A DNA stretch of 64,000 nucleotides from Coriobacteriia bacterium. GTDB lineage: Bacteria; Actinomycetota; Coriobacteriia; Coriobacteriales; RUG033. Location: the NCBI GenBank assembly GCA_015655215.1, contig JAATFL010000013.1, forward strand, positions 371 through 64,370. The letters run 5' to 3'. A program made the translations under genes and the position numbers. The notes beneath the pieces are model-generated. The model worked only from the letters and a program-made list of their open reading frames with translations, searched no databases and was not told where the DNA came from. Shown piece after piece: positions 1 through 64,000 of this stretch. Position 1 is the first letter of the stretch. Each line of letters starts with the position of its first letter.

Positions 1-177
1 TGGTGGATGCATATTTACCTATAACGGCGTAATGAGTGGATGTCATATGCCCCCCGTGCTCTTACAGTATCCCAGGCCAATAGATTATCTCATCCTGCAC
101 GACAGGACAACGTGCATGGAGAATGGCTGATAACCCTATTGGGGAAAGTCTGTCTGTGCAAGAGAGGGGATACGAAC

Positions 178-1731
178 ATGTCGGGAAAGAGATTGGGTAT
201 ATCACGGCGGGGATTCCTAGAAGGTGCATTGGCCGCTGGGACACTCACGGCACTCGCTTCCACCCTAGGGGGGTGCGGCAGCGCGGGGAGCACGGGGAAT
301 GGAGCGAACACAGAGGGTACGAGCTACACCCCGACCGAGACCATCGATGCAGATGTTGTTGTCGTGGGTTCGGGATCCTCTGGAATCTGCGCCACCGTTC
401 AGGCGGCAGAACTCGGTGCTCGGACCTACTGTCTTGAAAAGAACAGTTTCGTTGGAGGTAACGGCTTTGGTACCGAGGGGATCTTTGGATTGGGTACCTC
501 GGCACAGAAAGCCGCAGGTATCGAGGTTCCATCTTTTCGGACGATTATTGAAACGGATGCTGAGTACTTCAACTATCGCATCAACAGCCTTTTTTGGAAA
601 GACATGGTTGAAAACTCCGCGGACAACTATGAATGGCTTGTAAGCAATGGGGTGGAATTCTCAGGCGTGGTCGACAATTATCATGGCCTTGGGAAAGTAC
701 CTTGCTTCCATTGGTTCAAGGATGGAAAAGGGGAGAACTACATTACCCCGATGGTTGACAAGGCCCAGGAACTCGGAGCAACGATCATGATGTCGACTCC
801 TGTCGTAGACCTCGTGTTCACCGATGGAACGGTCACGGGTGTTTACGCGAAGCAGGAAGATGGTTCGATCATCCAAATCAACGCCAAGGGTGTGGTACTC
901 GCGAGCGGGGGTTACGCCAACAACGATGAGATGATGCTCGACCGTGGGTACGATTTAACCTACTCGATCAACCAAGGTTTTGCGGGTCATGATGGCGATG
1001 GTCTCACCATGGCAGTGGAAGCTGGCGGCAACGATGTCTCGCTTGGACGTTGTTTCCTGCGCGACCCGTATATATATGGGCTCAACTTCTTCCTGCCATT
1101 TAGCCAAGGTATCTGCCGTGGTGGCCCTTTGTTGTGGGTGAACCAGGATGCAGAGCGATACGTGAACGAGAACTGTGGGGCCATTACCTCCGGGAACAAC
1201 TCCAACGCCGTTCATTCCCAGAAACAGTCCTGGATGATTTTCGATGATGCACTCGCCTCGACCTTTGCACAGACGATCGATGGGTTCAGAGCCTCGCTTG
1301 CAGACGCGATCGCCTCGTGCCCAGGTGATAACATCTATCAGGCCGATGCGGTTGCGGGGCTTGCCACGGCCGTCGGTCTGGACCCCGATGCCCTCACGGC
1401 GACAGTCGAACGATATAACGAGCTGTGCCACGGCGGCATTGACGAAGACTTCAACAAGGAGGTGGACAAGATGGTTGTCCTGGAGACACCTCCTTACTAC
1501 ATTTTCCGCCAAGATCTGTCCTTTTGGACGTCCATCGGCGGGATAGACACCAATCGCAAGATGGAGGTGATCAATAAGCAAGGGGATACCGTCTCGGGTC
1601 TTTATGCGGTTGGTACCGATGGGTGTCAACTCTATCGTGAGACATATACCATGAACATTCCGGCCTCTTGCCAAGGTAACAACTGCAATTCAGGGCGTAC
1701 AGCAGCCAAAGAGATAGGTAGCATGTTGTAA
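178..1731 (+). CDS. Tat-exported FAD-dependent oxidoreductase, fumarate-reductase/flavocytochrome-c flavoprotein family (predicted lipoprotein)
   Basis: ORF 40..1731 trimmed to ATG 178, with SD-like agagagggga just upstream. Twin-arginine signal SRRGFLEG followed by lipobox-like LGGC. Dinucleotide fold DVVVVGSGSSG. Paralogous to five other ORFs in the window. Confidence 0.9.
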   Translation: MSGKRLGISRRGFLEGALAAGTLTALASTLGGCGSAGSTGNGANTEGTSYTPTETIDADVVVVGSGSSGICATVQAAELGARTYCLEKNSFVGGNGFGTEGIFGLGTSAQKAAGIEVPSFRTIIETDAEYFNYRINSLFWKDMVENSADNYEWLVSNGVEFSGVVDNYHGLGKVPCFHWFKDGKGENYITPMVDKAQELGATIMMSTPVVDLVFTDGTVTGVYAKQEDGSIIQINAKGVVLASGGYANNDEMMLDRGYDLTYSINQGFAGHDGDGLTMAVEAGGNDVSLGRCFLRDPYIYGLNFFLPFSQGICRGGPLLWVNQDAERYVNENCGAITSGNNSNAVHSQKQSWMIFDDALASTFAQTIDGFRASLADAIASCPGDNIYQADAVAGLATAVGLDPDALTATVERYNELCHGGIDEDFNKEVDKMVVLETPPYYIFRQDLSFWTSIGGIDTNRKMEVINKQGDTVSGLYAVGTDGCQLYRETYTMNIPASCQGNNCNSGRTAAKEIGSML

Positions 1732-1755
1732 CTCGACCATCGGTTGATTCGTGTG

Positions 1756-1812
1756 TCTCATCGAGAGTGCGCAAGGGGGGGGGATTTTACCGGAGGCGCA
1801 CTCTCGATGAGA
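1756..1812 (+). terminator. Perfect 17-bp inverted repeat (TCTCATCGAGAGTGCGC / GCGCACTCTCGATGAGA) with a 23-nt loop, 25 nt after the stop of the reductase gene
   Basis: Read directly from the sequence. No U-tract follows and the loop is large, so it could be a terminator or a protein-binding palindrome. Confidence 0.35.
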
Positions 1813-2439
1813 TCAGACAAAGGATGATCGCGAACGGTCCAGCAAGCTGCACTGCCTTTTAGTCCCTGTGCGTGCATGCCGCACCTGAAAGATATCGAGG
1901 GTTTCTCGACGCGAGGATGACAGGAATTCTAATTGCACCGATCGGGAAAAGTAGACAAGAATTATGGATTCCTGTTTAGGATACACGATTTAAAAACGTT
2001 CAGCCCGCAGTACTTCACTGAAAAGCAGCTTCCGAATATGGAGATTGCAACCTAAACTCTCAGTCGGTTTGCACACATGCAGACATCTCTTGAAATAGCC
2101 TTCTAGAAGCACCGAAGACCGACTGGATGATGTGCTCCAAACATGGAAGCACTCCCGTACCTTGTCCTTTGGCCATACATCATATTCCTATATAACCATA
2201 ATCGACGATGAGGATCGGGTGGTCGGTTCATCTTGCAATTACGTGATGCAGGCGCATAGATGTAGCCTATCATCCAGATCATCGCGGGAAACCACGTTGC
2301 CTGAAAACGCAAGTCTCCGTGTGACTTTGACTCGCAGAGGACAGTGTCCCTGATATATTTGCCAACTGATAAATACATTGCATAAGACTTTAGACATTTT
2401 CTGGGTATGAGCACAAACTCTGGTCCAAATCGAAGCTGA

Positions 2440-3468
2440 TTACAGCCTGCAGCCGCATTCTGGACAGAACTTGGCCTCCGGGTCCAGCTCTGCGCCACAG
2501 CTCGGGCAGTTGGCTCTTGTACTCATCCTCGTCCCGCACTCGGCGCAGAACCTCGCGGTCTCGTCATTGAGGGCATCGCACCGCGGGCACCTGACCTTAA
2601 CGGCCCTCTTGTTTCGGTCTTCGGGAGAGAAAGCGCCGGCAAGTGTCTGCCCGATGGCGAAGCTCGCCCCAAGACCGGCCAACCCGCCATCTTGCTGGGC
2701 GGCGTCGCGCAGGGCGCGTGCCGACTGGTACTGGACGAACGTATCCATGCTCTTGCTGGCCATGCCGATTCCGGACTGCTCGTCGATGAGCCTTGCGACC
2801 TCGTCGGGAAGCGAGATGTTCTCTATGATCACGCGGGTGAACTCGACGCCCAATGTCCGGGCAGTCTGGTTGACGTGTCCTTGCCCGGCCAAGCTGAGCT
2901 CGCGGTAGTTCGTCGCGAGGTCGATGGCAGCGATCTCGGACTTCGCGATGGTGACCGTGATGGCTTCGACGACCAGCGAGGTAAGGTATTCGACGATGTC
3001 ATAGGTCATGACCTTGCCCAGCGTACCGAAGACCTCGTGCATGAACGCCGTGGGGTCGGTGATGTGGAAGGCAAATGCGCCGAATGCACGGACCCGCACG
3101 AGTTTGAATTCCCTGTCGCGCAGTATGATGGGGTTCTTCGTCCCCCATTTACTGTCCATGAACTGCCTCAGGCAGACGAAGTACAGGTCGGCCTTGATGG
3201 GTGAGTTGAAGCCGTGCCCGACGGCCTTGAGCGATGAGAGCATCGGGATGTTGTCGGTGGTGAGGCGATGCGTTCCTGGAGGCAGGACGACCTTGAGCTC
3301 GCCTCCTTTGAGGAAGAGGGCGCACTGGCTCTCTCGAACGATCACCCGCGCGCCTTCCTTGATCTCGTTGCCAGGTCGTTCGTACTTATGGACGATGATC
3401 TTGCCACTGGGGTCGACGTACTCGACGACATCGACGATCTGGCTGCTGAGAAAGTTCCCAAGTCCCAT
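2440..3468 (-). CDS. SPFH/band-7 (YdjI-like) protein with C-terminal double zinc ribbon
   Basis: The N-terminus MGLGNFLSSQIVDVVEY resembles the YdjI-type start, so I chose ATG 3468. Alternative starts are ATG 3483 and TTG 3498. The C-terminus has CPRCDA..CAECG and CPSCGA..CPECG zinc ribbons. Confidence 0.85.
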   Translation of the reverse strand: MGLGNFLSSQIVDVVEYVDPSGKIIVHKYERPGNEIKEGARVIVRESQCALFLKGGELKVVLPPGTHRLTTDNIPMLSSLKAVGHGFNSPIKADLYFVCLRQFMDSKWGTKNPIILRDREFKLVRVRAFGAFAFHITDPTAFMHEVFGTLGKVMTYDIVEYLTSLVVEAITVTIAKSEIAAIDLATNYRELSLAGQGHVNQTARTLGVEFTRVIIENISLPDEVARLIDEQSGIGMASKSMDTFVQYQSARALRDAAQQDGGLAGLGASFAIGQTLAGAFSPEDRNKRAVKVRCPRCDALNDETARFCAECGTRMSTRANCPSCGAELDPEAKFCPECGCRL

Positions 3469-3511
3469 ATGACGACTTCCCATCTTGCTCGTTGCCAAGT
3501 GCGGCTGATGT

Positions 3512-3886
3512 CTATCGGAGAGAGAGCCCGTGGTTGTCGTTGAAGCTGCCTGTGGCGATCATGATGATGTCGACGATCCACCCTATCCCGAAGACACCCC
3601 AGGTGAGGAGCCAGATGATGCCCGTTCCCACCTTGCCAACGTAGAAGCGATGAATGCCGAAATATCCGAGGAAAATCGCCAGCAGAAGCGCGGTCGTCTT
3701 GCTCTTCGTGCTTTGCTGTGACGGGTAGTTGTTCACAACGACGGGCTGAGGCTGCGCGTAGGCTTGCGAGTAGTTAGGTTCAGGTGCTGGTGCATAGGTC
3801 GGCGTGGGCTGTGCAACCGATGCGCCACAGTATGCGCATTTGCCGTTCTCGATGGGCCCCCCGCAGTTTGGACATCTGTTGTCCAT
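3512..3886 (-). CDS. TM2-domain membrane protein with N-terminal zinc ribbon
   Basis: Strong SD (gaggaggagcc before the ATG). CPNCGG..CAYCG ribbon, P/Q-rich linker, then a TM2-like segment [28 protein letters not shown]. Confidence 0.85.
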
Positions 3887-4404
3887 GGCTCCTCCTCTGT
3901 CGTAGTTGTCTTATAGTAACCGTACGTATCAGTCTATTCAACGAGAATCAGCCAGGTCCAGAGTTTCGTTCGCACGATACGGGCCTTGCGCTGAGCTGTT
4001 GAATGGACGAAATGCGCTGGAGCCCCAAGATTCATCTCGATAATGTGAATGATATTGTGGGCCACTGGCCATCATGCGCAACGTGGCAGAGATGCAGAAT
4101 CCGCATAAGTGGTGGAGGACGAGGCAGCACCCCGGGAGTCCCTTCTCTATCCGTCGCGGTAAAGGCCCGTTGAGAAGCATCGGCTATTCGGTATCTATAC
4201 CGCATCGGGGACTTCAAATCCAGGGATCCTTCTTCTGGGGGCCTTTTCGGCTGAAACTCGATGCTAGAAGGTTCGGTGTTATAGGGGGAGAGGCAGTGCC
4301 CCGGCATGCAGCAGGGACCTATGCGTCTCTACGTAGGTCTCGAAATGTCATGCCAACTGTCACGTCCGTTTGAAGAATCAGCAGGAGTGTCATCCTGTCT
4401 TCGT

Positions 4405-4656
4405 CTAACCCTTCCAGTTCCACCAATCGGCCTTGCCCTCGGGTAGGATGCCGTCGTTGTCGGCGTAATGCACGGCGAGGCGGTAGACGTAGAGGACGCA
4501 GCGATCCACCTCGTGTCGTTGATGAGCGCAGTCCCTGAGGTATATCTCCTCGGGGTCCTGGCCCTTGAGCGACGCGATGGTCGTGTAGCCGATGTCCATG
4601 AGGTGCCGTGCCATGTCGGGACCGATGCCGGGGATCTGCTCCAGTTCTGATCTCAT
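4405..4656 (-). CDS. Small helix-hairpin-helix domain protein (Cdd1/pathogenicity-locus-like)
   Basis: HhH motif IPGIGPDMARHLMDIGY. The ATGA start/stop overlap with the upstream DUF1697 gene indicates translational coupling. Confidence 0.7.
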   Translation of the reverse strand: MRSELEQIPGIGPDMARHLMDIGYTTIASLKGQDPEEIYLRDCAHQRHEVDRCVLYVYRLAVHYADNDGILPEGKADWWNWKG

Positions 4657-5201
4657 AGCGACTCCATCTTTGCCAGGACCTTGGCAATGGTGTTGACGTT
4701 ACGACTGGTGAACTTGTCCTTCAGGTCCTTGCGACCGAGGGTCTTGGAGAAACCGGCGTCAAGGGTAGAGCCCTTCGGTACCTGCCAGAAGAAATAGCCG
4801 CCACTGCTCTTGGCCTCCTCCCCCTCGATGGGCACCACCTTGGCGAATTCTCCGTCCAGTTCTGCCTCGAAGCCCGGCTCGCAGATATAGACGTAGATAT
4901 GTCGGTCCGGGCTGGTGGGGAATGGCACTGCGGCGAGGATGGCTTCGACCTCCTCCCGGTTCTTGACGAACAGGTCGACTCCAAAGCCGTACTGCTCGCC
5001 GAGCACGTTCTGCAACAGTGCTTTAATCGCTGTTGCGGGCTGGTCGGAGGTGAATATGACGTTGCCCGATGCCTGCACGGTCACGACCCCTCGCATCTTG
5101 GCACCGATGAACGCCTCGCGCACGTCGGCCATCCTCATCGTCCTGCCGTTGACGTTGATGCCATGCAGGAACGCGCAGTAGGTTGCCGTCTGATCAGCCA
5201 T
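4653..5201 (-). CDS. DUF1697 family protein
   Basis: ORF 4653..5327 trimmed to the ATG at 5201, which follows SD GAGGAGGG. Family-typical N-terminus YCAFLHGINVNGRTMRMADV...SGNVIF. Confidence 0.8.
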   Translation of the reverse strand: MADQTATYCAFLHGINVNGRTMRMADVREAFIGAKMRGVVTVQASGNVIFTSDQPATAIKALLQNVLGEQYGFGVDLFVKNREEVEAILAAVPFPTSPDRHIYVYICEPGFEAELDGEFAKVVPIEGEEAKSSGGYFFWQVPKGSTLDAGFSKTLGRKDLKDKFTSRNVNTIAKVLAKMESL

Positions 5202-5345
5202 CAACCCTCCTCGTGAGTAGCCCTGAGGCAATCGCCCAAGGGCTGGCCATGTTAGCTGAGACCGGCAGGCGAGTGTCACGCGAACCGCTTGTCTCCCAAG
5301 TATCTCATGGGATCGCGTCGTCGCCAATGCGTTTGGCTCATCCTT

Positions 5346-6167
5346 TTAGAGAAAGAGGGCTTGGCAGGCTTCGGGACCGCGCGTTCCACGTCGATGGGGT
5401 TGGGAGTTGGGGTATCCGCGGATACCCGCATGAACTGCTTGCCGTCGTCCCATATCGTACCGCAAGGCACCCTTTGGGCAGCAGTCAACGCACCCGCCGC
5501 ATTGGATGCACTCGGCATCGGTAATCTGCCCGGCTTGCATCAGCTCCTCCACGTCGAGGCTCATGGGGCACTGCTTGGTGCATTTCCCGCACCGTATGCA
5601 GCTCTCGGGGTCAGTGGCGATATGCAGGCCGGGCAGATGGAGGCACTCGCCTGCCTTCATCCCTATGATCATGAACGGGGCCATCCAGCAGATGTCATGG
5701 CACATGGCGCGTCTGCCCGCGAACAGGTTGGGAATGAGGAACAGTGCGACGATCACGTAGTAGATGACCAGCGCGAAGACACTGGTGACGCTGATGCCGT
5801 TGTCCGTTTCGAAGAAAGGGTCCACCTCTCTCAAACCACCGGCAAGGAAAAAGCAGACGACGATGGAGGCGATCCATATCGCCCATATCACCCATTTGAT
5901 GTACTTCCGCCATCCCAATCTGGCAGGCTTGTCGTTGACCGTGAACGCCAGCTCCTGCAAACCTCCGGCGGGACAGAGATAGGCACACCAGGCACGTCCG
6001 AAGAAGACCGAGAACACCAGCATGAGCAGGAAGGTGATGGCGCTGCCACTGGCGATTCCCTCAAGGGCGCCCATGACGATCAGATAGGGCGAGAAGTAGA
6101 AGATCGTGATGGGGAAGAGGAGGAAGGCCATAATCAGCAGGAGGTTGCGCACACGTTGCCTGGTCAT
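5346..6167 (-). CDS. Polytopic membrane 4Fe-4S-binding protein (NapH/MauN-like architecture)
   Basis: Multiple hydrophobic helices. Membrane CxxCP-type motif WCAYLCPAG. C-terminal ferredoxin motifs CIRCGKCTKQCP and CIQCGGCVDCCP. ATGA overlap with the upstream TetR gene. Confidence 0.85.
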   Translation of the reverse strand: MTRQRVRNLLLIMAFLLFPITIFYFSPYLIVMGALEGIASGSAITFLLMLVFSVFFGRAWCAYLCPAGGLQELAFTVNDKPARLGWRKYIKWVIWAIWIASIVVCFFLAGGLREVDPFFETDNGISVTSVFALVIYYVIVALFLIPNLFAGRRAMCHDICWMAPFMIIGMKAGECLHLPGLHIATDPESCIRCGKCTKQCPMSLDVEELMQAGQITDAECIQCGGCVDCCPKGALRYDMGRRQAVHAGIRGYPNSQPHRRGTRGPEACQALFL

Positions 6168-6721
6168 CGTCCCTCGCTTTCATAGAATGCCCTGAATGCG
6201 GCATCCATGCGTATCTCGAGTTCCTCGTCACCGAACTCGGCCGCATCCACGGCGATGAGCGAGGCGATGCCGTGGGTGTAGATGATCATATTCAGATAGA
6301 GCTCGTGGGCTTTGTCGACAGAGAGGCCGCTTCGCTTCTGGATGAACTCCTCCACACCGTCCATCGAGACGCTGCGGTAGAGTTCCTCGAAGCTGTCCAC
6401 CTGCATGTGCGGCGAAAGATAGAGAAAGTGGAAGAGATGTTTCTCGTCTCGCGCCAGGGCAAGGTGGGCGCGGCCGTTCGATGCGAAGGGGTTGCTCCCC
6501 GCGACGTGCTCGCGGTTGTAGTTGGCCACCCATGCACGTGCGTGCTCGAAGAGCGCAGCCGCAAGGCCGGGCATGTCGCCAAAGAGACTGTAGAGAGGTT
6601 GCACCGAGCAGTTCGCCTGCCGTGCCACTGCCCGTGCCGTAAGCGCCGATTCCCCCTCCTCGCGCAAAAGGGCAAGCGCGGCGTCGAGGATCTCCGTTCT
6701 CGTGAGGCGCTGTTTGACCAT
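6164..6721 (-). CDS. TetR/AcrR family transcriptional regulator
   Basis: ATG 6721 follows SD AAGAGGAAGG. TetR HTH region ILDAALALLREEGESALTARAVARQANCSVQPLYSLF. Confidence 0.9.
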   Translation of the reverse strand: MVKQRLTRTEILDAALALLREEGESALTARAVARQANCSVQPLYSLFGDMPGLAAALFEHARAWVANYNREHVAGSNPFASNGRAHLALARDEKHLFHFLYLSPHMQVDSFEELYRSVSMDGVEEFIQKRSGLSVDKAHELYLNMIIYTHGIASLIAVDAAEFGDEELEIRMDAAFRAFYESEGR

Positions 6722-6740
6722 GGCCTTCCTCTTTCTCTGC

Positions 6741-6775
6741 AATATATCAAGTGTTATATAACGATTGTTATATTA
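6741..6775 (-). promoter_or_regulatory. AT-rich promoter/operator candidate for the TetR operon
   Basis: The perfect 10-bp palindrome GTTATATAAC (6753-6762) is repeated as GTTATATTA (6767-6775). A -10-like TATATT lies on the minus strand at 6741-6746, 20-55 nt upstream of the TetR ATG. Confidence 0.35.
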
Positions 6776-6846
6776 TCGGGAAAGAGGATGTTGTCAAGTA
6801 TCGGATTCACGGGACCAAAGTAAGAGAAATGGATATGAAGCGAGCT

Positions 6847-7578
6847 CTACTCCTCGATGTCACCGTCAGGGTTGGCGTTCCTCGGGTTCTCAAGTTCATG
6901 TATGTACCCTGCGGTGATGATTGAGGAAGGGAGTGCCACGATGGCGATGCCGACCAAGGATGAGACCATAGCCACCATCCTTCCTGCCCACGTGACGGGG
7001 TATATGTCCCCATACCCCACGGTGGTAAGCGAGATCACCGCCCAGTAGAAGGCATCGTATATGCTTCCAAATGTCTGCGGTTCGATATTGAAGACGATGA
7101 GGGCGGAACATGTGGTATAGGCGACGGCTAGAAGCAGTACCGTCGTGAGGGGTTTCCGCTCGTCTTCGAAGACCCTCGCGATGATGCGGATGCTCTTCGA
7201 ATAGCGCAGAAGCTTGAATACGCGAAGAACCCTTACCAGGCGTAAGAGCCTCATCAGCTTGAAGGCAGGGTTGATGAGCGAGAAGGCGGGAAGGATGGAT
7301 AGCAGGTCGATGATTGCCATCGGAGTGACCGGGTAGATCAGAAACGAGAGTGCTCCCTTGTGCAGTTTCAAGTCAGCCGTCATCAATCGCAGGATGTAGT
7401 CGACGACGAAGACCGTGACGCTCGCTCCCTCTATCCAGTCGAAGATCGGATAGGATTCCCTAAAGGCCAGGGGTAGCAGACTGGTGAGGATGATGATGAC
7501 CATGAAGTAACCGTACAGCTTGGCAGGCCCACTCGTCTCCCCGCGGGATTCGAGGACCCCGAACAGCCTCTTCCTCAT
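6847..7578 (-). CDS. Voltage-gated-type K+ channel (ion transport protein)
   Basis: ORF 6847..8211 trimmed to MRKRLF (ATG 7578). S4-like RLLRLVRVLRVFKLLR and the K+ selectivity filter TTVGYGD. The long N-terminal ORF extension is R/G-rich with no family features. Confidence 0.9.
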   Translation of the reverse strand: MRKRLFGVLESRGETSGPAKLYGYFMVIIILTSLLPLAFRESYPIFDWIEGASVTVFVVDYILRLMTADLKLHKGALSFLIYPVTPMAIIDLLSILPAFSLINPAFKLMRLLRLVRVLRVFKLLRYSKSIRIIARVFEDERKPLTTVLLLAVAYTTCSALIVFNIEPQTFGSIYDAFYWAVISLTTVGYGDIYPVTWAGRMVAMVSSLVGIAIVALPSSIITAGYIHELENPRNANPDGDIEE

Positions 7579-7838
7579 CGCATGCCTCTTTGTCTGATGG
7601 TTGGCCAACCCTGTCTGGATATGATAGCCCTTTGTGCCCGAGAAACGGCAACGTTGCCAATCTCGCGTGATGCCAGGCGGCTTCCATTGGCAGTGACCTC
7701 GCGCTAGCCGTTGCCTATTTCGGGAACGCCATCGCCCCACAGAGTAAGGTTTCAGCCACTCTACATATCGCCTGGGGAATGATGCAGTTGGACGAACTAT
7801 GCGCATGGGACATGCGTCGTCAATCCGATGCAAACGTC

Positions 7839-8543
7839 CTACAGGGGATGACTGTCCGGTTGGAGCTCCAACTTCTCCGAAGTATCCCTCGCGGTTGTCC
7901 CACGGAGGAAGTGCCGCTCGAATGGCTTCAACTTCCTTGTGAGGAACTTCGCGATGTTCCCGACCAGGAGAGCCGCCGCAACCGTGCCCTCCCTCACACC
8001 ATCCAAAGACCCGAAGAGATAGAACGAGATGGCAACCGCTATCAGGACCAGCGTCACGTCGAAGCGTACCTTCACCTTGCTGAAACCTTGATGGGTCACC
8101 TGCGCGATCGCGGCCACCATGCCCTCCCCGGACTGCAGGACGACGTTGGCGGTGAGCTCCATACTCACCCCAAGGGCGAGGGCAAGGCAACCCAGCAGTG
8201 CGAGCGCCCATTGCATGAGATAGGAACCCATGGTCAGTCCTGCGACGAGGGACGAGGAGACGTCGATGAAGAACCCGAGCAGGAACGTCGTTGCGACCTG
8301 TAGCAGCTGGATGGGCTTGTAGTCCCTCCGCAACAGGGCTATCTGGAGGAGGATGAAGGCGAAGTTCAACAGGATGGTGAACGTCCCCATGGTAAGCGGC
8401 AGGTCCAGACTCAGCACGTAGGGGATGCTCGAGATGGGCGAGGTCCCCAGGCCAGCCTTGGCCGACAGGGATATGCCGAAGGCCATCACAAACGTTCCGA
8501 GCACAAAGAACATATACCGCCTGAACAGTTCGGTTCTACTCAA
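7839..8543 (-). CDS. YczE/YitT-like integral membrane protein
   Basis: TTG start at 8543 lies 6 nt after AAGGAG. The N-terminus LFRRYMFFVLGTFVMAFGISLSAKAGLGTSPISSIPYVL is typical of the YczE-like family as I recall it. Several TM helices. Confidence 0.7.
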   Translation of the reverse strand: MSRTELFRRYMFFVLGTFVMAFGISLSAKAGLGTSPISSIPYVLSLDLPLTMGTFTILLNFAFILLQIALLRRDYKPIQLLQVATTFLLGFFIDVSSSLVAGLTMGSYLMQWALALLGCLALALGVSMELTANVVLQSGEGMVAAIAQVTHQGFSKVKVRFDVTLVLIAVAISFYLFGSLDGVREGTVAAALLVGNIAKFLTRKLKPFERHFLRGTTARDTSEKLELQPDSHPL

Positions 8544-8915
8544 ATTGATCTCCTTGACAATCAAGAAAGGGTGACGCCGACGCTGCGCGGAAGGGACCAT
8601 ATCTGGTCCCGATGCCATGTAGTGCAAGGCACCGTATGAAGGTTGCCGCGCCAGTCGATGAGATTAGGTATGCACCTATGGTAGTACTCATCGGCCGGTC
8701 CTTGCGGGGCTGGCAACCGGTTCAGTGGGTGAATGGGGTGCTGATGAGAATCTGGAATGAGCTGTCGTGCGACGGCAAGATGCGCATCTTTGACCCAACA
8801 TGATGTCTGCACACTTCGCGCTTGCTGGGACATACGTCAAGGTGCACAATGTAGCCATATACCCACGGCAATCGATATCCGGACAGGTCCGGAGCGCGGT
8901 TGGAGGACGACGAAC

Positions 8916-10052
8916 ATGGCAGACTATCTAGGACAGGATATCCCCAAGCTCGGGTTCGGGCTCATGCGTCTTCCCCGCAAGGGTGAGGAGATCGACATCG
9001 AGCAGGTCGAGGCCATGGTCGATGCGTTCCTTGCCGCAGGGTTCACCTACTTCGACACGGCGCGGGTCTACAACGACTCCGAGGCGGCCATCAAAAAGGC
9101 GCTCGTCGACCGCTACCCGCGCGAGAGCTACCAGCTTGCCTCCAAGCTCGCCGCCTGGCTCGGCCCCAAAGATGCCGAGGAGGCGCGGCAGATGTTCTCG
9201 ACCTCACTCGAGACGACGGGGGCGGGCTATTTCGATTTCTATCTTCTCCACAACATCGGCGCCGGTCGCACGAAGGTCTTCGATGACTACAAGCTGTGGG
9301 ATTACGTCCATGACCTGCGTGAGGAGGGGCTGGTACGGCATCTTGGCTTCTCGTTTCACGACAAGGCCGACGTGCTCGATCGCGTCCTCGACGCGCACCC
9401 GGAGGCCGAGTTCGTGCAACTGCAGATCAACTACGCCGATTGGGACGGTACCTACGTCCAATCCGGCAAGTGCTATGAGGTTGCGAGGAAGCACGGCAAG
9501 CCGGTGATCGTCATGGAGCCGGTCAAGGGTGGCCTGCTGGCCAAGCCACCGGCCACGGTGGAGGCGATCCTCAAGGAGGCGGAGCCTCAGGCCACCTGCG
9601 CTTCTTGGGCGCTACGATTCGCCGCGTCGCTTGATGGGCTCGTCACCGTGCTCTCCGGTATGTCGACGATCGAGCAGATGGAGGACAACCTAGCCACCAT
9701 GTGTGCGTTCAAGCCGCTCGATCCCAGCGAGCACGCCGTGATCGAGCGTGCGCAAGCGGAGTTTGCGAGCATGGACCTCATCGGATGCACGAACTGCGCC
9801 TACTGCGCGGAGGGTTGTCCCGAGCATGTTGCCATTCCCGGTATCTTCAGCTCCGTGAACAGCTATCGCATGTTCGGCGACATGGCAGCCGCCAAGTTCA
9901 ACTACGGGCTCGAGACGGGACAGGCCGCCTTGGCAAGTGCCTGCGTGGAGTGCGGTCAGTGCGAAGGGGTGTGCCCGCAGCATCTGCCGATAATCGAGGA
10001 GCTCAAGGCGGCTGCCAAGCTGTTCGAGGATGCGCCCAAGGTCGCGTCCTAG
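8916..10052 (+). CDS. Aldo/keto reductase with C-terminal 2x[4Fe-4S] ferredoxin domain
   Basis: ATG 8916 follows ggaggacg. AKR N-terminus LGFGLMRLP...FDTARVYNDSE. C-terminal CTNCAYCAEGCP and CVECGQCEGVCP. Confidence 0.9.
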   Translation: MADYLGQDIPKLGFGLMRLPRKGEEIDIEQVEAMVDAFLAAGFTYFDTARVYNDSEAAIKKALVDRYPRESYQLASKLAAWLGPKDAEEARQMFSTSLETTGAGYFDFYLLHNIGAGRTKVFDDYKLWDYVHDLREEGLVRHLGFSFHDKADVLDRVLDAHPEAEFVQLQINYADWDGTYVQSGKCYEVARKHGKPVIVMEPVKGGLLAKPPATVEAILKEAEPQATCASWALRFAASLDGLVTVLSGMSTIEQMEDNLATMCAFKPLDPSEHAVIERAQAEFASMDLIGCTNCAYCAEGCPEHVAIPGIFSSVNSYRMFGDMAAAKFNYGLETGQAALASACVECGQCEGVCPQHLPIIEELKAAAKLFEDAPKVAS

Positions 10053-10257
10053 GACGTGGCCTCCCTATGATATACGTGCCCAAATCGATTCCGCGCCTCA
10101 ACGCAAGGGCAATAAGACCCTCGGCAGAAACGCTCTCAACATCCAATGTGCGCCTCTTTCAATGCGGCCGGTCTTTTTGCAGGCCTATATATCTTTAGCT
10201 GTCGTCCTGTTCACTCTGTTCGGCTATCAAGTGGATGCGTCGACATGCCAAGGCCCT

Positions 10258-13029
10258 CTACGTCTCGATCGTGATGCTGCTCCCCTCGGTCTTGTCCTTG
10301 GTGACCACGATCTTCTTGTCGATGCGTTCCTTCAGCTCGGCGACGTGGGAGATGATTCCCACCATCCGGTTCCCACCGGAAAGGCCGTCGAGGATCCTGA
10401 TCGCGTGGTCCACCGACTCCTCGTCGAGGGATCCAAAGCCCTCGTCGACGAACATGGTGTCGAGCTGGATGCCGCCGGAGTACGACTGGATCACGTCAGA
10501 AAGACCCAGCGCCAAGGCGAGCGAGGCCTTGAACGACTCACCGCCCGAGAGGGTCCTCACGCTGCGGGACGTTCCGTTGTAGTGGTCCACCACGTCGAGG
10601 TCCAGACCGCTCTCGCTTCGCTTGCTGCTGGCGACGCCCTGCCTGATGAGCTCGTACTGGCCGTCGGTCATGTCCAGCAACCGCAGGTTCGCCTTCGCGA
10701 TGATCTGATCGAAGTAGGTCGTCTGGATGAAGGTCTCGAGTTCGACCTTGTCCTTGCCCGACACGTTGCCGTTGGCGGTCTTCGCCAGGGAGTCGACCCA
10801 ACGATACCTCTCCTCGACCTTGAGCATCTCCGCACCGCGCTTCGCGAGATTTGCCTTGGTCTTCCTGTTGGAGTCGAGTCGTGAGAACACCGTCCTCGCT
10901 TCCCTTTCCAACGCGTCCTTGTCTGCGATGAGGTGCGTCTGCCTTGAGACGACCTCCTCGGGGTCGTCCCTGGGCATCTCCTTGAGCTGCTCCTCGAGTG
11001 CGCTTCGCGTGGCCTGGGCCTCTTGGATGCGCCTGTTGTATCCATCGTAGGCGGCTTGTGCCTCGGCTAGGGCTCTGTCCATCAACCCTTTCGTGTCCTG
11101 CAGGTTTGCGATGGCGGCAAGGGCGGTCTGCTTGCTCGGGTGCTCGAGCTTCTCGGACATCTCCTGTATCCTCCTGCAAAGTCCTTGCAGGTTCGCCTCA
11201 TCCGTCGCGATGCGCGTGGCATCGCTTGCGCGCTTGCTCTCTGCATCCTTGATGTCCCGCTCGAGCTGGGGGAGGAGCTCTTCGAGTCTCGTCCTCTCCC
11301 GACCTCTGCGTACGATATCCTCCAGCTTGCCGGCGAGGTTTCCCTCCTCGCTGCGAAGCATGTCCATTCGGTCACGGGCAGCTTGGGGGACCTCCCCGGC
11401 CTCCACCTGTCCCAGCAGCTCTGTCGCCAAGGACGAGACCTGCTTGTCGAGCTCGGCGACCGTGCCGCCCAACTGCGCTGCATCCCCGCTCAGCTTCGAG
11501 GCTCTCTCCTCGGCGACTGCCCGTCTCTTCTTTGCGGCGTTGAGTTGCGTCTCGGTCGGTGCGCCCTCGCTGACGGTTGCAGGATGGGGATGGCTCGTCG
11601 ATCCGCAAACCGGGCACGCAGTGCCCTTCTCCAGCGTGCTTGCGAGCAAACCTGCCTGCTCGTCGAGGAAGGCGCGCTCCAGGTTCTCATAGGTTCTGGA
11701 CAGCGATTCCTTCTCGTCTGCCGCGGCGGAATACGCGGTTCGCACACGGACGAGCTCGTCGTGCTGTCTGCCCCTGTCCGCCATGATGGCGCCCAGCTTC
11801 GTGAGGTTTCCCTGGTCGGCCCTGTTCTCCTTGAGCGCGGCCTCAAGGTGAGATCGATCCCTGTCCACGTCCTTCAACGCCACCAGTCTGTCCTTGGTGT
11901 CTTTCAGGGTGGCCTCGAGTCCCTCCTGGGCACGGGCGAGTTTGCCCCGGTCCCCCCTCAGTTTCTCAAGGGCGGCGGCATCCCTCCTCTCCCTCAAACG
12001 CAACGCATCGTGCTCATCGTACGAGGCGAGCCCCCTCGCCGCGGCGTCGATGGCGATGAGCAGTGCCTCCCTCTCCGGTCCCTTGGCCACCTCTGCGCCG
12101 TAGGCCGCCTTCGCCTCCTCCAGTTTTGGCGCGTAGGCTTTGGTGACCCTCTCCGCCTCTGCAATGCCCGTCTGCGCTTGTCTGGCGGCCTCGAGTCTTC
12201 CGAGGATCGAGTTGAGACTTGCCAGCTGCACATCGATCGCGGTGATGCGCAGCTGTGCGGAGTCGTGCCGTGCCTCGTCCTGCGCGACCAGCTGGTCGAC
12301 CAGGACGACGATGTCCGCCAGGTTGAACGCGCCGTGCCGGCCCTTCATCTTCTCAAGCTCCGGTTCGTGCGCATCGTCAGGGGGGCAGACGACGCCATCC
12401 ATGTATTGCGAGACGCCCCTCTTGGCATCCTCGTAGGCGTCTCGCAGCCCGAAGGCCTCGTTCCTCAGGGCCACTTGCAGGTCGAGATAGGGCTTCGTGT
12501 CGAATATCTGCCTGAAGATCTGCTTGCGGTCCTCGGTGCTCGCCAGGAGGAGCTTGAGGAACTCTCCCTGTGCGATCATCGCGATCTGGGTAAACTGGTC
12601 CCGGTCGATGCCGATGATGTCCCTGACGGCCGCCTCGACATCTCTGAGCCCTTCCACCTCCCGGCCATCCGGGTACACGATGGAGGCGTTTGGCTTCTCC
12701 GATGTGGTTCCCGTCCCCCGTTTTGCAGGACGCTCGTATTCGGGGTTCCGTCTGATCCCGTATACCTGCCCCCGATAGGAGAACTCCATCTCCACAAACG
12801 TGGGCGTCTCGGGCTTGGCGTACTTGCTGCGAAACATGTTCGCGTCGCGGCTGTCCCCCGAGGCGTCTCCGTAGAGGGCGAAGGTGATGGCATCGAAGAT
12901 CGTCGTCTTTCCCGCGCCGGTGTCGCCGCAGATGAGGTAGAGCCACGTCTCGCCGAGCATGGTGAAGTCGACGGTCGTCAAACCCGCATAGGGTCCGAAC
13001 GCCGACATGGTGATGTGCAGCGGCTTCAT
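10258..13029 (-). CDS. sbcC: SbcC-type SMC-like ATPase (exonuclease SbcCD subunit C)
   Basis: Walker A GDTGAGKTT, long coiled-coil with zinc hook CPVCG, signature LSGGESF, Walker B MFVDEGFGSLD. ATGA overlap with sbcD. Confidence 0.9.
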   Translation of the reverse strand: MKPLHITMSAFGPYAGLTTVDFTMLGETWLYLICGDTGAGKTTIFDAITFALYGDASGDSRDANMFRSKYAKPETPTFVEMEFSYRGQVYGIRRNPEYERPAKRGTGTTSEKPNASIVYPDGREVEGLRDVEAAVRDIIGIDRDQFTQIAMIAQGEFLKLLLASTEDRKQIFRQIFDTKPYLDLQVALRNEAFGLRDAYEDAKRGVSQYMDGVVCPPDDAHEPELEKMKGRHGAFNLADIVVLVDQLVAQDEARHDSAQLRITAIDVQLASLNSILGRLEAARQAQTGIAEAERVTKAYAPKLEEAKAAYGAEVAKGPEREALLIAIDAAARGLASYDEHDALRLRERRDAAALEKLRGDRGKLARAQEGLEATLKDTKDRLVALKDVDRDRSHLEAALKENRADQGNLTKLGAIMADRGRQHDELVRVRTAYSAAADEKESLSRTYENLERAFLDEQAGLLASTLEKGTACPVCGSTSHPHPATVSEGAPTETQLNAAKKRRAVAEERASKLSGDAAQLGGTVAELDKQVSSLATELLGQVEAGEVPQAARDRMDMLRSEEGNLAGKLEDIVRRGRERTRLEELLPQLERDIKDAESKRASDATRIATDEANLQGLCRRIQEMSEKLEHPSKQTALAAIANLQDTKGLMDRALAEAQAAYDGYNRRIQEAQATRSALEEQLKEMPRDDPEEVVSRQTHLIADKDALEREARTVFSRLDSNRKTKANLAKRGAEMLKVEERYRWVDSLAKTANGNVSGKDKVELETFIQTTYFDQIIAKANLRLLDMTDGQYELIRQGVASSKRSESGLDLDVVDHYNGTSRSVRTLSGGESFKASLALALGLSDVIQSYSGGIQLDTMFVDEGFGSLDEESVDHAIRILDGLSGGNRMVGIISHVAELKERIDKKIVVTKDKTEGSSITIET

Positions 13030-14162
13030 GCCTGTTCACCCCACACGTCTTGGATGAGCGTCGTGACCAGATCCTTCTGCTCCGGCGTCATCGGTTGGTT
13101 GTTCTGCTTCTCGAAGAATTCGCTGAAAAGCTCGAGGGGCGAGCGTTGGGCCATGTCGGGGCCGGTTATCACATCTCGCTGCTCCTGCGTGCGCTTGTTG
13201 TCGTAGTCGAGGCGCATGAGGTTCGGGTAGATGGCCCTCAGCTTGCCAATCGCATCCACGACGTCCACTTCGTCGGTCAAGGTGACATGGATGTAGTCGT
13301 CGATATCGGTCCCTTCCCAGACATCCGGTGCGGTGATCTTCTCGAAGGGCCCTTTGATCTCGCGCATGTCCCTTCGGGGGACAAGGGGGATGGATGAGAT
13401 CTCGATGTCTCCCTTCTTTCCCATCTCGACCACCGTCACGCTCTTGGCGTGCTTGGCTTCGGAGAAGGAGTACTTGAGAGGGGTCCCGCAGTAGCGCACC
13501 TCCGCACGTCCGACATGCTGCGCCACGTGAAGGTGTCCCAACGCGACATAGTCGAAGGCATCGAACAGGCTCGCATCGATGGTATCGAGTCCGCCGACGC
13601 GGATCTCCTCGGATTCGCAGGTCGTCGCGCCGGTGATGAACTGGTGCGCCAGGATGATGTTGCGCCTTGAGGTATCGATGGGATTGTGGGCGAGGGCGAC
13701 CTTCATCGCCTGGTTGTAATCGGTCACATCCTCATCGGGAAAGCAGGTGCGCACGTCAGCTGGCCTTATGAACGGGAGCAGGTAGACATCGATCGGGCCG
13801 TACTCGTCGCAGAGCTCGATCGGGTCGAGTCTGCCGTCGAACACGGGGGACATGTATACGTGACGACTCCTCATGAGCTGGGATCCGAAGGCGATGCGCG
13901 CTGCGGAGTCATGGTTGCCGCTGATGACGAACACGGGTTCGTCTCGGTCTGCCAGACGCGTGAGAAAGCTGTCGACCAGTTGCACCGCCTCCGCGGAGGG
14001 GATCGGCTTATCGTAGACGTCTCCCAAGATCAGCACCGCATCCGGCTTCTGCTCATCGATGATGTCGAGTATCTCGGCGAGGATGTACCTCTGGTCATCG
14101 AGCATCGAGAAATCATTGATGCGCTTTCCGATGTGCAGGTCTGAAAGATGGATGAGCTTCAT
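13026..14162 (-). CDS. sbcD: SbcD/Mre11-type nuclease (exonuclease SbcCD subunit D)
   Basis: ORF trimmed to MKLIHLSDLHIGK (ATG 14162). Metallophosphoesterase motifs DLH, GDVYD, GNHD, GHLH. Confidence 0.9.
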   Translation of the reverse strand: MKLIHLSDLHIGKRINDFSMLDDQRYILAEILDIIDEQKPDAVLILGDVYDKPIPSAEAVQLVDSFLTRLADRDEPVFVISGNHDSAARIAFGSQLMRSRHVYMSPVFDGRLDPIELCDEYGPIDVYLLPFIRPADVRTCFPDEDVTDYNQAMKVALAHNPIDTSRRNIILAHQFITGATTCESEEIRVGGLDTIDASLFDAFDYVALGHLHVAQHVGRAEVRYCGTPLKYSFSEAKHAKSVTVVEMGKKGDIEISSIPLVPRRDMREIKGPFEKITAPDVWEGTDIDDYIHVTLTDEVDVVDAIGKLRAIYPNLMRLDYDNKRTQEQRDVITGPDMAQRSPLELFSEFFEKQNNQPMTPEQKDLVTTLIQDVWGEQA

Positions 14163-14416
14163 TGTTCCTTGTCCCGGTCTGTGAGGAGTCTCCTGAAGGA
14201 TACTCCGTCCTATGATCCTGAACGCTCTCGACACCCCTGTCCATGATCCGTGAGGTAAGCGATCCGCTGGCAAGTGTATCAAACGCCTCCTACGACAACG
14301 GGATGAGCGCTTGAGGTTCTCTGCGCCGCGAAGGCGGTGTCGTCTCGCGGGCGCTTCCCTGCCGGCGTTCCCGCCGTTGGCGAGGGGAGGGAAGTCGATC
14401 GGATGGGGGCGCCGTG

Positions 14417-15856
14417 TCACCCTTCGATCATATCGAGCAATTCCTGTTGTGAGTGGATGTCGAGTTTGAGGTAGATGTTCTTGATGTGTGTCTTCGCCGT
14501 GTCATGGGAAATCGCCAGCGACTGAGAGATATAGGAGGCGTTGCGACCGCGTGCGAGTAGGATCAGCACCTCGTGCTCCCTGGGGGTGAGCGCATATCGC
14601 AGCGTGATCTCCGCGCACCGGTTGGGTATCTCGTCGTTGGACTCGAGGTTCGTCTCGGGGACGAGCCAGGAGCGCACGGGGGAGTGCGCATCACCCATGA
14701 GCAGCGTGCCCGCCACGAAGAAGGCGAAGATGACGAGAACGGAGAAGGGCACCCACGCTGCCGCGAGGAAGTTGGCGGGAAGATACATGGCCAGAAGGCA
14801 CCCTGTGAGATTGGCGAGCATGAAGGAGAAGTATCCGATAGCGTAGATGTGCACGACCGATCGGTTCATGCGTATGGCCAACGTGCCCCAATAGACGATC
14901 ATGAAGAAGTAGAAGATCGAGAACCCGAGATTGTGGATGGCCGCGCCGAGCCAGGTCGGTCCTACGTCAAAGGCATAGAGCAGGAAGCCGAGAACGACGA
15001 AGATGAGGGCGACCGCGTAGAACTGCGAAGCGGACAACCGGCGACCATACCAACGGGACATCGTCAGAAGGATGACCCCTGCCGCCAGCTCTCCGGAAGC
15101 TGCCATGATCCAATAGTTTGGCGACGTGAAGACGTCACTCGAGGAGGACTGGATGAAGCCGCTTGTGAATGCGACCAAGAACGGAAGGATGATGAACATC
15201 CAGGAGAAGTGCAGCGTGCCGGCCGACTTCTCGATCGACTCCTTCCCTCGCATGCCCTTGGTGGTATGTCCCCCGTGATAGAGCAATGGAGCGCACAGGA
15301 TCGAGGCGAGGACGAAGGCGACCGCCTCGACGTACACCGGAGCCAGCGTCAATGCAAGAAAGAGCAGTACGGATACGATCAGTGCGTATGAGATGTCGAT
15401 GATGCCCCGGGTCAACTCCATGCGGGAGAACATCTCACCCCATGATATCTTGAGGCATCCGATGCAGACACCTCCGAGTAGGGCGCCGACCAAGACTCCC
15501 AGAGGATAACCTCCCAGTTGAGCCGCCAACGTCAGTACCGATCCTGTGGTAAAGGCGACGGTGATACCCACATGAAGGCCCTTGGAGTCCAGCAATGACC
15601 CCAACCGGGTGCCCACCAACACGATGACGAGCAATGAGGCGACGGTGCCTACCAGCACATAGAACTTGTAGATGGTGGTGCCACCGGGAATCATGAGCGG
15701 CATCACGACGAGCAGGGATTTACTCTCCAGACAGCACCAGAGCCAGACTGCGGCGAAGCTGGCCCATCTCATCCATCCATTCACCATCTCGTCCCGAGCC
15801 TTGTCGAGCCACTTCTCCCGTTGTTCCATGCCCCGTGCCTTTCCCCCGTCATCCAT
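14417..15856 (-). CDS. Polytopic-membrane LuxR-family transcriptional regulator (sensor-regulator)
   Basis: About 10 predicted TM helices, then a C-terminal GerE/LuxR HTH LTPREHEVLILLARGRNASYISQSLAISHDTAKTHIKNIYLKLDIHSQQELL. The start is uncertain: ATG 15856 chosen, ATG 15829 also possible, and the ORF-track start at 15973 is TTG. Confidence 0.8.
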   Translation of the reverse strand: MDDGGKARGMEQREKWLDKARDEMVNGWMRWASFAAVWLWCCLESKSLLVVMPLMIPGGTTIYKFYVLVGTVASLLVIVLVGTRLGSLLDSKGLHVGITVAFTTGSVLTLAAQLGGYPLGVLVGALLGGVCIGCLKISWGEMFSRMELTRGIIDISYALIVSVLLFLALTLAPVYVEAVAFVLASILCAPLLYHGGHTTKGMRGKESIEKSAGTLHFSWMFIILPFLVAFTSGFIQSSSSDVFTSPNYWIMAASGELAAGVILLTMSRWYGRRLSASQFYAVALIFVVLGFLLYAFDVGPTWLGAAIHNLGFSIFYFFMIVYWGTLAIRMNRSVVHIYAIGYFSFMLANLTGCLLAMYLPANFLAAAWVPFSVLVIFAFFVAGTLLMGDAHSPVRSWLVPETNLESNDEIPNRCAEITLRYALTPREHEVLILLARGRNASYISQSLAISHDTAKTHIKNIYLKLDIHSQQELLDMIEG

Positions 15857-15982
15857 CCATTCACCAGCAGTCTTGCGGTCATCGACAATTTGGGTGGTGA
15901 TAGAAGTATAGCGGCCATGAACAGGATGCGGGGCATCCGATGGACGCCCCGCATCGAGAATCCCATGCAACAATCGATCAGT

Positions 15983-17524
15983 TTACTCCCATGAGGTGGT
16001 TGAGGCGGCGTTCGCACCTGCGATACGGCCCCATGCAAGTCCGCCGGTGAGCGACGTGCCCGAACCCGGATAGTAGAGACCATACCACCCGCCTGAGTTC
16101 ATACCACCGGAGAAGAGGTGGGGGATGGGGTCGCCTGAGAGCGAGATCACCTGCGCATCGACGTTGATCTTCAACCCGCCCAGTGAACCGAGGTTCGCCG
16201 ATACGTTCTTGTAGGCGTAGTACGGTGGCTTATCGAGTTGGATGAGTTGCGTGTTGCGGTGCCAGTCGAGATCCTCCCCCGTTTGGGCGATATTCGCGTT
16301 CCAGTCATTCATCGTCTGGGCGAGCGTTTGCGCCGGGACCCCCATCGCCTCCGCGAGGCTCTCATAGGTGTCCGCGGTCAAGAGGGTACCCTTGGCAACA
16401 GCCGAGTCGATGTCGCTGTACCAGGGTCCGAGCTTCTGTTCGACCATGCTCTGGTCAAGTACCATCCACGTGTCGCCGTCGAGCTGGGTGGCCTGCTGGA
16501 AGATGGCACGGTACGTGTAGGCGTAGGTGGCGTCCTCGCACACGAAACGCTTGCCGTTCGCGTTGACGAAGATGCAGGGTATCTGGGCGACGGCGTTGGT
16601 CGTCGCGTTGCCGGTGGCCAGGTCGTAATCGATGCATCCTCCCACGGTCGCAAGCGCGGCTCCGACCTCAAGGCCCATCCTGATGCCATCGCCGGTGGCG
16701 GTCGTGGCGATGTAGCTCTTCTGCGTGGTGAGGTCCCAGTACTGCTGCTGGTTCAGGGCTTTGGCAAGGTCCTCGTTCCTGTCGATGCCGCCCAGCCCGA
16801 GGACGACACCCCTCTTGGCCTTGATGTTGACGTCACTCCCGTCCTTCTTGGCGACGACACCGATGATGCCGTTGTCCCCATCGGTGATGAGTGATTCGAC
16901 GGTCACGTCGTACTCGAACGTCACGCCAAGATTCTGGGCCGCTGCGGTCTCGAGGTCGGTGACGATCTTCCCACCACCTGCTGCACCACCACCCTTGTAC
17001 ACGTGGATGCGGTCGGCGTGCAGGTTCTCCGCGTCGCAGTAGGGGACATGGCAGTTGCCGTACACCGACGTCCATTCCGTACCGATGCTCTCAAGCCACT
17101 TCAGGTCATCGGGGGCGGCGTCGCAGAGCGTGGTGATGAGGTCCTCTTCACCGATGCCCTCCGCTTGCTTGACGTAGCATCTGGCGTGGATGGCCGGCGT
17201 GTCGTTCTGAAAGGAGGTGAACTCCTTCTGCCATTCGGTTCCCGCTGCCTGGAACACGCCACCGGAGAGGGCCGTGGTTCCACCGGACTGGGATTGCTCC
17301 TCGAGGCAGAGCACCTGGGCACCGGCCTCGGCGGCGGCACATGACGCGGCAAGGCCCGTTCCCCCCGCACCGCAGACGATGACGTCGGTCTCCTCCGCCC
17401 ACTTGATGTTCGCGGCAGAGCTGCTCGATGAGGAACTCGAACATCCGGTCAAGACCCCGCCGGCAACTGCCGCGGCCCCGATCGCCGCACTTGTGATGAA
17501 CCCCCTGCGTGAAAGATTGGCCAT
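15983..17524 (-). CDS. Tat-exported FAD-dependent oxidoreductase, fumarate-reductase/flavocytochrome-c flavoprotein family (predicted lipoprotein)
   Basis: SD AAAGGGAGAA. Signal SRRGFITSA followed by lipobox LTGC and a poly-Ser linker. DVIVCGAGGTG. Confidence 0.9.
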   Translation of the reverse strand: MANLSRRGFITSAAIGAAAVAGGVLTGCSSSSSSSSAANIKWAEETDVIVCGAGGTGLAASCAAAEAGAQVLCLEEQSQSGGTTALSGGVFQAAGTEWQKEFTSFQNDTPAIHARCYVKQAEGIGEEDLITTLCDAAPDDLKWLESIGTEWTSVYGNCHVPYCDAENLHADRIHVYKGGGAAGGGKIVTDLETAAAQNLGVTFEYDVTVESLITDGDNGIIGVVAKKDGSDVNIKAKRGVVLGLGGIDRNEDLAKALNQQQYWDLTTQKSYIATTATGDGIRMGLEVGAALATVGGCIDYDLATGNATTNAVAQIPCIFVNANGKRFVCEDATYAYTYRAIFQQATQLDGDTWMVLDQSMVEQKLGPWYSDIDSAVAKGTLLTADTYESLAEAMGVPAQTLAQTMNDWNANIAQTGEDLDWHRNTQLIQLDKPPYYAYKNVSANLGSLGGLKINVDAQVISLSGDPIPHLFSGGMNSGGWYGLYYPGSGTSLTGGLAWGRIAGANAASTTSWE

Positions 17525-17713
17525 GGTTCTCCCTTTGCTCGTCCACCGTTCCCTTTGCCATGGTGGATTGGCTCATTTCTAACATGGGGGACGTCACGGC
17601 GCATCACCCGCACGGTGAGATTCGAGGTGGTTCCTCCTACCACTTTGCGGGTGAGTAGTACACCGTCGTATCGTTCGCAGTGGCGCTTGGGTTGGGAGAT
17701 ACCGTCCAGTCGC

Positions 17714-17938
17714 CTACTTGCCAGGAGCTTTGGGCGCCCCTGGTGCCCCAGGAGCTTTGGGCATGCCGGGAGCCCCAGGAGCTTTGGGCGCCCCGGGTGC
17801 ACCCGGGGCGCCCGGCATGCCGGGCATGACCGGCAGAGGTTCTCCGCATTTTGGGCATATCGTATCGGTGGGGTCACATGTAGCGCCACACTTGGGGCAG
17901 GTCTTATCCGTTGCTATTGCTGCAGGTCTAAAGCACAT
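17714..17938 (-). CDS. Small double zinc-ribbon protein with (G/K)(A/M)P triplet-repeat tail
   Basis: CPKCGA...CPKCGE followed by PGMPGAPGAPGAPKAPGAPGMPKAPGAPGAPKAPGK. Start ATG 17938 has SD GAGAGGA 6 nt upstream. Alternatives are ATG 17974 and TTG 18007. Confidence 0.6.
   Translation of the reverse strand: MCFRPAAIATDKTCPKCGATCDPTDTICPKCGEPLPVMPGMPGAPGAPGAPKAPGAPGMPKAPGAPGAPKAPGK
17721..17801. repeat. Three tandem 27-nt repeats (CCAGGAGCTTTGGGC core) encoding the proline-rich tail
   Basis: Units at 17721-17747, 17748-17774 and 17775-17801, read directly. The period is a multiple of 3, so copy-number change would stay in frame. Confidence 0.85.
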
Positions 17939-18127
17939 AGCACATCCTCTCGACGAATTAGCTGCATGGTCCATGATGGTGTTTCCCACGCTGAAAGTAA
18001 TCCGCAAGGTGTTACTATTTCACGCTGATGGTGCTCATACCAGCAGGCTGATTTATACTCGGTTCAGGAGAAAGTGCAACTCCTCATGATGGTCCGACTG
18101 CCTTACGGGCATCTGCCCAAGGGTGGT

Positions 18128-19366
18128 TTACCCAGCGTCGCGACTGGCCTCTAGAGCGTCCCTCTTGTGGAGCAGGGAGACAAGCCTGATCATCATGATG
18201 CCCGAGAAGAAGAGGATGGCCAGCATCAGGAGTCCCGGTATCAGGCCGGGTACGAGGAGGTTCGTGGCAAATCCCAGGAGCAGGATGTAGAGGGTGCAGC
18301 TGGTCGCGATGACGTTTTTGATAAGTCCGGGTATCTTCTTCCCCGGGCCCGACACCTTTCTTACCAGAGCCGCCATATGGCCGAGCCCGCAGAGTGCCAT
18401 CACAAGGTTCGTGATGCCGAGGACGATGCCGAACGCCTGGTCGAGAAGGCCTGGGATGATGCACGCCACCATGGCGAGCACGGCGATCCCCATGCCGAGT
18501 CCGACCAACGGCCTTGAGGGGGCGAACGTCTTAACGGGCGTCTCTCCGACGAGCATGATCTGCATCGCGGTGATGAAGATGAACAGGACTGAGCCTCGCT
18601 CGCTGTCAAAGGGTATGAGCCCCATCACTCCCAAGCAGGAGATCACGACCATGAGGAGCATGACGGTGGCAAGCAGTAGCATGATCATGTGCTTGAGGGG
18701 AATGTCGATGGGGCTCAGCAAGCCGCGCCCCTTGCCCAGGTCGCTTCTGACGGTGGAGGGGATGCTCCCCGGGGTCTCCCGCTCGATGTGAAACGAGAGG
18801 ACGCCGAGCACAAGCTGGGTAACGCCAAGGATTATCAGGAGCACGGCCCTTATGTATTTTGAGGAAAGGCCGGGAACGAGGACCCAGATACCCAGGACGA
18901 TGCAGATGACGTGCATGAGGGTGAAGAGCACGGTGTAGGCGAGCGGCAGGGGTGCGGCACCGCGGGTCCTCTTCATCAGGAAGGTGGGCAGCCTCACGGC
19001 GCCCATCACCAGCAGGATCAACCCCAGGACGACGTTGATTGCCCCCGCGAGGGTCCCGGGTGACATGAATGCCAGCGCCCCCAACATGGCCAGCGCCAAG
19101 CCCATGAGGAAGAGGAGCCAGGAATGATGCACCGCCCCGATGGGCGTAAAGCCCAGAAACGACATCATGAGGGCGAAGATTATCACGAAGAGAGCGCTCG
19201 CACCCACGCTGTCGTAGGCGAGCTGTCCCGCCATGATGGGGAAGAGGAGTATCCCGTAGAGGAGGGAGAAGATACCAAACATCGTCATGAAGAGGGGCGT
19301 GAGAGGAAGTTCCTCCCATGTCGCGATTTCGCTAGCTCCAGTCTGACCTGCGTGTTCCCGTGTCAC
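18128..19366 (-). CDS. Hypothetical polytopic membrane protein (~12 TM)
   Basis: 412-aa ORF, GTG start with GGAG upstream, almost entirely hydrophobic helices. No catalytic motif recognised. Confidence 0.7.
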   Translation of the reverse strand: MTREHAGQTGASEIATWEELPLTPLFMTMFGIFSLLYGILLFPIMAGQLAYDSVGASALFVIIFALMMSFLGFTPIGAVHHSWLLFLMGLALAMLGALAFMSPGTLAGAINVVLGLILLVMGAVRLPTFLMKRTRGAAPLPLAYTVLFTLMHVICIVLGIWVLVPGLSSKYIRAVLLIILGVTQLVLGVLSFHIERETPGSIPSTVRSDLGKGRGLLSPIDIPLKHMIMLLLATVMLLMVVISCLGVMGLIPFDSERGSVLFIFITAMQIMLVGETPVKTFAPSRPLVGLGMGIAVLAMVACIIPGLLDQAFGIVLGITNLVMALCGLGHMAALVRKVSGPGKKIPGLIKNVIATSCTLYILLLGFATNLLVPGLIPGLLMLAILFFSGIMMIRLVSLLHKRDALEASRDAG

Positions 19367-19658
19367 TTGGTCTCCATTCCTCTTGTTTTCCCAAGGGTTA
19401 TGATAATTATTATATCCGGAACTTTAGTAAATCGCATTTCTTTCTCAAGGATGATTCTTCAAGGATGGGCAGCATGGCGATGTCCACCACAGTGCCTGAC
19501 GCGCGCTGCGGCTACGGGCACCCCCTTCATCCCGATATGAGCGCCATCGAGTCCGAACTGGCCAACACGTGTGGTGTCGAGATCCTCATCAGCGTACATC
19601 CGTTCTCATGCTCACGCCATGACAGGGTGCCGCTCCCGGGGGCTTTCTACTATGCCAG

Positions 19659-21134
19659 CTACTCTTCCTGCTCGATTATATTGAGCAGTTCCTGCTTGCT
19701 TGAGATACCCAGTTTCTTATAGATACTGCGCATGTGCGACTTCACCGTGCCCTGCGAGATGCAAAGCTCGTCTTGGATGTAAGGACCTGAACGGCCACGG
19801 GCAAGGAGGAAGAGCACCTCGGACTCACGAGTCGAAAGCGCATAACGTTCAGCGACGATGGCGCAATGTCCGTGCAACGTCTCCTCACCGCCAAAGCCCG
19901 TGCGCACCTCGATCAGATGGAGCGATTCCTCCCGTGGCTCGATGAAGGCACGTGCGACCGTGATGAGCACGATGGCTCCCACGATGACGTACGAGAAGGG
20001 CAGATGGATGGGGGAGAAGAAGTAGCCATAACCACCACAGCCCAGGCAAAACCCGAGGAAGTTGCCAAGATGCTGGATGAAACGGCATCTCGGTACCACG
20101 ACCATCGAGCCCGTGCTGTTGCGGAATGAGATATCGGAGTAGAGCATCCATGAGAACTGGTCGAGGAAGGTATAGCCTGCCATGGCGATTGCTATCCCAA
20201 TCCATACGGTGCCCTCATCCAACACCATGAGCAGGGCGAGGCCGCATACCATGAGAGGTACCGCAAGGCTATCGATGAACTCGAGCATCGTGACCAGCGA
20301 ACACCGTAGGGCGAGGACGAAGTTAGCGACCAGCGCAACCGTCACCCCCACCATCATCAGCATGGATGCGCCCTTGAACTCGACGGTATCCGGTGTCGCT
20401 ATGAAGCCGAGCATCACTCCGCTTACCAAGGCGAGGCAGAAGATGTAGGCCGGCATCCTGAAGTTCATCGACACAAGCTGTTGGGCCTCGGCCTTGCGAT
20501 AGGACCCGGCCCTTCTCGCACCACCCTTGCTCAAGACGAGGGTGGTGGCGCAACCGAGGGGCAGAAGGCATACGGCGGGTGTGGCGATGATGGGTGGTAG
20601 GCAGGCAAGTAGGTAGAAGACGATGAATGCGAAGACGCCGGATATGACGAGCTGTATCATGCCGCGGCTCGGCCGACTGTTCGCCCAGAACTGTGCACCG
20701 GCAATCATCTGCGTCGCGATTCCGAAGCCGATGGCGACCGTCGAGAGCAGGAGGATGGGGATGGCACTGTAACCTTCGATGGGGACGATGGCAAGCGCGG
20801 TCCCAGCCGAGCTCAGCACTCCCCCGATGACCACGAGGCGTTTGGATATCCTCGTCGTTGGACGGAAGTGCCCCACGATCGCCCAGATAAGATAGCCGCA
20901 GGTGATACCGAATATGAACGAGCATCGAATCGTCTGTATCCTCGCACCGTCCCCTATGAAACCGTAGAGGTTGGAGCCCATCACCGCGCAGAGAAACCAC
21001 GCGTAATAGAAGCCGTGCCCAAAAAGCTCCCAGCTCCTCTCGCGCAGCGAGTGGAGCTTTTCAAGATCCTTATCCTCCCGTATAACGGGACCCCTTTGAT
21101 GCGGCACCGCGTCCAAAACCCTATCTACCATCAT
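19659..21134 (-). CDS. Polytopic-membrane LuxR-family transcriptional regulator
   Basis: The ORF-track start at 21431 would overlap the divergent gene. ATG 21134/21131 follows GAGGA..GGGGGG. N-terminal WELFGHGFYYAWFLCAVMGSNLY motif shared with the regulator at 49255. C-terminal HTH LSTRESEVLFLLARGRSGPYIQDELCISQGTVKSHMRSIYKKLGI. Confidence 0.85.
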   Translation of the reverse strand: MMVDRVLDAVPHQRGPVIREDKDLEKLHSLRERSWELFGHGFYYAWFLCAVMGSNLYGFIGDGARIQTIRCSFIFGITCGYLIWAIVGHFRPTTRISKRLVVIGGVLSSAGTALAIVPIEGYSAIPILLLSTVAIGFGIATQMIAGAQFWANSRPSRGMIQLVISGVFAFIVFYLLACLPPIIATPAVCLLPLGCATTLVLSKGGARRAGSYRKAEAQQLVSMNFRMPAYIFCLALVSGVMLGFIATPDTVEFKGASMLMMVGVTVALVANFVLALRCSLVTMLEFIDSLAVPLMVCGLALLMVLDEGTVWIGIAIAMAGYTFLDQFSWMLYSDISFRNSTGSMVVVPRCRFIQHLGNFLGFCLGCGGYGYFFSPIHLPFSYVIVGAIVLITVARAFIEPREESLHLIEVRTGFGGEETLHGHCAIVAERYALSTRESEVLFLLARGRSGPYIQDELCISQGTVKSHMRSIYKKLGISSKQELLNIIEQEE

Positions 21135-21140
21135 CCCCCC

Positions 21141-21250
21141 AAATCCTCGTCTCATTATGATAGTCGACCCGACAAATCCTTTCGACCCTTTTGGATGATT
21201 TCGGGATAATCCTTCAATCCCCATCTTTTGGAAGGTGCGAATCCTTTCCG
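21141..21250. promoter_or_regulatory. Four phased direct repeats (A)ATCCT(T) at 32-33 bp spacing in the LuxR/reductase divergent intergenic region
   Basis: ATCCT occurs at 21143, 21176, 21209 and 21241. Copies 2 and 4 read AATCCTTTC(C)GA. Copies 2 and 3 are each followed by CTTTTGGA. Confidence 0.3.
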
Positions 21251-21314
21251 AAGCATATAGCTTCGTCGTCGAGGGCGGACACGGGGCCTGCCCGGAAAAC
21301 CATAGGGAGGAAGC

Positions 21315-23015
21315 ATGGATTTGAATCGACGTGGGTTTCTGAAAGGTGCTGCGGGCGTGGGCGCATTGGCCGCGATAGGCGGTCTCGCAGGGTGCGCGAC
21401 GAGTGCGGCGAACGACTCGGCCGAAGGCCAAAACGCAGCGGAGAGCTCCTCGGCCAGTTGGCGCGTCGCACCCGAGCCCATAACCGATATCTCCAGCACC
21501 ATGGAAGCTGACTTCATCATCGTCGGTGCGGGCAATACGGGCATGTGCGCAGCTACGACGGCTATCGAGAATGGAGCAAGCGTGATCGTGCTCGAACAGT
21601 TCGACACGCCTCAGAACTCACGCAGTTGGCTCGGCGCGATCAACTCTTCGTTGCAACGGCAGATGGGTTACACGGCAGACCCCGTCGAGGTGACCAATGA
21701 CATCTGCCGGTACTCCAACTACCTTGGCAACCAGCGTCTCATCAGCCTCTGGGCAAATCGCTCCGGCGAGTTCGTCGACTGGTGGCGCAGCATCATCGAG
21801 CCTCTCGGTGCGGATACGATCCTCGAGACCAAGTGCGATGACTATAAGTACATGAACATACCGACTGCCCACCATCTGGTCGCCGCCCCCAAGAAGCTCG
21901 AGGGCAACCAACTCTACGTCGCCAACGTGCTCCTGCTCCCGTATCTTCAAGGCAAGGGGGTCGATTTCCACTTTACGACGACTGCTGACTACTTGGTCCA
22001 GGAGGATAGCGGCAAGGTCACGGGTGTCATCGGTACCGACGCTGATGGCAAGCACATCCAGTTCAACGCGAAGAAGCTCGTCGTCGTCGCATGCGGTGGG
22101 TTCGCGGGCAACCAGGACATGATGGATGATCTGGTTGAGACGGGTCACCGTTACTGCTCCTTTGGCATGGACATCGTCCGCCCCCTCGGTCGTGGTATGC
22201 AGATGCTGTACTGGGCCGGTGCACAGCTTGCGCCCGTTCAGGAGACGATGATCTTTGACCGTGGCACCGTACCCGATGGCGCCACGGTTGGAGGCATGCC
22301 CTTCCAGGGTGGGATCTGGTATGGCGGATCGCTGCCGTTCTTGCGTGTCAACGTGGAGGGCGAACGGTTCTTCAACGAGGACCAGCTCTATGACTGGAAC
22401 TGGAATGCGGCGATATCGCAGCCCACGCACACGTGGTGGCAGGTCTTCGATGGCAAATTCTACCAGGATGCGACCAAGTTCCAGAACACCCGTTGTGCCC
22501 GTATCGTGTCCGACCCCGATGGTGGGGCTCCCAACACCGCATGGATCGATGGTAAGTCGCCGCTCGACGAGGACTTCATCATGGCACAGCTCAACGACGT
22601 CATAACGACCACGGCAGGCAAGAAGGCCGACACGCTTGATGCCCTGGCCCAGCAGATGGGTGTGGACAAGACGACCTTCCTCGCCACCGTGAAACGCTAT
22701 AACGAACTCGCTGCCTCTGGTGTGGATAACGATTTTGGCAAGGAGGGCTATAGGCTTTCGACGCTTGAACAAGGCCCCTATTATGCGGTTCACTGCGCTG
22801 GTTGGATCCTGTGCACAATCGGTGGTGTCAATACCGATCTCGACTTACACCCCGTCGACGCCGACGGCAATCCCATCGAGGGTCTGATCGCAGCCGGAAA
22901 CGAGGTGGGTAACTTCTACACCACCACGTATCCCGAGACGTACGGGGGCCTCAACATGGGTCGCAACCTGACGCTCGTCTGGTATGCCATCCGTCGTGCG
23001 TTGGGTATCGAGTAG
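21315..23015 (+). CDS. Tat-exported FAD-dependent oxidoreductase, fumarate-reductase/flavocytochrome-c flavoprotein family (predicted lipoprotein)
   Basis: SD AGGGAGGAAGC. NRRGFLKGAAG followed by lipobox LAGC. DFIIVGAGNTG. Confidence 0.9.
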   Translation: MDLNRRGFLKGAAGVGALAAIGGLAGCATSAANDSAEGQNAAESSSASWRVAPEPITDISSTMEADFIIVGAGNTGMCAATTAIENGASVIVLEQFDTPQNSRSWLGAINSSLQRQMGYTADPVEVTNDICRYSNYLGNQRLISLWANRSGEFVDWWRSIIEPLGADTILETKCDDYKYMNIPTAHHLVAAPKKLEGNQLYVANVLLLPYLQGKGVDFHFTTTADYLVQEDSGKVTGVIGTDADGKHIQFNAKKLVVVACGGFAGNQDMMDDLVETGHRYCSFGMDIVRPLGRGMQMLYWAGAQLAPVQETMIFDRGTVPDGATVGGMPFQGGIWYGGSLPFLRVNVEGERFFNEDQLYDWNWNAAISQPTHTWWQVFDGKFYQDATKFQNTRCARIVSDPDGGAPNTAWIDGKSPLDEDFIMAQLNDVITTTAGKKADTLDALAQQMGVDKTTFLATVKRYNELAASGVDNDFGKEGYRLSTLEQGPYYAVHCAGWILCTIGGVNTDLDLHPVDADGNPIEGLIAAGNEVGNFYTTTYPETYGGLNMGRNLTLVWYAIRRALGIE

Positions 23016-23028
23016 ATGGTCTCCATGT

Positions 23029-23058
23029 CAGGTGCGCCCCCCGGAGGGGGCGCACCTG
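23029..23058 (+). terminator. GC-rich perfect 13-bp hairpin (CAGGTGCGCCCCC-CGGA-GGGGGCGCACCTG) 14 nt after the reductase stop
   Basis: Read directly. Tetraloop present, no U-tract. Could act as a terminator or an attenuator before the downstream operon. Confidence 0.5.
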
Positions 23059-23320
23059 GAACCCCTGTGAGGTTGCCGGTCATATCCCGAACCAAGGGTG
23101 GCTCGGACCCCCGCGATCCAGGGTAAGTCGGGATATAACGGCCTCGAGGTGATTTTTCCGTCGCGCGTTCCCCGTGGTATGAGTGCATCCAGGATATCCC
23201 TCCTGTTCCAACACCCTTGTGGCAATCGGGGGGGTCTCCACTGTTTCGCAAAGAGGGCGAACCCGGGTCCGAGCGTGGTTTCTTCGTTCATTGTCTCGGC
23301 ACGTAGCCATGAGTCGATAG

Positions 23321-24496
23321 ATGGGAAAGGAGATAATCGTGGGAGAGGAACTAGCTGATTCTGCAGCATACAGACGACTGGAGGCATCCATCCAGGAACC
23401 TGAGAGCGAGGAGATGCGCGCCTGGAAGGACGCCGGAGGGAAGGTCATCGGATGCTTGTACAACAACATCCCCGAGGAATTGATCGTCGCTGCAGGTTTG
23501 ACGCCCTATCGGATCAGGGCAGTGGGAAGCACCGGGGCCGAGCTTGCCGATTCCCGATTCTCCCAAATCAACTGCAGCCTTGTCCGTCATCTCTACGATT
23601 CGGCGAAACGTGGTCGCTTCGACTTTATCGATGGTCTTGTGGCGGCGAACGACTGCGATCATATGCGGAAGCTCTACGAGAACTGGAAAGCCACGATAGA
23701 CGAGCCCTACTTCTATTTTCTCGGTTTTCCCAAGAAGCATGGGGAGCCGCAGGCTGCTCGCCTCGCAACGATGCTCGGCGATTTCAAGAAGAGCCTCGAA
23801 GGGTCGTTCGGAGTGGAGGTCACCGATGAGAAGCTGCGCGCGGCGATTGACCTCCTCAACGAGATCCGCCAGCTTCAACGGGAATTGCGTGATATGTGCA
23901 CGTCCGATGACCCTCCGATCTCGGGCGCGCAGATGCTCACCGTGGCGATTGCCGGAGACTCGATGCCCAAGAAGGTCTATCGGGATCTGCTGCGTCAACT
24001 TGTCATCGACGTGAGGTGCATGGGCGATGCGACGCGACCTCGCGCACGGCTGGTCATCTATGGCGGGGAGATCGACTCACCGGAGTTGCTGGTTGCCATC
24101 GAGAGCCAAGGTGCATTGGTCGTGGCAGACTCTCTGGGCGGATTTGGTTCACGGAACTGCGCCTGTGATGTTTCGACCACGGGGGATCTGCTCTTCGATC
24201 TGGCCCATTGGCTCGTCGTCGATCGGCCTCATGAACCACGAACCTTCAACACGGCTCCTGAGCGCTATGCGTACGTCGATGGGATTTGCAAAGAGTATGG
24301 TGCTGACGGCGTGGTGCAGGTTCACGTCTCGATGTGCGATCTCTGGTCGTACGACCGCCTTAACTTCGATAGACATGCGGGCATGAGGAACATCCCGTGC
24401 TTGGACTTGGACATCGAATACGTCCTTTCTGGAGAGGGTCAGCTCAAGACGAGAGTCCAGGCGTTCGTCGAAACCATCACTGACAAGGAGCGATAG
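23321..24496 (+). CDS. 2-hydroxyacyl-CoA dehydratase / benzoyl-CoA reductase (HgdB/BcrB-like, HGD-D family) subunit
   Basis: Family-typical blocks KVIGCLYNNIPEELIVAAGLTPYRI, SQINCSLVRH and LVAANDCDHMRKLYENW. The start is ATG 23321 or GTG 23339; the latter lies 7 nt after AAGGAG. Confidence 0.85.
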   Translation: MGKEIIVGEELADSAAYRRLEASIQEPESEEMRAWKDAGGKVIGCLYNNIPEELIVAAGLTPYRIRAVGSTGAELADSRFSQINCSLVRHLYDSAKRGRFDFIDGLVAANDCDHMRKLYENWKATIDEPYFYFLGFPKKHGEPQAARLATMLGDFKKSLEGSFGVEVTDEKLRAAIDLLNEIRQLQRELRDMCTSDDPPISGAQMLTVAIAGDSMPKKVYRDLLRQLVIDVRCMGDATRPRARLVIYGGEIDSPELLVAIESQGALVVADSLGGFGSRNCACDVSTTGDLLFDLAHWLVVDRPHEPRTFNTAPERYAYVDGICKEYGADGVVQVHVSMCDLWSYDRLNFDRHAGMRNIPCLDLDIEYVLSGEGQLKTRVQAFVETITDKER

Positions 24497-24497
24497 C

Positions 24498-25787
24498 ATG
24501 AAAAGGGGACTTGAGCGTTGGTATAGGTACAAGGAGGTATTCTCCGGCGCACTGTCTGCTGAGGAAGCGAAGGGCGAGCAGGCGAACCCGGTGCAACTTG
24601 CGTTCTTGAAGATAGTCGTCGACCACGTGGATCGCATCATCGGGTGCGTCGAGAGCGGCAAACCTCTCGCGTCGATCTGGTACGGCAATGCGCCCGAGAT
24701 ATTCGCCGCTCTGGGAATTGACTGGTACTGTCCCGTCGACATGGTGTTGGCAAGCCAGGCCTTCACGTCAGACCTCGCCGAGGTGCATACGTCGTCCACG
24801 CCCGATGATTCCTGCGGACTTATCCAGCTTGCCGCCCAGGCGGTCGAGAAAGGGTATGTTCCAACTCCCAACTCGATCATAGCGATGTTGGAACCTTGCG
24901 ATGCGCAGACGTCGGTACATGATGCATGGCTCAGCGTCGACGCATGGAGCGATATACCAACCTTCGCGTTGGACTACCCCTATGGGTCGACTCAGGGGGA
25001 CTTCAAGTACTTTGCCGATGAGCTTGGTCGGATGATCGCGTTCCTCGAGGACCTCTACGGCGTGAAGATGGATTGGGACAGGCTGAGGGAGGTTTGCGAG
25101 ACCAGTAACCAGATGTATGCAGCCTGGTCGGACCTTAACGATCTGCTGTGCGCGGTTCCATGCCCCTTGCCACCCATGATATCGGCAGAGTTGGGTTGGA
25201 ACGTCACCCAGCACTTGCTTCCACCTGGGAGTCCTGACGCGATCAACCTCTTCAACCTGCTTTCCGCCGGGGCCCGCCAGGCAGTCGAGGCCGGCATAGG
25301 GGCCGTCCCTCACGAGCAGGTCAGGATACTGTGGGCGGATTTGGATGGGACGTGGGCTGCCAGTATGCTGGCTCCTTGGCTTGCGGAGAAGTACGGTGCG
25401 GTCATCGTGCAGACATTCCAAGGTCATACGCCCTACCTTCCCATCGACACCTCCTCCCCGGAGAGCATGCTGCTCGGCGTGGGGAGGCGGAGTATCAGCG
25501 AGGTCCCGATGATTCGCCAGGCACGTGGTAGCGTGGGGGTGTTCATCGAGGATATCAAATCGATGGTGAACGACTATACGATCGACATGGTCTTCTTCCC
25601 GGGGCACAAAGGGCATAAGGACCAGTCTGCGAACATCGGATTTCTACGGGAAACGTGCCACGATATCGAGGTGCCGCTCTTCGCCTTCACCTGTGACCTG
25701 TTCGATCCCACGTGGGTTCCCATCGACCAGTTGAAGCGCTCCATAGACGAATTCTTCGAGACGCAGGAGATCAGGCCGCTCGGATAA
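24498..25787 (+). CDS. Second 2-hydroxyacyl-CoA dehydratase/benzoyl-CoA reductase-family subunit
   Basis: ATG lies 7 nt after AAGGAG and 1 nt after the upstream stop. Paralogous architecture (SIWYGNAPEIFAALGIDWYCPV, LEPCDAQTS). The C-terminal FFPGHKGHKDQS...FTCDLFD is typical of this family. Confidence 0.85.
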   Translation: MKRGLERWYRYKEVFSGALSAEEAKGEQANPVQLAFLKIVVDHVDRIIGCVESGKPLASIWYGNAPEIFAALGIDWYCPVDMVLASQAFTSDLAEVHTSSTPDDSCGLIQLAAQAVEKGYVPTPNSIIAMLEPCDAQTSVHDAWLSVDAWSDIPTFALDYPYGSTQGDFKYFADELGRMIAFLEDLYGVKMDWDRLREVCETSNQMYAAWSDLNDLLCAVPCPLPPMISAELGWNVTQHLLPPGSPDAINLFNLLSAGARQAVEAGIGAVPHEQVRILWADLDGTWAASMLAPWLAEKYGAVIVQTFQGHTPYLPIDTSSPESMLLGVGRRSISEVPMIRQARGSVGVFIEDIKSMVNDYTIDMVFFPGHKGHKDQSANIGFLRETCHDIEVPLFAFTCDLFDPTWVPIDQLKRSIDEFFETQEIRPLG

Positions 25788-25841
25788 GCGTCACTCCGGA
25801 TGCGGCGCTGCGTACCTGGAATACACGTCGAGAGGGGAGTC

Positions 25842-26681
25842 ATGTATTTTGCTGGGTGTGATCTGGGTTCTACGACGGGGAAGGTGGTCATCCTCGACGA
25901 TGCCGGAGGTGAGGTCTCGATAGCGGGATGGTCGGTCGTCCCGGCAAGCTACCTTCCAGAAGACACGGCCGGTGCCGCTTTCGACGATGTCCTGCACCGG
26001 TGCTCGCTCGACTCCCTCGATGACCTCACCGCGACCTGCTGTACAGGTTACGGCCGCGCGAGCGTGAGCTATATCTCTGATAACGTATCAGAGATCACTT
26101 GTCATGCCCGGGGCGCACGCTGGGCCCATCCTGGCGCCCGGACGATAATCGACATCGGTGGGCAAGACGTGAAGGCGGTGGTGCTGAGCGGTACGGGGAA
26201 GGTGCTCGATTTCGCGATGAACGACAAGTGCGCCGCGGGGACGGGAAAGTTCTTCGAAGTCATGGCAAACACCCTTTGCTGCAGCTTGCCGGAGCTCGGG
26301 GAGCTTGCACGAAGGGCCGGCGCATGCGCGCACATGACGAGTCAGTGTAGCGTTTTCGCCGAAAGCGAGGTCATCGCCTATATGAACCAAGGCACCGCCC
26401 GTGAGGATATAGCTGCAGGCATTCACGAGTCGATCGCTCGAAGGCTTTTCTCAATGGCCGAGAGGGTGGGTTATCGTGAGGATGTCGTCTTAACGGGTGG
26501 GTGCGCCAAGAACGAGGCGCTTCGCGTTGCCCTCGAAGGTCTCCTCGGATGCTTGTTGGTACGTCTTCCGATCGATCCCCAGATAGTCGGTGCCCTCGGT
26601 GCCGCCCTCTTCGCGAGAGAGCACCACGCATCCGCCGCAAGAAGATCGGATGCCCCCACGCGATCGACAGGAAGGGCATGA
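25842..26681 (+). CDS. HgdC/BcrAD/BadFG-type ATP-dependent [4Fe-4S] activase
   Basis: ATG 25842 follows gagaggggag. ASKHA N-terminus FAGCDLGSTTGKVVILD. DIGGQD. Cluster-bridging Cys motifs NDKCAAGTGKF and SQCSVFAESEV. Confidence 0.9.
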   Translation: MYFAGCDLGSTTGKVVILDDAGGEVSIAGWSVVPASYLPEDTAGAAFDDVLHRCSLDSLDDLTATCCTGYGRASVSYISDNVSEITCHARGARWAHPGARTIIDIGGQDVKAVVLSGTGKVLDFAMNDKCAAGTGKFFEVMANTLCCSLPELGELARRAGACAHMTSQCSVFAESEVIAYMNQGTAREDIAAGIHESIARRLFSMAERVGYREDVVLTGGCAKNEALRVALEGLLGCLLVRLPIDPQIVGALGAALFAREHHASAARRSDAPTRSTGRA

Positions 26682-26682
26682 G

Positions 26683-27423
26683 ATGCAGATGACGGCCTTC
26701 GACGATCTGATCGGGAGGGTTTGCGGGTATACCGCGGAATGCGGCGAGGCACGTGCCTCGCATATCGGAGCTTCTGAGCGAATAACGTCGATCCCGAAGG
26801 TGTGTGGCGGAGTCGTCCTCAGGTCTCAGATGCACTGTGAACTTGGAGGGCCCTCGGAACATTCGTGTGGCTATTGCCTGCCCACGGCGAGCAGCAAGGG
26901 ATTCGAGGATGGGCGCGTGCGCGTGCTGGGCATGGGGTGTGGTGAGATGCCAAAAGGCGCCTGCGTGCCGTTCGCTCAGGTGCTGCTGCTTGCCGGCGAG
27001 GGCCTTGACGACTCCAACTTTCAAAAGCTCGTCGACTCCCAGCATGCGAGGTCGCTCGTACCCGGTTACATGATGAGGTCGTATCCGGGCAAGATGTGGG
27101 GGAGAGTCTCCGTCCAGGCCGTCCAGGCGGGATTTGATTTCGAGACGCTCGGCGCCGCTTTGAGGGAGCACGTTACCAAGGTGGTTCCCGAAGTCGAACT
27201 GTTCGAGGCGATCTTCGCAACAAGAGCAGCTGACGTGAAGTTTCTCGAAGGTCTTTCAAGCGAATATCTCGGAATCACCCATGACCTGAAGAAGAAGCTG
27301 TGGGGTGTGAAGGGCATCGACATCGACTGTCCCTTCGGCGGGCACTGTGGTGCCTGTTCCCGCAAGGACACCTGCGACGAGATACGGCATTTGAGTGCTT
27401 TGAGGAAAGTGGAAGGTGAGTGA
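26683..27423 (+). CDS. Cys-rich protein resembling the N-terminal/middle part of acetyl-CoA synthase (AcsB/CdhC), truncated before the Ni-binding domain
   Basis: ATG 26683 follows AGGAAGGG, 1 nt after the activase stop. Blocks CELGGP, EDGRVRVLGMG..MPKG..VPF and WGRVSVQAVQAGFDFETLGAAL match ACS blocks as I recall them. C-terminal C-x5-C-x2-C-x5-C. Being a real gene: high confidence. Family assignment: moderate, from memory only. Confidence 0.65.
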   Translation: MQMTAFDDLIGRVCGYTAECGEARASHIGASERITSIPKVCGGVVLRSQMHCELGGPSEHSCGYCLPTASSKGFEDGRVRVLGMGCGEMPKGACVPFAQVLLLAGEGLDDSNFQKLVDSQHARSLVPGYMMRSYPGKMWGRVSVQAVQAGFDFETLGAALREHVTKVVPEVELFEAIFATRAADVKFLEGLSSEYLGITHDLKKKLWGVKGIDIDCPFGGHCGACSRKDTCDEIRHLSALRKVEGE

Positions 27424-27427
27424 GTCC

Positions 27428-28333
27428 ATGGGAATCAAGATGTATGGGGAACCTGCTCTCCGGATGCATTCCAATCCGATGGCATCGTGCTTCGATTGCA
27501 AGAGAGAGGCCAGGTTCCACCATGTTGCAGCAGGGCAAGCGCATGAGCACTTACGATTCTGCGCGAAGTCCCACGAGGGGCACAGGGTGATCGCAGTCTG
27601 CGGGAAGGGCGGTGTGGGTAAGACGGCATTCTCCGCTCTCGTGTTGGGGGCGATGGTCCGCAGCGGCGTGTTCGGACGGATCCTCGTCGTCGATGCCGAC
27701 CCTGCCCTGGGCCTTGGCCTTGCTCTCGGCGTACCAGTTGGAAAGACCATCGGATTTGTGCGGGAGGAGATACTACGTACCGCCGGGTCCAAGGACCTGC
27801 AACTCGAGGCGGAACTTGCGGGGAAGCTTGACTATCTGATTGCCGAATCTCTTACGGAGGCAGACGGCTATGCGTTCATGGCGATGGGACACAGCGATTC
27901 GCTTGGCTGCTATTGCTCCGTGAACGATCTGTTGCGGGACGCTATCCAGGTGCTGATCGCAGATTTCGACACGGTGCTCATCGATGGCGAGGCGGGACTA
28001 GAGCAGATAAACAGGCAGGTCGTCGCCGGTATCGATCGTTTGATCGTCCTATCGGACGGTTCTTGCAGGGGTATGAATACCGTTAATTTGATTTATGATA
28101 TTGCCAAGAGGGAGCATCTCGTCGAAGCGGAGCGCATCGGAGTGGTGTTCAACCGCGTCCTTGCTGGTATCGACGAAGCCCAGCCCCTTCCCAAGGAGAT
28201 GAGCCTTTTGGGTATCGTCCCCTTGGATCCGGTCGTTGCACGGTGCGATGCGCAGGGGATACCGTTGGATAGGCTCTCACCGGATACGCCGGCTGCTCAC
28301 AGCGTGTGGCATATAGTCGAAGGACTGTTCTGA
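27428..28333 (+). CDS. CooC/AcsF-type (MinD-superfamily) metallocentre-assembly ATPase
   Basis: Deviant Walker A CGKGGVGKT (about 27598-27624), VVDADP, and the CooC-diagnostic C-x-C motif GCYCS (27908-27916). The start is uncertain. ATG 27428 gives a 53-aa Cys/His-rich extension. GTG 27587, after GAGGGG, gives the canonical MIAVCGKGG start. Confidence 0.8.
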   Translation: MGIKMYGEPALRMHSNPMASCFDCKREARFHHVAAGQAHEHLRFCAKSHEGHRVIAVCGKGGVGKTAFSALVLGAMVRSGVFGRILVVDADPALGLGLALGVPVGKTIGFVREEILRTAGSKDLQLEAELAGKLDYLIAESLTEADGYAFMAMGHSDSLGCYCSVNDLLRDAIQVLIADFDTVLIDGEAGLEQINRQVVAGIDRLIVLSDGSCRGMNTVNLIYDIAKREHLVEAERIGVVFNRVLAGIDEAQPLPKEMSLLGIVPLDPVVARCDAQGIPLDRLSPDTPAAHSVWHIVEGLF

Positions 28334-28365
28334 GGCGAGGTACTCGTCCAAACGGTGTGGCGATA

Positions 28366-28410
28366 GACGGGGATTCCGTCGGTCATCGACAGCCGGGGGG
28401 AATCCCTGTC
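28366..28410 (+). terminator. 12-bp stem (one G-U) hairpin GACGGGGATTCC...GGAATCCCTGTC after the last gene of the operon
   Basis: Read directly. The loop is 21 nt and there is no U-tract, so this is a weak call. Confidence 0.3.
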
Positions 28411-28440
28411 TCCATCCTACCGGTCATCCCGGTCCGCTTC

Positions 28441-28599
28441 CTATGTCTCGATCAGGTTGAGGAGTTCCTGACGAGTGTGCACCCCTAGCCTCCGGTAGAG
28501 GTTCTTGGCATGCGTCTGCTCGGTGTTCTTGGATATCACCAACTCTTCGCGGATGTAGGGGAGTGAGCTGGCATACTGGTCCTTTGCCCACTCATCAGC
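28441..28599 (-). pseudogene. LuxR/GerE-type HTH remnant (52 codons, no start codon) directly in frame behind the TAG stop of the upstream polyferredoxin-like ORF
   Basis: My own translation: ADEWAKDQYASSLPYIREELVISKNTEQTHAKNLYRRLGVHTRQELLNLIET*. The C-terminal 37 aa align with the HTH of the five LuxR paralogues in this window. No Met/Val start is present. Confidence 0.6.
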
Positions 28600-29790
28600 C
28601 TAGCGTTCGTAGATCTGCCCTTTGCCGAGCAGGTCGTAGAGCCTGTCGTACATCGGGTTTGTGCCGGCTCTGGGTTTTCGAGGGGCCTTCACCTCATAGC
28701 GCTCTCCCATCCCCTCGGCCAAGGCCGCTGCGGGGACCTCCCCGTCGACCGTGATGGCACCCCGCAGGCAGATGTCACGGCAAAGGCAGCAGCGAACGCA
28801 GCGGGAGGGATAGTGGCCTATGGCGGTGGATCCGCCCTCCTCGTATTTGACCAAGGCCCCCGTGGGACAGAAGTTCGCGCACATCATGCATGCCATGCAG
28901 AGGTCCCCGTCGATGCGCACGTGGCCCCAGAGGCGCGTGGGGATCTCACCGGCTTCGGGATAACCGAGCAGCGACAGCCAATCGAGGAGTTTCTCGCGAC
29001 GTGCAGGGACGAAGCGTGGGAGGCTGCCGTCCTCTCCCACGTGAGCGTAGCGTGGGCTTGCCTGCCGTCTCTCGGATGGATCGTCCACGACGCTCGTCAC
29101 GGCGGACACCGCCGCGCTCCTCGCGCCTTGCTTCATCTGTGAGAGGAACTCGCGGCGTGAGACGCCTTGCGCACGTTCAAGGTCCGCGTCCTCGAGCCAT
29201 GCATCGTCTGGGAGCTCTTTCGCAAAGACGAAACCGGCATCCGTATAGCCACATGCCTCCATGAGGGTGGTCGCCGTATCGCAGACGAGGCGTGCGGTGT
29301 TCAGACCGTTCCCATACGGGCACTGGTCGCAATCCCCGGACACGAGCACGACCGTCTTGGCTCCATTGGCGATGAGTCCCACCAGGAACGACTCCTCCAT
29401 GCGCCCGAGGCACGTGGCTTCCACGATCGTGCTGCGTTCATAGGGGTCACGGCAGCTCTCGAGATACGTCGAGCAGACGATGACGGGGTTGCCATCCGTC
29501 GCCTTCGTGGCGGCCAGGCCGTTCGCGAACAGGGTCTCATCAGGTGGGTTCCTCGCCTCAAGGGCACCGGTCGGGCAGGCGGTCGCACAGGTGCCGCATC
29601 CGATGCAGAGGTCGGGAATGACGTCGAGTCTGTCTCCATCGCACGAGATGGCACCCGACGCGCAGGCATCCGAGCATCTTCTACAGCTGGCGTTGCGGTT
29701 GCGCACCAGCACGCAACGCTCCTGATGGACGGCCATGCTCGGACTTTCGATCCTCTCGAGGATATCCAGTATGCTCGCGATGTTTGGCAT
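28600..29790 (-). CDS. Polyferredoxin-like Fe-S protein (4Fe-4S dicluster - MvhD/FlpD-like Cys domain - 4Fe-4S dicluster)
   Basis: SD GAGAGAGGGAAC. CIGCGTCATACPTG; central VVLVSGDCDQCPYG; C-terminal CMACMMCANFCPTG and CVRCCLCRDIC. Confidence 0.85.
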   Translation of the reverse strand: MPNIASILDILERIESPSMAVHQERCVLVRNRNASCRRCSDACASGAISCDGDRLDVIPDLCIGCGTCATACPTGALEARNPPDETLFANGLAATKATDGNPVIVCSTYLESCRDPYERSTIVEATCLGRMEESFLVGLIANGAKTVVLVSGDCDQCPYGNGLNTARLVCDTATTLMEACGYTDAGFVFAKELPDDAWLEDADLERAQGVSRREFLSQMKQGARSAAVSAVTSVVDDPSERRQASPRYAHVGEDGSLPRFVPARREKLLDWLSLLGYPEAGEIPTRLWGHVRIDGDLCMACMMCANFCPTGALVKYEEGGSTAIGHYPSRCVRCCLCRDICLRGAITVDGEVPAAALAEGMGERYEVKAPRKPRAGTNPMYDRLYDLLGKGQIYER

Positions 29791-29858
29791 GTTCCCTCTC
29801 TCGAAGAACCGGGGTGGCGGGGTTTGGACGTGGGTCCCGATGGAGTCCGCGGCATGGG

Positions 29859-31432
29859 TCAGCCGGGCAGTTGCTTCTCTTCCTTCAGTTTTTGGACCGT
29901 GGCGTCGACGAGGTCGATGAGTTCCTGGCGCGAATGCACGTTGAGCTTCACATAGACGTTGTGGGTGTGGGTGCGAACCGTATTCCAGGAGAGGGTCATC
30001 TGCTCGGCGATGTAGTTGCTGCTCCGTCCCATGGCGAGGTAGCGGAAGGCCTCCTCCTCGCGCTTCGACAGGGAGTACCTCTCCGAAAGGTACTCGGTGC
30101 CCTCCCGGAACAGCCCGCTCTTCTTGGTCGTCTCCTGTTTGACCAGGTCCTGCTCGAGGAGGGTCTGAAGGTCGAGCTCACTTTCATCGGCGGGCGAGAA
30201 CAGCCTGTCGAAATCGCGCTCGGTGAAGATCATGAATCCCATGATGAGGATGAGTGCTGCGAGGATGAGGTAGAACACGAACGCGTTGGGTAATGCGAGG
30301 ATGGTCGGCATGACCGTTATGCCGATGAACCAGCCGAGTGCATCCCCCAGCATGAGCCCTCCCCAGCCGAAGGAGAAGACGACGAGCGAGGAGACCTTCT
30401 TCTGATAGACGATGAACGCGAGCAGGTTCCAGACCACGAATTCGAAGATCACCTGCAAGAAGCCGAGGAGCAGCACCATCATGCCCCCGTAGTTGCCAAC
30501 CAGCGGTACGAACGCGATGACGAAGACCATCAGCAGTGCGAGCAGCGAGTAGAGGCGATCGAAGTCGATATGCCGCATCTCTGCGCTCACCGTGAGGAAT
30601 ATCACGAGTAAGGCGAGGACCACACGGAGGGCCGTAAGCGAGTTGCTACCGGTGACCGTGGTCTCGAGCGCGTCCGTATCGATGACGACGCTGCGGATGA
30701 TGCTCACCACTCCGGCGAGGAACGTGACCATCAACGTCATCTTCCAGAAGGAGCGTGGCAGGCTGTCCAGGTGCAGGTAGTAGAGAACCTGCTCCTTGCA
30801 CCCATCGTCGGGCTTTCTGGGCAGCGTGCACAGCCAGGCGGTGAGGAGAGGCGGAGTATCAGGGCGCAGATTCCCGATGCCGGAGGACCGCCCTTGACCG
30901 GAGCCCAATGGGGCACACCCATCGCGAAGAAGTAGAGGCAGACGATGACAACCTGCGAAAGCGCGGCGTAGAGGAGCACCTTGCGGGGAGGCAGCTCACC
31001 GTAGAGCTCCCCGCACTTCAGGGCAAGTACGGCGGTTCCCGCCCCCGTAAACAGTGAACCTACGTAGAACAGGGGAGGTGCGGCAAGGTAGTAGGGGCCG
31101 GCGAGGATCACCAGGAGGGACCCGATGCTCGCTATCGTGGCAGCACCGACGATGCTCCTTCGACTGGCGAGCAGCTTCTGAAACGCCGATGCGGCGAGGA
31201 ACATCACCGCGCAGGCTATCGCGAAGGTAAACGTGGACGTGATGTAGAGATACGAGAGATAGGTGCCGTTGATCTCCGTATCGGAAAGCCAGACGGATCC
31301 GCTGTAGGTGAGGAAGGCCCAGGCGAGCCAGGACCCGAGGGAAAGATAGGGAAGCGCCGGCCATAGCGTGGTGAGCTTCTCGCCGAATCCCGTCTTCCCC
31401 GTTTGAGTGGTGCCGTGGATCAACGCGGCCAT
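29859..31432 (-). pseudogene. Polytopic-membrane LuxR-family regulator interrupted by a -1 frameshift (or sequencing error)
   Basis: The N-terminal TM half lies in ORF 30737..31546, starting at ATG 31432 (MAALIHG). The C-terminal TM half + HTH (LSKREEEAFRYLAMGRSSNYIAEQMTLSWNTVRTHTHNVYVKLNV) lies in ORF 29859..30908. The two frames overlap by 172 nt. The combined length (~520 aa) matches the intact paralogues. Confidence 0.7.
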
Positions 31433-31696
31433 GTTCCGTACCCTTCTTCTGGTTCCGCCCCTCGCGTCAGTATAACCCTGCAGCCGAGGGTATCTTCCTC
31501 CGTTTGCGCCTCCTCTCCACCTTTGTTGGGCGACAACCTCACGCAAAATGATTTAGTTCGATTCTGTCGACCCGGAAGCATCGAATACATGGGAAATAGA
31601 GCAGTTTGCGGCTTTTGCCAACCTCCCTGCGCCTTCATAGTGCGGTCCGTAAGAAGAAACCTCCGAGGACGCACTTTCGAGAAGGGAAGAGGGGCA

Positions 31697-32476
31697 ATGA
31701 CGGAATCGGGCATTGGGGAATTCCTGAGCGAGGAGGCACTCGAAAGAGGGGATGAGGACGTGGCCCTCGACGCGTGCGACGAACGCGTGGATGTCGCCTC
31801 CGGCGAAGGCACGGCCGAAGTAGTCAATGGGCTCACGCGCGAGGAGTGCCGTGAGAGGCTCGAGAACATCTTCAAGCGCCACGCAGCCCACCGCGAGATC
31901 TTCTATCAGATCCTGGTCTTTTGCCAAGAGATGCGGCTTCTCCCCAACATCGAGGAGGGGATCGCGACCTATCCCGAGTTCAAGCATGCGGCGCAGAGCC
32001 CGTACCATTTCATCCGCACCTTGGAGGAGGCGGGTGGTCTGACGCGCATCGAGTTGGACGAGAAGGAAGACGAGGTCACGCCCGAACGCAAGGAGGGCCT
32101 CGGTGAGGACGCGATCGACGAGTTGGTCCATGACTACGTGTTCGAGACGACCGACGCTGGCAGGGAGACCGTCAAGGCGCATGACCCCGTAAGGCGCATC
32201 CTCGAGCTTCTCGACGACCTCCCCGCCCGCAAGGACACCTACATAGAGCTCATGGACTTCTGCAAGGAGAGCCCTCGCGCCTATACGGAGGTGGGACGAT
32301 TCCTCGAGGGGCACGATGCCCTCAAGCACGTCGACGTCGCATCGGGGCAGGTCCTGCAGCCGAGCGTCTTCTTGGACAAGCTCGAATCTGCACATGCGAT
32401 CGTGTGGGATGGCGGCTGGATATTGACGGAGGAGGGAAGAGGGTACCTGGTTGCGTTGGAAAGCCCAGCCGCTTGA
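31697..32476 (+). CDS. Acidic hypothetical protein, first gene of the Mo-oxidoreductase operon
   Basis: ATG 31697 follows gaagggaagagggg. 259 aa with no signal peptide. Two internally similar segments end in winged-helix-like strings (HFIRTLEEAGGLTRIE and IVWDGGWILTEEGRGYL); that reading is inference. Confidence 0.7.
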   Translation: MTESGIGEFLSEEALERGDEDVALDACDERVDVASGEGTAEVVNGLTREECRERLENIFKRHAAHREIFYQILVFCQEMRLLPNIEEGIATYPEFKHAAQSPYHFIRTLEEAGGLTRIELDEKEDEVTPERKEGLGEDAIDELVHDYVFETTDAGRETVKAHDPVRRILELLDDLPARKDTYIELMDFCKESPRAYTEVGRFLEGHDALKHVDVASGQVLQPSVFLDKLESAHAIVWDGGWILTEEGRGYLVALESPAA

Positions 32477-32532
32477 ACGATAGGGAGAGCAAGGACGGAT
32501 CGGTTCACAGGACACAGGGAAAGGAAGGGATT

Positions 32533-35331
32533 ATGCCAGAGACGGTTCAACTGACACGTCGAAGCTTCATCAAGGCCTCCGCTCTTGCCGGAGCGGCAGC
32601 CGCCATCGGCGCATCGATGTCGGGCTCGCTCGTGGAGACCGACGCGGCGTATGCCGACTCCGCAACCGAGACCAAGAAGGTGCACACCTCCTGTCATGGA
32701 TGCATCCAGGTCTGCCCGGCGTACGCCTACATCGAGAACGGCGTCGTCACGAAGCTCGAGGGCGATCCGGATGCCCCCACGAGCAAGGGGTCGCTTTGCA
32801 TGAAGGGTCTCAACCAGTTGCACACCATGTACAGTCCGCGCCGCATCCTGCATCCACTCAAGCGTGCGGGGGAGCGTGGGACGAATGACTGGGAGGTCAT
32901 CTCCTGGGACGAGGCGATAAGCCTCGCGGCCGATCAGATCACGAGCACCATCGACAAGTACGGCTCGTACTCGTTCTTCGCCTCCGTCGGCGGCGGAGGC
33001 TCCTACTCGTTCATGGAGGCCATGACACTGCCGATGGCCCTCAATTCGCCGACCGTCTTCGAACCCGGCTGCGCCCAATGCTACCTGCCGCGCTACGCCA
33101 TGGCGAAGTTCGTCTACGGCGCAAACGACCAATCCATCGCCGACAACGCCGTCATAGAACCCTTCAACGAGTATACGAACAAGACCGAGATGCTGGTTCT
33201 ATGGGCAGCGCAGCCCTCGGTGAGCCAGACGGCCGAATCGGGCCACGGGATGGCCGACCTGCGGGCTCGCGGATGCAAGACGGTCGTCGTCGACCCCAAC
33301 TTCAGCCCCGACGCCGTCAAGGCGGACGTCTGGCTGCCGGTTCGTCCGGGTACGGATACCGGGCTCTTGCTCTCGTGGTTCCGCTACATCTTCGAGAACA
33401 AGCTCTATGACGAGAAGTTCACCAAGTACTGGACGAACCTGCCGTTCCTCATCGACCCCGACACCAAGCTCCCCGTTGAGGCCGCGGAGCTCTTCCCCAG
33501 CTACGTCTCCCCGACGCCGGAGAACACGCCTGCATATGTCTGCTACGACCTGAGGACGAACTCCGTCCAACCGTTTCCCTTCAGCGCACCTGACAGTTCC
33601 CCGGTCGACCCGGATATCTTCACGACGCAGACCATCGACGGCAAGACGTACAAGAGTGCCGGCCAGATATACAAGGAGCAGGCCGAACCCTGGACCCTCG
33701 AGCACGCCGAGGAGGTCTGTTGGGTCCCTGCCGATCGCATCGAGGCGGCCGTGAAGCTCTACACGGATGCCGATGTCGCCGGCATCGCCAACGGGGTCGC
33801 CTCCGACATGACCGAAAGTGCCTCGCAGGTGCCGCTCGGGTGCCTTGGGCTCGATATGGTCATGGGGTATGTGAACAAGCCCGGATGCACGCTCACGCAG
33901 CGTGACCTCTCGAGCGTCCCCACCGTCCGCCCGGTCGCCCACTACAACGGCTTCGATGGCATGTTCTCCGACATCTACGGCGTGGGTGCGGTCGTGGGCA
34001 TGAGTCCCGCGGAGAACGAGGCCCGCATCAAGGCCTTCCCCCCGGACCGTCAGGCGCAGTACAACAAGCTGCTCGTCGACCGTCTGGGCATGAAGGAGCA
34101 CAAGGGTCTGTACGCTTGGTGCCACTCGCACATCCCCACGGTGCGCGAGGCCATCGCGACCGGCGAGCCCTTCAAGCCCCGAGTCTGGTTCGACATGTCC
34201 GGCAACAAGCTCGCCATGCTGGGTAATGCCAAGTCGTGGTACGAGGTCTTTCCCGAGGTCGACTTCATCATCGGCCAGTACCCCATGCTGACCTCGTTCC
34301 ATATAGAGGCCGCCGACCTGGTCTTCCCCTTGCGCGAATGGCTCGAGGAGCCCATGGTCAACATGACGCAACAGAACACCACCTGGCTGCAAAACGAGTG
34401 CACGCATATAGGCGAGACCGTTTCCCACAGCATCCCCGCAGGCCAAGTACTCGATAAATGCGAGGAGATATGGGGCAAGCTCCCCGGCCTCGCACCTGGG
34501 TACCTGGGCGACCACACCGAGGCGGACGTCAAGCAGGGCGTCGCCGACAGTCTCAAGGCCGCCAGCTGGGATGAGCTCATGGCGAACACGGACAAATACG
34601 TCCCGCTGGTCGTCCCCCCGAAGGATTTCTACCAGTACTACCAGCATGAGGTCGTCGTCTCAGACGGTCTACCCGCAGGTTTCGGCACGGAGTCACGTAA
34701 GTGCGAGCCGTATTGCACGCTCTTGCTCAAGATGGCGCGCACCGGATACCCGTTCTGCTACCCCGTGGCCCAGGAGGCATGTGACGACTACTCGCCGATA
34801 TGCGAGTTCATCGAGCCAGCCGAGAGCCCCGTCGGCGATAGCGAGTATCCGCTCGTCCTCACTTCCGGTCGCGTCCCCTACTTCCACCACGGCACCATGC
34901 GCCACGCCGCCTTCGCACGGGAGCTCTACCCAGCTCCCGACGTGCGCATCAACCCCGCGACGGCGGAGGAGCTCGGCATCGAGCACATGGAGTGGGTCAA
35001 GGTCTCCTCGCGTCGTGGTGACATCTCCGGTCGGGCCTACCTCACCGAGGGGGTCAACCCCGGCGTCGTCTGGATGGAGCGCTTCTGGAACCCTGAGTGC
35101 TTCGACGAGTCGCAGACCCATAAGACCGCCGGTTGGCGTGAGTGCAACGTGAACATCCTCACCAAGAACGACGCTCCCTTCAACGAGGTCTTCGGCTCCT
35201 ATACCAACCGCGGCTTCACCGTCAAGGTCGAGAAAGGCGCGCGGCCGGACAACATCTGGATCGAGCCCAAGGAGTTCGAGCCCTTCCTACCTACGCTCCG
35301 TAGCGAGCCGACCACGAAGGATGTGTTCTAA
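32533..35331 (+). CDS. Molybdopterin (bis-MGD, DMSO-reductase-superfamily) oxidoreductase catalytic subunit, Tat-exported
   Basis: ATG 32533 follows ggaaaggaaggga. Tat signal TRRSFIKASALAG with an AYA cleavage-like site. N-terminal FS0 motif C-x2-C-x3-C-x27-C (HTSCHGCIQVCP...SLCMKG). 932 aa. Confidence 0.9.
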   Translation: MPETVQLTRRSFIKASALAGAAAAIGASMSGSLVETDAAYADSATETKKVHTSCHGCIQVCPAYAYIENGVVTKLEGDPDAPTSKGSLCMKGLNQLHTMYSPRRILHPLKRAGERGTNDWEVISWDEAISLAADQITSTIDKYGSYSFFASVGGGGSYSFMEAMTLPMALNSPTVFEPGCAQCYLPRYAMAKFVYGANDQSIADNAVIEPFNEYTNKTEMLVLWAAQPSVSQTAESGHGMADLRARGCKTVVVDPNFSPDAVKADVWLPVRPGTDTGLLLSWFRYIFENKLYDEKFTKYWTNLPFLIDPDTKLPVEAAELFPSYVSPTPENTPAYVCYDLRTNSVQPFPFSAPDSSPVDPDIFTTQTIDGKTYKSAGQIYKEQAEPWTLEHAEEVCWVPADRIEAAVKLYTDADVAGIANGVASDMTESASQVPLGCLGLDMVMGYVNKPGCTLTQRDLSSVPTVRPVAHYNGFDGMFSDIYGVGAVVGMSPAENEARIKAFPPDRQAQYNKLLVDRLGMKEHKGLYAWCHSHIPTVREAIATGEPFKPRVWFDMSGNKLAMLGNAKSWYEVFPEVDFIIGQYPMLTSFHIEAADLVFPLREWLEEPMVNMTQQNTTWLQNECTHIGETVSHSIPAGQVLDKCEEIWGKLPGLAPGYLGDHTEADVKQGVADSLKAASWDELMANTDKYVPLVVPPKDFYQYYQHEVVVSDGLPAGFGTESRKCEPYCTLLLKMARTGYPFCYPVAQEACDDYSPICEFIEPAESPVGDSEYPLVLTSGRVPYFHHGTMRHAAFARELYPAPDVRINPATAEELGIEHMEWVKVSSRRGDISGRAYLTEGVNPGVVWMERFWNPECFDESQTHKTAGWRECNVNILTKNDAPFNEVFGSYTNRGFTVKVEKGARPDNIWIEPKEFEPFLPTLRSEPTTKDVF

Positions 35332-35333
35332 TC

Positions 35334-35918
35334 ATGAGGAACTGTCTGGTCATAGATCTCGACCGTTGCAGTGGCTGCGACACGTGCGTGGTCGCCTGCA
35401 AGCATGAGAACAACGTCGATCTTGGCAACTACTGGAATCAGGTCGTGGCCGTGGGCCCGTCGGGCACGTTCCCCGATATCGAGCAGTACTGGATCCCCGC
35501 CCAGTGCCAGCAGTGCGAGAACCCCCAGTGCGTGCATGTCTGCCCCACGGGCGCGTCCTACCGTGATTCCAAGACGGGGGTCGTGCTCATCGACAAGTCG
35601 AAGTGCATCGGGTGCCAGTACTGCATGATGGCCTGTCCGTACGGCGTCCGCACCTACAACGAGACCTCGCATGTGGTCGAGAAGTGCACCTTGTGCCCGC
35701 AGCTCACCGCCAACGACGAACTTCCCGCTTGCGTGCACAACTGCTGCACAGGTGCCCGCTTCTACGGCGATATCGACGATCCCACGAGCGATGCCGCCAA
35801 GGCCATCGCGGCGGCCAGTGCCGATAGCATCCATCATCTGCCCGACCCAGGCGATTCGAAGCCGGTGACGGTCTACATCCTCTCGCCCAAGGTTGCGGCA
35901 TGGAAGGAGCTGGTCTAA
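35334..35918 (+). CDS. 4Fe-4S dicluster electron-transfer subunit (DmsB-like)
   Basis: CSGCDTCVVACK, CQQCENPQCVHVCPTG, CIGCQYCMMACPYG, CTLC. Starts 2 nt after the catalytic subunit stop. Confidence 0.9.
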   Translation: MRNCLVIDLDRCSGCDTCVVACKHENNVDLGNYWNQVVAVGPSGTFPDIEQYWIPAQCQQCENPQCVHVCPTGASYRDSKTGVVLIDKSKCIGCQYCMMACPYGVRTYNETSHVVEKCTLCPQLTANDELPACVHNCCTGARFYGDIDDPTSDAAKAIAAASADSIHHLPDPGDSKPVTVYILSPKVAAWKELV

Positions 35919-36734
35919 ATGGCAATCCAATGGCCCCTGCTCGTCTTTGGCCTTCTGGCTGGCTGTGGTGGTGGCATGCTCGCGTTCATCGGCCTGTCCG
36001 AGATCTTCGGCGTCGCGAAGGGATCGCGCCTCATCGCCGTCATCATCGCCCTCGTCCTCCTCGTCGTGGGGGGCTGCGCCTCCGTGCTCCATCTCGGTCA
36101 GCCTGCCAACATCATGGCCGCTGCGGCGAACATCTTCTCGTTCTCGGGCATCTCGGTGGAACTCATCTTCCTCGGCATCAACGTCATCGTCGCCCTGGTC
36201 TACCTCGTCATGCGCAAGCGTGAGTCGTCCGAGGGGTCCATCAAGGTCGTCGCCATCATCGGGATGGTCACCGGCATCTGCATGGCGTTCGTGGTGGGCA
36301 ACGGCTATGTCATGGAGTCCCAGCGAAACTGGAACACCGTCGCGCTTCCCCTGAGCTACCTTGCATCCGGTCTCGCGATGGGGGGTACGCTCTTCGTCGC
36401 CCTCATGGTGGGCAAGAAGGAGGATGTCGCCGAGGTCAAGAGGATGAACGTCTGGGCATTGGCAGCCCTCGTTCTTCAGGCGGTCATGTTCCTCGCCTAC
36501 GCCGTGCTGACGGGCTTCGTCCTCGATGTCCTCGTCTTCTGGGGTTGTGCCATCGTCATCGGCACGGCGGCGGCCATCGTCTGCACGGCCATGGTCTCCA
36601 AGAATCCCAACCTGGCCTATGGTGCCGTGGCCTGCTCGGTCGTCGGCGGCATCGCGCTGCGCGCAGCCATGTGGCTTGCCGGGTCGGGCTTCCTTGCCCT
36701 GTTCGCCGTCGCCGCAGTGCGCGGTGTCCTCTAG
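35919..36734 (+). CDS. DmsC-like membrane anchor subunit
   Basis: ATG immediately follows the upstream TAA. About 8 hydrophobic helices. The DmsC-like N-terminus AIQWPLLVFGLLAGCGGG matches my recollection of the family. Confidence 0.8.
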   Translation: MAIQWPLLVFGLLAGCGGGMLAFIGLSEIFGVAKGSRLIAVIIALVLLVVGGCASVLHLGQPANIMAAAANIFSFSGISVELIFLGINVIVALVYLVMRKRESSEGSIKVVAIIGMVTGICMAFVVGNGYVMESQRNWNTVALPLSYLASGLAMGGTLFVALMVGKKEDVAEVKRMNVWALAALVLQAVMFLAYAVLTGFVLDVLVFWGCAIVIGTAAAIVCTAMVSKNPNLAYGAVACSVVGGIALRAAMWLAGSGFLALFAVAAVRGVL

Positions 36735-36877
36735 GGTCAACCCGCTTCGCCTCTCCTGTGTGGGAGTCGTCCTCGTACTCCGGTGCACCGGTCCCGTCGG
36801 GCGAGGGGCATGGCATCCTTGGGGAGGGGCAATAGATTGCAAGATCACAAGCCGCTCAGTAGGGAAGGTTGATCACC

Positions 36878-37618
36878 ATGGCCGTTGCAGAGAAGGTCGC
36901 GCCCAAGGCATCCGAAGGCGACGCGATCGAAGAGAGGGGCACCGATCTGACGGAGATGCTCGCCGCCCTGGAGGGCAGGGCGGAGTTCTACGAGACCCTG
37001 TCCTACCTGTACTTCAAGCCCCTGACGCAGGAACAGGTCGATAACATGGCACGGGCGGACTTCTCCGCCTTTGCGGGGATCGGCGATGGGTTCGCCTCGG
37101 GCATCAGGGATGTCACGGTCTACCTGCGCAAGCGCAACACGGGTACGCGCCAGGAGCTTGCCGTCGACTTCACCTCCGCGTTCGCCGGGACGAAGACCTA
37201 TGAGGGCAGGTCGGCCGTTCCCTATGAATCCGTCTTCACGAGCGAGGAGGGGCTGCTCTTCCAGAAGGGTTACCAGGAGGTCTTCTCGACCTTCAAGAAG
37301 TCCTCCCTCAAACTGCGCGATGGAATCGACTATCCCGACGACCATCTTTCCTTCATGTGCGAGTACATGGCCATCATGAGCCGTCGCGCTGCGACCGCCC
37401 TGGAGACTCCGGGGGGCTGCGAGCGGGCGCGGGCGGATATGGACGCCTCACTCGCGTTCCTGACCGATCACATCCTCTCATGGTTCGACGATTTCTCGGC
37501 GGTGGCAAACCTCATCCTGAAGACGCGTTTCTACCAGGGTGTGCTCCGGATGAGCAAGGCGTTCTTCGAGTTCGACCAAGAGCTGCTCGCCGACCTGCAG
37601 GCGGAGATGAACGACTGA
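36878..37618 (+). CDS. TorD/DmsD-family redox-enzyme maturation chaperone
   Basis: ATG 36878 lies 9 nt after AGGGAAGG. Family-typical EGRAEFYETLSYLYFKPLT ... DYPDDHLSFMCEYMA. Confidence 0.85.
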   Translation: MAVAEKVAPKASEGDAIEERGTDLTEMLAALEGRAEFYETLSYLYFKPLTQEQVDNMARADFSAFAGIGDGFASGIRDVTVYLRKRNTGTRQELAVDFTSAFAGTKTYEGRSAVPYESVFTSEEGLLFQKGYQEVFSTFKKSSLKLRDGIDYPDDHLSFMCEYMAIMSRRAATALETPGGCERARADMDASLAFLTDHILSWFDDFSAVANLILKTRFYQGVLRMSKAFFEFDQELLADLQAEMND

Positions 37619-37649
37619 CCGTCACCGTGCGCGACCGGAAGGACTGACT

Positions 37650-38330
37650 ATGGGCAAGACGGCATCGGGCGCGAAGGGGGAGAGCGAGACTCCCCCTTTG
37701 CCCGAGGTGGGGCCGACCTCGGTGGGTATCACGAGACGAGGCGTGGTCGTGGGTGCAGCCAGCGTGGTCGCCCTGATCGCCGTGGGCGGGATCGGCAAGG
37801 CGTTGACGGGCGAGGCCCGGTTGCTGCGTCCGCCCGGAGGTCAGCATGCCCGTCTCTTCGATGGTTCGTGCATCAAGTGCGACCGCTGCCGTAGCGTGTG
37901 TCCGACTGGTGTCATCGACGTCGCGCACGTCGAGGATGGCCTCATCCATGCGCGTACGCCGAAGATGGACTTCAGGAAGGGCTCGTGCAATTTCTGCGAC
38001 GGCGCGTTCAGATGCGCGCAGAACTGTCCCACGCAGGCCCTTACCTTCGGTTTCGACCCCACCATCGACAAGCTCGGCATGGCGGTTGTCGACAGTGATG
38101 AATGTCTGCTCTACCGCTCCGGTTCGGGCATGTGCTCGAAGCAGTGCATCACCGCGTGCACGTATGGTGCGCTCTCACTCGATGAAGGCGGGCGTCTCGT
38201 CGTCGACGAGGACCGATGCAACGGTTGTGGTGCCTGCGAGCACGATTGCCCCTCGAGCTCGTATGTCAGCTACACCGGTTCGGGCAGACGGGGAATCAAC
38301 ATCGAGGCCTGGGAAGGGAACGCGTCATGA
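37650..38330 (+). CDS. NapG/MauM-like Tat-signal polyferredoxin
   Basis: ITRRGVVVGAAS signal. Four Cys clusters: CIKCDRCRSVCPTG, CNFCDG..CAQNCP, C..C..CITAC, CNGCGACEHDCP. Confidence 0.8.
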   Translation: MGKTASGAKGESETPPLPEVGPTSVGITRRGVVVGAASVVALIAVGGIGKALTGEARLLRPPGGQHARLFDGSCIKCDRCRSVCPTGVIDVAHVEDGLIHARTPKMDFRKGSCNFCDGAFRCAQNCPTQALTFGFDPTIDKLGMAVVDSDECLLYRSGSGMCSKQCITACTYGALSLDEGGRLVVDEDRCNGCGACEHDCPSSSYVSYTGSGRRGINIEAWEGNAS

Positions 38331-39256
38331 AGAAGATGAGATCACCCATCGCCCGGGGGATCGTCTGCCTCGCGATGTTCGCGCTGGTGGCCGTGGGGCT
38401 CATCTGGAGCACCGGGACCGGAACCCCCTCCTCGCTCGGCCTCGACTTCATCGCGACCATCTGCCCGCTCGGGGCCCTCGAGTCGATGCTCGGCTCCTGG
38501 AGTTTCATACCTCGCGCCGCCATCGTGCTCGTCGTCATGGTCGTCGGCATCCTCTTCCTGGGGAAGGCCTTCTGCGCATGGGTCTGCCCCATCCCCCACA
38601 TCGGCGACTTCTTCAAGTCGAAGGAGAGGAGGAACGCCGAGGCGGCGCACCGCATCGGCGAGGTCGATGCGGCCTTCGAGAGGCAGGCGGAAGGTGCCGT
38701 CCCCGAGCGAGGGGCCTTCGACACGAGGCACGCCGTGCTGGGTGGGGCGCTGGTGTCGACGGCGATCTTCGGGTTCCCGGTGTTCTGCCTCGTCTGCCCG
38801 GTCGGCCTGTCGTTCGCCTCGTTCATCCTGCTTTGGCGCTTCGTGCAATTCAACGAGCCCACATGGGGGCTCGTCATCTTCCCAGCCGTCATCATCATCG
38901 AGGCGGTCGTGCTCAAGAGATGGTGTCGCAAGATATGCCCACTCGGTGCGTTCTTCTCCCTGTTCTCCAGGTACAACAAGACGCTGCGCCCGACGGTCGA
39001 CACCAGCACGTGCCTCCAGACCACCGGTGCCAGCGCCTGCAGGGCCTGTCTGCACGTCTGCCCCGAGCAGGTGGACCCCATTCGCGATTGGGGAGAGCGT
39101 CCCATGAGCGAATGCGTCAAGTGCCGCACTTGCGCGGATGTCTGCCCGGTCGGTGCCATCACCCTCCCGTTTCTTCCCGGGCATGGGCGAGACGACCAGG
39201 AGGATGGCGGTCAACGGGTCGGCGAGACCTCGGTGCGGACGCAGGACGATGCGTAG
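38327..39256 (+). CDS. NapH/MauN-like membrane Fe-S protein
   Basis: ATGA overlap with the upstream gene. TM helices carrying CAWVCPI, CLVCPVG and CRKICPLG. C-terminal CRACLHVCP and CVKCRTCADVCPVG. Confidence 0.8.
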   Translation: MKKMRSPIARGIVCLAMFALVAVGLIWSTGTGTPSSLGLDFIATICPLGALESMLGSWSFIPRAAIVLVVMVVGILFLGKAFCAWVCPIPHIGDFFKSKERRNAEAAHRIGEVDAAFERQAEGAVPERGAFDTRHAVLGGALVSTAIFGFPVFCLVCPVGLSFASFILLWRFVQFNEPTWGLVIFPAVIIIEAVVLKRWCRKICPLGAFFSLFSRYNKTLRPTVDTSTCLQTTGASACRACLHVCPEQVDPIRDWGERPMSECVKCRTCADVCPVGAITLPFLPGHGRDDQEDGGQRVGETSVRTQDDA

Positions 39257-39292
39257 GGGATGATTCCCCGTGGGGATGTGGCATGGCCGTCG

Positions 39293-39335
39293 ATGGCGGG
39301 CCCTGTTGGAAGGTGGTTCCAACAGGGCCCGCCAT
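39293..39335. terminator. 19-bp perfect hairpin (core GGCGGGCCCTGTTGGAA-GGTGG-TTCCAACAGGGCCCGCC) between convergent operons
   Basis: Read directly. It lies between the stop at 39256 (+) and the stop at 39371 (-). Candidate bidirectional terminator. Confidence 0.55.
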
Positions 39336-39370
39336 GGTACCTCATGTGAATCGGATGCCGATGAAGGCCA

Positions 39371-39970
39371 TCAATCGTGGCAGGTGTGGCACTGGTAGAC
39401 CTTGGCGTGATGGCACGATATGCACTTCTCCGGAGCCAAGGTGTCCGCGGTGTCCGTCGAGTGCATCTCATGGCAGTCGATGCAGGTGATCGCGGCGTGG
39501 TCGTCGTTCACCGGCAGGTCGTGCGGGTTGACCGTCGTACCCTGCGAGTCGGTGCACACGGTCACGTCCGCCGTGGCCGCCGCGAGTTCGGTCTTGTCGT
39601 GACAGTCCAGGCAGATGCTCTCGTCGACCGTCGTCTTCTTGAGCCTGGTGGGCGTCTTGGCCGTGGCCATGTCCTCGTGCGCGGTTGCCAGCGCATCGCT
39701 GTCGTCGTGGCACGTGGTGCAGGTGACGCCTTGTGCCACGTGCTTGGAGACCAGGCATGCGCTGTCGGACATCGAGGACGCCTCGGTTGCGTGACACGTC
39801 GTGCAGTCGACGTCAGGTGACCAGGTCGTCTGAACGGTCGTGTCGTTGGAGCTCGACGACACGGAGCCATCTTGACTTTGCGACACGCCGCTACAGCCGA
39901 CGACGACGGATAGGATCAGTGCCGCGATGGCGAGACCTGCCAACCACGGCCTCTTGTCAACCCTCTTCAT
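39371..39970 (-). CDS. Hexahaem c-type cytochrome, predicted lipoprotein
   Basis: ATG 39970 lies 5-6 nt after GGAGGG. Signal peptide with lipobox VVGC. Six CxxCH motifs: CTTCH, CTTCH, CLDCH, CIDCH, CISCH, CHTCH. Confidence 0.9.
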   Translation of the reverse strand: MKRVDKRPWLAGLAIAALILSVVVGCSGVSQSQDGSVSSSSNDTTVQTTWSPDVDCTTCHATEASSMSDSACLVSKHVAQGVTCTTCHDDSDALATAHEDMATAKTPTRLKKTTVDESICLDCHDKTELAAATADVTVCTDSQGTTVNPHDLPVNDDHAAITCIDCHEMHSTDTADTLAPEKCISCHHAKVYQCHTCHD

Positions 39971-40089
39971 AGTCACCCTCCTCTCTCAGGTGCTCGTCGA
40001 TGGTACGTGGTCTATACGTCTGGTGCTTCCCCGCATACGAGAGGCAGGCAGCGCGAGACATGCGGCTCATACGCCTTCGCGGGAAGGAA

Positions 40090-41715
40090 CTATGCATCCC
40101 AGTCACTGAGCGCTGCGGCGTTTGCGCCGGCCCACAGCCCGGTTTGCATGGCTTCGGCGAGGTTGAAGCCCCCGTTGTAGACCCAGCCCCACCCGGCACC
40201 GCATTCCCCCACGCTGTAGAGGCGTGGGATAGGTGCATCGAATGGGTCGAGCGTCTGTGCCTTCTCGTTGCGCTTGGGGCCGCCCTGCGTGTTGTATTGA
40301 GTGGGATAGCTCTTGAACGCGTAGTAAGGGCCGGCTCCCACGGGGGTGAGGTCGGTGCGTCCGAACTCCGGGTCTGACCCGAGGGTGCAGTAGCCGTTAT
40401 AGTCGGTGACGGTCTGTGCGAGGACGGATGGGTCGACTTCCATCTTGCCGGCGAGCTCCTCGATGGTGTCGCCTTTGAGTATCCAGCCCTTCGCGACCTC
40501 CGCCGAGTTGTCGGAACTCCAACTGTAGCCGCTGTGAGCTGCAAACCACGTGAAGGTCGACATCATGCTCGTGCCCGTGCCCTTTCCGATGGGGCCTGCC
40601 TTGGCGGTCGCGTCGTCGAAGACGCTCCAGTAGGGCAGACGTGGCCACTCGCACTTGATGCCGTCATACCAGTAGACGTACTCGCGCTTGCCGTAACCGT
40701 GACGGTCGTCGCGATCTTCGGGCATGAAGCGCTTGCCGTACTTGTCGACGTTGATCCAGCCGAGATGGGCGGCGAGCGTGCAGTTCGCGGTCACGTCGTC
40801 GGAATCGTAGTCGCCGCCACCAAAATCGAGGCCTTGGCAGACCATCGCGCAACCACCGGCATCCGAGGCGTTCATGTGCCACAGGGTCGCGCCGACCTTC
40901 TGGCACATCTTGATGCCGTCCCCCGTGTTGTAGGGAGTGCCCCGGCTGTACGTGGGCCAGCCTGGATATGAGTTCTCGATCATGCCGTAGTCGAACTCGT
41001 AACCTCCGGTCGCGACGATGACGCCTCTCTTCGCCTTCACCTTGATGTCGCCTGAAGAGGGTGCGGCGAGCACTCCGATGACCTCGCCCGCAGAGTTCTG
41101 GACAAGCTCCTTGCCAGGGCACTCGTTGACGATCTCGATGTTGTCGTACGAGGCGGCACCGGCCCGCAACGACTCCCACAGCTTGCCATCACCGGCGGTC
41201 TTGTTGACATAGCAGACGAGCGTATCACCACCGGCAAGGGCCGGCTGCTCGGGCGAGAAGATGGGCGAGACCGTCAGGTCCATATCGGGTAGGTCTCCGA
41301 CGAAGTCGTCGTTGATGTTGACCAGATCGGTGGCGAGAGCCTTGAGATACGTGTCCTCGACGTCCCCCGTCAGTTCGCTGGCGTCCTTGTAGTAGTCGAA
41401 ACCCTTGGTGGCATCCTTGGGGATGGTCCAGCAGTTGCCGGATACACGGGTGTTGCCGCCCTCCTCCTCGGCACTGGCCTTTTCGAGAACGATCACGCTA
41501 GCCCCGGCGTCTGCGGCGCTCATGGCAGCCGACAGGCCACTGGCCCCGTCGCCGAGGACCACGACGTCGGCCTCCTTGTCCCATGTCGTGGTGTCCGTGC
41601 CATTCGAAGTGGTGTTGCTGGAGCAACCGGCAAGTGCTCCGGCGAAAGCCCCAACGGTTCCGACTGCGGCAGCCCCTTTGAGGAAGCTGCGGCGTGAGAG
41701 TCCCTCGGTGACCAT
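40090..41715 (-). CDS. Tat-exported FAD-dependent oxidoreductase, fumarate-reductase/flavocytochrome-c flavoprotein family (predicted lipoprotein)
   Basis: ORF trimmed to MVTEGLSRRSFLKG (ATG 41715, SD GAGAGGAAAGGGG). Lipobox LAGC. DVVVLGDGASG. Confidence 0.9.
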   Translation of the reverse strand: MVTEGLSRRSFLKGAAAVGTVGAFAGALAGCSSNTTSNGTDTTTWDKEADVVVLGDGASGLSAAMSAADAGASVIVLEKASAEEEGGNTRVSGNCWTIPKDATKGFDYYKDASELTGDVEDTYLKALATDLVNINDDFVGDLPDMDLTVSPIFSPEQPALAGGDTLVCYVNKTAGDGKLWESLRAGAASYDNIEIVNECPGKELVQNSAGEVIGVLAAPSSGDIKVKAKRGVIVATGGYEFDYGMIENSYPGWPTYSRGTPYNTGDGIKMCQKVGATLWHMNASDAGGCAMVCQGLDFGGGDYDSDDVTANCTLAAHLGWINVDKYGKRFMPEDRDDRHGYGKREYVYWYDGIKCEWPRLPYWSVFDDATAKAGPIGKGTGTSMMSTFTWFAAHSGYSWSSDNSAEVAKGWILKGDTIEELAGKMEVDPSVLAQTVTDYNGYCTLGSDPEFGRTDLTPVGAGPYYAFKSYPTQYNTQGGPKRNEKAQTLDPFDAPIPRLYSVGECGAGWGWVYNGGFNLAEAMQTGLWAGANAAALSDWDA

Positions 41716-42105
41716 ATGCGACCCCTTTCCTCTCGCCCTCTGACGAGGGCATCCACATGCCCAGGCCCCACGACGACGAAGCCGATCCTTGGCGCTTATG
41801 TATGGTGCGACTTCGCGATTGGGCTTCCCGGTGGGAAGAAGTTTCCCAATGGGCACCATATGGGCGAAGGGGGATGCTGCATAGCAGTATTTGGTTGCAG
41901 GGTCTCAACGTCTGTTTGTAGAGAAATGAAGGTTACTTTATGTAGATACACTGATAATGGTCGGAAAAGTAGGGGTGAGTGTATCGAAATCTCCGGTAAG
42001 GGAACGGTCCCTCTTTCACGCAGGGCACTAGTGGGCGCCGGGTTAATCGGATACCATACGAGTGGGGTGGGGCAAGCGGTGGCGGGGTTCACCATGGGGA
42101 GGCGC

Positions 42106-43077
42106 ATGATGGGGGAGTTCGATGTCCGTGAGTTGAGATACTTCGTTCAAGCGGCCGTCACCGGAAGCATGTCGAAGGCGGCCAAGGACCTCTTCGTGTC
42201 CCCGCAGGCTCTGTCGAAGGGAATCCAGACGCTCGAGAGGAAGCTGGAGGTGCCCTTGCTCGAGCGGAATCAAGGTGGGGTTACCCTTACCGTGTTTGGG
42301 TCTCGGTTCATAGGGAAGGCCCAGGCCACCCTGGAGGACATCGATGCATGCGATCGGATAGCGGAGGAGTACCTCTCCGGAATGGTGGGTAAGGTCTCTG
42401 CCTGCATCCCCCCTGGATGTTTCGAACCCCAGGGTGGCACCATCGATGGCAGGCAGTTGTTGCGATTCCAGCGGGATCATCCCTCCGTGACGTGCACGTT
42501 CTCCGAGGTATCGCCCAATGTGGGGCGTAGGGCAGTGCTTGCGGGCGATGTCGACTTCACGGTGAGTGCCGGGCATCATGATACGCAGCGTTTCGATGGG
42601 TCCCGGTTGTTCGACTACCCGTTCTCGGTCGTCACGGCGAAGTCCAGCCCTTTGGCCCGTAAGGCGGTCGTCTTTCCCGAGGACCTCTGTGACGGCACGC
42701 TCGTGCTTTCGGCAGATGATGGCTACTATGACGATTTCGCCCAGGGACTTGCCCGGGAGCGGGATGGGGAAATCGACATCTCGCCCGTGCGCGTCGGGTT
42801 GAGGAGCGCTCTGCGGATGTTCATCGAGAACAGTGGTCTTTATATGGTCATGCCCTTGCAGCATGCGTTGCGTACGGTCTCGTCAAACGAGGGGGCCGTC
42901 ATCCCCTTCATCGATGAGAACGGTCCCATCTGCTTGCCGCTCTATCTGCTGTGGCGTAAGGATCGTGAGCTCTCCGGCATCAACCTTCAATTCCACGACT
43001 TCATCGTGACCCTCTATGAAGAGGCCCATCGGTCAAGGACGAGATGTGTCCCGTCTGGGGCTGCGGTGAGTGCATAG
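42106..43077 (+). CDS. LysR-family transcriptional regulator
   Basis: HTH LRYFVQAAVTGSMSKAAKDLFVSPQALSKGIQTLERKLEVPLLER. ATGs at 42094, 42106 and 42109 are all possible (GGGGAGG upstream). Confidence 0.85.
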   Translation: MMGEFDVRELRYFVQAAVTGSMSKAAKDLFVSPQALSKGIQTLERKLEVPLLERNQGGVTLTVFGSRFIGKAQATLEDIDACDRIAEEYLSGMVGKVSACIPPGCFEPQGGTIDGRQLLRFQRDHPSVTCTFSEVSPNVGRRAVLAGDVDFTVSAGHHDTQRFDGSRLFDYPFSVVTAKSSPLARKAVVFPEDLCDGTLVLSADDGYYDDFAQGLARERDGEIDISPVRVGLRSALRMFIENSGLYMVMPLQHALRTVSSNEGAVIPFIDENGPICLPLYLLWRKDRELSGINLQFHDFIVTLYEEAHRSRTRCVPSGAAVSA

Positions 43078-43108
43078 GAGGCGATCGACACGTTTTGTGC
43101 GTACTCCC

Positions 43109-43531
43109 TTAGTGCCCCTTGTGCTTCTTCGCACGTTTCAGCTGGTGCAGTTCGAACTTACGGCGCGCCGCATCTCCGCGTTCCTCTCGCGTGAGGGTCC
43201 TACGTTCCTCCTTACCCTGCTCGTATTGGGTCCTGAGAACCTGCTGCGCCTTGGTGCCGACGCCCCCGCCCTCGGTGGCTCTCTTCGCCTCGCGCTGGGC
43301 TCGCTTGGGATTGCCGTGCTCGACGAAGCCCGGTCCGTCGGCCTCGACGGCCTTTCCAAATCGCAGCCTGTTGTAATTGCCCAACAGGAACTCGTAGATC
43401 TCGGCGTCGCTTGGCTGGGGCCCAAAGGTTATCTTGCACACCTCGTAGAGACCGGCGACGGTCCGCTCGTAGACACCCACCCAGAACTGGCCGTCGTAAT
43501 AGACGGTGAGTACGGACGTAACATCACGCAT
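43109..43531 (-). CDS. YjdF/DUF2992 family protein
   Basis: ATG 43531 follows GAGGAGGG. Family-typical LTVYYDGQFWVGVYER and a basic Lys/Arg-rich C-terminus. Confidence 0.75.
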   Translation of the reverse strand: MRDVTSVLTVYYDGQFWVGVYERTVAGLYEVCKITFGPQPSDAEIYEFLLGNYNRLRFGKAVEADGPGFVEHGNPKRAQREAKRATEGGGVGTKAQQVLRTQYEQGKEERRTLTREERGDAARRKFELHQLKRAKKHKGH

Positions 43532-43753
43532 GGCTATCCCTCCTCTATGGTTTGCCGCATCGAGAAGGGACAACCAGGGAGGCAGGTTACTGACAGCGCG
43601 TCGTCGCTGCTCCCGGACTACCTACCGGGACGTGTTTTTATCTCAATGGGGGAATTCTAACACGGCGACCATCTGGATGACAGATGGTCGGCAACAAGAT
43701 ACCCAGGACCGTCATGTGACGGTCCTGGGTTCACCGTACGTCCGACTGACTGC

Positions 43754-45418
43754 CTACTTCGAGGCGAGGGTCTTCCCGACGAAGTAGCCGGTCGTGATGT
43801 TGCGTGTATGCGAGAGGCCGTTGAGGTTGTGCTGGTAGGTGTTGTAGTACATCGAACCAGCCGTCAGCCCGAGGGCATAGAGTCCTTCGATTGGACTCAG
43901 GCTTTGATCGAGTACCTGGCTGTTCTCATCGACCTGAAGACCTCCTACCGTGCAAAGCCCCAGGGTCAACTCCTTCGTGGCGTAGTAAGGGGGCGTGTCG
44001 ATGGTCATCATCATACCCCCTGGGAACATGTAGTCGGTATCTGCGCCCGCCGCTGCCATTTCGTTCCAATGCTGGATGGATGCGACGAAGGTGTCTTCTG
44101 GGACATCCATCTTCTGCGCAAGCTCTCCTAGCGTGTCTGCCTTAAGGGCCCCCGTGCCAGTGGCCGCCTGTACCCAGGATTCCTTCGGTCCATACGGGGA
44201 CGAGGAGGGGGTCCAGATCTTGTCGATCTTGCTTGCAAGGTTTCCATCGACCACATAGTAGCAGTATGCACCTGGCTGGTTTTGTATCGCCATGGCCACG
44301 TGGTTGTATGCCTCGTATTCCGCAGTGAAGCGCCTCCCCAGCTTGTTCACGCGCAGATAGGGCATCAACTGCTCTGGATCGAGCATGAGCGCCTGAGGGT
44401 ACTCATCCTCTATGGCGCCTGCTGCGAGGCCCATCAGCAGCCCGTCTCCGGTGCTCTCCGATGCCATGGTGAGCCAGCCGCCGATGGCAAGGTCGCGAGG
44501 TCGGCATCGCTCCTCGAGCATCTCGGGGTTGAACTCATAGCCCCCCGTCGAAAGGACCACGCCCTTGGCGCAGTCGTATCTCTCGTAACCCGCATCGCTC
44601 TTGACGATGACGCCGGTCACCGTATCTCCATCGACGACAAGCTGACAAGCCGGGCAGTTATAGCGAATCTCGGCACCGGCCGCGGTGATGCAATCGGCCA
44701 AGGTCGAAGGTAGGGACGTCACGGCGATGGGGAGGTTGAACATGGTGTTCCATGAGCGTGAGAGCGAAGTCTTGTCATAAGGCTCACGGAAGTCCGGGAA
44801 ATCACCTGCAGCGAAGGTCAGGGGGTAGGCGTCATCCGTCTTGCCAAAATGGCCGATATACCAATCGACGGCCTCGCCGTTATGCTCCAGCCAGAAGCGA
44901 TAGAGATCTTGATTGCCATGGTAGCTGCAGTTCACCATGGCGTCGTCGAGCCATTCCTTCCTGTCGTATGCGACTCCCCAGTACTTGTGGATGCGACTGT
45001 CCGTCCCGCTGAGCGTCGCGGAGTTGTAGTTGCCGGCTGCTCGTTTCTCCACGGCTACCGTACGGAGTCCCTGCTCGGCGCAGGACAAGGCCGCGGCATC
45101 ACCGGCAGGCCCAAGGCCACACACCACCACGTCGACGTCATGGGTCGCGACGATATCGCTCTCCGGGATGGTGTCCTCGACGAACGCGATGGTCCCCTCA
45201 CCGGCTGCCTTTGGCTCGAGATACTCGATGCTGGGCCAGACCGCCTGCGAGACATCCTGTGTTTGCCTCGGTGTGGGGGCAGCTTCCTCCGTCGAACCTG
45301 TGCCGTTCTCCAGGGCGCATCCAGTCAGACCCAGGGAAGCGGTCGCACCTACGGCCAGCGTGCACTGCAAGAACGAGCGTCGGCTCAAGCCCTTGCCACT
45401 GATGATTCTCCTGTCCAT
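43754..45418 (-). CDS. Tat-exported FAD-dependent oxidoreductase, fumarate-reductase/flavocytochrome-c flavoprotein family (predicted lipoprotein)
   Basis: SRRSFLQCTLAVG signal followed by lipobox LTGC. DVVVCGLGPAG. Confidence 0.9.
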   Translation of the reverse strand: MDRRIISGKGLSRRSFLQCTLAVGATASLGLTGCALENGTGSTEEAAPTPRQTQDVSQAVWPSIEYLEPKAAGEGTIAFVEDTIPESDIVATHDVDVVVCGLGPAGDAAALSCAEQGLRTVAVEKRAAGNYNSATLSGTDSRIHKYWGVAYDRKEWLDDAMVNCSYHGNQDLYRFWLEHNGEAVDWYIGHFGKTDDAYPLTFAAGDFPDFREPYDKTSLSRSWNTMFNLPIAVTSLPSTLADCITAAGAEIRYNCPACQLVVDGDTVTGVIVKSDAGYERYDCAKGVVLSTGGYEFNPEMLEERCRPRDLAIGGWLTMASESTGDGLLMGLAAGAIEDEYPQALMLDPEQLMPYLRVNKLGRRFTAEYEAYNHVAMAIQNQPGAYCYYVVDGNLASKIDKIWTPSSSPYGPKESWVQAATGTGALKADTLGELAQKMDVPEDTFVASIQHWNEMAAAGADTDYMFPGGMMMTIDTPPYYATKELTLGLCTVGGLQVDENSQVLDQSLSPIEGLYALGLTAGSMYYNTYQHNLNGLSHTRNITTGYFVGKTLASK

Positions 45419-45650
45419 GATCTCCTCGACTTCCCTCTACGGTTTCGATACGGCGATGTGCCGGTAGGATGCCTGCGGTGTCCCCTCACGCTCCCCGTAT
45501 GTCCGGCGTGTTCAGAGTCGCGCCTGCGGGCATCTTCTTCATCTGCCGTTTTGTCGGAAAGTTCTCTACCGTTTTGGGGGAGATTGCCCCAACGGCGGGC
45601 TTTGCCGAGCATGAGAGGTGGATAAAGGAAGCGAATCATACGACAATGTC

Positions 45651-47195
45651 ATGAATCGCATTGGCGGGATTGGCGACGGGGATGTCACGGTCAACGGATG
45701 TGGGATGGGGTACGGACAACATATGCCATATGGGAATGGGACACAGCATCCATGGTCATCGGACCTGCTGGTGGCTATCGGCTCGGCGATGATATGGGCA
45801 TGGGGATACCTCATCTTCCTGAGTCCCGTCCTGTATCTGGGTGGAGGCGCGGTCTTCTCCAACGTCGAAGGAGCGTATCTGGTGGCACAGGCGGTCACCT
45901 GCCTGCTGGCGCTCATGTTGTTCATGTGGCTCAAGCGGTGGCCCGTGTCGGTGCCACCTTCGACGCTCTTGCTCTGCGGGATCGCCGCTTCCATCTCCAC
46001 GGGGGTCCTCGCCGTGTCCAACCAGGGCGATGTGGCGCTTGGGTGGATATGCGGTATCGTCGACGCATCGACGATACTCTTGATCGTGGCTGCCTGGGGG
46101 GCTCGCTACATCCTTGCCTCAAGGCACATCATGGTCATCGTCACGGTCTCGTTCGTGATCTCCTATCTCCTCTACTTTGGCGTTCAACTGCTGGCTTTTC
46201 GCGTAGCCGTCATGCTCGTCGTCGCTTTCCCGACCCTCTCGGTTCTTCTCTGGCTGATCGATGCCCACACCCGGCATACGATGACCTCGGCGGTGTTTCC
46301 CGCCAGGGGGGTTGGTGAAGACAAGTTCCCAGGTGAGGTCACCGCTGGTGTCTTCGATCCCTCGATACTCCCCTGGAGGACCTTGGGCATCGTCGTCATA
46401 GCTGCATTGCTTGGCAACATGCTGAGCGTCATCATCGTGAATTTTGACGATGGTATCGGGAGCGCCGTGTTCACGGGTGGCTTCATCTGCAGCGGGTGCC
46501 TATGCGTGATGCTGCTTGCACTCCTACTCGACAGGAGGCGCGAGATCCAAATCGAGAGCGTCGGTCGGATCATGTTGCCTCTCGCCGTCCTCGGTTTGCT
46601 GTTCATACTCGTCTTCAACCGAAGCGGCATGGGTATCAGTGCCTCGTTGGTCATGGGTAGTGCGCTGTTCTTGCAGACGCTGGTCATCCTGGAAATCACG
46701 GAGTCCACTCGGGAGAATGGGATGTCCCCGCTCTTTTCCTTCGCCATCGGCCAAGGGCTGATCAGTTTCGTCATCTTCTTTGGGAATATCATGGGTAGGC
46801 TGGCGGCTCTTTTCGTGGGTACCGATATGTTCTATCTCGAGATCATCTGTGCGGTGGGCGTGTTCGTCCTCAGCGTGATACCGGTACTGAGAGGATCCGA
46901 ACGGCATCCATCCCCCGTCCCTATGAACCCTGCCGATATGATGGCGAGAGAGGCAAGGGAGGACCCACCCCTTGGCTCCGCGTACCGCAATCGGGTAGAG
47001 GAGCTTGCTCGTACGGCGAACCTGACACCCAAGGAGTCAGAGGTGCTGGGCTACCTCGGCCGAGGGCGCAGCATGTCCTATACCGCAGATAAGCTCTATG
47101 TCACGACGGGCACCGTGAAGTCCCACACCACCCATATCTACCGCAAGCTCGGTGTCAACTCTCGACAGGAACTCCTCGATCTTCTCGAACGATGA
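45651..47195 (+). CDS. Polytopic-membrane LuxR-family transcriptional regulator
   Basis: Multiple TM helices. C-terminal LTPKESEVLGYLGRGRSMSYTADKLYVTTGTVKSHTTHIYRKLGV. The start is uncertain: GTG 45618, ATG 45651 or a later ATG. Confidence 0.8.
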   Translation: MNRIGGIGDGDVTVNGCGMGYGQHMPYGNGTQHPWSSDLLVAIGSAMIWAWGYLIFLSPVLYLGGGAVFSNVEGAYLVAQAVTCLLALMLFMWLKRWPVSVPPSTLLLCGIAASISTGVLAVSNQGDVALGWICGIVDASTILLIVAAWGARYILASRHIMVIVTVSFVISYLLYFGVQLLAFRVAVMLVVAFPTLSVLLWLIDAHTRHTMTSAVFPARGVGEDKFPGEVTAGVFDPSILPWRTLGIVVIAALLGNMLSVIIVNFDDGIGSAVFTGGFICSGCLCVMLLALLLDRRREIQIESVGRIMLPLAVLGLLFILVFNRSGMGISASLVMGSALFLQTLVILEITESTRENGMSPLFSFAIGQGLISFVIFFGNIMGRLAALFVGTDMFYLEIICAVGVFVLSVIPVLRGSERHPSPVPMNPADMMAREAREDPPLGSAYRNRVEELARTANLTPKESEVLGYLGRGRSMSYTADKLYVTTGTVKSHTTHIYRKLGVNSRQELLDLLER

Positions 47196-47276
47196 TGCTG
47201 GCATCACCCGATCTGGGAAACGTCCCATCGTGTCTCGTCGGTGCCGAAGCGCTGACCCGTCACGTGCTTGCCGGCC

Positions 47277-47318
47277 ATCGAAAGCACCCCGGTCATTGAG
47301 TGCCGGGGTGCTTTCGAT
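47277..47318. terminator. Perfect 16-bp hairpin ATCGAAAGCACCCCGG-(10 nt)-CCGGGGTGCTTTCGAT between convergent genes
   Basis: Read directly. Lies between the stop at 47195 (+) and the stop at 47348 (-). Confidence 0.5.
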
Positions 47319-47347
47319 ACGTCGATACGCTCAGATGCGACGCGTCG

Positions 47348-49030
47348 CTATTCCCACGTGACAGGGTTGGAGTACGCGTCCTTCTTCGTGTTGCCGAAGA
47401 GCGTCGAGGCGATGTGCTCGGCGGCGAGCTTCCCCGAGTACGCGCACCAGCATTGCTTCGATCCCTCGCAGATGCCCACGTCGTAGGAGTCGCCCTCGAG
47501 CCCTCCCGCATCGCAACCGGTGGCGTACATCCCGACGATGGGGTCATCGTCCTCGTTCAGGACCTGGATGCAGTCGTTGACGAGCAGGCCGCCCACGGTC
47601 GTGAACACGCCGGGGACAAGCTCGAATGCATAGTAGGGTCCGTCGGCGTCGTTGAGGGGGCGCAGGTATATGGCAGGTTTGTCGAAGTCGCCGTCAGTAC
47701 CAGACGCGCAGTAGCCGTTGTACGTGTCGACGGTCTCCTTGAGCGTGGCGGCATCGAGGCCGGCCAAGCCGGCAAGCTCGGCGATGCTGTCCGCAGTCCA
47801 CATGTACTTGTTACCTGCCTTGACCTGTGCCTGGTACTCGCTCCACATCGATGAGCCGGTGGCTGAACCATCGAGCTTCGTGCCATCGAGGATGTAGGCA
47901 CCGCAGCCATAGATGCAGCCGTCCGTCACGAAGGAGTCCATCTGGGCCTTGGTCAGGATGGAGACCACCCGTTTCTGCGCCGATTGCCCATTGCCGGAGA
48001 AGGAGAAGTTGTGCTCGGCGTACTCCTCGTCGATGAAACGCTCCGCGTTCTCGTTGACCCAGAACAGGGGCTGGAAGGCCGTCGCGCAGTAGAGTTCGCC
48101 TCCATAGACGAGTCCGGGCAGGCAGCCGCCGTACCACATCGCGGCGCCGGGGTAGCGGCAGAGCTTGGCACCGTTGTCCCGACCCATGTTGAGGCCGTCG
48201 CCGGTGCGGTGCCCCATGCCATCGGACTGGTACTCTCCATCGCCAAAGCCCACGAGCTCCTTGAAGAGGGTGCCGTTGTCTGCGTATCCGCCGGTCGCAT
48301 AGACGACGGAGGACGTGGTGATCTCGGTGTACTCGTCGCTCGAGGTGTCCTTGCAGATCACCGACGCGACCTTCCCATCGGCGTCGAGCGTGGTCCCCAG
48401 CGCCTCGGTCTGCCAGTACATGGTGATCTTGTCGGCATAGGTCGTGGTGCAGAGGTCGCTCCAGTGCTGGATGTATTGGGATCCGGAAAGCGTGCCTTGC
48501 GGGTGCGCGTACATGGTCCACGTGTGATAGGTGTTGCCGCTCATGGTGCTTGGCGCGGTGAACTCGTGGCCCATGGATTCAAGCCAGTCGAGGTTGTTGG
48601 ACGACTGCACCAGCATCTGCTGGATGATGTGTCCGTTGGGTAGCCAGTGGTGATAGTCCATGATCTTATGGACGAGCAGGTTGGTCGCTATGTCGATGGA
48701 TGGATCGGCCTTGTGAAAGTGCGAGTGGATCGTGGTCATACCCTCGGTGCAGATCGTCGTGCCACCGATGACGTTCGTGATCTCGACGAGCGCCACGTCG
48801 AGGCCAAGCTGCGCAGCGCGTACCGCGGCCGAGCATCCAGCACCACCGGCGCCAACGACCACGACATCCGCTTCGGTCTTCTTCGAGATGTCATAGGTCG
48901 TCGCGTTCGTGGCCGAGTTCGCCGAGGTCCCCGAGGTGCTGCAACCTGTCAGACCTGCTCCCAGGGAAAGAGCCGTGCCGGTGACGCCTGCCGCTGCGAT
49001 GAAGTCCCGTCGTGAAAGTTCCCGTGACAT
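47348..49030 (-). CDS. Tat-exported FAD-dependent oxidoreductase, fumarate-reductase/flavocytochrome-c flavoprotein family (predicted lipoprotein)
   Basis: SD GGAAGAGGGG. SRRDFIAAAG signal followed by lipobox LTGC. DVVVVGAGGAG. Confidence 0.9.
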   Translation of the reverse strand: MSRELSRRDFIAAAGVTGTALSLGAGLTGCSTSGTSANSATNATTYDISKKTEADVVVVGAGGAGCSAAVRAAQLGLDVALVEITNVIGGTTICTEGMTTIHSHFHKADPSIDIATNLLVHKIMDYHHWLPNGHIIQQMLVQSSNNLDWLESMGHEFTAPSTMSGNTYHTWTMYAHPQGTLSGSQYIQHWSDLCTTTYADKITMYWQTEALGTTLDADGKVASVICKDTSSDEYTEITTSSVVYATGGYADNGTLFKELVGFGDGEYQSDGMGHRTGDGLNMGRDNGAKLCRYPGAAMWYGGCLPGLVYGGELYCATAFQPLFWVNENAERFIDEEYAEHNFSFSGNGQSAQKRVVSILTKAQMDSFVTDGCIYGCGAYILDGTKLDGSATGSSMWSEYQAQVKAGNKYMWTADSIAELAGLAGLDAATLKETVDTYNGYCASGTDGDFDKPAIYLRPLNDADGPYYAFELVPGVFTTVGGLLVNDCIQVLNEDDDPIVGMYATGCDAGGLEGDSYDVGICEGSKQCWCAYSGKLAAEHIASTLFGNTKKDAYSNPVTWE

Positions 49031-49174
49031 GGATCCCCTCTTCCTTTGTCGTGCCGGCGCCCATGGCCGGCATCCCTAACCGATGTCGAGGGGCATGGTC
49101 GTGTCGCCCCTTGACTGATGGTAAGATAGGGTTCATGTTCCAAGCTGCCTATCGGGGAAAAGGGTCTGAATCTT

Positions 49175-49217
49175 CCAATTCTTGATATCGACCAAAGCGG
49201 TCGATGCCAAGAATTGG
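49175..49217. promoter_or_regulatory. 43-bp near-perfect palindrome (17/19 arm matches) in the reductase/LuxR divergent intergenic region
   Basis: CCAATTCTTGATATCGACC-AAAGC-GGTCGATGCCAAGAATTGG, ending 38 nt upstream of the LuxR ATG at 49255. Candidate operator or leader hairpin. Confidence 0.35.
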
Positions 49218-49254
49218 AGGGGCACGTCTCATGGCCCTAGGGGGAGGGGAGTCG

Positions 49255-50700
49255 ATGGGGGATACGAGAAGGTCTCGACTGCTCGCGTCTGACAGCGGGG
49301 ACGAGAAACACTCCGCGCTGAGGACGCGTGTCTGGGAGCTCTTCGGATTTGGAACGCAGTACGCATGGTTGCTGTGCGTGGTGTTCGGGTCGAACCTCTA
49401 TGCCTACGGTGGTGATGGCGACTGGGCGTGCAAGGCTCGCCTCGGGACCATCGTCGGCATGTGCGTCACCTATCTCGGTTTCTTTCTCTTGCGTAAGCGC
49501 ATACCGCTTGTGAGGATCAACCGGCCCCTGGTCGTGAGCGCCGGGATACTGGGAGGGCTGGGGACCATGTTGCTGGTGGTGCCCTCTGCGGGTCCGCAGT
49601 CATACGCCATACTCGGGGTGGCCTCGCTCCTCTCGGGGTACTGCTGTGCGGTGATGATGCTCGAGGGCAACATACTCTGGGCAAACTACCGTCCCGAGCG
49701 GGCGATGATGCACATCGCCCCCTCGACGCTCCTGTCCGTCATCTTCTACTACCTCCTCGCCACAGCCCCCGTCTTCATCGCCGTTCCCGTCATCTGCGTT
49801 CTTCCGTTGGTCGGGGGGCTCATCCTCACGTTCTCCCATCACAGCAGGTCGCGTGCGGGGAGCTATCGCAAGTCCGAGGAGGCGAGGAACCTCGAACGGC
49901 GCCTGATCATCTTCATCGCATGCTTTGCCCTCGTCATCGGGTGCGTGTTCGGGCTCATGGCGAAGAGTGACTATCCGGCATTCAGATATCTGACGAACCT
50001 CGCCTTCGCTGGCATCGCCGCGGCATCATCCGTGGCGTTCGTCCTCGCCATGCGAAGGACTCCTCCACGCTTCCTGGAATCCCTCGATTGCGTGGCGACC
50101 CCCTCGATGACCATCGGCCTGATCCTTCTGCTCTTGTTGGGAGATGACCTTCTCTGGATCGGGTTCGCCTGCGTCTTGTTCGGCTATATCCTCGAGGACC
50201 TATGCCTGTGGCTCTTGAATGCGGAGCTGGTCTTTCGGATGCGGAAATCGACTTCGGAGCTTCTCGCCCGATCGGCTTTCGTGCAATGGGGTGCCATGGC
50301 GATCGGCTTTCTCATAGGGTGCGGCACGGGGGCCAACCACCTTGTTCCCGTGTTGGCGAGTCAAGGGGTCGTCGTGGGGCTTTGCGCCATCGTGCTTATC
50401 ATCGTCAGAAGCTTCGTGTTCACCAGGCAGGATGCGATCTGGGCCATCGAGGCGCGCACCGCGCATTCGAGCGAGGATATCCTCCAGGAGGCGTATGCCA
50501 TCATCGCCGAGCGCTATGCCCTTTCGGCACGGGAGACCGACGTCTTCGAGCTGATGGCCCGCGGTCGCAGCGGGAGCTACATACAGGCCGAGCTGTCGCT
50601 GAGCGAGTCGACGGTAAAGACCCATACCCGTAACATATATCGCAAGATCGGCGTGAACGGCAAGCAGGACCTCATCGACCTGGTCATGCGCGAGTGCTGA
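49255..50700 (+). CDS. Polytopic-membrane LuxR-family transcriptional regulator
   Basis: ATG 49255 follows GGGGGAGGGGAG. N-terminal WELFGFGTQYAWLLCVVFGSNLY, a close paralogue of the regulator at 19659. C-terminal LSARETDVFELMARGRSGSYIQAELSLSESTVKTHTRNIYRKIGV. Confidence 0.85.
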   Translation: MGDTRRSRLLASDSGDEKHSALRTRVWELFGFGTQYAWLLCVVFGSNLYAYGGDGDWACKARLGTIVGMCVTYLGFFLLRKRIPLVRINRPLVVSAGILGGLGTMLLVVPSAGPQSYAILGVASLLSGYCCAVMMLEGNILWANYRPERAMMHIAPSTLLSVIFYYLLATAPVFIAVPVICVLPLVGGLILTFSHHSRSRAGSYRKSEEARNLERRLIIFIACFALVIGCVFGLMAKSDYPAFRYLTNLAFAGIAAASSVAFVLAMRRTPPRFLESLDCVATPSMTIGLILLLLLGDDLLWIGFACVLFGYILEDLCLWLLNAELVFRMRKSTSELLARSAFVQWGAMAIGFLIGCGTGANHLVPVLASQGVVVGLCAIVLIIVRSFVFTRQDAIWAIEARTAHSSEDILQEAYAIIAERYALSARETDVFELMARGRSGSYIQAELSLSESTVKTHTRNIYRKIGVNGKQDLIDLVMREC

Positions 50701-50850
50701 GCGAGAAGACGGACGGCACGATAGGACTCGTCGCGGTCCTCCGAGGGACGGCTTGCCCATCGACGGGGTGGTATGTGCGCCGAGAAACGATTTGGCGTCC
50801 CTTTCCCTACCCACTTGGCACGTGTCGGTTGTCGGGCTATCGTGGCGCCC

Positions 50851-51519
50851 ATGGATTCATCAGCCTTGCTCATAGCGCTTTACGCGACACTGCTCCTCCC
50901 CTTGGCCCTCGTCGCCGTCGGTCTTGTCGTCGGGGCGTTGACCTCGGTCGTCGACAGCGTGCTATCGGTGGTTCTCGGACCTCTCATCTATCGGGGAGGG
51001 GGCACGCTCTTCCTCCCCGGCGTGATCATGCACGAGTTGGCGCATGCGGTCTTCCTGTTCGTCACGGGCGCCAAGATCGGCGCGATCGTCGTGCGGGCCG
51101 ATAGCCGTCACCCATGGACGCTGTATCGCCTTCGAGGCGTGCCACTCTCCGACGGGGCGAGCCGTCACTGCACGGGGTATGTGTTGTTCAGCCTCCGCGG
51201 TCCTTTTCTCCTCAAATCGTTTCAACGAGTGCTCGGCTCCGCCGCCCCAACCGTGGTGGGGATACTGTGCATGGGTGGGATCGTCGGTCTTGCCATCACG
51301 TACTGCACCACGTGGTGGCAGTACGTGATCTGCATATACCTGTTCGTCTGCGCGCTGAACGGGTCGGGCATGTCCACCCTCGACGTCAAGGACATGCTGC
51401 CCGGCTTACCGGTGTGCCTCATCGTCGTTTATGTGGTGCTGCTTGTCACGCAGTGCGACCCGTTTGCCGCATATCCTGCCATCGAGGCCATGCTGCCGGG
51501 AGTGGGCAGCGGGTTCTGA
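50851..51519 (+). CDS. Membrane protein with HExxH motif (putative zincin-like membrane peptidase, DUF3267-like)
   Basis: MHELAHAV motif follows the first TM helix, with 4-5 further TM helices. ATG 50851 was chosen and its SD is weak. Confidence 0.6.
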   Translation: MDSSALLIALYATLLLPLALVAVGLVVGALTSVVDSVLSVVLGPLIYRGGGTLFLPGVIMHELAHAVFLFVTGAKIGAIVVRADSRHPWTLYRLRGVPLSDGASRHCTGYVLFSLRGPFLLKSFQRVLGSAAPTVVGILCMGGIVGLAITYCTTWWQYVICIYLFVCALNGSGMSTLDVKDMLPGLPVCLIVVYVVLLVTQCDPFAAYPAIEAMLPGVGSGF

Positions 51520-51525
51520 GGGACG

Positions 51526-51969
51526 TCAGGGACTGTCCTCTTGCCGGGAATGGGCGGCGAGAAGGCCCGTCACCAGCTGTGCGACGCCAAGGACCATGTA
51601 GACGCCTGACAGCGTGTTGAAACCCCAGACGAAGGGAAGCATCTCAAACCCTGTCCAGAGGATCAGGGTGATGCCGAGGACGACACCGAATCGCTCTGCA
51701 TGGGGGCGATCGCGAATCAGGAGCCAGGCGCCCAGGAGGTTGGGGAGCGTGATGACGCACAGCAACGCCAGACCTGGGACGAACCAGCCACCGAGGGGTG
51801 CATGGAAGAGGTCTCCCACCATGGGTAGGCGCTGTAGGGGAGCCAGCAGCTGATGCATGCCGACGGCATCTGCGAAGAACCAGAGCATGATGACGCTGGG
51901 AATGCCGCTGACACCGAAGAAGAGACACCAGAAGATGGCAATCCCTCGCGTCACCCTTCTCTCCATCAT
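51526..51969 (-). CDS. Hypothetical small membrane protein (4 TM)
   Basis: 147-aa hydrophobic ORF with no recognisable motif. Confidence 0.55.
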   Translation of the reverse strand: MMERRVTRGIAIFWCLFFGVSGIPSVIMLWFFADAVGMHQLLAPLQRLPMVGDLFHAPLGGWFVPGLALLCVITLPNLLGAWLLIRDRPHAERFGVVLGITLILWTGFEMLPFVWGFNTLSGVYMVLGVAQLVTGLLAAHSRQEDSP

Positions 51970-52058
51970 CTCGTCCGTTCCATATCCTCTTGGTTGGGCA
52001 TCGTGCCGTTATGGTGCACGGCGGTAGGCGGGTTGCTCGGAGAAGACGTGTCTGCCCA

Positions 52059-52697
52059 TCAACCTCGAGTTATCGGATGGCGTATCACGGTCTTGAGCTT
52101 CTCAGGCTCGGTCCTTCTGGGATCGCCCAGGTATATCTCATGATGCCAGCGCGTGGCATCGATGTCGGTGACATACCCGCTGTCCTGGATGAATCGTGTC
52201 AGCAAGGCGACCGTTGCGGGTTCGTCGTCGAAGGGGCCGATGTGCATGATCTGCGCGCAGAGTCCCTCCTTCCATGAGACCAACCGGGCCGACGATGCGT
52301 CCAGGGCGGGCTTCTTCCTCGCGAGCGTCGCCTTGGCCGCCTCGAAGATCCCTTCGGTGACGAACTCCGGCTGCCGGATCATGGACGTCCAGCGAAAGCG
52401 GTCCTTGTCGATCGTGTCCATGCCGTCGAGGGCGAAGCCGTCCACCCACCACAGACCCTCGAGCGGTGGGACCACGTACTCGACGTAGCCCTCGGGTCGA
52501 GCACCACCTGTCTTGCTCATCTTTATGGAGTAGGACAACCCGTAGAGGAGTTCCACCGCGTCTCGATAGGATGCTGCCGTGTTGGGGTTGCCTTCGCCAT
52601 CTACCATGACGAAGAGCATCTCCGGCACGTCGACGATGCACGGTGCCGTGGGCATGTAGAACCGCTTGTACTCCTTCTTGTAGTCCAGTTTCTGCAT
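52059..52697 (-). CDS. GyrI-like small-molecule-binding domain protein
   Basis: ORF trimmed to MQKLDYKKEYK (ATG 52697). Family-typical FVMVDGEGNPNT...PPLEGLWW...HHEIYLGDPRR. Confidence 0.8.
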   Translation of the reverse strand: MQKLDYKKEYKRFYMPTAPCIVDVPEMLFVMVDGEGNPNTAASYRDAVELLYGLSYSIKMSKTGGARPEGYVEYVVPPLEGLWWVDGFALDGMDTIDKDRFRWTSMIRQPEFVTEGIFEAAKATLARKKPALDASSARLVSWKEGLCAQIMHIGPFDDEPATVALLTRFIQDSGYVTDIDATRWHHEIYLGDPRRTEPEKLKTVIRHPITRG

Positions 52698-53106
52698 GCT
52701 CGTCTCCCTCTGCTCGTCTGATGGATCCACGTGTGGTGCTCTTGATCCGTCCTCGGTGCCATCGATCGAGTTCATGCCGACAATCTGCATCTTAGCCTGA
52801 AATCTTCCCAGGCTCAAGCGTGCGGACTCGTGGCGACGCACCGCAACGGCGGGAACGTTCGCGGCGAGGTATCGCCATTCGTGCCACTTCGCCCGTCGTC
52901 GCACGGATGGTTTAGGAGTAAGGTGTAGGGGATATGGAGGTCTACATGATGGTGGAAGCGGGGTATGTCCGTCTACCTGTGCAAGATGGGGTTTGACGAG
53001 GGGGCGGGTCGTGGCTGAGACGAGAGGTCCAAACGGCAAGTCGACGAGAGCGCACGAGCATCACCCAGGGAGCGAACGGCGCGAACGCCCGAGCTACTCC
53101 AAGCGC

Positions 53107-54027
53107 ATGCCACGGCGGGGTCTTCAAGGTGTGTCCTCCAGCAGGTACGTCCTCATCGGTGTCGTCGCGGCGTTGTTGGCCGTGATGTTCGTGGGAGTTT
53201 TCTGCTGGCAGAGCGCCCAGGGTTCCCTCGGCACGGATTCGAAATCACAGAGGGGATTCGATACGCAGCCGACTGATCAGCAACAGCCAGCTGCTGCCGA
53301 TCCGTCGGAGGACGATGCCTCTCAGGCTGGGACGACCCCCGTTTCAGATCGGAGTGACTTCGCCGTCGACCCCACCAAGACCGACTGGAACTACAAGGCG
53401 AGTTCCGAGAAGGTCGTCTATCTCACGTTCGATGACGGTCCGTCGGCGAACACCCAGAAGATACTCGACATCCTCGATGCGTACGGTTGCAAGGCGACGT
53501 TCTTCGTGACCGGCATGAACCCCGACTACTTCAATATGATCAAGGTCGCATACGATGACGGCAACACCATCGGATTGCACACCTACACCCATGACTATGC
53601 GAAGGTCTACGCCTCGACCACCGCCTACTATGCGGACCTCGATAGGATAGGAGCCGTGGTGAAGGACCAGATCGGATACGTGCCGTGCTTCATCCGGTTC
53701 CCCGGGGGGTCGTCGAACACCGTCTCAGCCAGTTACACGAAGGGCATCATGACGACGCTTGCACAGGATACGGTCGCACGTGGGTACCAGTACTACGACT
53801 GGAACTGCAGCGCCGGTGACGGCTCCGAGCACACGGCCGATGAGCTGACGAGCTACGCGACGGATTGCGACTACGACAACATCATCCTGCTGTGCCATGA
53901 CGCGAACGGGAAGGACAGCACGGTGGAGGCCCTGCCTCGTATCATCGAGTACTATCGGAACCTGGGCTACACCTTCAAGGCCATCGACCGCACGAGCCTC
54001 GTGCCCCATCACAAGATCGCCAACTGA
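53107..54027 (+). CDS. Polysaccharide deacetylase (NodB-homology) with N-terminal membrane anchor
   Basis: TM helix VLIGVVAALLAVMFVGVF. NodB motifs TFDDGP, GLHTYTH and RFPGGS. Confidence 0.85.
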   Translation: MPRRGLQGVSSSRYVLIGVVAALLAVMFVGVFCWQSAQGSLGTDSKSQRGFDTQPTDQQQPAAADPSEDDASQAGTTPVSDRSDFAVDPTKTDWNYKASSEKVVYLTFDDGPSANTQKILDILDAYGCKATFFVTGMNPDYFNMIKVAYDDGNTIGLHTYTHDYAKVYASTTAYYADLDRIGAVVKDQIGYVPCFIRFPGGSSNTVSASYTKGIMTTLAQDTVARGYQYYDWNCSAGDGSEHTADELTSYATDCDYDNIILLCHDANGKDSTVEALPRIIEYYRNLGYTFKAIDRTSLVPHHKIAN

Positions 54028-54065
54028 TCCTGCATCGAGGAGAGTGCCATGCCCCTTCGCGCTTC

Positions 54066-55466
54066 CTAGAAATCCAACCGCAGCAGGCGCTCGATGGCGA
54101 GGATATACACCTTCATCGCGCGTTTGAGCAGATCCTCGCTCATGCCCTCGTTGGGGCCGTGCATGGTGCCGACCCAATCGGGCATGGGCCCGTCGGGCTC
54201 CTCGGGACCAAAGCTGGCAGCGTTCTCGAAGTGCCCGGCATAGGTCCCTCCACCCATGGTGAAGGGCTTGGCATCCTTCTTGCCCGTCACGTCGATGTAG
54301 GCGTTGAGCAGCGTCTGGATCTCCCTGCCCTCGGGGTCCACGTAGAAGGGTTTGGAGTCCTTGCCAGGCGTGTAGGTCCCGCCGATCCGCCCGATCCTCT
54401 CCGTGAGGCTCGCGGTGATCGTATCGCCGGTGATGGCAAGCGGGTAGCGGATGTTCACATTGAGCCTGAAGCGACCGTTCTCGATGCCGAGCATCCCCAC
54501 GATGCAGGTGAGAGGGCCAAAGATGTCGTCGTGGGCGGCGATGCCCATGGCAAAACCGTCCGTCGAGGTCCCGATGGTCCTCACGAAGTCGAAGAAGGGT
54601 ATCTCGTCCTTGTCGAGGACGTTGCCATCGAGCAGGTAAGCCGCCAGCTCGGCGATGGCGTTCACGGTACCCTGTGGCAGCGAGGCGTGTCCGCCGATGC
54701 CATGGGCCGTGATGCGCACGTGGTCGTCCTCCGCGGCAAGTTCGATGCCGTCAGCCGTGGGTAGGGTCGCGATGTCCGCATCGACGAGTGCGGTCGCTTT
54801 GTCGGGGATCACGTTTGACGCGATGCCGCAGTCAAGCTGGAGGACCGTGCCGTTTCGTATGGGAGCGCTGAGGAAATCGCCCGTGTAATGTCCCTTTTCC
54901 CCGTAGCACACGGGGAAGGTCGCATCGGGCGTGAAGAGGAATGCCGGACTGCCGTAGTGTTCGACGTAATAGGCCACGTCGCGCAGGTCGGTCTCCTCGT
55001 TCGAACCGACGATCATGCGTAGAGTGTAAGGGGCCCTGCCATCGCGCTCGGCAAAGAACTTCAACGCGTACAACCCCACCACCACAGGGCCCTTGTCGTC
55101 CAACGTCCCCCGGCCGAGAAGGTATCCCTCCCGGCGCACGACGGTGAAGGGATCGGTATCCCAGCTGTCGGCGACCGGCACCACGTCCACGTGCCCGATC
55201 ATCGCGATGACCTTGTCGCTCTCGCCAGGGAGGTCGGCGATGCCCACATACCCTTCGTCGTCTCTGACGCTGAAGCCGAGCCTCTTGGCGATGCCGAGGG
55301 CGCAGTGCATCGCGCGAAGTGGTTCGGTTCCGAACGGGGCACCGGGGGCGGGATCGCCCTCGATGCTGGGAATGGCGACGAGTCGCGTGATGTCGGCGAC
55401 GACCTCCTCCCAATTGGCATCGACGAACGCCTCGATCTCGGTCAGGGACGTCTCCTTTCTTCCCAT
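54066..55466 (-). CDS. M20-family dipeptidase (PepV/Sapep-like)
   Basis: Strong SD AGAAGGAGGAACC. Motifs GHVDVVP, GRGTLDDKGP, GSNEETD. Confidence 0.85.
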   Translation of the reverse strand: MGRKETSLTEIEAFVDANWEEVVADITRLVAIPSIEGDPAPGAPFGTEPLRAMHCALGIAKRLGFSVRDDEGYVGIADLPGESDKVIAMIGHVDVVPVADSWDTDPFTVVRREGYLLGRGTLDDKGPVVVGLYALKFFAERDGRAPYTLRMIVGSNEETDLRDVAYYVEHYGSPAFLFTPDATFPVCYGEKGHYTGDFLSAPIRNGTVLQLDCGIASNVIPDKATALVDADIATLPTADGIELAAEDDHVRITAHGIGGHASLPQGTVNAIAELAAYLLDGNVLDKDEIPFFDFVRTIGTSTDGFAMGIAAHDDIFGPLTCIVGMLGIENGRFRLNVNIRYPLAITGDTITASLTERIGRIGGTYTPGKDSKPFYVDPEGREIQTLLNAYIDVTGKKDAKPFTMGGGTYAGHFENAASFGPEEPDGPMPDWVGTMHGPNEGMSEDLLKRAMKVYILAIERLLRLDF

Positions 55467-55579
55467 GGTTCCTCCTTCTCTACGATGCAACGCGGCCGGA
55501 ATTTCCTCGATGGGTGTCATTCTACCTGGATACGATCGCATGGATACTCGAGTGTCCTCCCTCCTGATGTGTCAGGGGG

Positions 55580-57262
55580 CTAGGACCGCACTTGACGGCG
55601 TAGCTTGGCCAGAGCGTGCTTGATGAAATCGGCTTCGGGAATCCCAAGCAGCAGCGCGGGAACGTAGGTGGCGAGTACGGCGACGGTACCGCAGACGAGC
55701 ACGTAGAGGAAGCTCTGTGCGAACCCGCCCGTGAGGGGGGCCGCGTAGCGTTCGATGATGACGAGGACCTCGAAGCCGGCAGCGGCCCCGAGCGTGGCGA
55801 GCCCGAGCGTGGTGAGGAGGTTCTTGACCAGGGGCAGTCTCTCGATATGTCCGAGGCGCCGAGAGAGAAGCGACGCCAGGACGATCACGGCGATGGCGTT
55901 GTAGACGAACGTCGCGATGGCGATGCCGGTGAGCCCGAGGCCGGGCCAGGAGCCGATGCCGTTTCCTAGTATCACGAAGAGGGCTACCTGCAGCAGGGTG
56001 TTGACTATGTCGATCCTGACGAAGGTGACCATGTCGTGGAGAGCGCTGTACACCTTGTTGAAGTAGGTGAGGAGCGCATAGAGGGGCAGGGAGGCCGCCA
56101 GCCACATGAGATAGGTGGCCACCTGGGTGACGTCGTCCGAGGTGAATGCGCCGGCGTGGTACATGTTCACCAAAGGTGTGGCGAAGACGATGAGATAGAG
56201 GGCACAGGGGGCCATGAAGAAGAATATCTGCCGCGCTCCCTGCACGAGGCCAGAGCGGAAGGCGGTCTTGTCCTTCTCGGCGAACCAGTTCGAGAACTCA
56301 GTGAACATGGCGGTGGTGATGGGCACGGCGAGGAACGCGTAGGGTAACGTGTACCACATGCGCGAGTAGGAGATGACCGAGGGTCCGGAGGCGCTGATGC
56401 CAAAGGCGATGGCCGTGTAGACGGAAACGGCCACTGCGCTGTCGATCATGGTCACGAGTGCGGGTAAGCCGAGGGAGAACGTCTCCTTGAACGCGGGGTC
56501 GTGAAAGTTGAAGCGCAGGTGGAGGTGGATGCCGTTCTTGCGCAACGCCGGTAGCTGCATCGCCATCTGGACGAACACGCCCAGGGAGGTACCCACCGCC
56601 AACCACGTGCGAGCGAGCCCCTCGTCATGCGGTGCGATGCTGATGAATCCCAGGAAGGTGATGATGACCACGATGTTGTTGAACACCGAGGCGAACGAGG
56701 CGATGAAGTAATCACGTGCGGCGTTGAGCAATCCCGAGAAGATGGTGCCGATGCCGTAGAAGAGAATCTGGATGGCGAAGAACCTGAAGAAATACACCGC
56801 AAGCGAGGATTCGCTCGTATCGCTCATGAAGGTCTGCGTCCAGATGATCTGGGGGGCCAGGACCGTACCGAGCAGCGCGACGACGAGGAGGGCGAGGAAG
56901 ACGAAGCCGAGCAGGTTCGATGCGTACTCGTCGGCTCTCCTCTGGCCCTCGCGCTTCTTGACGGAGACGTAGATGGGGAGAAACGCGGTGACGAGGACGC
57001 CTCCCATGGCGAGTTCATAGATCATGTTGGGGACGTTGTTGGCTATCTGATATGAAGATGAGAGCATCGTGTTGCCGAGGGCGTACGCCATGATCATGGT
57101 GCGCAGGAACCCGGTGACACGTGAGATGATGTTGGCCGCGCTCATAAGGACGGCAGACCGTCCCACGCTCTGATGGGGTTCGATCCGAAGCGGGTCATCC
57201 TGCCGGGGAGCCTGCCGATGACCCCTCGTCGGATGGGCGTTGTGCCGAGGCTGGTAGGTCAT
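55580..57262 (-). CDS. murJ: Lipid II flippase MurJ (MviN family)
   Basis: N-terminal AANIISRVTGFLRTMIMAYALG and about 14 TM helices, typical of MurJ. Confidence 0.85.
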   Translation of the reverse strand: MTYQPRHNAHPTRGHRQAPRQDDPLRIEPHQSVGRSAVLMSAANIISRVTGFLRTMIMAYALGNTMLSSSYQIANNVPNMIYELAMGGVLVTAFLPIYVSVKKREGQRRADEYASNLLGFVFLALLVVALLGTVLAPQIIWTQTFMSDTSESSLAVYFFRFFAIQILFYGIGTIFSGLLNAARDYFIASFASVFNNIVVIITFLGFISIAPHDEGLARTWLAVGTSLGVFVQMAMQLPALRKNGIHLHLRFNFHDPAFKETFSLGLPALVTMIDSAVAVSVYTAIAFGISASGPSVISYSRMWYTLPYAFLAVPITTAMFTEFSNWFAEKDKTAFRSGLVQGARQIFFFMAPCALYLIVFATPLVNMYHAGAFTSDDVTQVATYLMWLAASLPLYALLTYFNKVYSALHDMVTFVRIDIVNTLLQVALFVILGNGIGSWPGLGLTGIAIATFVYNAIAVIVLASLLSRRLGHIERLPLVKNLLTTLGLATLGAAAGFEVLVIIERYAAPLTGGFAQSFLYVLVCGTVAVLATYVPALLLGIPEADFIKHALAKLRRQVRS

Positions 57263-57683
57263 TCGCCCATCCCTTCACCGCTTCGTGGTCCGGTGTCCCA
57301 TCGCCGACGAATCCCTCTCCACATATACGTAGATACTGTAACCCATTCAACCCCGGTGACCGTGCGACGCGCGATGAATGACAAGCGGTCGGAGTGGTCA
57401 CGGGCAAACAGCTTCCACATGCTATCGCCCCAGCCGAAAGCAGTCAATCACCGCCCCTCTCCCAGATGCCCTTTGGACATGCGGCATCTTTGGAGGGGGT
57501 GACTCGTACGGACGGAGACGAACGGAGATGGACAGGGATAGAGAAAGGGTGTTTTCGGCGTAGGCCTTCCACCATGGTGCATCTGGGTTGAAACTGTTGG
57601 TACCCGCACGGAAGCGGACCTGCGCATCGGTAGCGTGCCGGCGTCGCAGACGAATGAAGTGGACGGTCGAGAGGAGAAACGTC

Positions 57684-58109
57684 ATGAGGATATCAGCTCG
57701 CAACCAACTCAAGGGGACCATAACCAACGTCAAAGAGGGTGCGGTCAACGGCGTAGTGACCATCGTCGTGGGTGATGACACCATCAAGGCCGACATCACC
57801 ATGGAGGCCATCACCGACCTTGGTCTCGCCGAGGGCGTAGAGGCCTATGCCATCATCAAGGCAAGCAACGTCATGTTCGCTATCGGATCGGAGCGCATAG
57901 CCGGCATCTCCGCTCGCAACCAGCTCGCTGGCACCGTATGCTGCGTGAAGCGTGGCGCCGTGAACGGCCACGTGGGCCTCAAGCTCGCGAGCGGCTCCAT
58001 CGTCAAGGGGTCGATCACCAACGAGGCCATCGATGACCTCGGCCTCGCCGAAGGCACGGCCGCTCTGGCCGTCGTCAAGTCGACCGATGTGATCGTGGGC
58101 GTCGAGTAG
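57684..58109 (+). CDS. Tandem Mop/TOBE molybdate-binding (molbindin) protein
   Basis: ATG 57684 follows gagaggagaaac. Two repeats start ISARNQLKGT and ISARNQLAGT. Confidence 0.85.
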   Translation: MRISARNQLKGTITNVKEGAVNGVVTIVVGDDTIKADITMEAITDLGLAEGVEAYAIIKASNVMFAIGSERIAGISARNQLAGTVCCVKRGAVNGHVGLKLASGSIVKGSITNEAIDDLGLAEGTAALAVVKSTDVIVGVE

Positions 58110-58158
58110 CACCCGTCCGAGTGCCATCGACCATGCCCTACGCCAGGGTCTGGTCGAT

Positions 58159-58204
58159 ACACAGGGAGTCACCGCCTGGAGGAATCCGCGGTGGCTCCCT
58201 GTGT
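58159..58204. terminator. 17-bp hairpin (one G-U) ACACAGGGAGTCACCGC-(12 nt)-GCGGTGGCTCCCTGTGT between convergent mop and modD
   Basis: Read directly. Confidence 0.45.
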
Positions 58205-58266
58205 TGGTTCGATCCCAGGGTCTCGCGCACTGGCGCGCATCGCCGTCCCACGAGCTGCACGATGCT

Positions 58267-59106
58267 CTACTGCATCCGCATGCGCACGCTCATGTCGAGT
58301 GGCTTCGCATGGAAGAGACAGGTGGTCACGATGCCGCTGACCCCGGCCCCGGCATAGTCGGTGATGTTCTTCTCGTCGATGCCCCCGGCGGCCAGGAAGG
58401 TGACATGCGGGTCGATGCGCTTGAGTGGGGGTATGAGCGCTTCGAGTTCGGCAGCGGGGACCTTGTCGAACTGAATGCCGTCGACTCCGGCGCGCACGAG
58501 CCTCTCGGCGTCTTCGACGCCTGACTCCACGATGATCTTCTTCTCGCAGGCCATCGCCCTCATCGCGGGAAGCTGATCGATGAGGGAATCCATCCCACCG
58601 AGGAACTCAAGGTGATGCCCAAAGACCAGGATGGTCTCCGAAAGGCCCAGACGATGGGGGAAGGCTCCCCCGGCCAGGATCGCCGGGATGATGAGGGGCT
58701 TGGTACCGGGGATCGACTTGCGGGTCGTGAGCACGCTCACGCCCCGGTCGACGCTGTGGGCGAGGGAGACAAGTCGATGCGCCTTGGTCGCGACCGCCGA
58801 GTAGTAGTCGAAGATGTTGAGGCACACCTTCCATGCAGTGTGAAGCTGTTCCGAGGTGCCGTGCGCGACGAGAAAGGTCTCGCCGGCCTTGAGCTCTCCG
58901 CCCTCATCGGCCATCGAGGAGATGGTGATCCCGAGCTTGCCCATGATCCCTCGTACCGCGTCCGTACATGCGAGCGTGCAGTCCTCGCGGGTAAAGTACT
59001 CGATCTCGCCCCGTTTCGTCCCGATGCCCAGCATCGTGGTCGTAAGGTCGGCATAGGGCACATCTTCAAGGATGAGCGAGTCAAGGTACGGGTCCGATAG
59101 GTACAT
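58267..59106 (-). CDS. modD: ModD protein (nicotinate-nucleotide pyrophosphorylase-like, molybdenum-transport associated)
   Basis: SD GAAAGGAACGAG. N-terminus LILEDVPYADLTT and TIM-barrel region TRKSIPGTKPL...GAFPHRLGLSE match ModD/QPRTase-like proteins as I recall them. Confidence 0.8.
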   Translation of the reverse strand: MYLSDPYLDSLILEDVPYADLTTTMLGIGTKRGEIEYFTREDCTLACTDAVRGIMGKLGITISSMADEGGELKAGETFLVAHGTSEQLHTAWKVCLNIFDYYSAVATKAHRLVSLAHSVDRGVSVLTTRKSIPGTKPLIIPAILAGGAFPHRLGLSETILVFGHHLEFLGGMDSLIDQLPAMRAMACEKKIIVESGVEDAERLVRAGVDGIQFDKVPAAELEALIPPLKRIDPHVTFLAAGGIDEKNITDYAGAGVSGIVTTCLFHAKPLDMSVRMRMQ

Positions 59107-59333
59107 CTCGTTCCTTTCGTGTCAGGGACGTGCGTGCACGATTCCGGAGTGATCCATCCTCGCAACAGGATACCGCAAGGCGATCTCGGTTCCAGGGGAA
59201 GCACCTGGGAGTTTCTTGATCGTTCGAAACCCCGTGTTGGTATACTGACCATGACGGACACGATGACGAACGTGGGGCGCTGGTAGGGAACCGCGCGTCG
59301 ACACCCATCTTCCACTCCCGAAAGGGGATCACC

Positions 59334-59894
59334 ATGAAGCGAACGTTTGACGAGGACCTGCAACGAGCGGTGGCATTCCACGGGCATCTGTGTGCGGGGC
59401 AGGTGTTGGGAACACGTGTCGCACGCATGGCCCTCGACCACTTCGGCATCGAGGATCCCGATGCCTATCGCGATCTGATCGCGATCGTCGAGACCGATCG
59501 CTGCATGGCGGACGCCGTGTGCGTGGTGTGCGGTTGCCGTCTTGGGCGACGGCGCCTCAAGTGGCGTGACCTGGGCAAGATGGCCGCAACGTTTTACGAT
59601 ATGGACTCGAAGGAGGCCATCCGCATCAGCATCGTCGGTCAGGAACATGCTCCCAATGGCGTTGACCCGGTGGAGTTCTACGGTCAGTTCAGCGACGATC
59701 GCTTCTTCAAGCTTCAGCATGTGAGGGTGAAGCTGACCGAGGAGGACCTCCCCTCGGCCGCCCATGCGAGCGTCACGTGCGAGGAATGTGGCGAGAAGGT
59801 CACCAACGGCCGCCATGTCGTGTCGGAGGGAAGAGTGCTCTGCAAGACCTGCGCCGGTCTTGACGACTACTACGAGGTGATCGACGAGGCGTAG
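59334..59894 (+). CDS. FmdE-family (formylmethanofuran dehydrogenase subunit E-like) protein with C-terminal zinc ribbon
   Basis: SD AAAGGGGA. Signature FHGHLCAG. ETDRCMADAV. C-terminal CEECGE...CKTC. Confidence 0.8.
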   Translation: MKRTFDEDLQRAVAFHGHLCAGQVLGTRVARMALDHFGIEDPDAYRDLIAIVETDRCMADAVCVVCGCRLGRRRLKWRDLGKMAATFYDMDSKEAIRISIVGQEHAPNGVDPVEFYGQFSDDRFFKLQHVRVKLTEEDLPSAAHASVTCEECGEKVTNGRHVVSEGRVLCKTCAGLDDYYEVIDEA

Positions 59895-59980
59895 AATCGT
59901 GGTGCCGACCGTCTGACTCGGCGACTGGCCCGGTGTGCGTCCAGCTGCTCAACGTGTGCGTCCTGAAAGGAACCGACCCC

Positions 59981-61639
59981 ATGGCGCAGCCCAATGAACG
60001 GTTCATCATCAACAGCATGACTCGGTTCATCTGGCGCTACCTCGCGCTCTGGGCGGGATGCCTTCTCCTCAACCTGGTCGCGCAGTATGTCGGGAAGATA
60101 TCGAACTGGGTTGATCTTGACGTCGTGCTCAACGTGTGCCGTGCCTTCATGACCCTCTCCACCATCACCATCTCATTGGCGATCCCCACCTGTCTCGCCA
60201 CGGTGTTCGATTCCTACAACCAGTACCGCTCCACCGTCATACGCTCCATCCTGGTGGAGAGGTTCCCCATCACGCTTCTCATCATCAGCGCCTTCACGTC
60301 TCTCGTGCTCGTGGTGTGCGGGTACACGTCCATCGCTACCGAGGTCTTCGGTCTCTCCCTGAGCACCGTGTTCGTCCTCGTCACCTATTGGGGTTGCATC
60401 TGCATCATCTACCTGTTCATGGCCCTCGAGCGTATGTTGCACTTCACCGTGAAGTCCCCGCATGCGGTCCTCGACCATCTGGAGCAGCGCGTGCTCACGT
60501 CCGACCTCACCTCCCCTGAGAATTACGAGGATTTCAAGCGCTCCCTCTCCTCGATGGGAAACATCGCGGCCGACATCGTGCGCAACACCGGTGGCAACGA
60601 TGACGTCGTCTTACGTTATCTCCGCTTTCTGCGCAGGGTCTACTCGCGCATCCCCGATGATGAGAGGCGTACCTGGATGGCGCGCTCGTACACCCTTGGT
60701 GAACTCGTGCGCATCTTCAGGGAGGCGGTGATCGCCCAAGACGAGAAGGTGGGGATGAACATCGTCGAGATCACCAGCGCCATGCTGTGCGACGTGGTCT
60801 ACGCGAGGGCTTCGGAGTCCGAGATCGATCGGGTGTGCGAGGTGTTCAGCCGTTTCATCGCCGAAGCGCTCTCGGGTTTCTCCGAGGAGATGCAACGTCT
60901 GGCTGTGAGCGGATACTGGTGGATGGCGGCCGCGGATCTCTCCCGAACCCGCGACACCACGGCCATCGAGACGGCGACGGTCCGGGATATCCCCGACTGT
61001 CGTGGGCTCGAGGGGACCACCTATGCCCTCTCGCACCTTAAGCGGATACTCTCGGGTGGGCTCCGTCGCGTTTCGGATGGCACGCATGACGAGCTACTCA
61101 TCGATTTCTTTCGCGAGGCGTCAGGTACCGCGATCCACCACATCGGGGTGACCGATATCGGAGACGAGTCCCGGGTGATGCTCGATCGCACCGTTCTCAC
61201 CTATTTGGACTGGCTCATCGAGCAGCGTCCGGACGACGCGATGCGCTATGCCCGGTCGCTTTCGATCTACTCGACCCGTTCGGAGAACACCAGGCGCAGC
61301 GTGATTCCGGATACGAGGGAGCGTGTCGACGCCCTGATCCTCCACGATTCGCTCAGACGGGGTCCGGACGATGCGAGGATCATGATAATCGACAGCCAGA
61401 CGGCCCGCATGATGTTGCTTCCCGTCAATGCGGACGAGTCCATGGCGCTCGCGTATGCGGTGCTCTTCGAACGTTCGGGCTATCCCCATGAGGGTATGGG
61501 AGAGGTCGCCGGCAATCTGGTGAAACGTGCCCAAGAGGCTCTTCGCAGCGGTGACTCCGCCAAGCGTGCGGTGGCGGTGGCGGCCATGGGAGGTTCCTCG
61601 AAGACGTTCGAGGTGCCGGGACACCAGGTCACCGGATGA
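59981..61639 (+). CDS. Hypothetical membrane protein (N-terminal 5-6 TM, large cytoplasmic C-terminal domain)
   Basis: ATG 59981 follows gaaaggaacc. Hydrophobic N-terminal third. No recognisable motif in the soluble part. Confidence 0.7.
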   Translation: MAQPNERFIINSMTRFIWRYLALWAGCLLLNLVAQYVGKISNWVDLDVVLNVCRAFMTLSTITISLAIPTCLATVFDSYNQYRSTVIRSILVERFPITLLIISAFTSLVLVVCGYTSIATEVFGLSLSTVFVLVTYWGCICIIYLFMALERMLHFTVKSPHAVLDHLEQRVLTSDLTSPENYEDFKRSLSSMGNIAADIVRNTGGNDDVVLRYLRFLRRVYSRIPDDERRTWMARSYTLGELVRIFREAVIAQDEKVGMNIVEITSAMLCDVVYARASESEIDRVCEVFSRFIAEALSGFSEEMQRLAVSGYWWMAAADLSRTRDTTAIETATVRDIPDCRGLEGTTYALSHLKRILSGGLRRVSDGTHDELLIDFFREASGTAIHHIGVTDIGDESRVMLDRTVLTYLDWLIEQRPDDAMRYARSLSIYSTRSENTRRSVIPDTRERVDALILHDSLRRGPDDARIMIIDSQTARMMLLPVNADESMALAYAVLFERSGYPHEGMGEVAGNLVKRAQEALRSGDSAKRAVAVAAMGGSSKTFEVPGHQVTG

Positions 61640-61654
61640 TACGACGCGGGTCAC

Positions 61655-62617
61655 TCAGCCGCGCAGCGTGGGGAAGTGCATCGTGGGGGATGGCAGGCCC
61701 AGGCTGGTGCAGGCGTCGATGAAGTCATCGGGTGGCGGTGCGTCGAACACGAGGCGCTTGCCGGCGAAGGGGTGCGCAAGCTCCAGATGCGCCGAGTGCA
61801 GAGCCGGTCTGCCGATGAGCGCACTCGGGATGCCATAGAGCGCATCACCGAGCAACGGATGCCCCCTGTGCGCGAGGTGGATGCGGATCTGATGCGTCCG
61901 GCCGGTTTCGAGTCGCACGTGGAGCAAGCTCGCCTTCCGTCGGCTCGTGGTGGCGAGCAGCCGATAGTGCGTGCGTGCGGACTTGCCGCCCTCGTCGACC
62001 ATCCAGGCGGACAGTTTGTCGGGGTCGCGCCCGATGGGAGCATCGATGCACCCATCGGGCTTTTCGGGAACCCCCAGACACAGGCAGAGGTAGGTACGCA
62101 GGAATTCCCGTGAATGCATCGCATGGCCCAACCTGTCCTGCGCGGCGGCATGTTTGGCGATGACGACAAGTCCCGAGGTCCCCGCATCAAGGCGATGTGC
62201 CGGATGGAAGTTGGTGCAGTGCTGTTCGGTCGCGTCATAATGACCGATGACCGCGTTGGCGAGCGTGTCGTCATGGTGCCCGGGACCGGGGTACATCGCG
62301 ATGCCGGCGGGTTTGTCGATGACGAGAAGGTCATCGTCCTCGAAGACGATCGTCAGGCGATCGATGAGGTCTGGGGACCCGGGAACGATGTCATGCGAGC
62401 GAGCGCCGTCCCCCACCGTGATCGCGAGAAGCTGGCCCGCGTGTGCGATGGCATCGGCGTGCACCGGTGCACCATCGAGGCGGATGCCGTTCTCGATCCA
62501 CTTGGCATGGCGGATCACATGGTCGGCAATCCTAAAGCGACGTTTCAGGATACGGTTTGCCGCAAGCCCATCGTCCTCGGCCTGTGCGCGGTACTCCAAT
62601 GTCCTCGGGTTTCCCAT
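61655..62617 (-). CDS. RluA-family pseudouridine synthase
   Basis: ORF trimmed to MGNPRTLEY (ATG 62617). S4-like N-terminus. Catalytic HRLDAGTSGLVV. THQIRIHL. Confidence 0.85.
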   Translation of the reverse strand: MGNPRTLEYRAQAEDDGLAANRILKRRFRIADHVIRHAKWIENGIRLDGAPVHADAIAHAGQLLAITVGDGARSHDIVPGSPDLIDRLTIVFEDDDLLVIDKPAGIAMYPGPGHHDDTLANAVIGHYDATEQHCTNFHPAHRLDAGTSGLVVIAKHAAAQDRLGHAMHSREFLRTYLCLCLGVPEKPDGCIDAPIGRDPDKLSAWMVDEGGKSARTHYRLLATTSRRKASLLHVRLETGRTHQIRIHLAHRGHPLLGDALYGIPSALIGRPALHSAHLELAHPFAGKRLVFDAPPPDDFIDACTSLGLPSPTMHFPTLRG

Positions 62618-62726
62618 ATCGAGCAGTATAGCGTGTGTGGGAGAGGGCGGCATGCATGGTCTTCCCCTACAAGGTGTAAGATGGAAAGCCATATGGAAGC
62701 GGATGGGAGGCGGGGGCCTGCGAACT

Positions 62727-63365
62727 ATGGATAATCTGATCTGCCAGGAGGTCGTCTCCGCATACCGCGAGCTGGATGCCAGCGGTCGTCTCCGCCTCAT
62801 GGGAACCTTTTGCGCTCATGGGGATTGCTCGGTGCTGCGCCATAGCCTCGGGGTGGCGTACGTGGGTCTGTATCGTTGCGATGAACGGCACCTCGCATGC
62901 GATCGACGCTCCCTCCTGGTGGCCGCACTGCTCCACGACTATTATCTCTACGACTGGCATGAGGATGATCGAAGCCATCGCCTGCACGGGTTTCGTCATC
63001 CCGGTTGCGCGCTTCGCAACGCCCGTGAGGATTTCTCCCTCGACGATCGTGAAATCGACGCCATCGCCCATCACATGTTTCCGCTCACCCCTCAGCCCCC
63101 ACGCTATGTGGAGGGTCGCGTCCTCTGCATGGCCGACAAGTACTGCGCCATCTACGAGATGTCCTATGCGCAACCGTACGAGGAGCTGTATCGCATGGTG
63201 TGCGAGGAGACGTGCGCGTCGGTCGACGAAAGGGAGGCCGGCATGGCATCGACGGACACCCATGCCGCGCCATGGCGCAGGAGGCGTGGGACGCTGCCGG
63301 GAACGCGTGCCTCGGTGATCGCGTTCCTTCTCCGGCACACCCTCTCGACCGAAAGGGCGATATGA
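62727..63365 (+). CDS. HD-domain phosphohydrolase
   Basis: ATG 62727. H...HD motif (LRHSLGVAY...AALLHDYYLYDWH) and a later HHMFPL. Confidence 0.75.
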   Translation: MDNLICQEVVSAYRELDASGRLRLMGTFCAHGDCSVLRHSLGVAYVGLYRCDERHLACDRRSLLVAALLHDYYLYDWHEDDRSHRLHGFRHPGCALRNAREDFSLDDREIDAIAHHMFPLTPQPPRYVEGRVLCMADKYCAIYEMSYAQPYEELYRMVCEETCASVDEREAGMASTDTHAAPWRRRRGTLPGTRASVIAFLLRHTLSTERAI

Positions 63366-64000
63366 GTCCGGTGACCGTCGTCAACCTGACGTTCTTCATC
63401 TACTGCTTCTTCGGCTGGGTTTACGAGAGCACCGTCGTCTCGATCCTCGAGCGGCGCCTCGTGAACCGGGGCTTCATACACGGGCCGTTCCTACCGATCT
63501 ATGGCGTGGGGGCCTTGCTGTGCATCGGCTCGGGCATGTTGGCGGGCGGCAACCCGATACTGACGTTTGTCTACGCGGTGCTCGTGTGCACCATCGTGGA
63601 GTTGGGCACGGGGGTCACCATGGAGCGGCTCTTCAAGGTGCGCTACTGGGACTACACCAACGTGCCGGGAAACATCCGCGGGTACATCTGTCCACCGGTA
63701 TCGCTGCTGTGGGGCGTGATCGCACTGGCGGTGACCTTCTTCGTGCAAGCACGGGTATACTCGTTCGTGCTGCTCATCCCACCGTTTTACGCGGAGGCCC
63801 TCAGCTATGCGATCTCCATCGCCTTCGCGGTCGACTTCGCCCTGTCATGGGCCGAGGCCATCGACCTCCGCAACATCCTCGAGGAGTTCGCGGAGAATAA
63901 CCGGAAGATCCAAGAGCTCCGCCAGCGTGTGGATGAGGTGCAGGACGCTCTGGCCGCCAACGTGGATGGTGCTCGCGAAAAGGTGGGCAACCTGCGCAGC
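63362..64000 (+). CDS. Membrane protein of the putative ABC-transporter type IV / DUF1113 family (3' end beyond the window)
   Basis: Not in the ORF track because no stop is reached. ATGA overlap with the HD gene. My own translation MSPVTVVNLTFFIYCFFGWVYESTVVSILERRLVNRGFIHGPFLPIYGVGA is family-typical. Open to the window end. Confidence 0.75.
   Translation, partial: MSPVTVVNLTFFIYCFFGWVYESTVVSILERRLVNRGFIHGPFLPIYGVGALLCIGSGMLAGGNPILTFVYAVLVCTIVELGTGVTMERLFKVRYWDYTNVPGNIRGYICPPVSLLWGVIALAVTFFVQARVYSFVLLIPPFYAEALSYAISIAFAVDFALSWAEAIDLRNILEEFAENNRKIQELRQRVDEVQDALAANVDGAREKVGNLRS

Follow-up and report, generated by a model that had tools for sequence, protein, structure and literature searches.

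A recurrent five-gene module linking an acetyl-CoA synthase-related protein and a CooC-type ATPase to a benzoyl-CoA reductase/2-hydroxyacyl-CoA dehydratase-type enzyme

Why should genes for a benzoyl-CoA reductase/2-hydroxyacyl-CoA dehydratase-type enzyme and its ATP-dependent activase be joined in one block to genes for a small relative of acetyl-CoA synthase (ACS) and for a CooC/AcsF-type ATPase? The question is raised by positions 23321–28333 of a 64,000-nucleotide stretch of a Coriobacteriia bacterium contig (JAATFL010000013.1), referred to below as the window. A sequence-only reading of the window knew of no described system joining the two toolkits, and our searches yielded neither a paper nor a curated family; no description of the combination was found in the searchable literature, and it has no NCBIfam model. 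The block represents a single copy of a five-gene module that is widespread, unnamed and uncharacterised. Its most likely function, as far as the activity can be inferred, is that of an ATP-activated low-potential reductase or dehydratase. The earlier observation was confirmed, and its interpretation, an ATP-activated enzyme with a metallocluster maturase of its own, is supported.

Locus and recurrence of the module

The ORF list and the junction sequences give five abutting plus-strand genes (g1 to g5) flanked by two strong hairpins. The stop/start pairs are exactly those claimed before (24496/24498, 25787/25842, 26681/26683 and 27423/27428), and purine-rich ribosome-binding sites lie upstream of 24498, 25842, 26683 and 27428. 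The alternative g5 start, GTG 27416, produces an overlap with g4. A small correction concerns g1, for which GTG 23339 is a more likely start than ATG 23321, since it is preceded by GGAAAGGAG and agrees with the N-termini of orthologues. The hairpin downstream of the flavoprotein gene (23029–23058, plus strand) is G+C-rich and terminator-like; its 14-bp G+C stem is perfect, and the folding energy is −31.4 kcal/mol (z = −4.4; none of 200 shuffled sequences folds equally well). The hairpin at the end of the block (28366–28410, plus strand) has a folding energy of −33.9 kcal/mol (z = −3.3), so that the bracketing reported earlier stands. Both hairpins lack a U-tract and are therefore missed by a simple terminator scan. 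Pfam scans of about 40 ORFs found no CODH, corrinoid Fe-S protein, methyltransferase, CoA ligase or CoA transferase gene in the window, in agreement with the absence noted by the sequence-only reading.

A gene-neighbourhood search, which that reading had proposed, recovered the five-gene set across phyla. The module is present in Desulfitobacterium hafniense DCB-2, Acetobacterium sp. KB-1, Geobacter sp. FeAm09, Shewanella yunxiaonensis and Mesosutterella, as well as in many metagenome contigs (JGI), including those from the human gut; grouped at 80% identity of g2, its loci represent 29 lineages. All five genes occur in 42 of the 48 loci with enough flanking sequence, and g4 in 45 of them. In most loci examined g4 and g5 abut or overlap. 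They lie apart in L003 and in D. hafniense (separated there by an MCP gene); g5 is about 2.4 kb downstream in L007, and no adjacent g5 exists in L010. In L009 the g4–g5 pair has a radical SAM gene beside it, and no HGD-D gene is visible at that locus. The association of full ACS with CODH, a corrinoid Fe-S protein and a methyltransferase was found neither in the window nor in the locus tables. No gene for a CODH, a corrinoid protein or a CoA ligase/transferase is recurrent in a set of 120 neighbour ORFs that represents 17 lineages. The lack of a linked ligase or transferase that would supply a CoA-thioester, both in the window and among these neighbours, is awkward for a CoA-thioester substrate.

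Only one neighbour is recurrent, an exported flavoprotein represented by two orthologous groups, both nearest to vinylphenol reductase. In the window it is encoded at 21315–23015 (plus strand) and is a TAT-exported, lipoprotein-type FAD_binding_2 reductase (Pfam FAD_binding_2 3e-38 and a TAT signal). Of the NCBIfam families it scores highest with vinyl phenol reductase VprA, at 178 bits where 600 are required. The suggested link of the block to this upstream flavin reductase gained support, as the flavoproteins beside the module in D. hafniense and other loci are orthologues of this protein: it is closest to those of D. hafniense, L019 and L021 (305–432 bits between them), compared with at most 162 bits for its own paralogues. 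No flavoprotein is found near about a third of the modules with 4-kb flanks. Since the flavoprotein is exported and the module is cytoplasmic, the biochemical connection between them is not clear. The divergent gene for a multi-TM LuxR/GerE-type protein (19659–21431, minus strand, start codon not fixed; Pfam GerE at residues 531–582) lies where it had been described, and we infer that its product probably regulates the locus. Other loci carry hints of aromatic metabolism: an XylR/DmpR-type activator with a Phenol_MetA_deg channel at one locus, further Phenol_MetA_deg and Toluene_X genes elsewhere, and O-demethylase genes adjoining the D. hafniense locus.

Families and conserved motifs of the five proteins

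Together with gene linkage, family memberships and conserved motifs form the established part of this analysis. The products of g1 and g2 are side-by-side paralogous subunits of the HGD-D fold (PF06050), as in the benzoyl-CoA reductase/2-hydroxyacyl-CoA dehydratase/double-cubane cluster protein (DCCP) superfamily. The first (23321–24496, plus strand; Pfam HGD-D E = 4.5e-69) is a beta-type, BzdN/HadC-like subunit (PDB matches BzdN 1.4e-35 and HadC 2e-29) and the presumed site of electron entry. Its C85, C112 and C339 do not vary among 32 orthologues. In the window's clade g1 lacks the other three cysteines of the BzdN/DCCP type, so that the six-cysteine [8Fe-9S] site was not found in the window's g1; the six-cysteine double-cubane set occurs in about half of the other lineages. 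All NCBIfam equivalogs score far under their cutoffs (151 vs 350 bits for the double-cubane cluster protein NF040772; 128 vs 700; 124 vs 454).

The presumed catalytic subunit, g2 (24498–25787, plus strand; Pfam HGD-D E = 3.6e-39), is alpha-type and BzdO/MbdO/HadB-like; the best Foldseek matches of its AF2 model (pLDDT 89.5) are BzdO, MbdO, HadB and DCCP (TM 0.72–0.78). In BzdO the active-site [4Fe-4S] cluster is ligated by Cys95, Cys128 and Cys380 (PMC11971306). The first two align with C106 and C134 of g2. The third aligns with His373 in the motif PGHxGHKD, leaving the three-cysteine set incomplete. The alignment is weak at this point (domain score 1.8 bits); BzdO and MbdO nevertheless agree on the position, and it is histidine in 97 of 112 homologues. 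We thus predict, with the reservation due to a weak local alignment, that histidine replaces cysteine as the third cluster ligand in this clade. The change is not strictly tied to g4 and g5, as an HGD-D gene linked to CdhC/CooC genes in L017 retains the cysteine.

Gene g3 (25842–26681, plus strand) encodes an HgdC/BcrAD-type ATP-dependent activase ("archerase") of the ASKHA fold (Pfam BcrAD_BadFG E = 2.7e-58; TIGR00241 238 bits, above the cutoff of 125). The two cluster-bridging cysteines of such activases are present as the invariant C130 (DKCAAGTG) and C169 (SQCSVFAES).

Gene g4 (26683–27423, plus strand) encodes a 246-aa "mini-ACS" consisting of the middle (A2, CoA-binding) domain of ACS/CdhC and a C-terminal four-cysteine motif, CX4-6CX2CX5C. 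Its earlier assignment to the ACS/CdhC family holds for the middle domain only, where profile and fold searches agree (Pfam CdhC 43 bits vs cutoff 24; best Foldseek match of the AF2 model, pLDDT 85, to ACS 1oao with E = 2e-13 and probability 1.00). The matches are confined to ACS residues from about 312 to 485 and stop at about 485–511. The Trp and Arg of WxRxS in the ACS middle domain, which binds acetyl-CoA (bioRxiv 10.1101/2024.08.05.606187), are kept. The invariant C216, C222, C225 and C231 align with the beginning of the cubane motif of the A-cluster, and the protein ends about 15 residues beyond this compact motif. The full set of A-cluster ligands, four cubane cysteines and Cys-Gly-Cys for nickel, is absent from g4; with only four conserved cysteines and no Cys-Gly-Cys, the Ni-Ni A-cluster cannot be built. 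A plain [4Fe-4S] cluster and a zinc site are equally possible. The family comprises 211 clusters (50% identity) at E ≤ 1e-30, and most of the 150 best hits listed are 240–290 aa long. To judge from their sequences, these proteins of about 250 aa make up a family in its own right and are not fragments.

Gene g5 (27416–28333, plus strand, from GTG 27416 or ATG 27428) encodes a P-loop ATPase of the CooC/AcsF metallochaperone type within the MinD/ParA superfamily, whose best solved relative is CooC1 (PDB 3kje). Its place nearest to CooC, and not among generic MinD/ParA proteins, was borne out by the searches: CooC1 is matched over the full length by the family profile (6e-22) and MinD over a part only (6e-15), while a single sequence gave 2.2e-12 and 5e-8, respectively. 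NifH/BchL are matched by the profile at about 3e-6, and Fer4_NifH matches are weak. The deviant Walker A motif GKGGVGKT, DADP and the CXC metal-binding motif, GC(Y/F)C, do not vary among 12 orthologues, and the CYC of g5 aligns with that of CooC1. A His-rich N-terminus, a sign of a metallochaperone, is present in four lineages; the window's His/Cys-rich extension (7 His) is kept in L011, L019 and L021. Further such signs are MCEECGMHEHE in L007 and small His-rich ORFs at the Geobacter and Shewanella loci. In the absence of metal data, these His/Cys-rich additions lend only indirect support to nickel binding or transfer. No CODH or full-length ACS client is encoded beside g5; its sole ACS-related neighbour is g4.

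Proposed function and alternatives

The path of electrons, the identity of the metal, complex formation and the substrate class are inferred. The products of g1 and g2 would form a heterodimer. By analogy with solved relatives, g3 would hydrolyse ATP and send a very low-potential electron into the cluster of g1, from where it would pass to the active-site cluster of g2 for the radical reduction or dehydration of a substrate. The g4 protein descends from ACS, of which it keeps only the CoA-binding middle domain and the four-cysteine site. We infer that the g5 ATPase loads g4, or the enzyme by way of g4, with a metal that is most likely nickel, and that g4 then acts as an extra Fe-S (possibly Ni) and CoA-handling subunit with a chaperone of its own. 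Direct evidence of nickel, of a g1–g5 complex and of co-transcription is lacking. The exported flavoprotein is taken as the functional partner of the module, whose substrates are therefore probably aromatic or phenolic (aryl-alkene type) and whose pathway, respiratory or catabolic, would be inducible. The best explanation, to which we assign a probability of about 0.55, is an HGD-D enzyme and activase with an ACS-derived subunit served by a CooC-type ATPase, linked to the flavoprotein and probably acting on aromatic substrates.

The place of g4 within the working enzyme is unproven, and g4 and g5 might be assembly factors only, that is, a scaffold and an ATPase which build or insert an unusual (His-ligated or double-cubane) HGD-D cluster, possibly with iron instead of nickel, and remain outside the mature enzyme. 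The altered ligand of the g2 clade (weakly aligned), the double-cubane set in about half of the g1 lineages and the tightest coupling being that of g4 with g5 are consistent with this, and Mrp/NBP35 P-loop ATPases of the same superfamily as g5 deliver Fe-S clusters. However, the clusters of DCCP and of BzdNO, which has been produced heterologously (PMC11971306), assemble in E. coli without such factors. The CoA-binding-domain fold kept in g4 has no obvious scaffold role, and the CXC motif and His-rich tails of g5 are CooC/HypB-like, not Mrp-like. We regard this explanation as unlikely.

We give still less credit to an electron-supply branch without nickel, with g4 as a [4Fe-4S] ferredoxin-like donor and g5 as a NifH-like redox ATPase feeding the activase or the enzyme. 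In NifH two cysteines per monomer ligate a [4Fe-4S] cluster at the dimer interface, and the CXC of g5 could do the same; the activase requires a low-potential donor, no ferredoxin gene lies inside the module, and the weak Fer4_NifH matches point the same way. Yet g5 is matched best over its full length by CooC1 and not by NifH/BchL, the His-rich tails indicate metal trafficking, and running two ATP-driven electron pumps would be an extravagant use of energy.

An ordinary known pathway (a 2-hydroxyacyl-CoA dehydratase of amino-acid fermentation, a class I benzoyl-CoA reductase or a double-cubane reductase) with g4 and g5 as passengers or CODH/ACS operon relics is already disfavoured and hardly tenable: g1–g3 are assigned to these families by Pfam and NCBIfam, and homologues are annotated "2-hydroxyacyl-CoA dehydratase" or "benzoyl-CoA reductase subunit", but the equivalog scores fall far short, g4 and g5 accompany g1–g3 in most loci and many lineages, no CODH/ACS or CoA transferase/ligase genes go with them, and g4 is apparently no fragment.

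The preferred explanation, an HGD-D enzyme with an ACS-derived subunit, may tentatively be extended to an unrecognised class of nickel-dependent enzymes, a possibility we regard as speculative. Here a mini-subunit derived from ACS, combining a CoA site with a Ni-bridged [4Fe-4S] cluster left over from the A-cluster, would be matured by its own His-tailed CooC/AcsF-like ATPase and would work inside an ATP-driven radical enzyme of the benzoyl-CoA reductase/2-hydroxyacyl-CoA dehydratase type; with the vinylphenol-reductase-like respiratory flavoprotein this enzyme would carry out a difficult reduction or a C–O/C–C bond change on aromatics or phenolics. If this is true, gut Sutterellaceae, the window's organism, Desulfitobacterium, Geobacter and Shewanella would host the class. 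The module, found in many anaerobes and among them in bacteria of the human gut, may be a new kind of nickel-dependent enzyme, the metal being inferred. Nickel as the metal, co-transcription and the substrate are likewise unproven, the substrate class being probably aromatic or phenolic by inference.

Comparison with known systems

Class I benzoyl-CoA reductases of the Bzd/Mbd type (BzdNOPQ, MbdONPQ; PDB 8S02, 9G87, 9GAI) resemble the module in having two HGD-D subunits and an ATP-dependent activase; g1 is nearest to BzdN, g2 is nearest to BzdO/MbdO by profile and model, and the first two active-site cysteine ligands are kept. They differ in having two activase genes (P and Q) instead of one, a cysteine (BzdO Cys380) where the weak alignment places histidine in g2, and all six double-cubane cysteines, half of which the window's g1 lacks. 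The module scores far below the equivalog cutoffs and lacks benzoate-CoA ligase and downstream pathway genes, and its ACS-like and CooC-like genes have no counterpart among the structurally solved Bzd/Mbd components (whole operons were not compared). The (R)-2-hydroxyacyl-CoA dehydratases (HadBC/HadI, HgdAB/HgdC, FldBC/FldI, LcdAB) share the fold (HadB TM 0.78; HadC 2e-29), a single homodimer-type activase and the three cysteines of g1, found as in HadC. In contrast to them, the module has no CoA transferase partner or amino-acid fermentation context, has histidine for the third alpha-cluster cysteine (weak alignment) and adds g4 and g5.

Acetyl-CoA synthase (AcsB/CdhC) shares the fold of its middle domain with g4, and the pairing of ACS with the Ni-insertase AcsF has a parallel in that of g4 with a CooC/AcsF-type ATPase. 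Unlike ACS, g4 has no N-terminal domain and almost nothing of the C-terminal A-cluster domain, its Cys-Gly-Cys nickel site included, and no CODH, corrinoid protein or methyltransferase is near the module. No Wood-Ljungdahl pathway is known in some of the hosts, such as Shewanella and Sutterellaceae. CooC1 of Carboxydothermus hydrogenoformans (PDB 3KJE) aligns with g5 over the full length, with the deviant Walker A motif and a residue-for-residue CXC; g5 is only about 25% identical to it, is not beside a CODH, and in some members carries an N-terminal tail that is rich in His and recalls HypB or CooJ. Finally, the putative isoprene reductase operon of Acetobacterium wieringae combines IsrA with HypA/HypB (PMC10134865). 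Its protein families differ throughout (HypAB, not CooC; no HGD-D protein, activase or ACS-like protein), but it provides a precedent in which a new nickel-dependent reductase was inferred from the genetic linkage of a flavin/Fe-S oxidoreductase to nickel chaperones.

Gene block and its products

The block at 23321–28333 (+) contains five co-directional genes, according to both the ORF list and the junction sequences, and the stop/start pairs 24496/24498, 25787/25842, 26681/26683 and 27423/27428 of the sequence-only reading were identical on re-examination. Its left boundary needs a correction: GTG 23339 is preferred as the start of gene 1, because it lies six bases 3' of a strong ribosome-binding site, GGAAAGGAG, and agrees with the N-termini of the g1 orthologues. 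Judging from the sequence, gene 1 probably begins there rather than at ATG 23321. Genes 2 to 5 are each preceded by a purine-rich ribosome-binding site, as seen in the junction sequences. Both hairpins said to bracket the block are real: the first one folds at −31.4 kcal/mol (z = −4.4) and the second one at −33.9 kcal/mol (z = −3.3), far stabler than shuffled sequence in each case, and neither has a U-tract. Between the block and the flavoprotein gene preceding it lie the first hairpin and a gap of 260 nt. In an Rfam search this leader of g1 matched no family and no riboswitch, the NiCo type included.

Convergent with the block is a gene at 28600–29790 (−) for a 396-aa polyferredoxin-like Fe-S protein, in which an FlpD/MvhD-like domain is flanked by two 4Fe-4S dicluster domains. 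No counterpart was seen beside the block in other loci, hence this gene is probably unrelated. Directly after its stop codon, in frame, lies a C-terminal remnant of a LuxR/GerE helix-turn-helix (28443–28596, −), ending in SLPYIREELVISKNTEQTHAKNLYRRLGVHTRQELLNLIET and a stop. It seems to be what remains of a regulator gene after replacement of its 5' part.

The first three products, g1–g3, are members of the ATP-driven benzoyl-CoA reductase / 2-hydroxyacyl-CoA dehydratase (BCR/HAD) superfamily, which performs reductions that are among the most demanding in biology. The nearest relatives of g1 (391 aa), an HGD-D protein, are BzdN (E = 1.4e-35) and HadC (2e-29), and it is therefore a subunit of the beta, electron-entry type. 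The family profile of g2 (429 aa), a divergent HGD-D protein, matches BzdO, MbdO and HadB, and its AF2 model (pLDDT 89.5) gives TM-scores of 0.72–0.78 on these three and on the double-cubane cluster protein (DCCP); thus g2 is of the alpha, catalytic type. The HgdC-type activase g3 scores above the TIGR00241 cutoff, and both its cluster-bridging cysteines are invariant.

In the BzdNO structure (PMC11971306), the catalytic [4Fe-4S]-OH2 cluster of BzdO is bound through Cys95, Cys128 and Cys380, and BzdN carries a six-Cys [8Fe-9S] cluster. The first two BzdO ligands are retained in g2 as C106 and C134. An invariant His of g2, H373 (motif PGHxGHKD), aligns to Cys380, the alignment being weak there. 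Among 112 g2 homologues this position is His in 97 and Cys in 12, the latter being the most distant ones (≤33% identity) with canonical HxGCK. Three Cys are invariant in g1; three extra ones at the BzdN/DCCP positions occur in about half of the lineages and are lacking in the clade of the window.

The fourth product, g4, is a domain derived from acetyl-CoA synthase (ACS) with an invariant Cys4 site. The sequence-only reading had taken this 246-aa protein for an ACS/CdhC relative, and profile search and Foldseek place it there for a partial domain only. It scores above the Pfam CdhC threshold, with the match confined to residues ~312–485 of bacterial ACS or 4–201 of archaeal CdhC, and the top 23 Foldseek matches of its AF2 model (pLDDT 85) are ACS, with no other significant match. 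A word-indexed search gave 19 relatives; an exhaustive profile search gave 211 clusters (50% identity) at E ≤ 1e-30, the best 150 of which are mostly 240–290 aa long. No cysteines other than C216, C222, C225 and C231 (CX4-6CX2CX5C) are invariant in the alignment of 19 relatives; these four lie directly ahead of the terminal helix. By profile alignment, they fall at the start of the A-cluster cubane motif of ACS (archaeal CdhC GC..C........C), beyond which g4 has no Cys-Gly-Cys and no additional C-terminal domain; the protein ends. The domain kept in g4 provides most of the acetyl-CoA contacts in the C. autoethanogenum CODH/ACS structure (bioRxiv 10.1101/2024.08.05.606187). The Trp and Arg of the WxRxS motif are preserved, and this Trp may correspond to the adenine-stacking Trp405 of ACS; the two were equated by offset only, without direct alignment.

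The fifth product, g5, is a CooC-like ATPase with metal-binding add-ons. By profile search it belongs to the MinD/ParA/ArsA superfamily, and its earlier assignment to the CooC/AcsF type, not to generic MinD/ParA proteins, holds: the family profile matches CooC1 at 6e-22 over the full length versus MinD at 6e-15 over part of the length. The Ni-chaperone CooC1 is also the best solved relative, and its CYC aligns with that of g5. The motifs GKGGVGKT, DADP, GC(Y/F)C and DGEAGLEQ(I/V/M/L)NRQ are retained in g5 orthologues. The g5 protein of the window has an N-terminal extension of 50 residues, seven of them His, which is kept in three other loci (L011, L019 and L021), and g5 of a Bacteriovoracaceae MAG (L007) begins with MCEECGMHEHE. 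Small ORFs of 57–65 aa beginning with MC are located shortly before g1 in Geobacter sp. FeAm09 (L014, 8605–8802) and Shewanella yunxiaonensis (L016, 8658–8831). They are homologous, end in His runs (EHHHH, HEH) and are candidate metal-binding accessory proteins. His/Cys-rich add-ons are typical of Ni/Zn/Co chaperones such as HypB, CooJ and UreE.

Recurrence of the gene set and its neighborhood

The five genes are tightly linked. The gene-neighborhood check for recurrence found the set around relatives of g4 and g2 in many other genomes. The full set (HGD-D, HGD-D, activase, CdhC-like, CooC-like), further referred to as the module, is present in Desulfitobacterium hafniense DCB-2, Geobacter sp. 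FeAm09, Acetobacterium sp. KB-1, Shewanella yunxiaonensis, Mesosutterella sp. AGMB02718, one 2.7-Mb genome contig, two JGI metagenome lineages and short contigs. At least 490 g2 relatives were found in a metagenome scan, and 80 g2 loci were scored with HMMs built from alignments made in this analysis. The completeness count was limited to the 48 loci in which g2 is flanked by 1.5 kb or more on its upstream side and 3 kb or more on its downstream side: g4 is present in 45 of them, and g1, g3, g4 and g5 are all present in 42. Clustered at 80% g2 identity, the 64 module loci form only 29 clusters, so many are redundant, human-gut ones especially. The module is common in human-gut metagenome contigs; about 20 of the fetched loci (L027–L050) come from such assemblies. 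At least two of these (L031 and L040) are of Gram-negative origin, with porin genes nearby and Crp-family regulator genes also present. A GTDB scan with the g4 pattern Wxx[KR]GIDIDC yielded a single MAG only, and the organism of the window was not among the matches; the pattern was too strict, as cultured hosts surfaced through the g2 search alone.

Several loci depart from this arrangement. The activase gene comes first in L003, and the HGD-D pairs are duplicated in L086 and L089. In the Bacteriovoracaceae MAG (L007, 1–13800) and the related contig L010, the module has a second HGD-D pair and is interspersed with FGE-sulfatase-like genes (formylglycine-generating enzyme family); in L007 the CooC-like gene lies ~2.4 kb downstream. 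An MCPsignal chemotaxis gene (L013, 13138–13953) separates the CdhC-like gene of D. hafniense DCB-2 from its CooC-like gene, and the Geobacter and Acetobacterium modules have MCP genes at their flanks, which makes three loci with chemoreceptor genes. In L009, g4–g5 adjoin a radical SAM gene, and the visible part of the locus contains no HGD-D gene. One genome (L017, 485–10237) has two divergently transcribed HGD-D/HGD-D/activase sets, only one of which includes CdhC-like and CooC-like genes, with an extra 235-aa protein between. The HGD-D gene linked to the latter genes still has Cys at the H373 position, which weakens His373 as a strict marker of CdhC/CooC-linked enzymes.

Among 120 neighbor ORFs from 17 lineages, no CODH/ACS, corrinoid protein, methyltransferase, CoA ligase or CoA transferase was recurrent. 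The top family and sole recurrent neighbor is an FAD_binding_2 flavoprotein, found within 4 kb in 22 of the 31 modules with 4-kb flanks, a count inflated by redundancy. The flavoprotein upstream of the block in the window is nearest to module-adjacent ones of D. hafniense, L019, L021 and L022 (37–48% identity), versus at most 162 bits with its own five window paralogues. Module-adjacent flavoproteins are not random paralogues, and the tie to the upstream flavin reductase suggested earlier gains support, since the nearest relatives of this flavoprotein also adjoin modules elsewhere. A second group (44–47% identity) comprises Geobacter, Shewanella and gut Gram-negative members. These flavoproteins do not all form a single orthologous group: two main ones exist, and the flavoprotein of Mesosutterella falls into another. 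For both groups the best NCBIfam model is vinyl phenol reductase, VprA (178–357 bits); as this is below the cutoff of 600, they are VprA relatives, not equivalogs. The flavoproteins, with a TAT signal or a cytochrome c3 partner, are exported, while no signal peptide occurs in the module, so that the two act in different compartments. In many human-gut loci one or two VprA-like genes adjoin the module; through this linkage the module may be relevant to how microbes convert dietary phenolics (ethylphenol-type products, for instance). A XylR/DmpR-type sigma-54 activator and Phenol_MetA_deg channels near the module in some loci, Toluene_X in one locus and O-demethylase components adjoining that of D. 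hafniense hint at aromatic or hydrophobic substrates, as do the chemoreceptor genes of the three loci named above.

The window itself is a large respiratory-reductase arsenal. Its 64 kb contain six FAD_binding_2 genes (40–1731, 15983–17524, 21315–23015, 40090–41859, 43754–45418 and 47348–49030), a TAT Mo-bisPGD oxidoreductase (32404–35331) and a NarJ-like chaperone (36869–37618). Three of the five scanned flavoproteins have a TAT signal, and several of their genes adjoin GerE/LuxR-type regulator genes, some multi-TM as read from translations. This gene content fits Coriobacteriia, though by resemblance only. Separately, the SbcC/SbcD genes at 10258–14420 (−) have one relative with 86% identity, all others being ~60% identical; few of the latter carry a source name, and those are Clostridia MAGs. 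The pattern may reflect either a poorly sampled organism or horizontal acquisition.

Proposed function and relation to known systems

We propose, with a probability of about 0.55 for the reading as a whole, that the module encodes an ATP-driven enzyme with metal loading by g5, g4 as a subunit and an aromatic or phenolic substrate. By inference, g3 would spend ATP on driving an electron via g1 into the cluster of g2, which would use it for radical reduction or dehydration. The substrate, also inferred, may be related to that of the flavoprotein. The ATPase g5 would deliver a metal to g4 or through it, Ni being the likeliest; there are no metal data, and g4 and g5 might instead be purely assembly factors, which we consider unlikely. 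Under the proposed scheme, g4 would be an extra Fe-S/CoA-handling subunit, for which neither multimer nor metal data exist; that g4 and g5 form an electron-supply branch without Ni seems quite improbable. An ordinary known pathway with passenger genes beside it can hardly be the explanation.

As the sequence-only reading had supposed, a literature search found no described system with both toolkits; most subscription journals were outside its scope, so prior description is not excluded. No NCBIfam model captures g1, g2, g4 or g5 above cutoff, and a gut respiratory-reductase preprint does not mention the module. Only a small number of nickel enzyme types are known. The module has a substantial chance of being a new class of them, even though the odds are against it; if true, a nickel enzyme found via the company of its chaperone would interest bioinorganic chemists widely. 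The isoprene-reductase operon, IsrA with HypAB (PMC10134865), is an earlier case in which a new Ni enzyme was inferred from linkage to chaperone genes. Acetone-induced BCR/HGD-like proteins were described in Desulfosarcina cetonica (PMC7888143). A new BCR/HAD branch with a putative His-ligated active-site cluster and an ACS-derived partner suggests undescribed chemistry. Several module hosts are cultured strains, some of them likely genetically tractable (S. yunxiaonensis, Geobacter sp. FeAm09, D. hafniense DCB-2, Acetobacterium sp. KB-1).

The closest systems for g1–g3 are the Bzd/Mbd-type class I benzoyl-CoA reductases and the 2-hydroxyacyl-CoA dehydratases, from which the module differs in having no third alpha-cluster Cys (on a weak alignment) and no linked CoA-activating enzyme, with equivalog scores unmet. 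For g4–g5 it is the pair of ACS and its Ni-inserting ATPase AcsF, whereas the module has neither the A-cluster domain nor the CODH/ACS context. Given that defining features of each closest system are missed, the module resembles them in parts and is a member of no named system.

Follow-up and report, generated by a model that had tools for sequence, protein, structure and literature searches.

The gene at positions 26683 to 27423, on the forward strand of the 64-kb stretch of DNA analysed here (the window), encodes a stand-alone protein that is a genuine, cut-down relative of acetyl-CoA synthase (ACS; AcsB/CdhC), made up of the A2 domain and the beginning of the C-terminal domain. Its family is uncharacterised and unnamed, and the genes of this family lie directly beside genes of the class I benzoyl-CoA reductase (BCR) and 2-hydroxyacyl-CoA dehydratase (HAD) type. 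We propose tentatively, with a confidence somewhat below even, that this ACS-like protein is an ACS-derived accessory Fe-S protein of these ATP-dependent radical enzymes, probably acting in electron transfer.

A cut-down relative of acetyl-CoA synthase

The ORF of 246 aa given in the initial annotation, running from ATG to TGA, was retained. A longer version could begin at GTG 26590 and would overlap the upstream gene by 92 nt; the homologues start at the equivalent of ATG 26683 and not at that of the GTG. The same annotation had likened the protein to AcsB and CdhC on account of three sequence blocks occurring in the same order, and this likeness was confirmed by profile and structure searches. 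The protein has a significant match to the Pfam family CdhC (PF03598) over residues 42-180, with an E-value of 5.7e-11 and 43 bits against a curated gathering score of 24, and it matches positions 15-161 of the NCBIfam cdhC model and positions 310-457 of the AcsB model. In a phmmer search against the PDB, it was aligned with residues 14-159 of M. thermophila CdhC and residues 328-479 of Moorella ACS, and the three blocks (ELGGP, DGR..GxG..P.G..PF and W.RVS..A...GF) correspond residue by residue. When the AlphaFold model (AF2, pLDDT 85) was compared with the PDB using Foldseek, only ACS chains were found (E 2e-13), with an rmsd of 1.7 A over about 162 columns to 1oao_D and 1mjg_M.

Profiles and Foldseek together place the homologue of the ACS middle (A2) domain at residues 42-189 (26806..27249, forward strand). 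The A2 fold and the sequence blocks are shared with ACS over about 150 residues, the conserved blocks of the ACS-like protein being ELG, DG..GPD, GYM.R, W139.R141.S and GF. The family profile aligns to CdhC residues 4-201 (E 4e-22), and the ACS alignments of the family end at CdhC residue 201, or ACS residue 511. Scores are far below equivalog level, with 49 bits against a cut-off of 356 for TIGR00316 and 37 bits against 800 for NF040764. In contrast to ACS, the protein has no A1, no A3 body, no Cys-Gly-Cys motif with its Ni-Ni site, no fourth cubane ligand and no catalytic His/Arg. The Cys-Gly-Cys nickel ligands are absent, as had been claimed from the sequence, since only 15 residues remain after C231, the cysteine motif being followed by a C-terminal helix and the stop codon; the early stop was thus correctly noted, although the distance had been put at about 20 aa. 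Also absent from the window protein is the C-x2-C-x2-C-x3-C-P motif of bacterial 2x[4Fe-4S] ferredoxins.

Conservation of the cysteine motif and the CoA-contacting patch

Near its C-terminus the protein carries a predicted metal or cluster site, C216-x5-C222-x2-C225-x5-C231 (residues 216-231, nt 27328-27375, forward strand), with the sequence CPFGGHCGACSRKDTC. Among 145 family representatives, taken from clustering at 50% identity, C222, C225 and C231 are conserved in 100% and C216 in 86%, and no other cysteine is conserved. C216 is missing in 12-14% of the members, and one subgroup carries C-x2-C-x5-C only. The initial annotation had placed the motif roughly where ACS binds its cubane through C-x2-C-x8-C-x9-C. 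This holds for three of the four positions: in the alignment of the family profile, C216, C222 and C231 fall on C189, C192 and C201 of CdhC, which are ACS cubane ligands 1-3, the x8 spacing from C222 to C231 is identical to that of ACS, and a D-[VI]-D motif before the first cysteine is common to both. The fourth ACS ligand, however, has no counterpart in the family, and C225 is new. The cysteine loop thus lies at the homologous place and includes the ligand that bridges to the proximal Ni, C222 being equivalent to the Ni-bridging Cys509 of Moorella ACS. Model confidence is lowest in this loop (pLDDT 58-70). A degenerate DNA pattern for GIDIDC-x5-CGxC gave zero matches in 185,579 species-representative genomes.

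With 12 cysteines, the window protein is at the family maximum (median 5). The additional N-terminal cysteine pairs pointed out in the initial annotation do exist, but C14, C20, C41, C52, C62, C65, C86 and C94 are peculiar to the window protein and do not represent a family feature.

It is mainly A2 that binds acetyl-CoA in ACS, a Trp stacking against the adenine (bioRxiv 10.1101/2024.08.05.606187). By offset arithmetic this Trp corresponds to W139 of the family, which is 95% conserved, and the adjoining R141 is 99% conserved, so that the CoA-contacting Trp/Arg patch of ACS is retained. The family does not keep the catalytic His and Arg of A2, its consensus there being Q-Y.

The five-gene operon and related loci across phyla

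The ACS-like gene is the fourth of five tightly spaced or overlapping genes on the forward strand (23321-28333). The first two encode HGD-D family subunits, identified by profile matches and alignment: a BzdN/HadC-like protein (23321..24496) and a BzdO/HadB-like protein (24498..25787). A single HgdC/BcrAD-type ATP-dependent activase gene follows (25800..26681; PF01869 E 3e-58; TIGR00241 238 bits, above cut-off), the stop codon of which lies 1 nt before the ATG of the ACS-like gene. The last gene (27416..28333, with an alternative in-frame ATG at 27428) codes for a CooC/AcsF-type P-loop ATPase with the motifs GKGGVGKT and GCYC (CxC). This assignment of the neighbour, already made in the initial annotation, is supported by CooC1 (3kje) as best PDB match (E 2e-12), with which it shares the deviant Walker A and an aligned CxC motif. 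In contrast to CooC1 and AcsF, it is not tied to CODH or a complete ACS, and the window copy begins with a unique extension of about 55 aa that is rich in Cys and His. The BzdNO/HAD cassette with its HgdC-type activase, the strongest clue to function, had been missed in that annotation.

The first three genes are homologous to the heterodimer and activase of class I BCR (BzdNOPQ, MbdONQP), HadBC with HadI, and DCCP, but these characterised systems have no ACS-like or CooC-like component. The subunits also differ in their cysteines. When the six [8Fe-9S] cysteines of BzdN were taken as reference (PMC11971306), all of these double-cubane ligands were kept in 18 of 21 related alpha subunits, whereas the window BzdN-like subunit has C45, C85, C112 and C339 and carries G274 and E305 in place of the other two. 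The BzdO-like subunit of the window keeps C106 and C134, and the third canonical cluster cysteine is replaced by H373 in GHKGHKD; unlike in the characterised systems, His is usual at this position in the cassette, with His373-Lys374 found in 23 of 27 sequences. This subunit has two further conserved cysteines, C222 and C387.

Some genes around the operon are mentioned as context only, namely a TAT-exported FAD_binding_2 flavoprotein reductase directly upstream (21315..23015, forward strand) and a LuxR-type membrane regulator (19659-21431, reverse strand). Convergent with the operon lies a polyferredoxin gene with an MvhD/FlpD-like domain (28600..29790, reverse strand). Its product is a possible electron donor; by tblastn no counterpart was found in the related loci, and the association is not conserved.

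The ACS-like family comprises about 211 clusters at 50% identity (E<1e-30), with hundreds of intact members of about 250 aa sharing the same ends. Its signature of an A2-like domain followed by a C-terminal (C-x3-5-)C-x2-C-x5-C is also that of the window protein, and in one member, P0118, a 2x[4Fe-4S] ferredoxin domain has been added at the C-terminus by fusion. In all 24 evaluable related loci, the genes immediately upstream of the ACS-like gene are BzdNO-like. The 26 distinct loci come from Chloroflexota, Thermodesulfobacteriota, Spirochaetales and Actinomycetota, and in 22 of them the next gene downstream is CooC-like, the exceptions being L017, L025, L026 and L029. In every locus checked, the CooC-like neighbour keeps GKGGxGKT and GC[YF]C. 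Its presence showed no correlation with the replacement of Cys by His in the beta subunit or with the three-Cys or four-Cys form of the ACS-like protein. The window operon therefore fits the family layout of two HGD-D genes, with or without an activase, an ACS-like gene and usually a CooC-like gene. In five loci (L007, L010, L011, L012 and L028), a single ACS-like/CooC pair stands beside two pairs of BzdNO-like genes or a BzdO-like gene that is duplicated.

No CODH, corrinoid Fe-S protein (CoFeSP) or remaining ACS sequence was found in the window, and neither CODH nor CoFeSP among the 134 genes that neighbour the cassette in 20 related loci or in the annotated loci. In contrast to ACS, the ACS-like gene is never beside CODH, CoFeSP or methyltransferase genes and always beside BzdNO/HAD-type genes; a CooC/AcsF-type ATPase partner is common to both. 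Elsewhere, FAD_binding_2 and SDR genes are repeatedly found close to the cassette, and genes for acyl-CoA dehydrogenase, enoyl-CoA hydratase and CoA ligase are present in several. Literature searches covered CdhC-like and AcsB-like proteins, the combination of CooC with either benzoyl-CoA reductase or 2-hydroxyacyl-CoA dehydratase, and the occurrence of these enzymes in Eggerthellaceae, and none of them turned up a description of the family. The idea that the cassette might be the Eggerthellaceae steroid 21-dehydroxylase, whose alpha-hydroxyketone would suit a ketyl mechanism, was rejected, the published Elen_2451-2454 being a molybdopterin enzyme with FdhD, a ferredoxin and an SPFH protein.

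Possible roles of the ACS-like protein and its ATPase

As an accessory Fe-S subunit, the protein would have kept the A2 domain, the first helix of the ACS C-terminal domain and the cluster-binding loop of that domain, the remainder being lost, and would have been recruited into class I BCR and HAD enzymes along with the CooC/AcsF-type ATPase. Most likely, one [4Fe-4S] cluster would be held by C216, C222, C225 and C231, and the protein would bind to the enzyme or to its activase, serving as an adaptor or as the subunit through which electrons enter, since a low-potential donor is required in such systems and the cassette has no conserved ferredoxin gene. The ATPase would load or repair a metal site, presumably that of the ACS-like protein, and CoA or its ADP moiety is perhaps still bound through the W139/R141 patch. 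This proposal is supported by the A2 homology seen in sequence profiles and in the predicted structure, by the apparent placement of C216, C222 and C231 on cubane ligands together with the cysteine conservation, by the cross-phylum synteny in which one pair serves multiple BzdNO-like copies, by the ferredoxin fusion in P0118, and by the conservation of W139/R141 and of the CooC motifs. Against it are the three-Cys subgroup, the missing counterpart of the fourth ACS ligand, the 4 of 26 loci without CooC, the fact that the ferredoxin fusion is a single case, the low model confidence in the cysteine loop and the loss of the catalytic His/Arg. Moreover, the conservation of A2, including the CoA-contacting Trp/Arg, exceeds what an electron carrier needs, and the CooC-type neighbour is weakly explained, since a plain [4Fe-4S] cluster needs no dedicated ATPase of this type.

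An unlikely alternative is that the protein carries a nickel-bearing remnant of the A-cluster. The site would be either a cubane with a Ni bridged by C222 and C225 or a mononuclear Ni(Cys)3-4, the metal being inserted by the CooC-like ATPase and used in catalysis or in handling thioesters where the protein meets the BzdO-like subunit. ACS has its Ni inserted by AcsF, and the ATPase with its invariant CxC adjoining in 22 of 26 loci mirrors the pairing of ACS and AcsF; the relatives of CooC could, however, equally handle Fe-S clusters or Zn, and four loci have no such gene. The alignment of C222 with the Ni-bridging cysteine, with an invariant extra cysteine only two residues on, the His373-Lys374 of the partner subunit and the N-terminal extension of the window ATPase, which resembles Ni chaperones, also point to nickel. 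Nevertheless, three to four cysteines without Cys-Gly-Cys do not supply enough ligands for both a cubane and Ni unless a partner contributes, and there is no Ni transporter among the 134 neighbouring genes. The broader idea that the ACS-like/CooC pair marks a nickel-dependent or otherwise heterometallic BCR/HAD branch, with a Cys-bridged A-cluster remnant at the His-Lys BzdO-like interface, appears more doubtful still. If true, low-potential reductions or dehydroxylations would be served by a new Ni-Fe-S cofactor, and a gut-type Coriobacteriia-like organism would be among those that use it.

CooC shares its ATPase class with the Fe-S carrier and maturation ATPases. The pair might act outside the working enzyme, in the manner of NifH/NifEN, as scaffold and insertase in the assembly or repair of the [8Fe-9S] or His-ligated clusters of the BzdNO-like proteins, which we also regard as improbable. 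A position at the 3' end of the operon and the presence of one pair for several BzdNO-like copies would suit such a task, as would the full double-cubane set in most related alpha subunits. However, the ACS-like gene also lies beside alpha subunits that lack this set (window and L001), it occurs without CooC in four loci, and the protein has no scaffold-like surplus of conserved ligands. In addition, BzdNO with [8Fe-9S] is obtained in E. coli from a bzdNO plasmid, added maturation genes not being described (PMC11971306).

Less probable than any of these is a non-redox adaptor, in which the cysteines would hold a structural zinc and A2 would bind the CoA/ADP part of the substrate or tether partner proteins. 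The conserved equivalents of the CoA-contacting patch and the acyl-CoA dehydrogenase, enoyl-CoA hydratase and CoA ligase genes of several loci agree with it, and the short C-x2-C-bearing loop could form a zinc knuckle. Yet the cysteines occupy places homologous to those of cubane ligands, the three-Cys subgroup suits an open-site cubane better than zinc, a ferredoxin fusion exists, and no CoA-activating enzyme is found in the neighbourhood of the window gene. Finally, a decayed or mis-called fragment of a genuine ACS gene, as the JGI naming of relatives ('CO dehydrogenase/acetyl-CoA synthase beta subunit') could suggest, is ruled out for practical purposes by hundreds of intact members with identical ends and by the strict cross-phylum synteny, and is further contradicted by the absence of CODH, CoFeSP and the rest of ACS from the window and related loci and by the low ACS equivalog score.

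The initial idea of a repurposed metal-cluster or CoA-binding scaffold is compatible with these results. Among the most reducing reactions in biology are those catalysed by class I benzoyl-CoA reductases, 2-hydroxyacyl-CoA dehydratases and double-cubane proteins, which are described as two catalytic subunits with an ATP-driven activase. A widespread, unstudied branch of the BCR/HAD enzymes consistently carries two extra genes from the ACS machinery, a truncated ACS and a CooC-type metallochaperone. An ancient carbon-fixation domain is thus reused as a module outside C1 metabolism, and the automatic name 'CODH/ACS beta subunit', which would wrongly imply a Wood-Ljungdahl pathway, can be corrected. 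The family also offers a lead on the electron supply to these radical enzymes, or on a special metal site in them. Since the window copy lies within an island rich in reductases, in what is likely a Coriobacteriia-type anaerobe, its substrate may be diet- or host-derived.

The ACS-like protein and its family

The ORF of the ACS-like gene (26683-27423, +) starts with ATG, stops with TGA and codes for 246 residues. A GTG at 26590 would give a longer reading, 92 nt of which would lie within the upstream gene; the homologues, whose N-termini match the ATG start, do not support it. The protein matched Pfam CdhC (PF03598) over residues 42-180 with 43 bits (E 5.7e-11) versus a curated cut-off of 24 bits, and its NCBIfam matches, to archaeal CdhC (positions 15-161) and bacterial AcsB (310-457), covered the A2 (middle) domain of acetyl-CoA synthase (ACS). 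In phmmer searches against the PDB it aligned with residues 14-159 of M. thermophila CdhC (9c0s_E) and residues 328-479 of Moorella ACS, and the three blocks that the initial annotation had recognised as shared with ACS/CdhC were aligned just as claimed. The AlphaFold2 model (19 homologues in the alignment; mean pLDDT 84.9, pTM 0.80) gave 23 Foldseek matches in the PDB below E 1e-3, all of them ACS chains, with 1oao_C at the top (E 2.3e-13) and the next match at E 0.5; on 1oao_D and 1mjg_M the rmsd was 1.7 Å over about 162 columns. Both the Pfam search and the structure comparison proposed in that annotation thus came out in its favour, and these profile, PDB and Foldseek matches show that the homology is real: the protein is an ACS relative by fold and sequence.

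A profile was searched exhaustively against 1.84 billion cluster representatives. E<1e-3 was reached by 806 proteins and E<1e-30 by 211, and nearly all of the matches listed were stand-alone proteins of 230-290 aa. Every relative originated from a metagenome or MAG, and a DNA pattern scan of representative genomes for the ACS-like gene gave no match. Family members are named 'hypothetical protein' by NCBI and 'CO dehydrogenase/acetyl-CoA synthase beta subunit' by JGI; no description of the family was found in a literature search of incomplete journal coverage.

The C-terminal cysteines, on whose conservation the earlier reading depended, lie in CPFGGHCGACSRKDTC (residues 216-231, nt 27328-27375). 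In the alignment of 145 family proteins from which our conservation figures are taken, C222, C225 and C231 were 100% conserved and C216 86%, one subgroup having C-x2-C-x5-C alone. The family profile matched CdhC residues 4-201 (E 4e-22), the alignment running through the Cys motif, and C. hydrogenoformans ACS residues 306-511 (E 5e-21), again including the motif. C216, C222 and C231 were paired with CdhC C189, C192 and C201. In established ACS structures these three Cys belong to the four that ligate the A-cluster cubane, and C192 (here C222) is the one that bridges to the proximal nickel. ACS and the family also share the x8 spacing between ligands two and three and a D-[VI]-D just before the first Cys, whereas C225 is without counterpart in ACS. 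The protein stops 15 residues past C231 and so lacks both a fourth cubane ligand and the Cys-Gly-Cys that binds nickel in ACS. The initial annotation was therefore right about the absent Ni-Ni site, while its placing of the C-terminal cysteines roughly at the ACS cubane site fits three of them, C225 and the fourth ACS ligand having no partner. The extra N-terminal Cys pairs it noticed are present but peculiar to the window protein: no Cys outside the motif is conserved in the family (C62 reaches 30%, n=145). Eight such extra cysteines (C14, C20, C41, C52, C62, C65, C86, C94) fall in the first 94 residues (26683-26970, +), and the total of 12 is the top count among 259 family members (median 5, maximum 12). 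What the gene encodes is thus the A2 domain of ACS on its own, together with a conserved Cys loop that is the homologue of the ACS cubane loop.

The gene cassette and its partner enzyme

The ACS-like gene is the fourth of five genes separated by overlaps or gaps of 1-12 nt, an HGD-D/activase context that the initial annotation overlooked. The first two encode HGD-D family proteins, alpha (23321-24496, +), closest to BzdN (8s02_B, E 1e-35) and HadC (E 2e-29), and beta (24498-25787, +), closest to BzdO, MbdO, DCCP and HadB; a BcrAD/BadFG (HgdC-type) activase follows (25800-26681, +). The last gene (27416-28333, +) encodes a P-loop ATPase whose best PDB match is CooC1 (3kje, E 2e-12), in agreement with the CooC/AcsF-type ATPase previously assigned. 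Its GKGGVGKT and CxC metal-binding motif (GCYC) aligned with those of CooC1, and GKGGxGKT and GC[YF]C are kept in all related CooC-like proteins checked. It begins with a Cys/His-rich extension of about 55 residues (27416-27600, +; CFDC...HH...HEH...C...HEGH), found in 0/21 related proteins checked and resembling the tails with which Ni chaperones bind metal; translation may really begin at ATG 27428, which is in frame and has a Shine-Dalgarno-like GGAAGGTGA before it.

The 26 distinct loci compared for synteny include the window; the others are metagenome contigs or come from MAGs of Dehalococcoidia/Chloroflexota, Thermodesulfobacteriota/Desulfobacteraceae, Spirochaetales and Microthrixaceae/Acidimicrobiales. 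In all 24 loci with upstream sequence, the ACS-like gene has two HGD-D genes immediately 5', separated from it by nothing or by an activase gene; a CooC-like gene lies immediately 3' of it in 22 of the 26 (not in L017, L025, L026 and L029). The ACS-like gene is thus strictly tied to BzdNO/HAD-type enzymes and usually also to a CooC-type ATPase. A single ACS-like/CooC pair was present even in loci with two BzdNO-like pairs (L011, L012, L028) or a duplicated BzdO-like gene (L007, L010); it was likewise single in L027 and L028, whose two activase genes represent heterodimeric activases. L029 (6503-9774) has just two HGD-D genes and the ACS-like gene, neither an activase nor a CooC-like gene being near, so the tightest linkage is with the catalytic subunits; the surroundings carry genes for an enoyl-CoA hydratase, a thiolase-like protein, an amidase and a molybdopterin enzyme. 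Recurring cassette neighbours were short-chain dehydrogenases, FAD oxidoreductases, aldehyde:ferredoxin oxidoreductases and acyl-CoA dehydrogenases, and no CODH, corrinoid protein or methyltransferase was found in the window, the annotated loci or 134 neighbour genes of 20 loci.

In the BzdNO structure (PMC11971306), six Cys of BzdN (C36, C73, C100, C263, C293, C327) ligate an [8Fe-9S] double cubane, and three of BzdO (C95, C128, C380) the catalytic [4Fe-4S]-OH2 cluster. All six BzdN-type Cys are kept in 18 of 21 cassette alpha subunits. The alpha subunits of the window and its closest relatives, L001 and L002, have Gly at the C263 position and Glu/Asp at that of C293 (G274 and E305 in the window), and their first Cys is displaced by two residues (C45 in the window), a HadC-like pattern. 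With two double-cubane Cys missing, the window alpha may carry one cubane, like HadC. In beta, the first two cluster ligands, C106 and C134, never vary. When aligned with BzdO, MbdO and DCCP, 23 of 27 beta subunits have His373 at the third canonical Cys position, within GHxGHKD and followed by a nearly invariant Lys374; the window has GHKGHKD, the codons of H370-D375 lying at about 25605-25622, and a second beta clade (L025-L029) retains the canonical Cys. Together with further conserved beta cysteines (C222 in a VPCP motif, and C387), the His change suggests that the active-site cluster may be His-ligated or otherwise altered. Among the related loci, CooC presence correlated neither with this change nor with the 3-Cys/4-Cys form of the ACS-like protein; therefore, the latter is a general accessory of a broad BCR/HAD branch.

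Surroundings of the cassette

Six FAD_binding_2 flavoprotein reductases (40-1731; 15983-17524, -; 21315-23015; 40090-41859, -; 43754-45418, -; 47348-49030, -), at least one of them (21315-23015) with a Pfam TAT-signal match, are interleaved with five LuxR-type regulators having long N-terminal regions (14417-15973, -; 19659-21431, -; 29859-30908, -; 45618-47195; 49204-50700), a layout typical of substrate-inducible reductases of Eggerthellaceae. A TAT-exported molybdopterin oxidoreductase (32404-35331, +; 975 aa from the listed GTG start) is a candidate further respiratory reductase, and a NarJ/DmsD-type chaperone (Nitrate_red_del) is encoded at 36869-37618 (+). Taken together, the LuxR-paired flavoprotein reductases and the molybdopterin oxidoreductase give the window a Coriobacteriia/Eggerthellaceae-like appearance. 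Convergent with the operon lies a gene for a 396-aa polyferredoxin (28600-29790, -) that combines two Fer4 dicluster regions with an MvhD/FlpD-like domain; this protein may donate electrons, but related loci do not conserve it. The cassette was ruled out as a steroid 21-dehydroxylase because the published 21-dehydroxylation cluster encodes a Mo enzyme. That cluster (Elen_2451-2454) includes an SPFH protein, as does the window (2440-3498, -; SPFH/Band-7 with a C-terminal double zinc ribbon). Other genes encode an aldo/keto reductase with a fused 4Fe-4S dicluster domain (8757-10052, +) and the nuclease pair SbcC/SbcD (10258-14420, -).

Role of the ACS-like protein

We tentatively favour the ACS-like protein as an extra Fe-S subunit or partner that would bind a [4Fe-4S] cluster and through which electrons would enter the activase/enzyme system, since BCR/HAD-type enzymes require a dedicated low-potential donor, the cassette is without a conserved ferredoxin gene, and the metagenomic family member P0118 is a three-Cys ACS-like protein whose C-terminus is extended by a fused 2x[4Fe-4S] ferredoxin domain bearing two CxxCxxCxxxCP motifs. 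As a single 'Rosetta stone', the fusion hints at electron transfer. The A2 domain might also have kept the ability to bind a CoA or ADP moiety. Acetyl-CoA is bound mainly by the A2 domain of ACS, where Trp405 (C. autoethanogenum numbering) stacks against the adenine (bioRxiv 10.1101/2024.08.05.606187). By offset arithmetic and alignment, this residue would correspond to Moorella W427 and family W139, which is 95% conserved and lies next to R141 (99%). The catalytic His and Arg of ACS A2 are not kept.

A nickel-bearing remnant of the A-cluster, a less likely alternative, would best explain why a CooC-type ATPase with its CxC motif is retained and would account for the invariant equivalent of the Ni-bridging Cys and for the new Cys two residues from it; it also fits the Cys/His-rich N-terminus of the CooC-like protein in the window and the His-Lys change in beta. 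However, the ligands of the ACS-like protein alone are too few, CooC is missing from four loci and no Ni transporter lies nearby. Similarly doubtful is a scaffold/insertase pair of ACS-like and CooC-like proteins for the unusual clusters of the partner enzyme: several enzyme copies are served by one pair, but E. coli makes BzdNO from a bzdNO plasmid, added maturation genes not being described (PMC11971306), and the ACS-like gene also occurs without CooC and beside alpha subunits without the double-cubane Cys. A zinc-stabilised, non-redox CoA-binding adaptor seems rather improbable, and a decayed ACS fragment is refuted by family size and synteny.

The missing A3 (C-terminal) body with Cys-Gly-Cys, the missing fourth cubane ligand, the absence of a CODH or CoFeSP context and an NCBIfam equivalog score far below the cut-off (49 versus 356 bits) all separate the ACS-like protein from ACS; annotation as an acetyl-CoA synthase subunit is unwarranted, and the protein does not count as evidence for a Wood-Ljungdahl pathway. 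Characterised BCR, HAD and DCCP systems have no ACS-like component. What is new is a family of stand-alone proteins derived from ACS and their functional context, in which the ACS/AcsF pair is surprisingly reused. The BCR/HAD family is mechanistically important, and the finding offers a testable lead to one of two things in it: an electron-entry subunit of its own or a new heterometal site.
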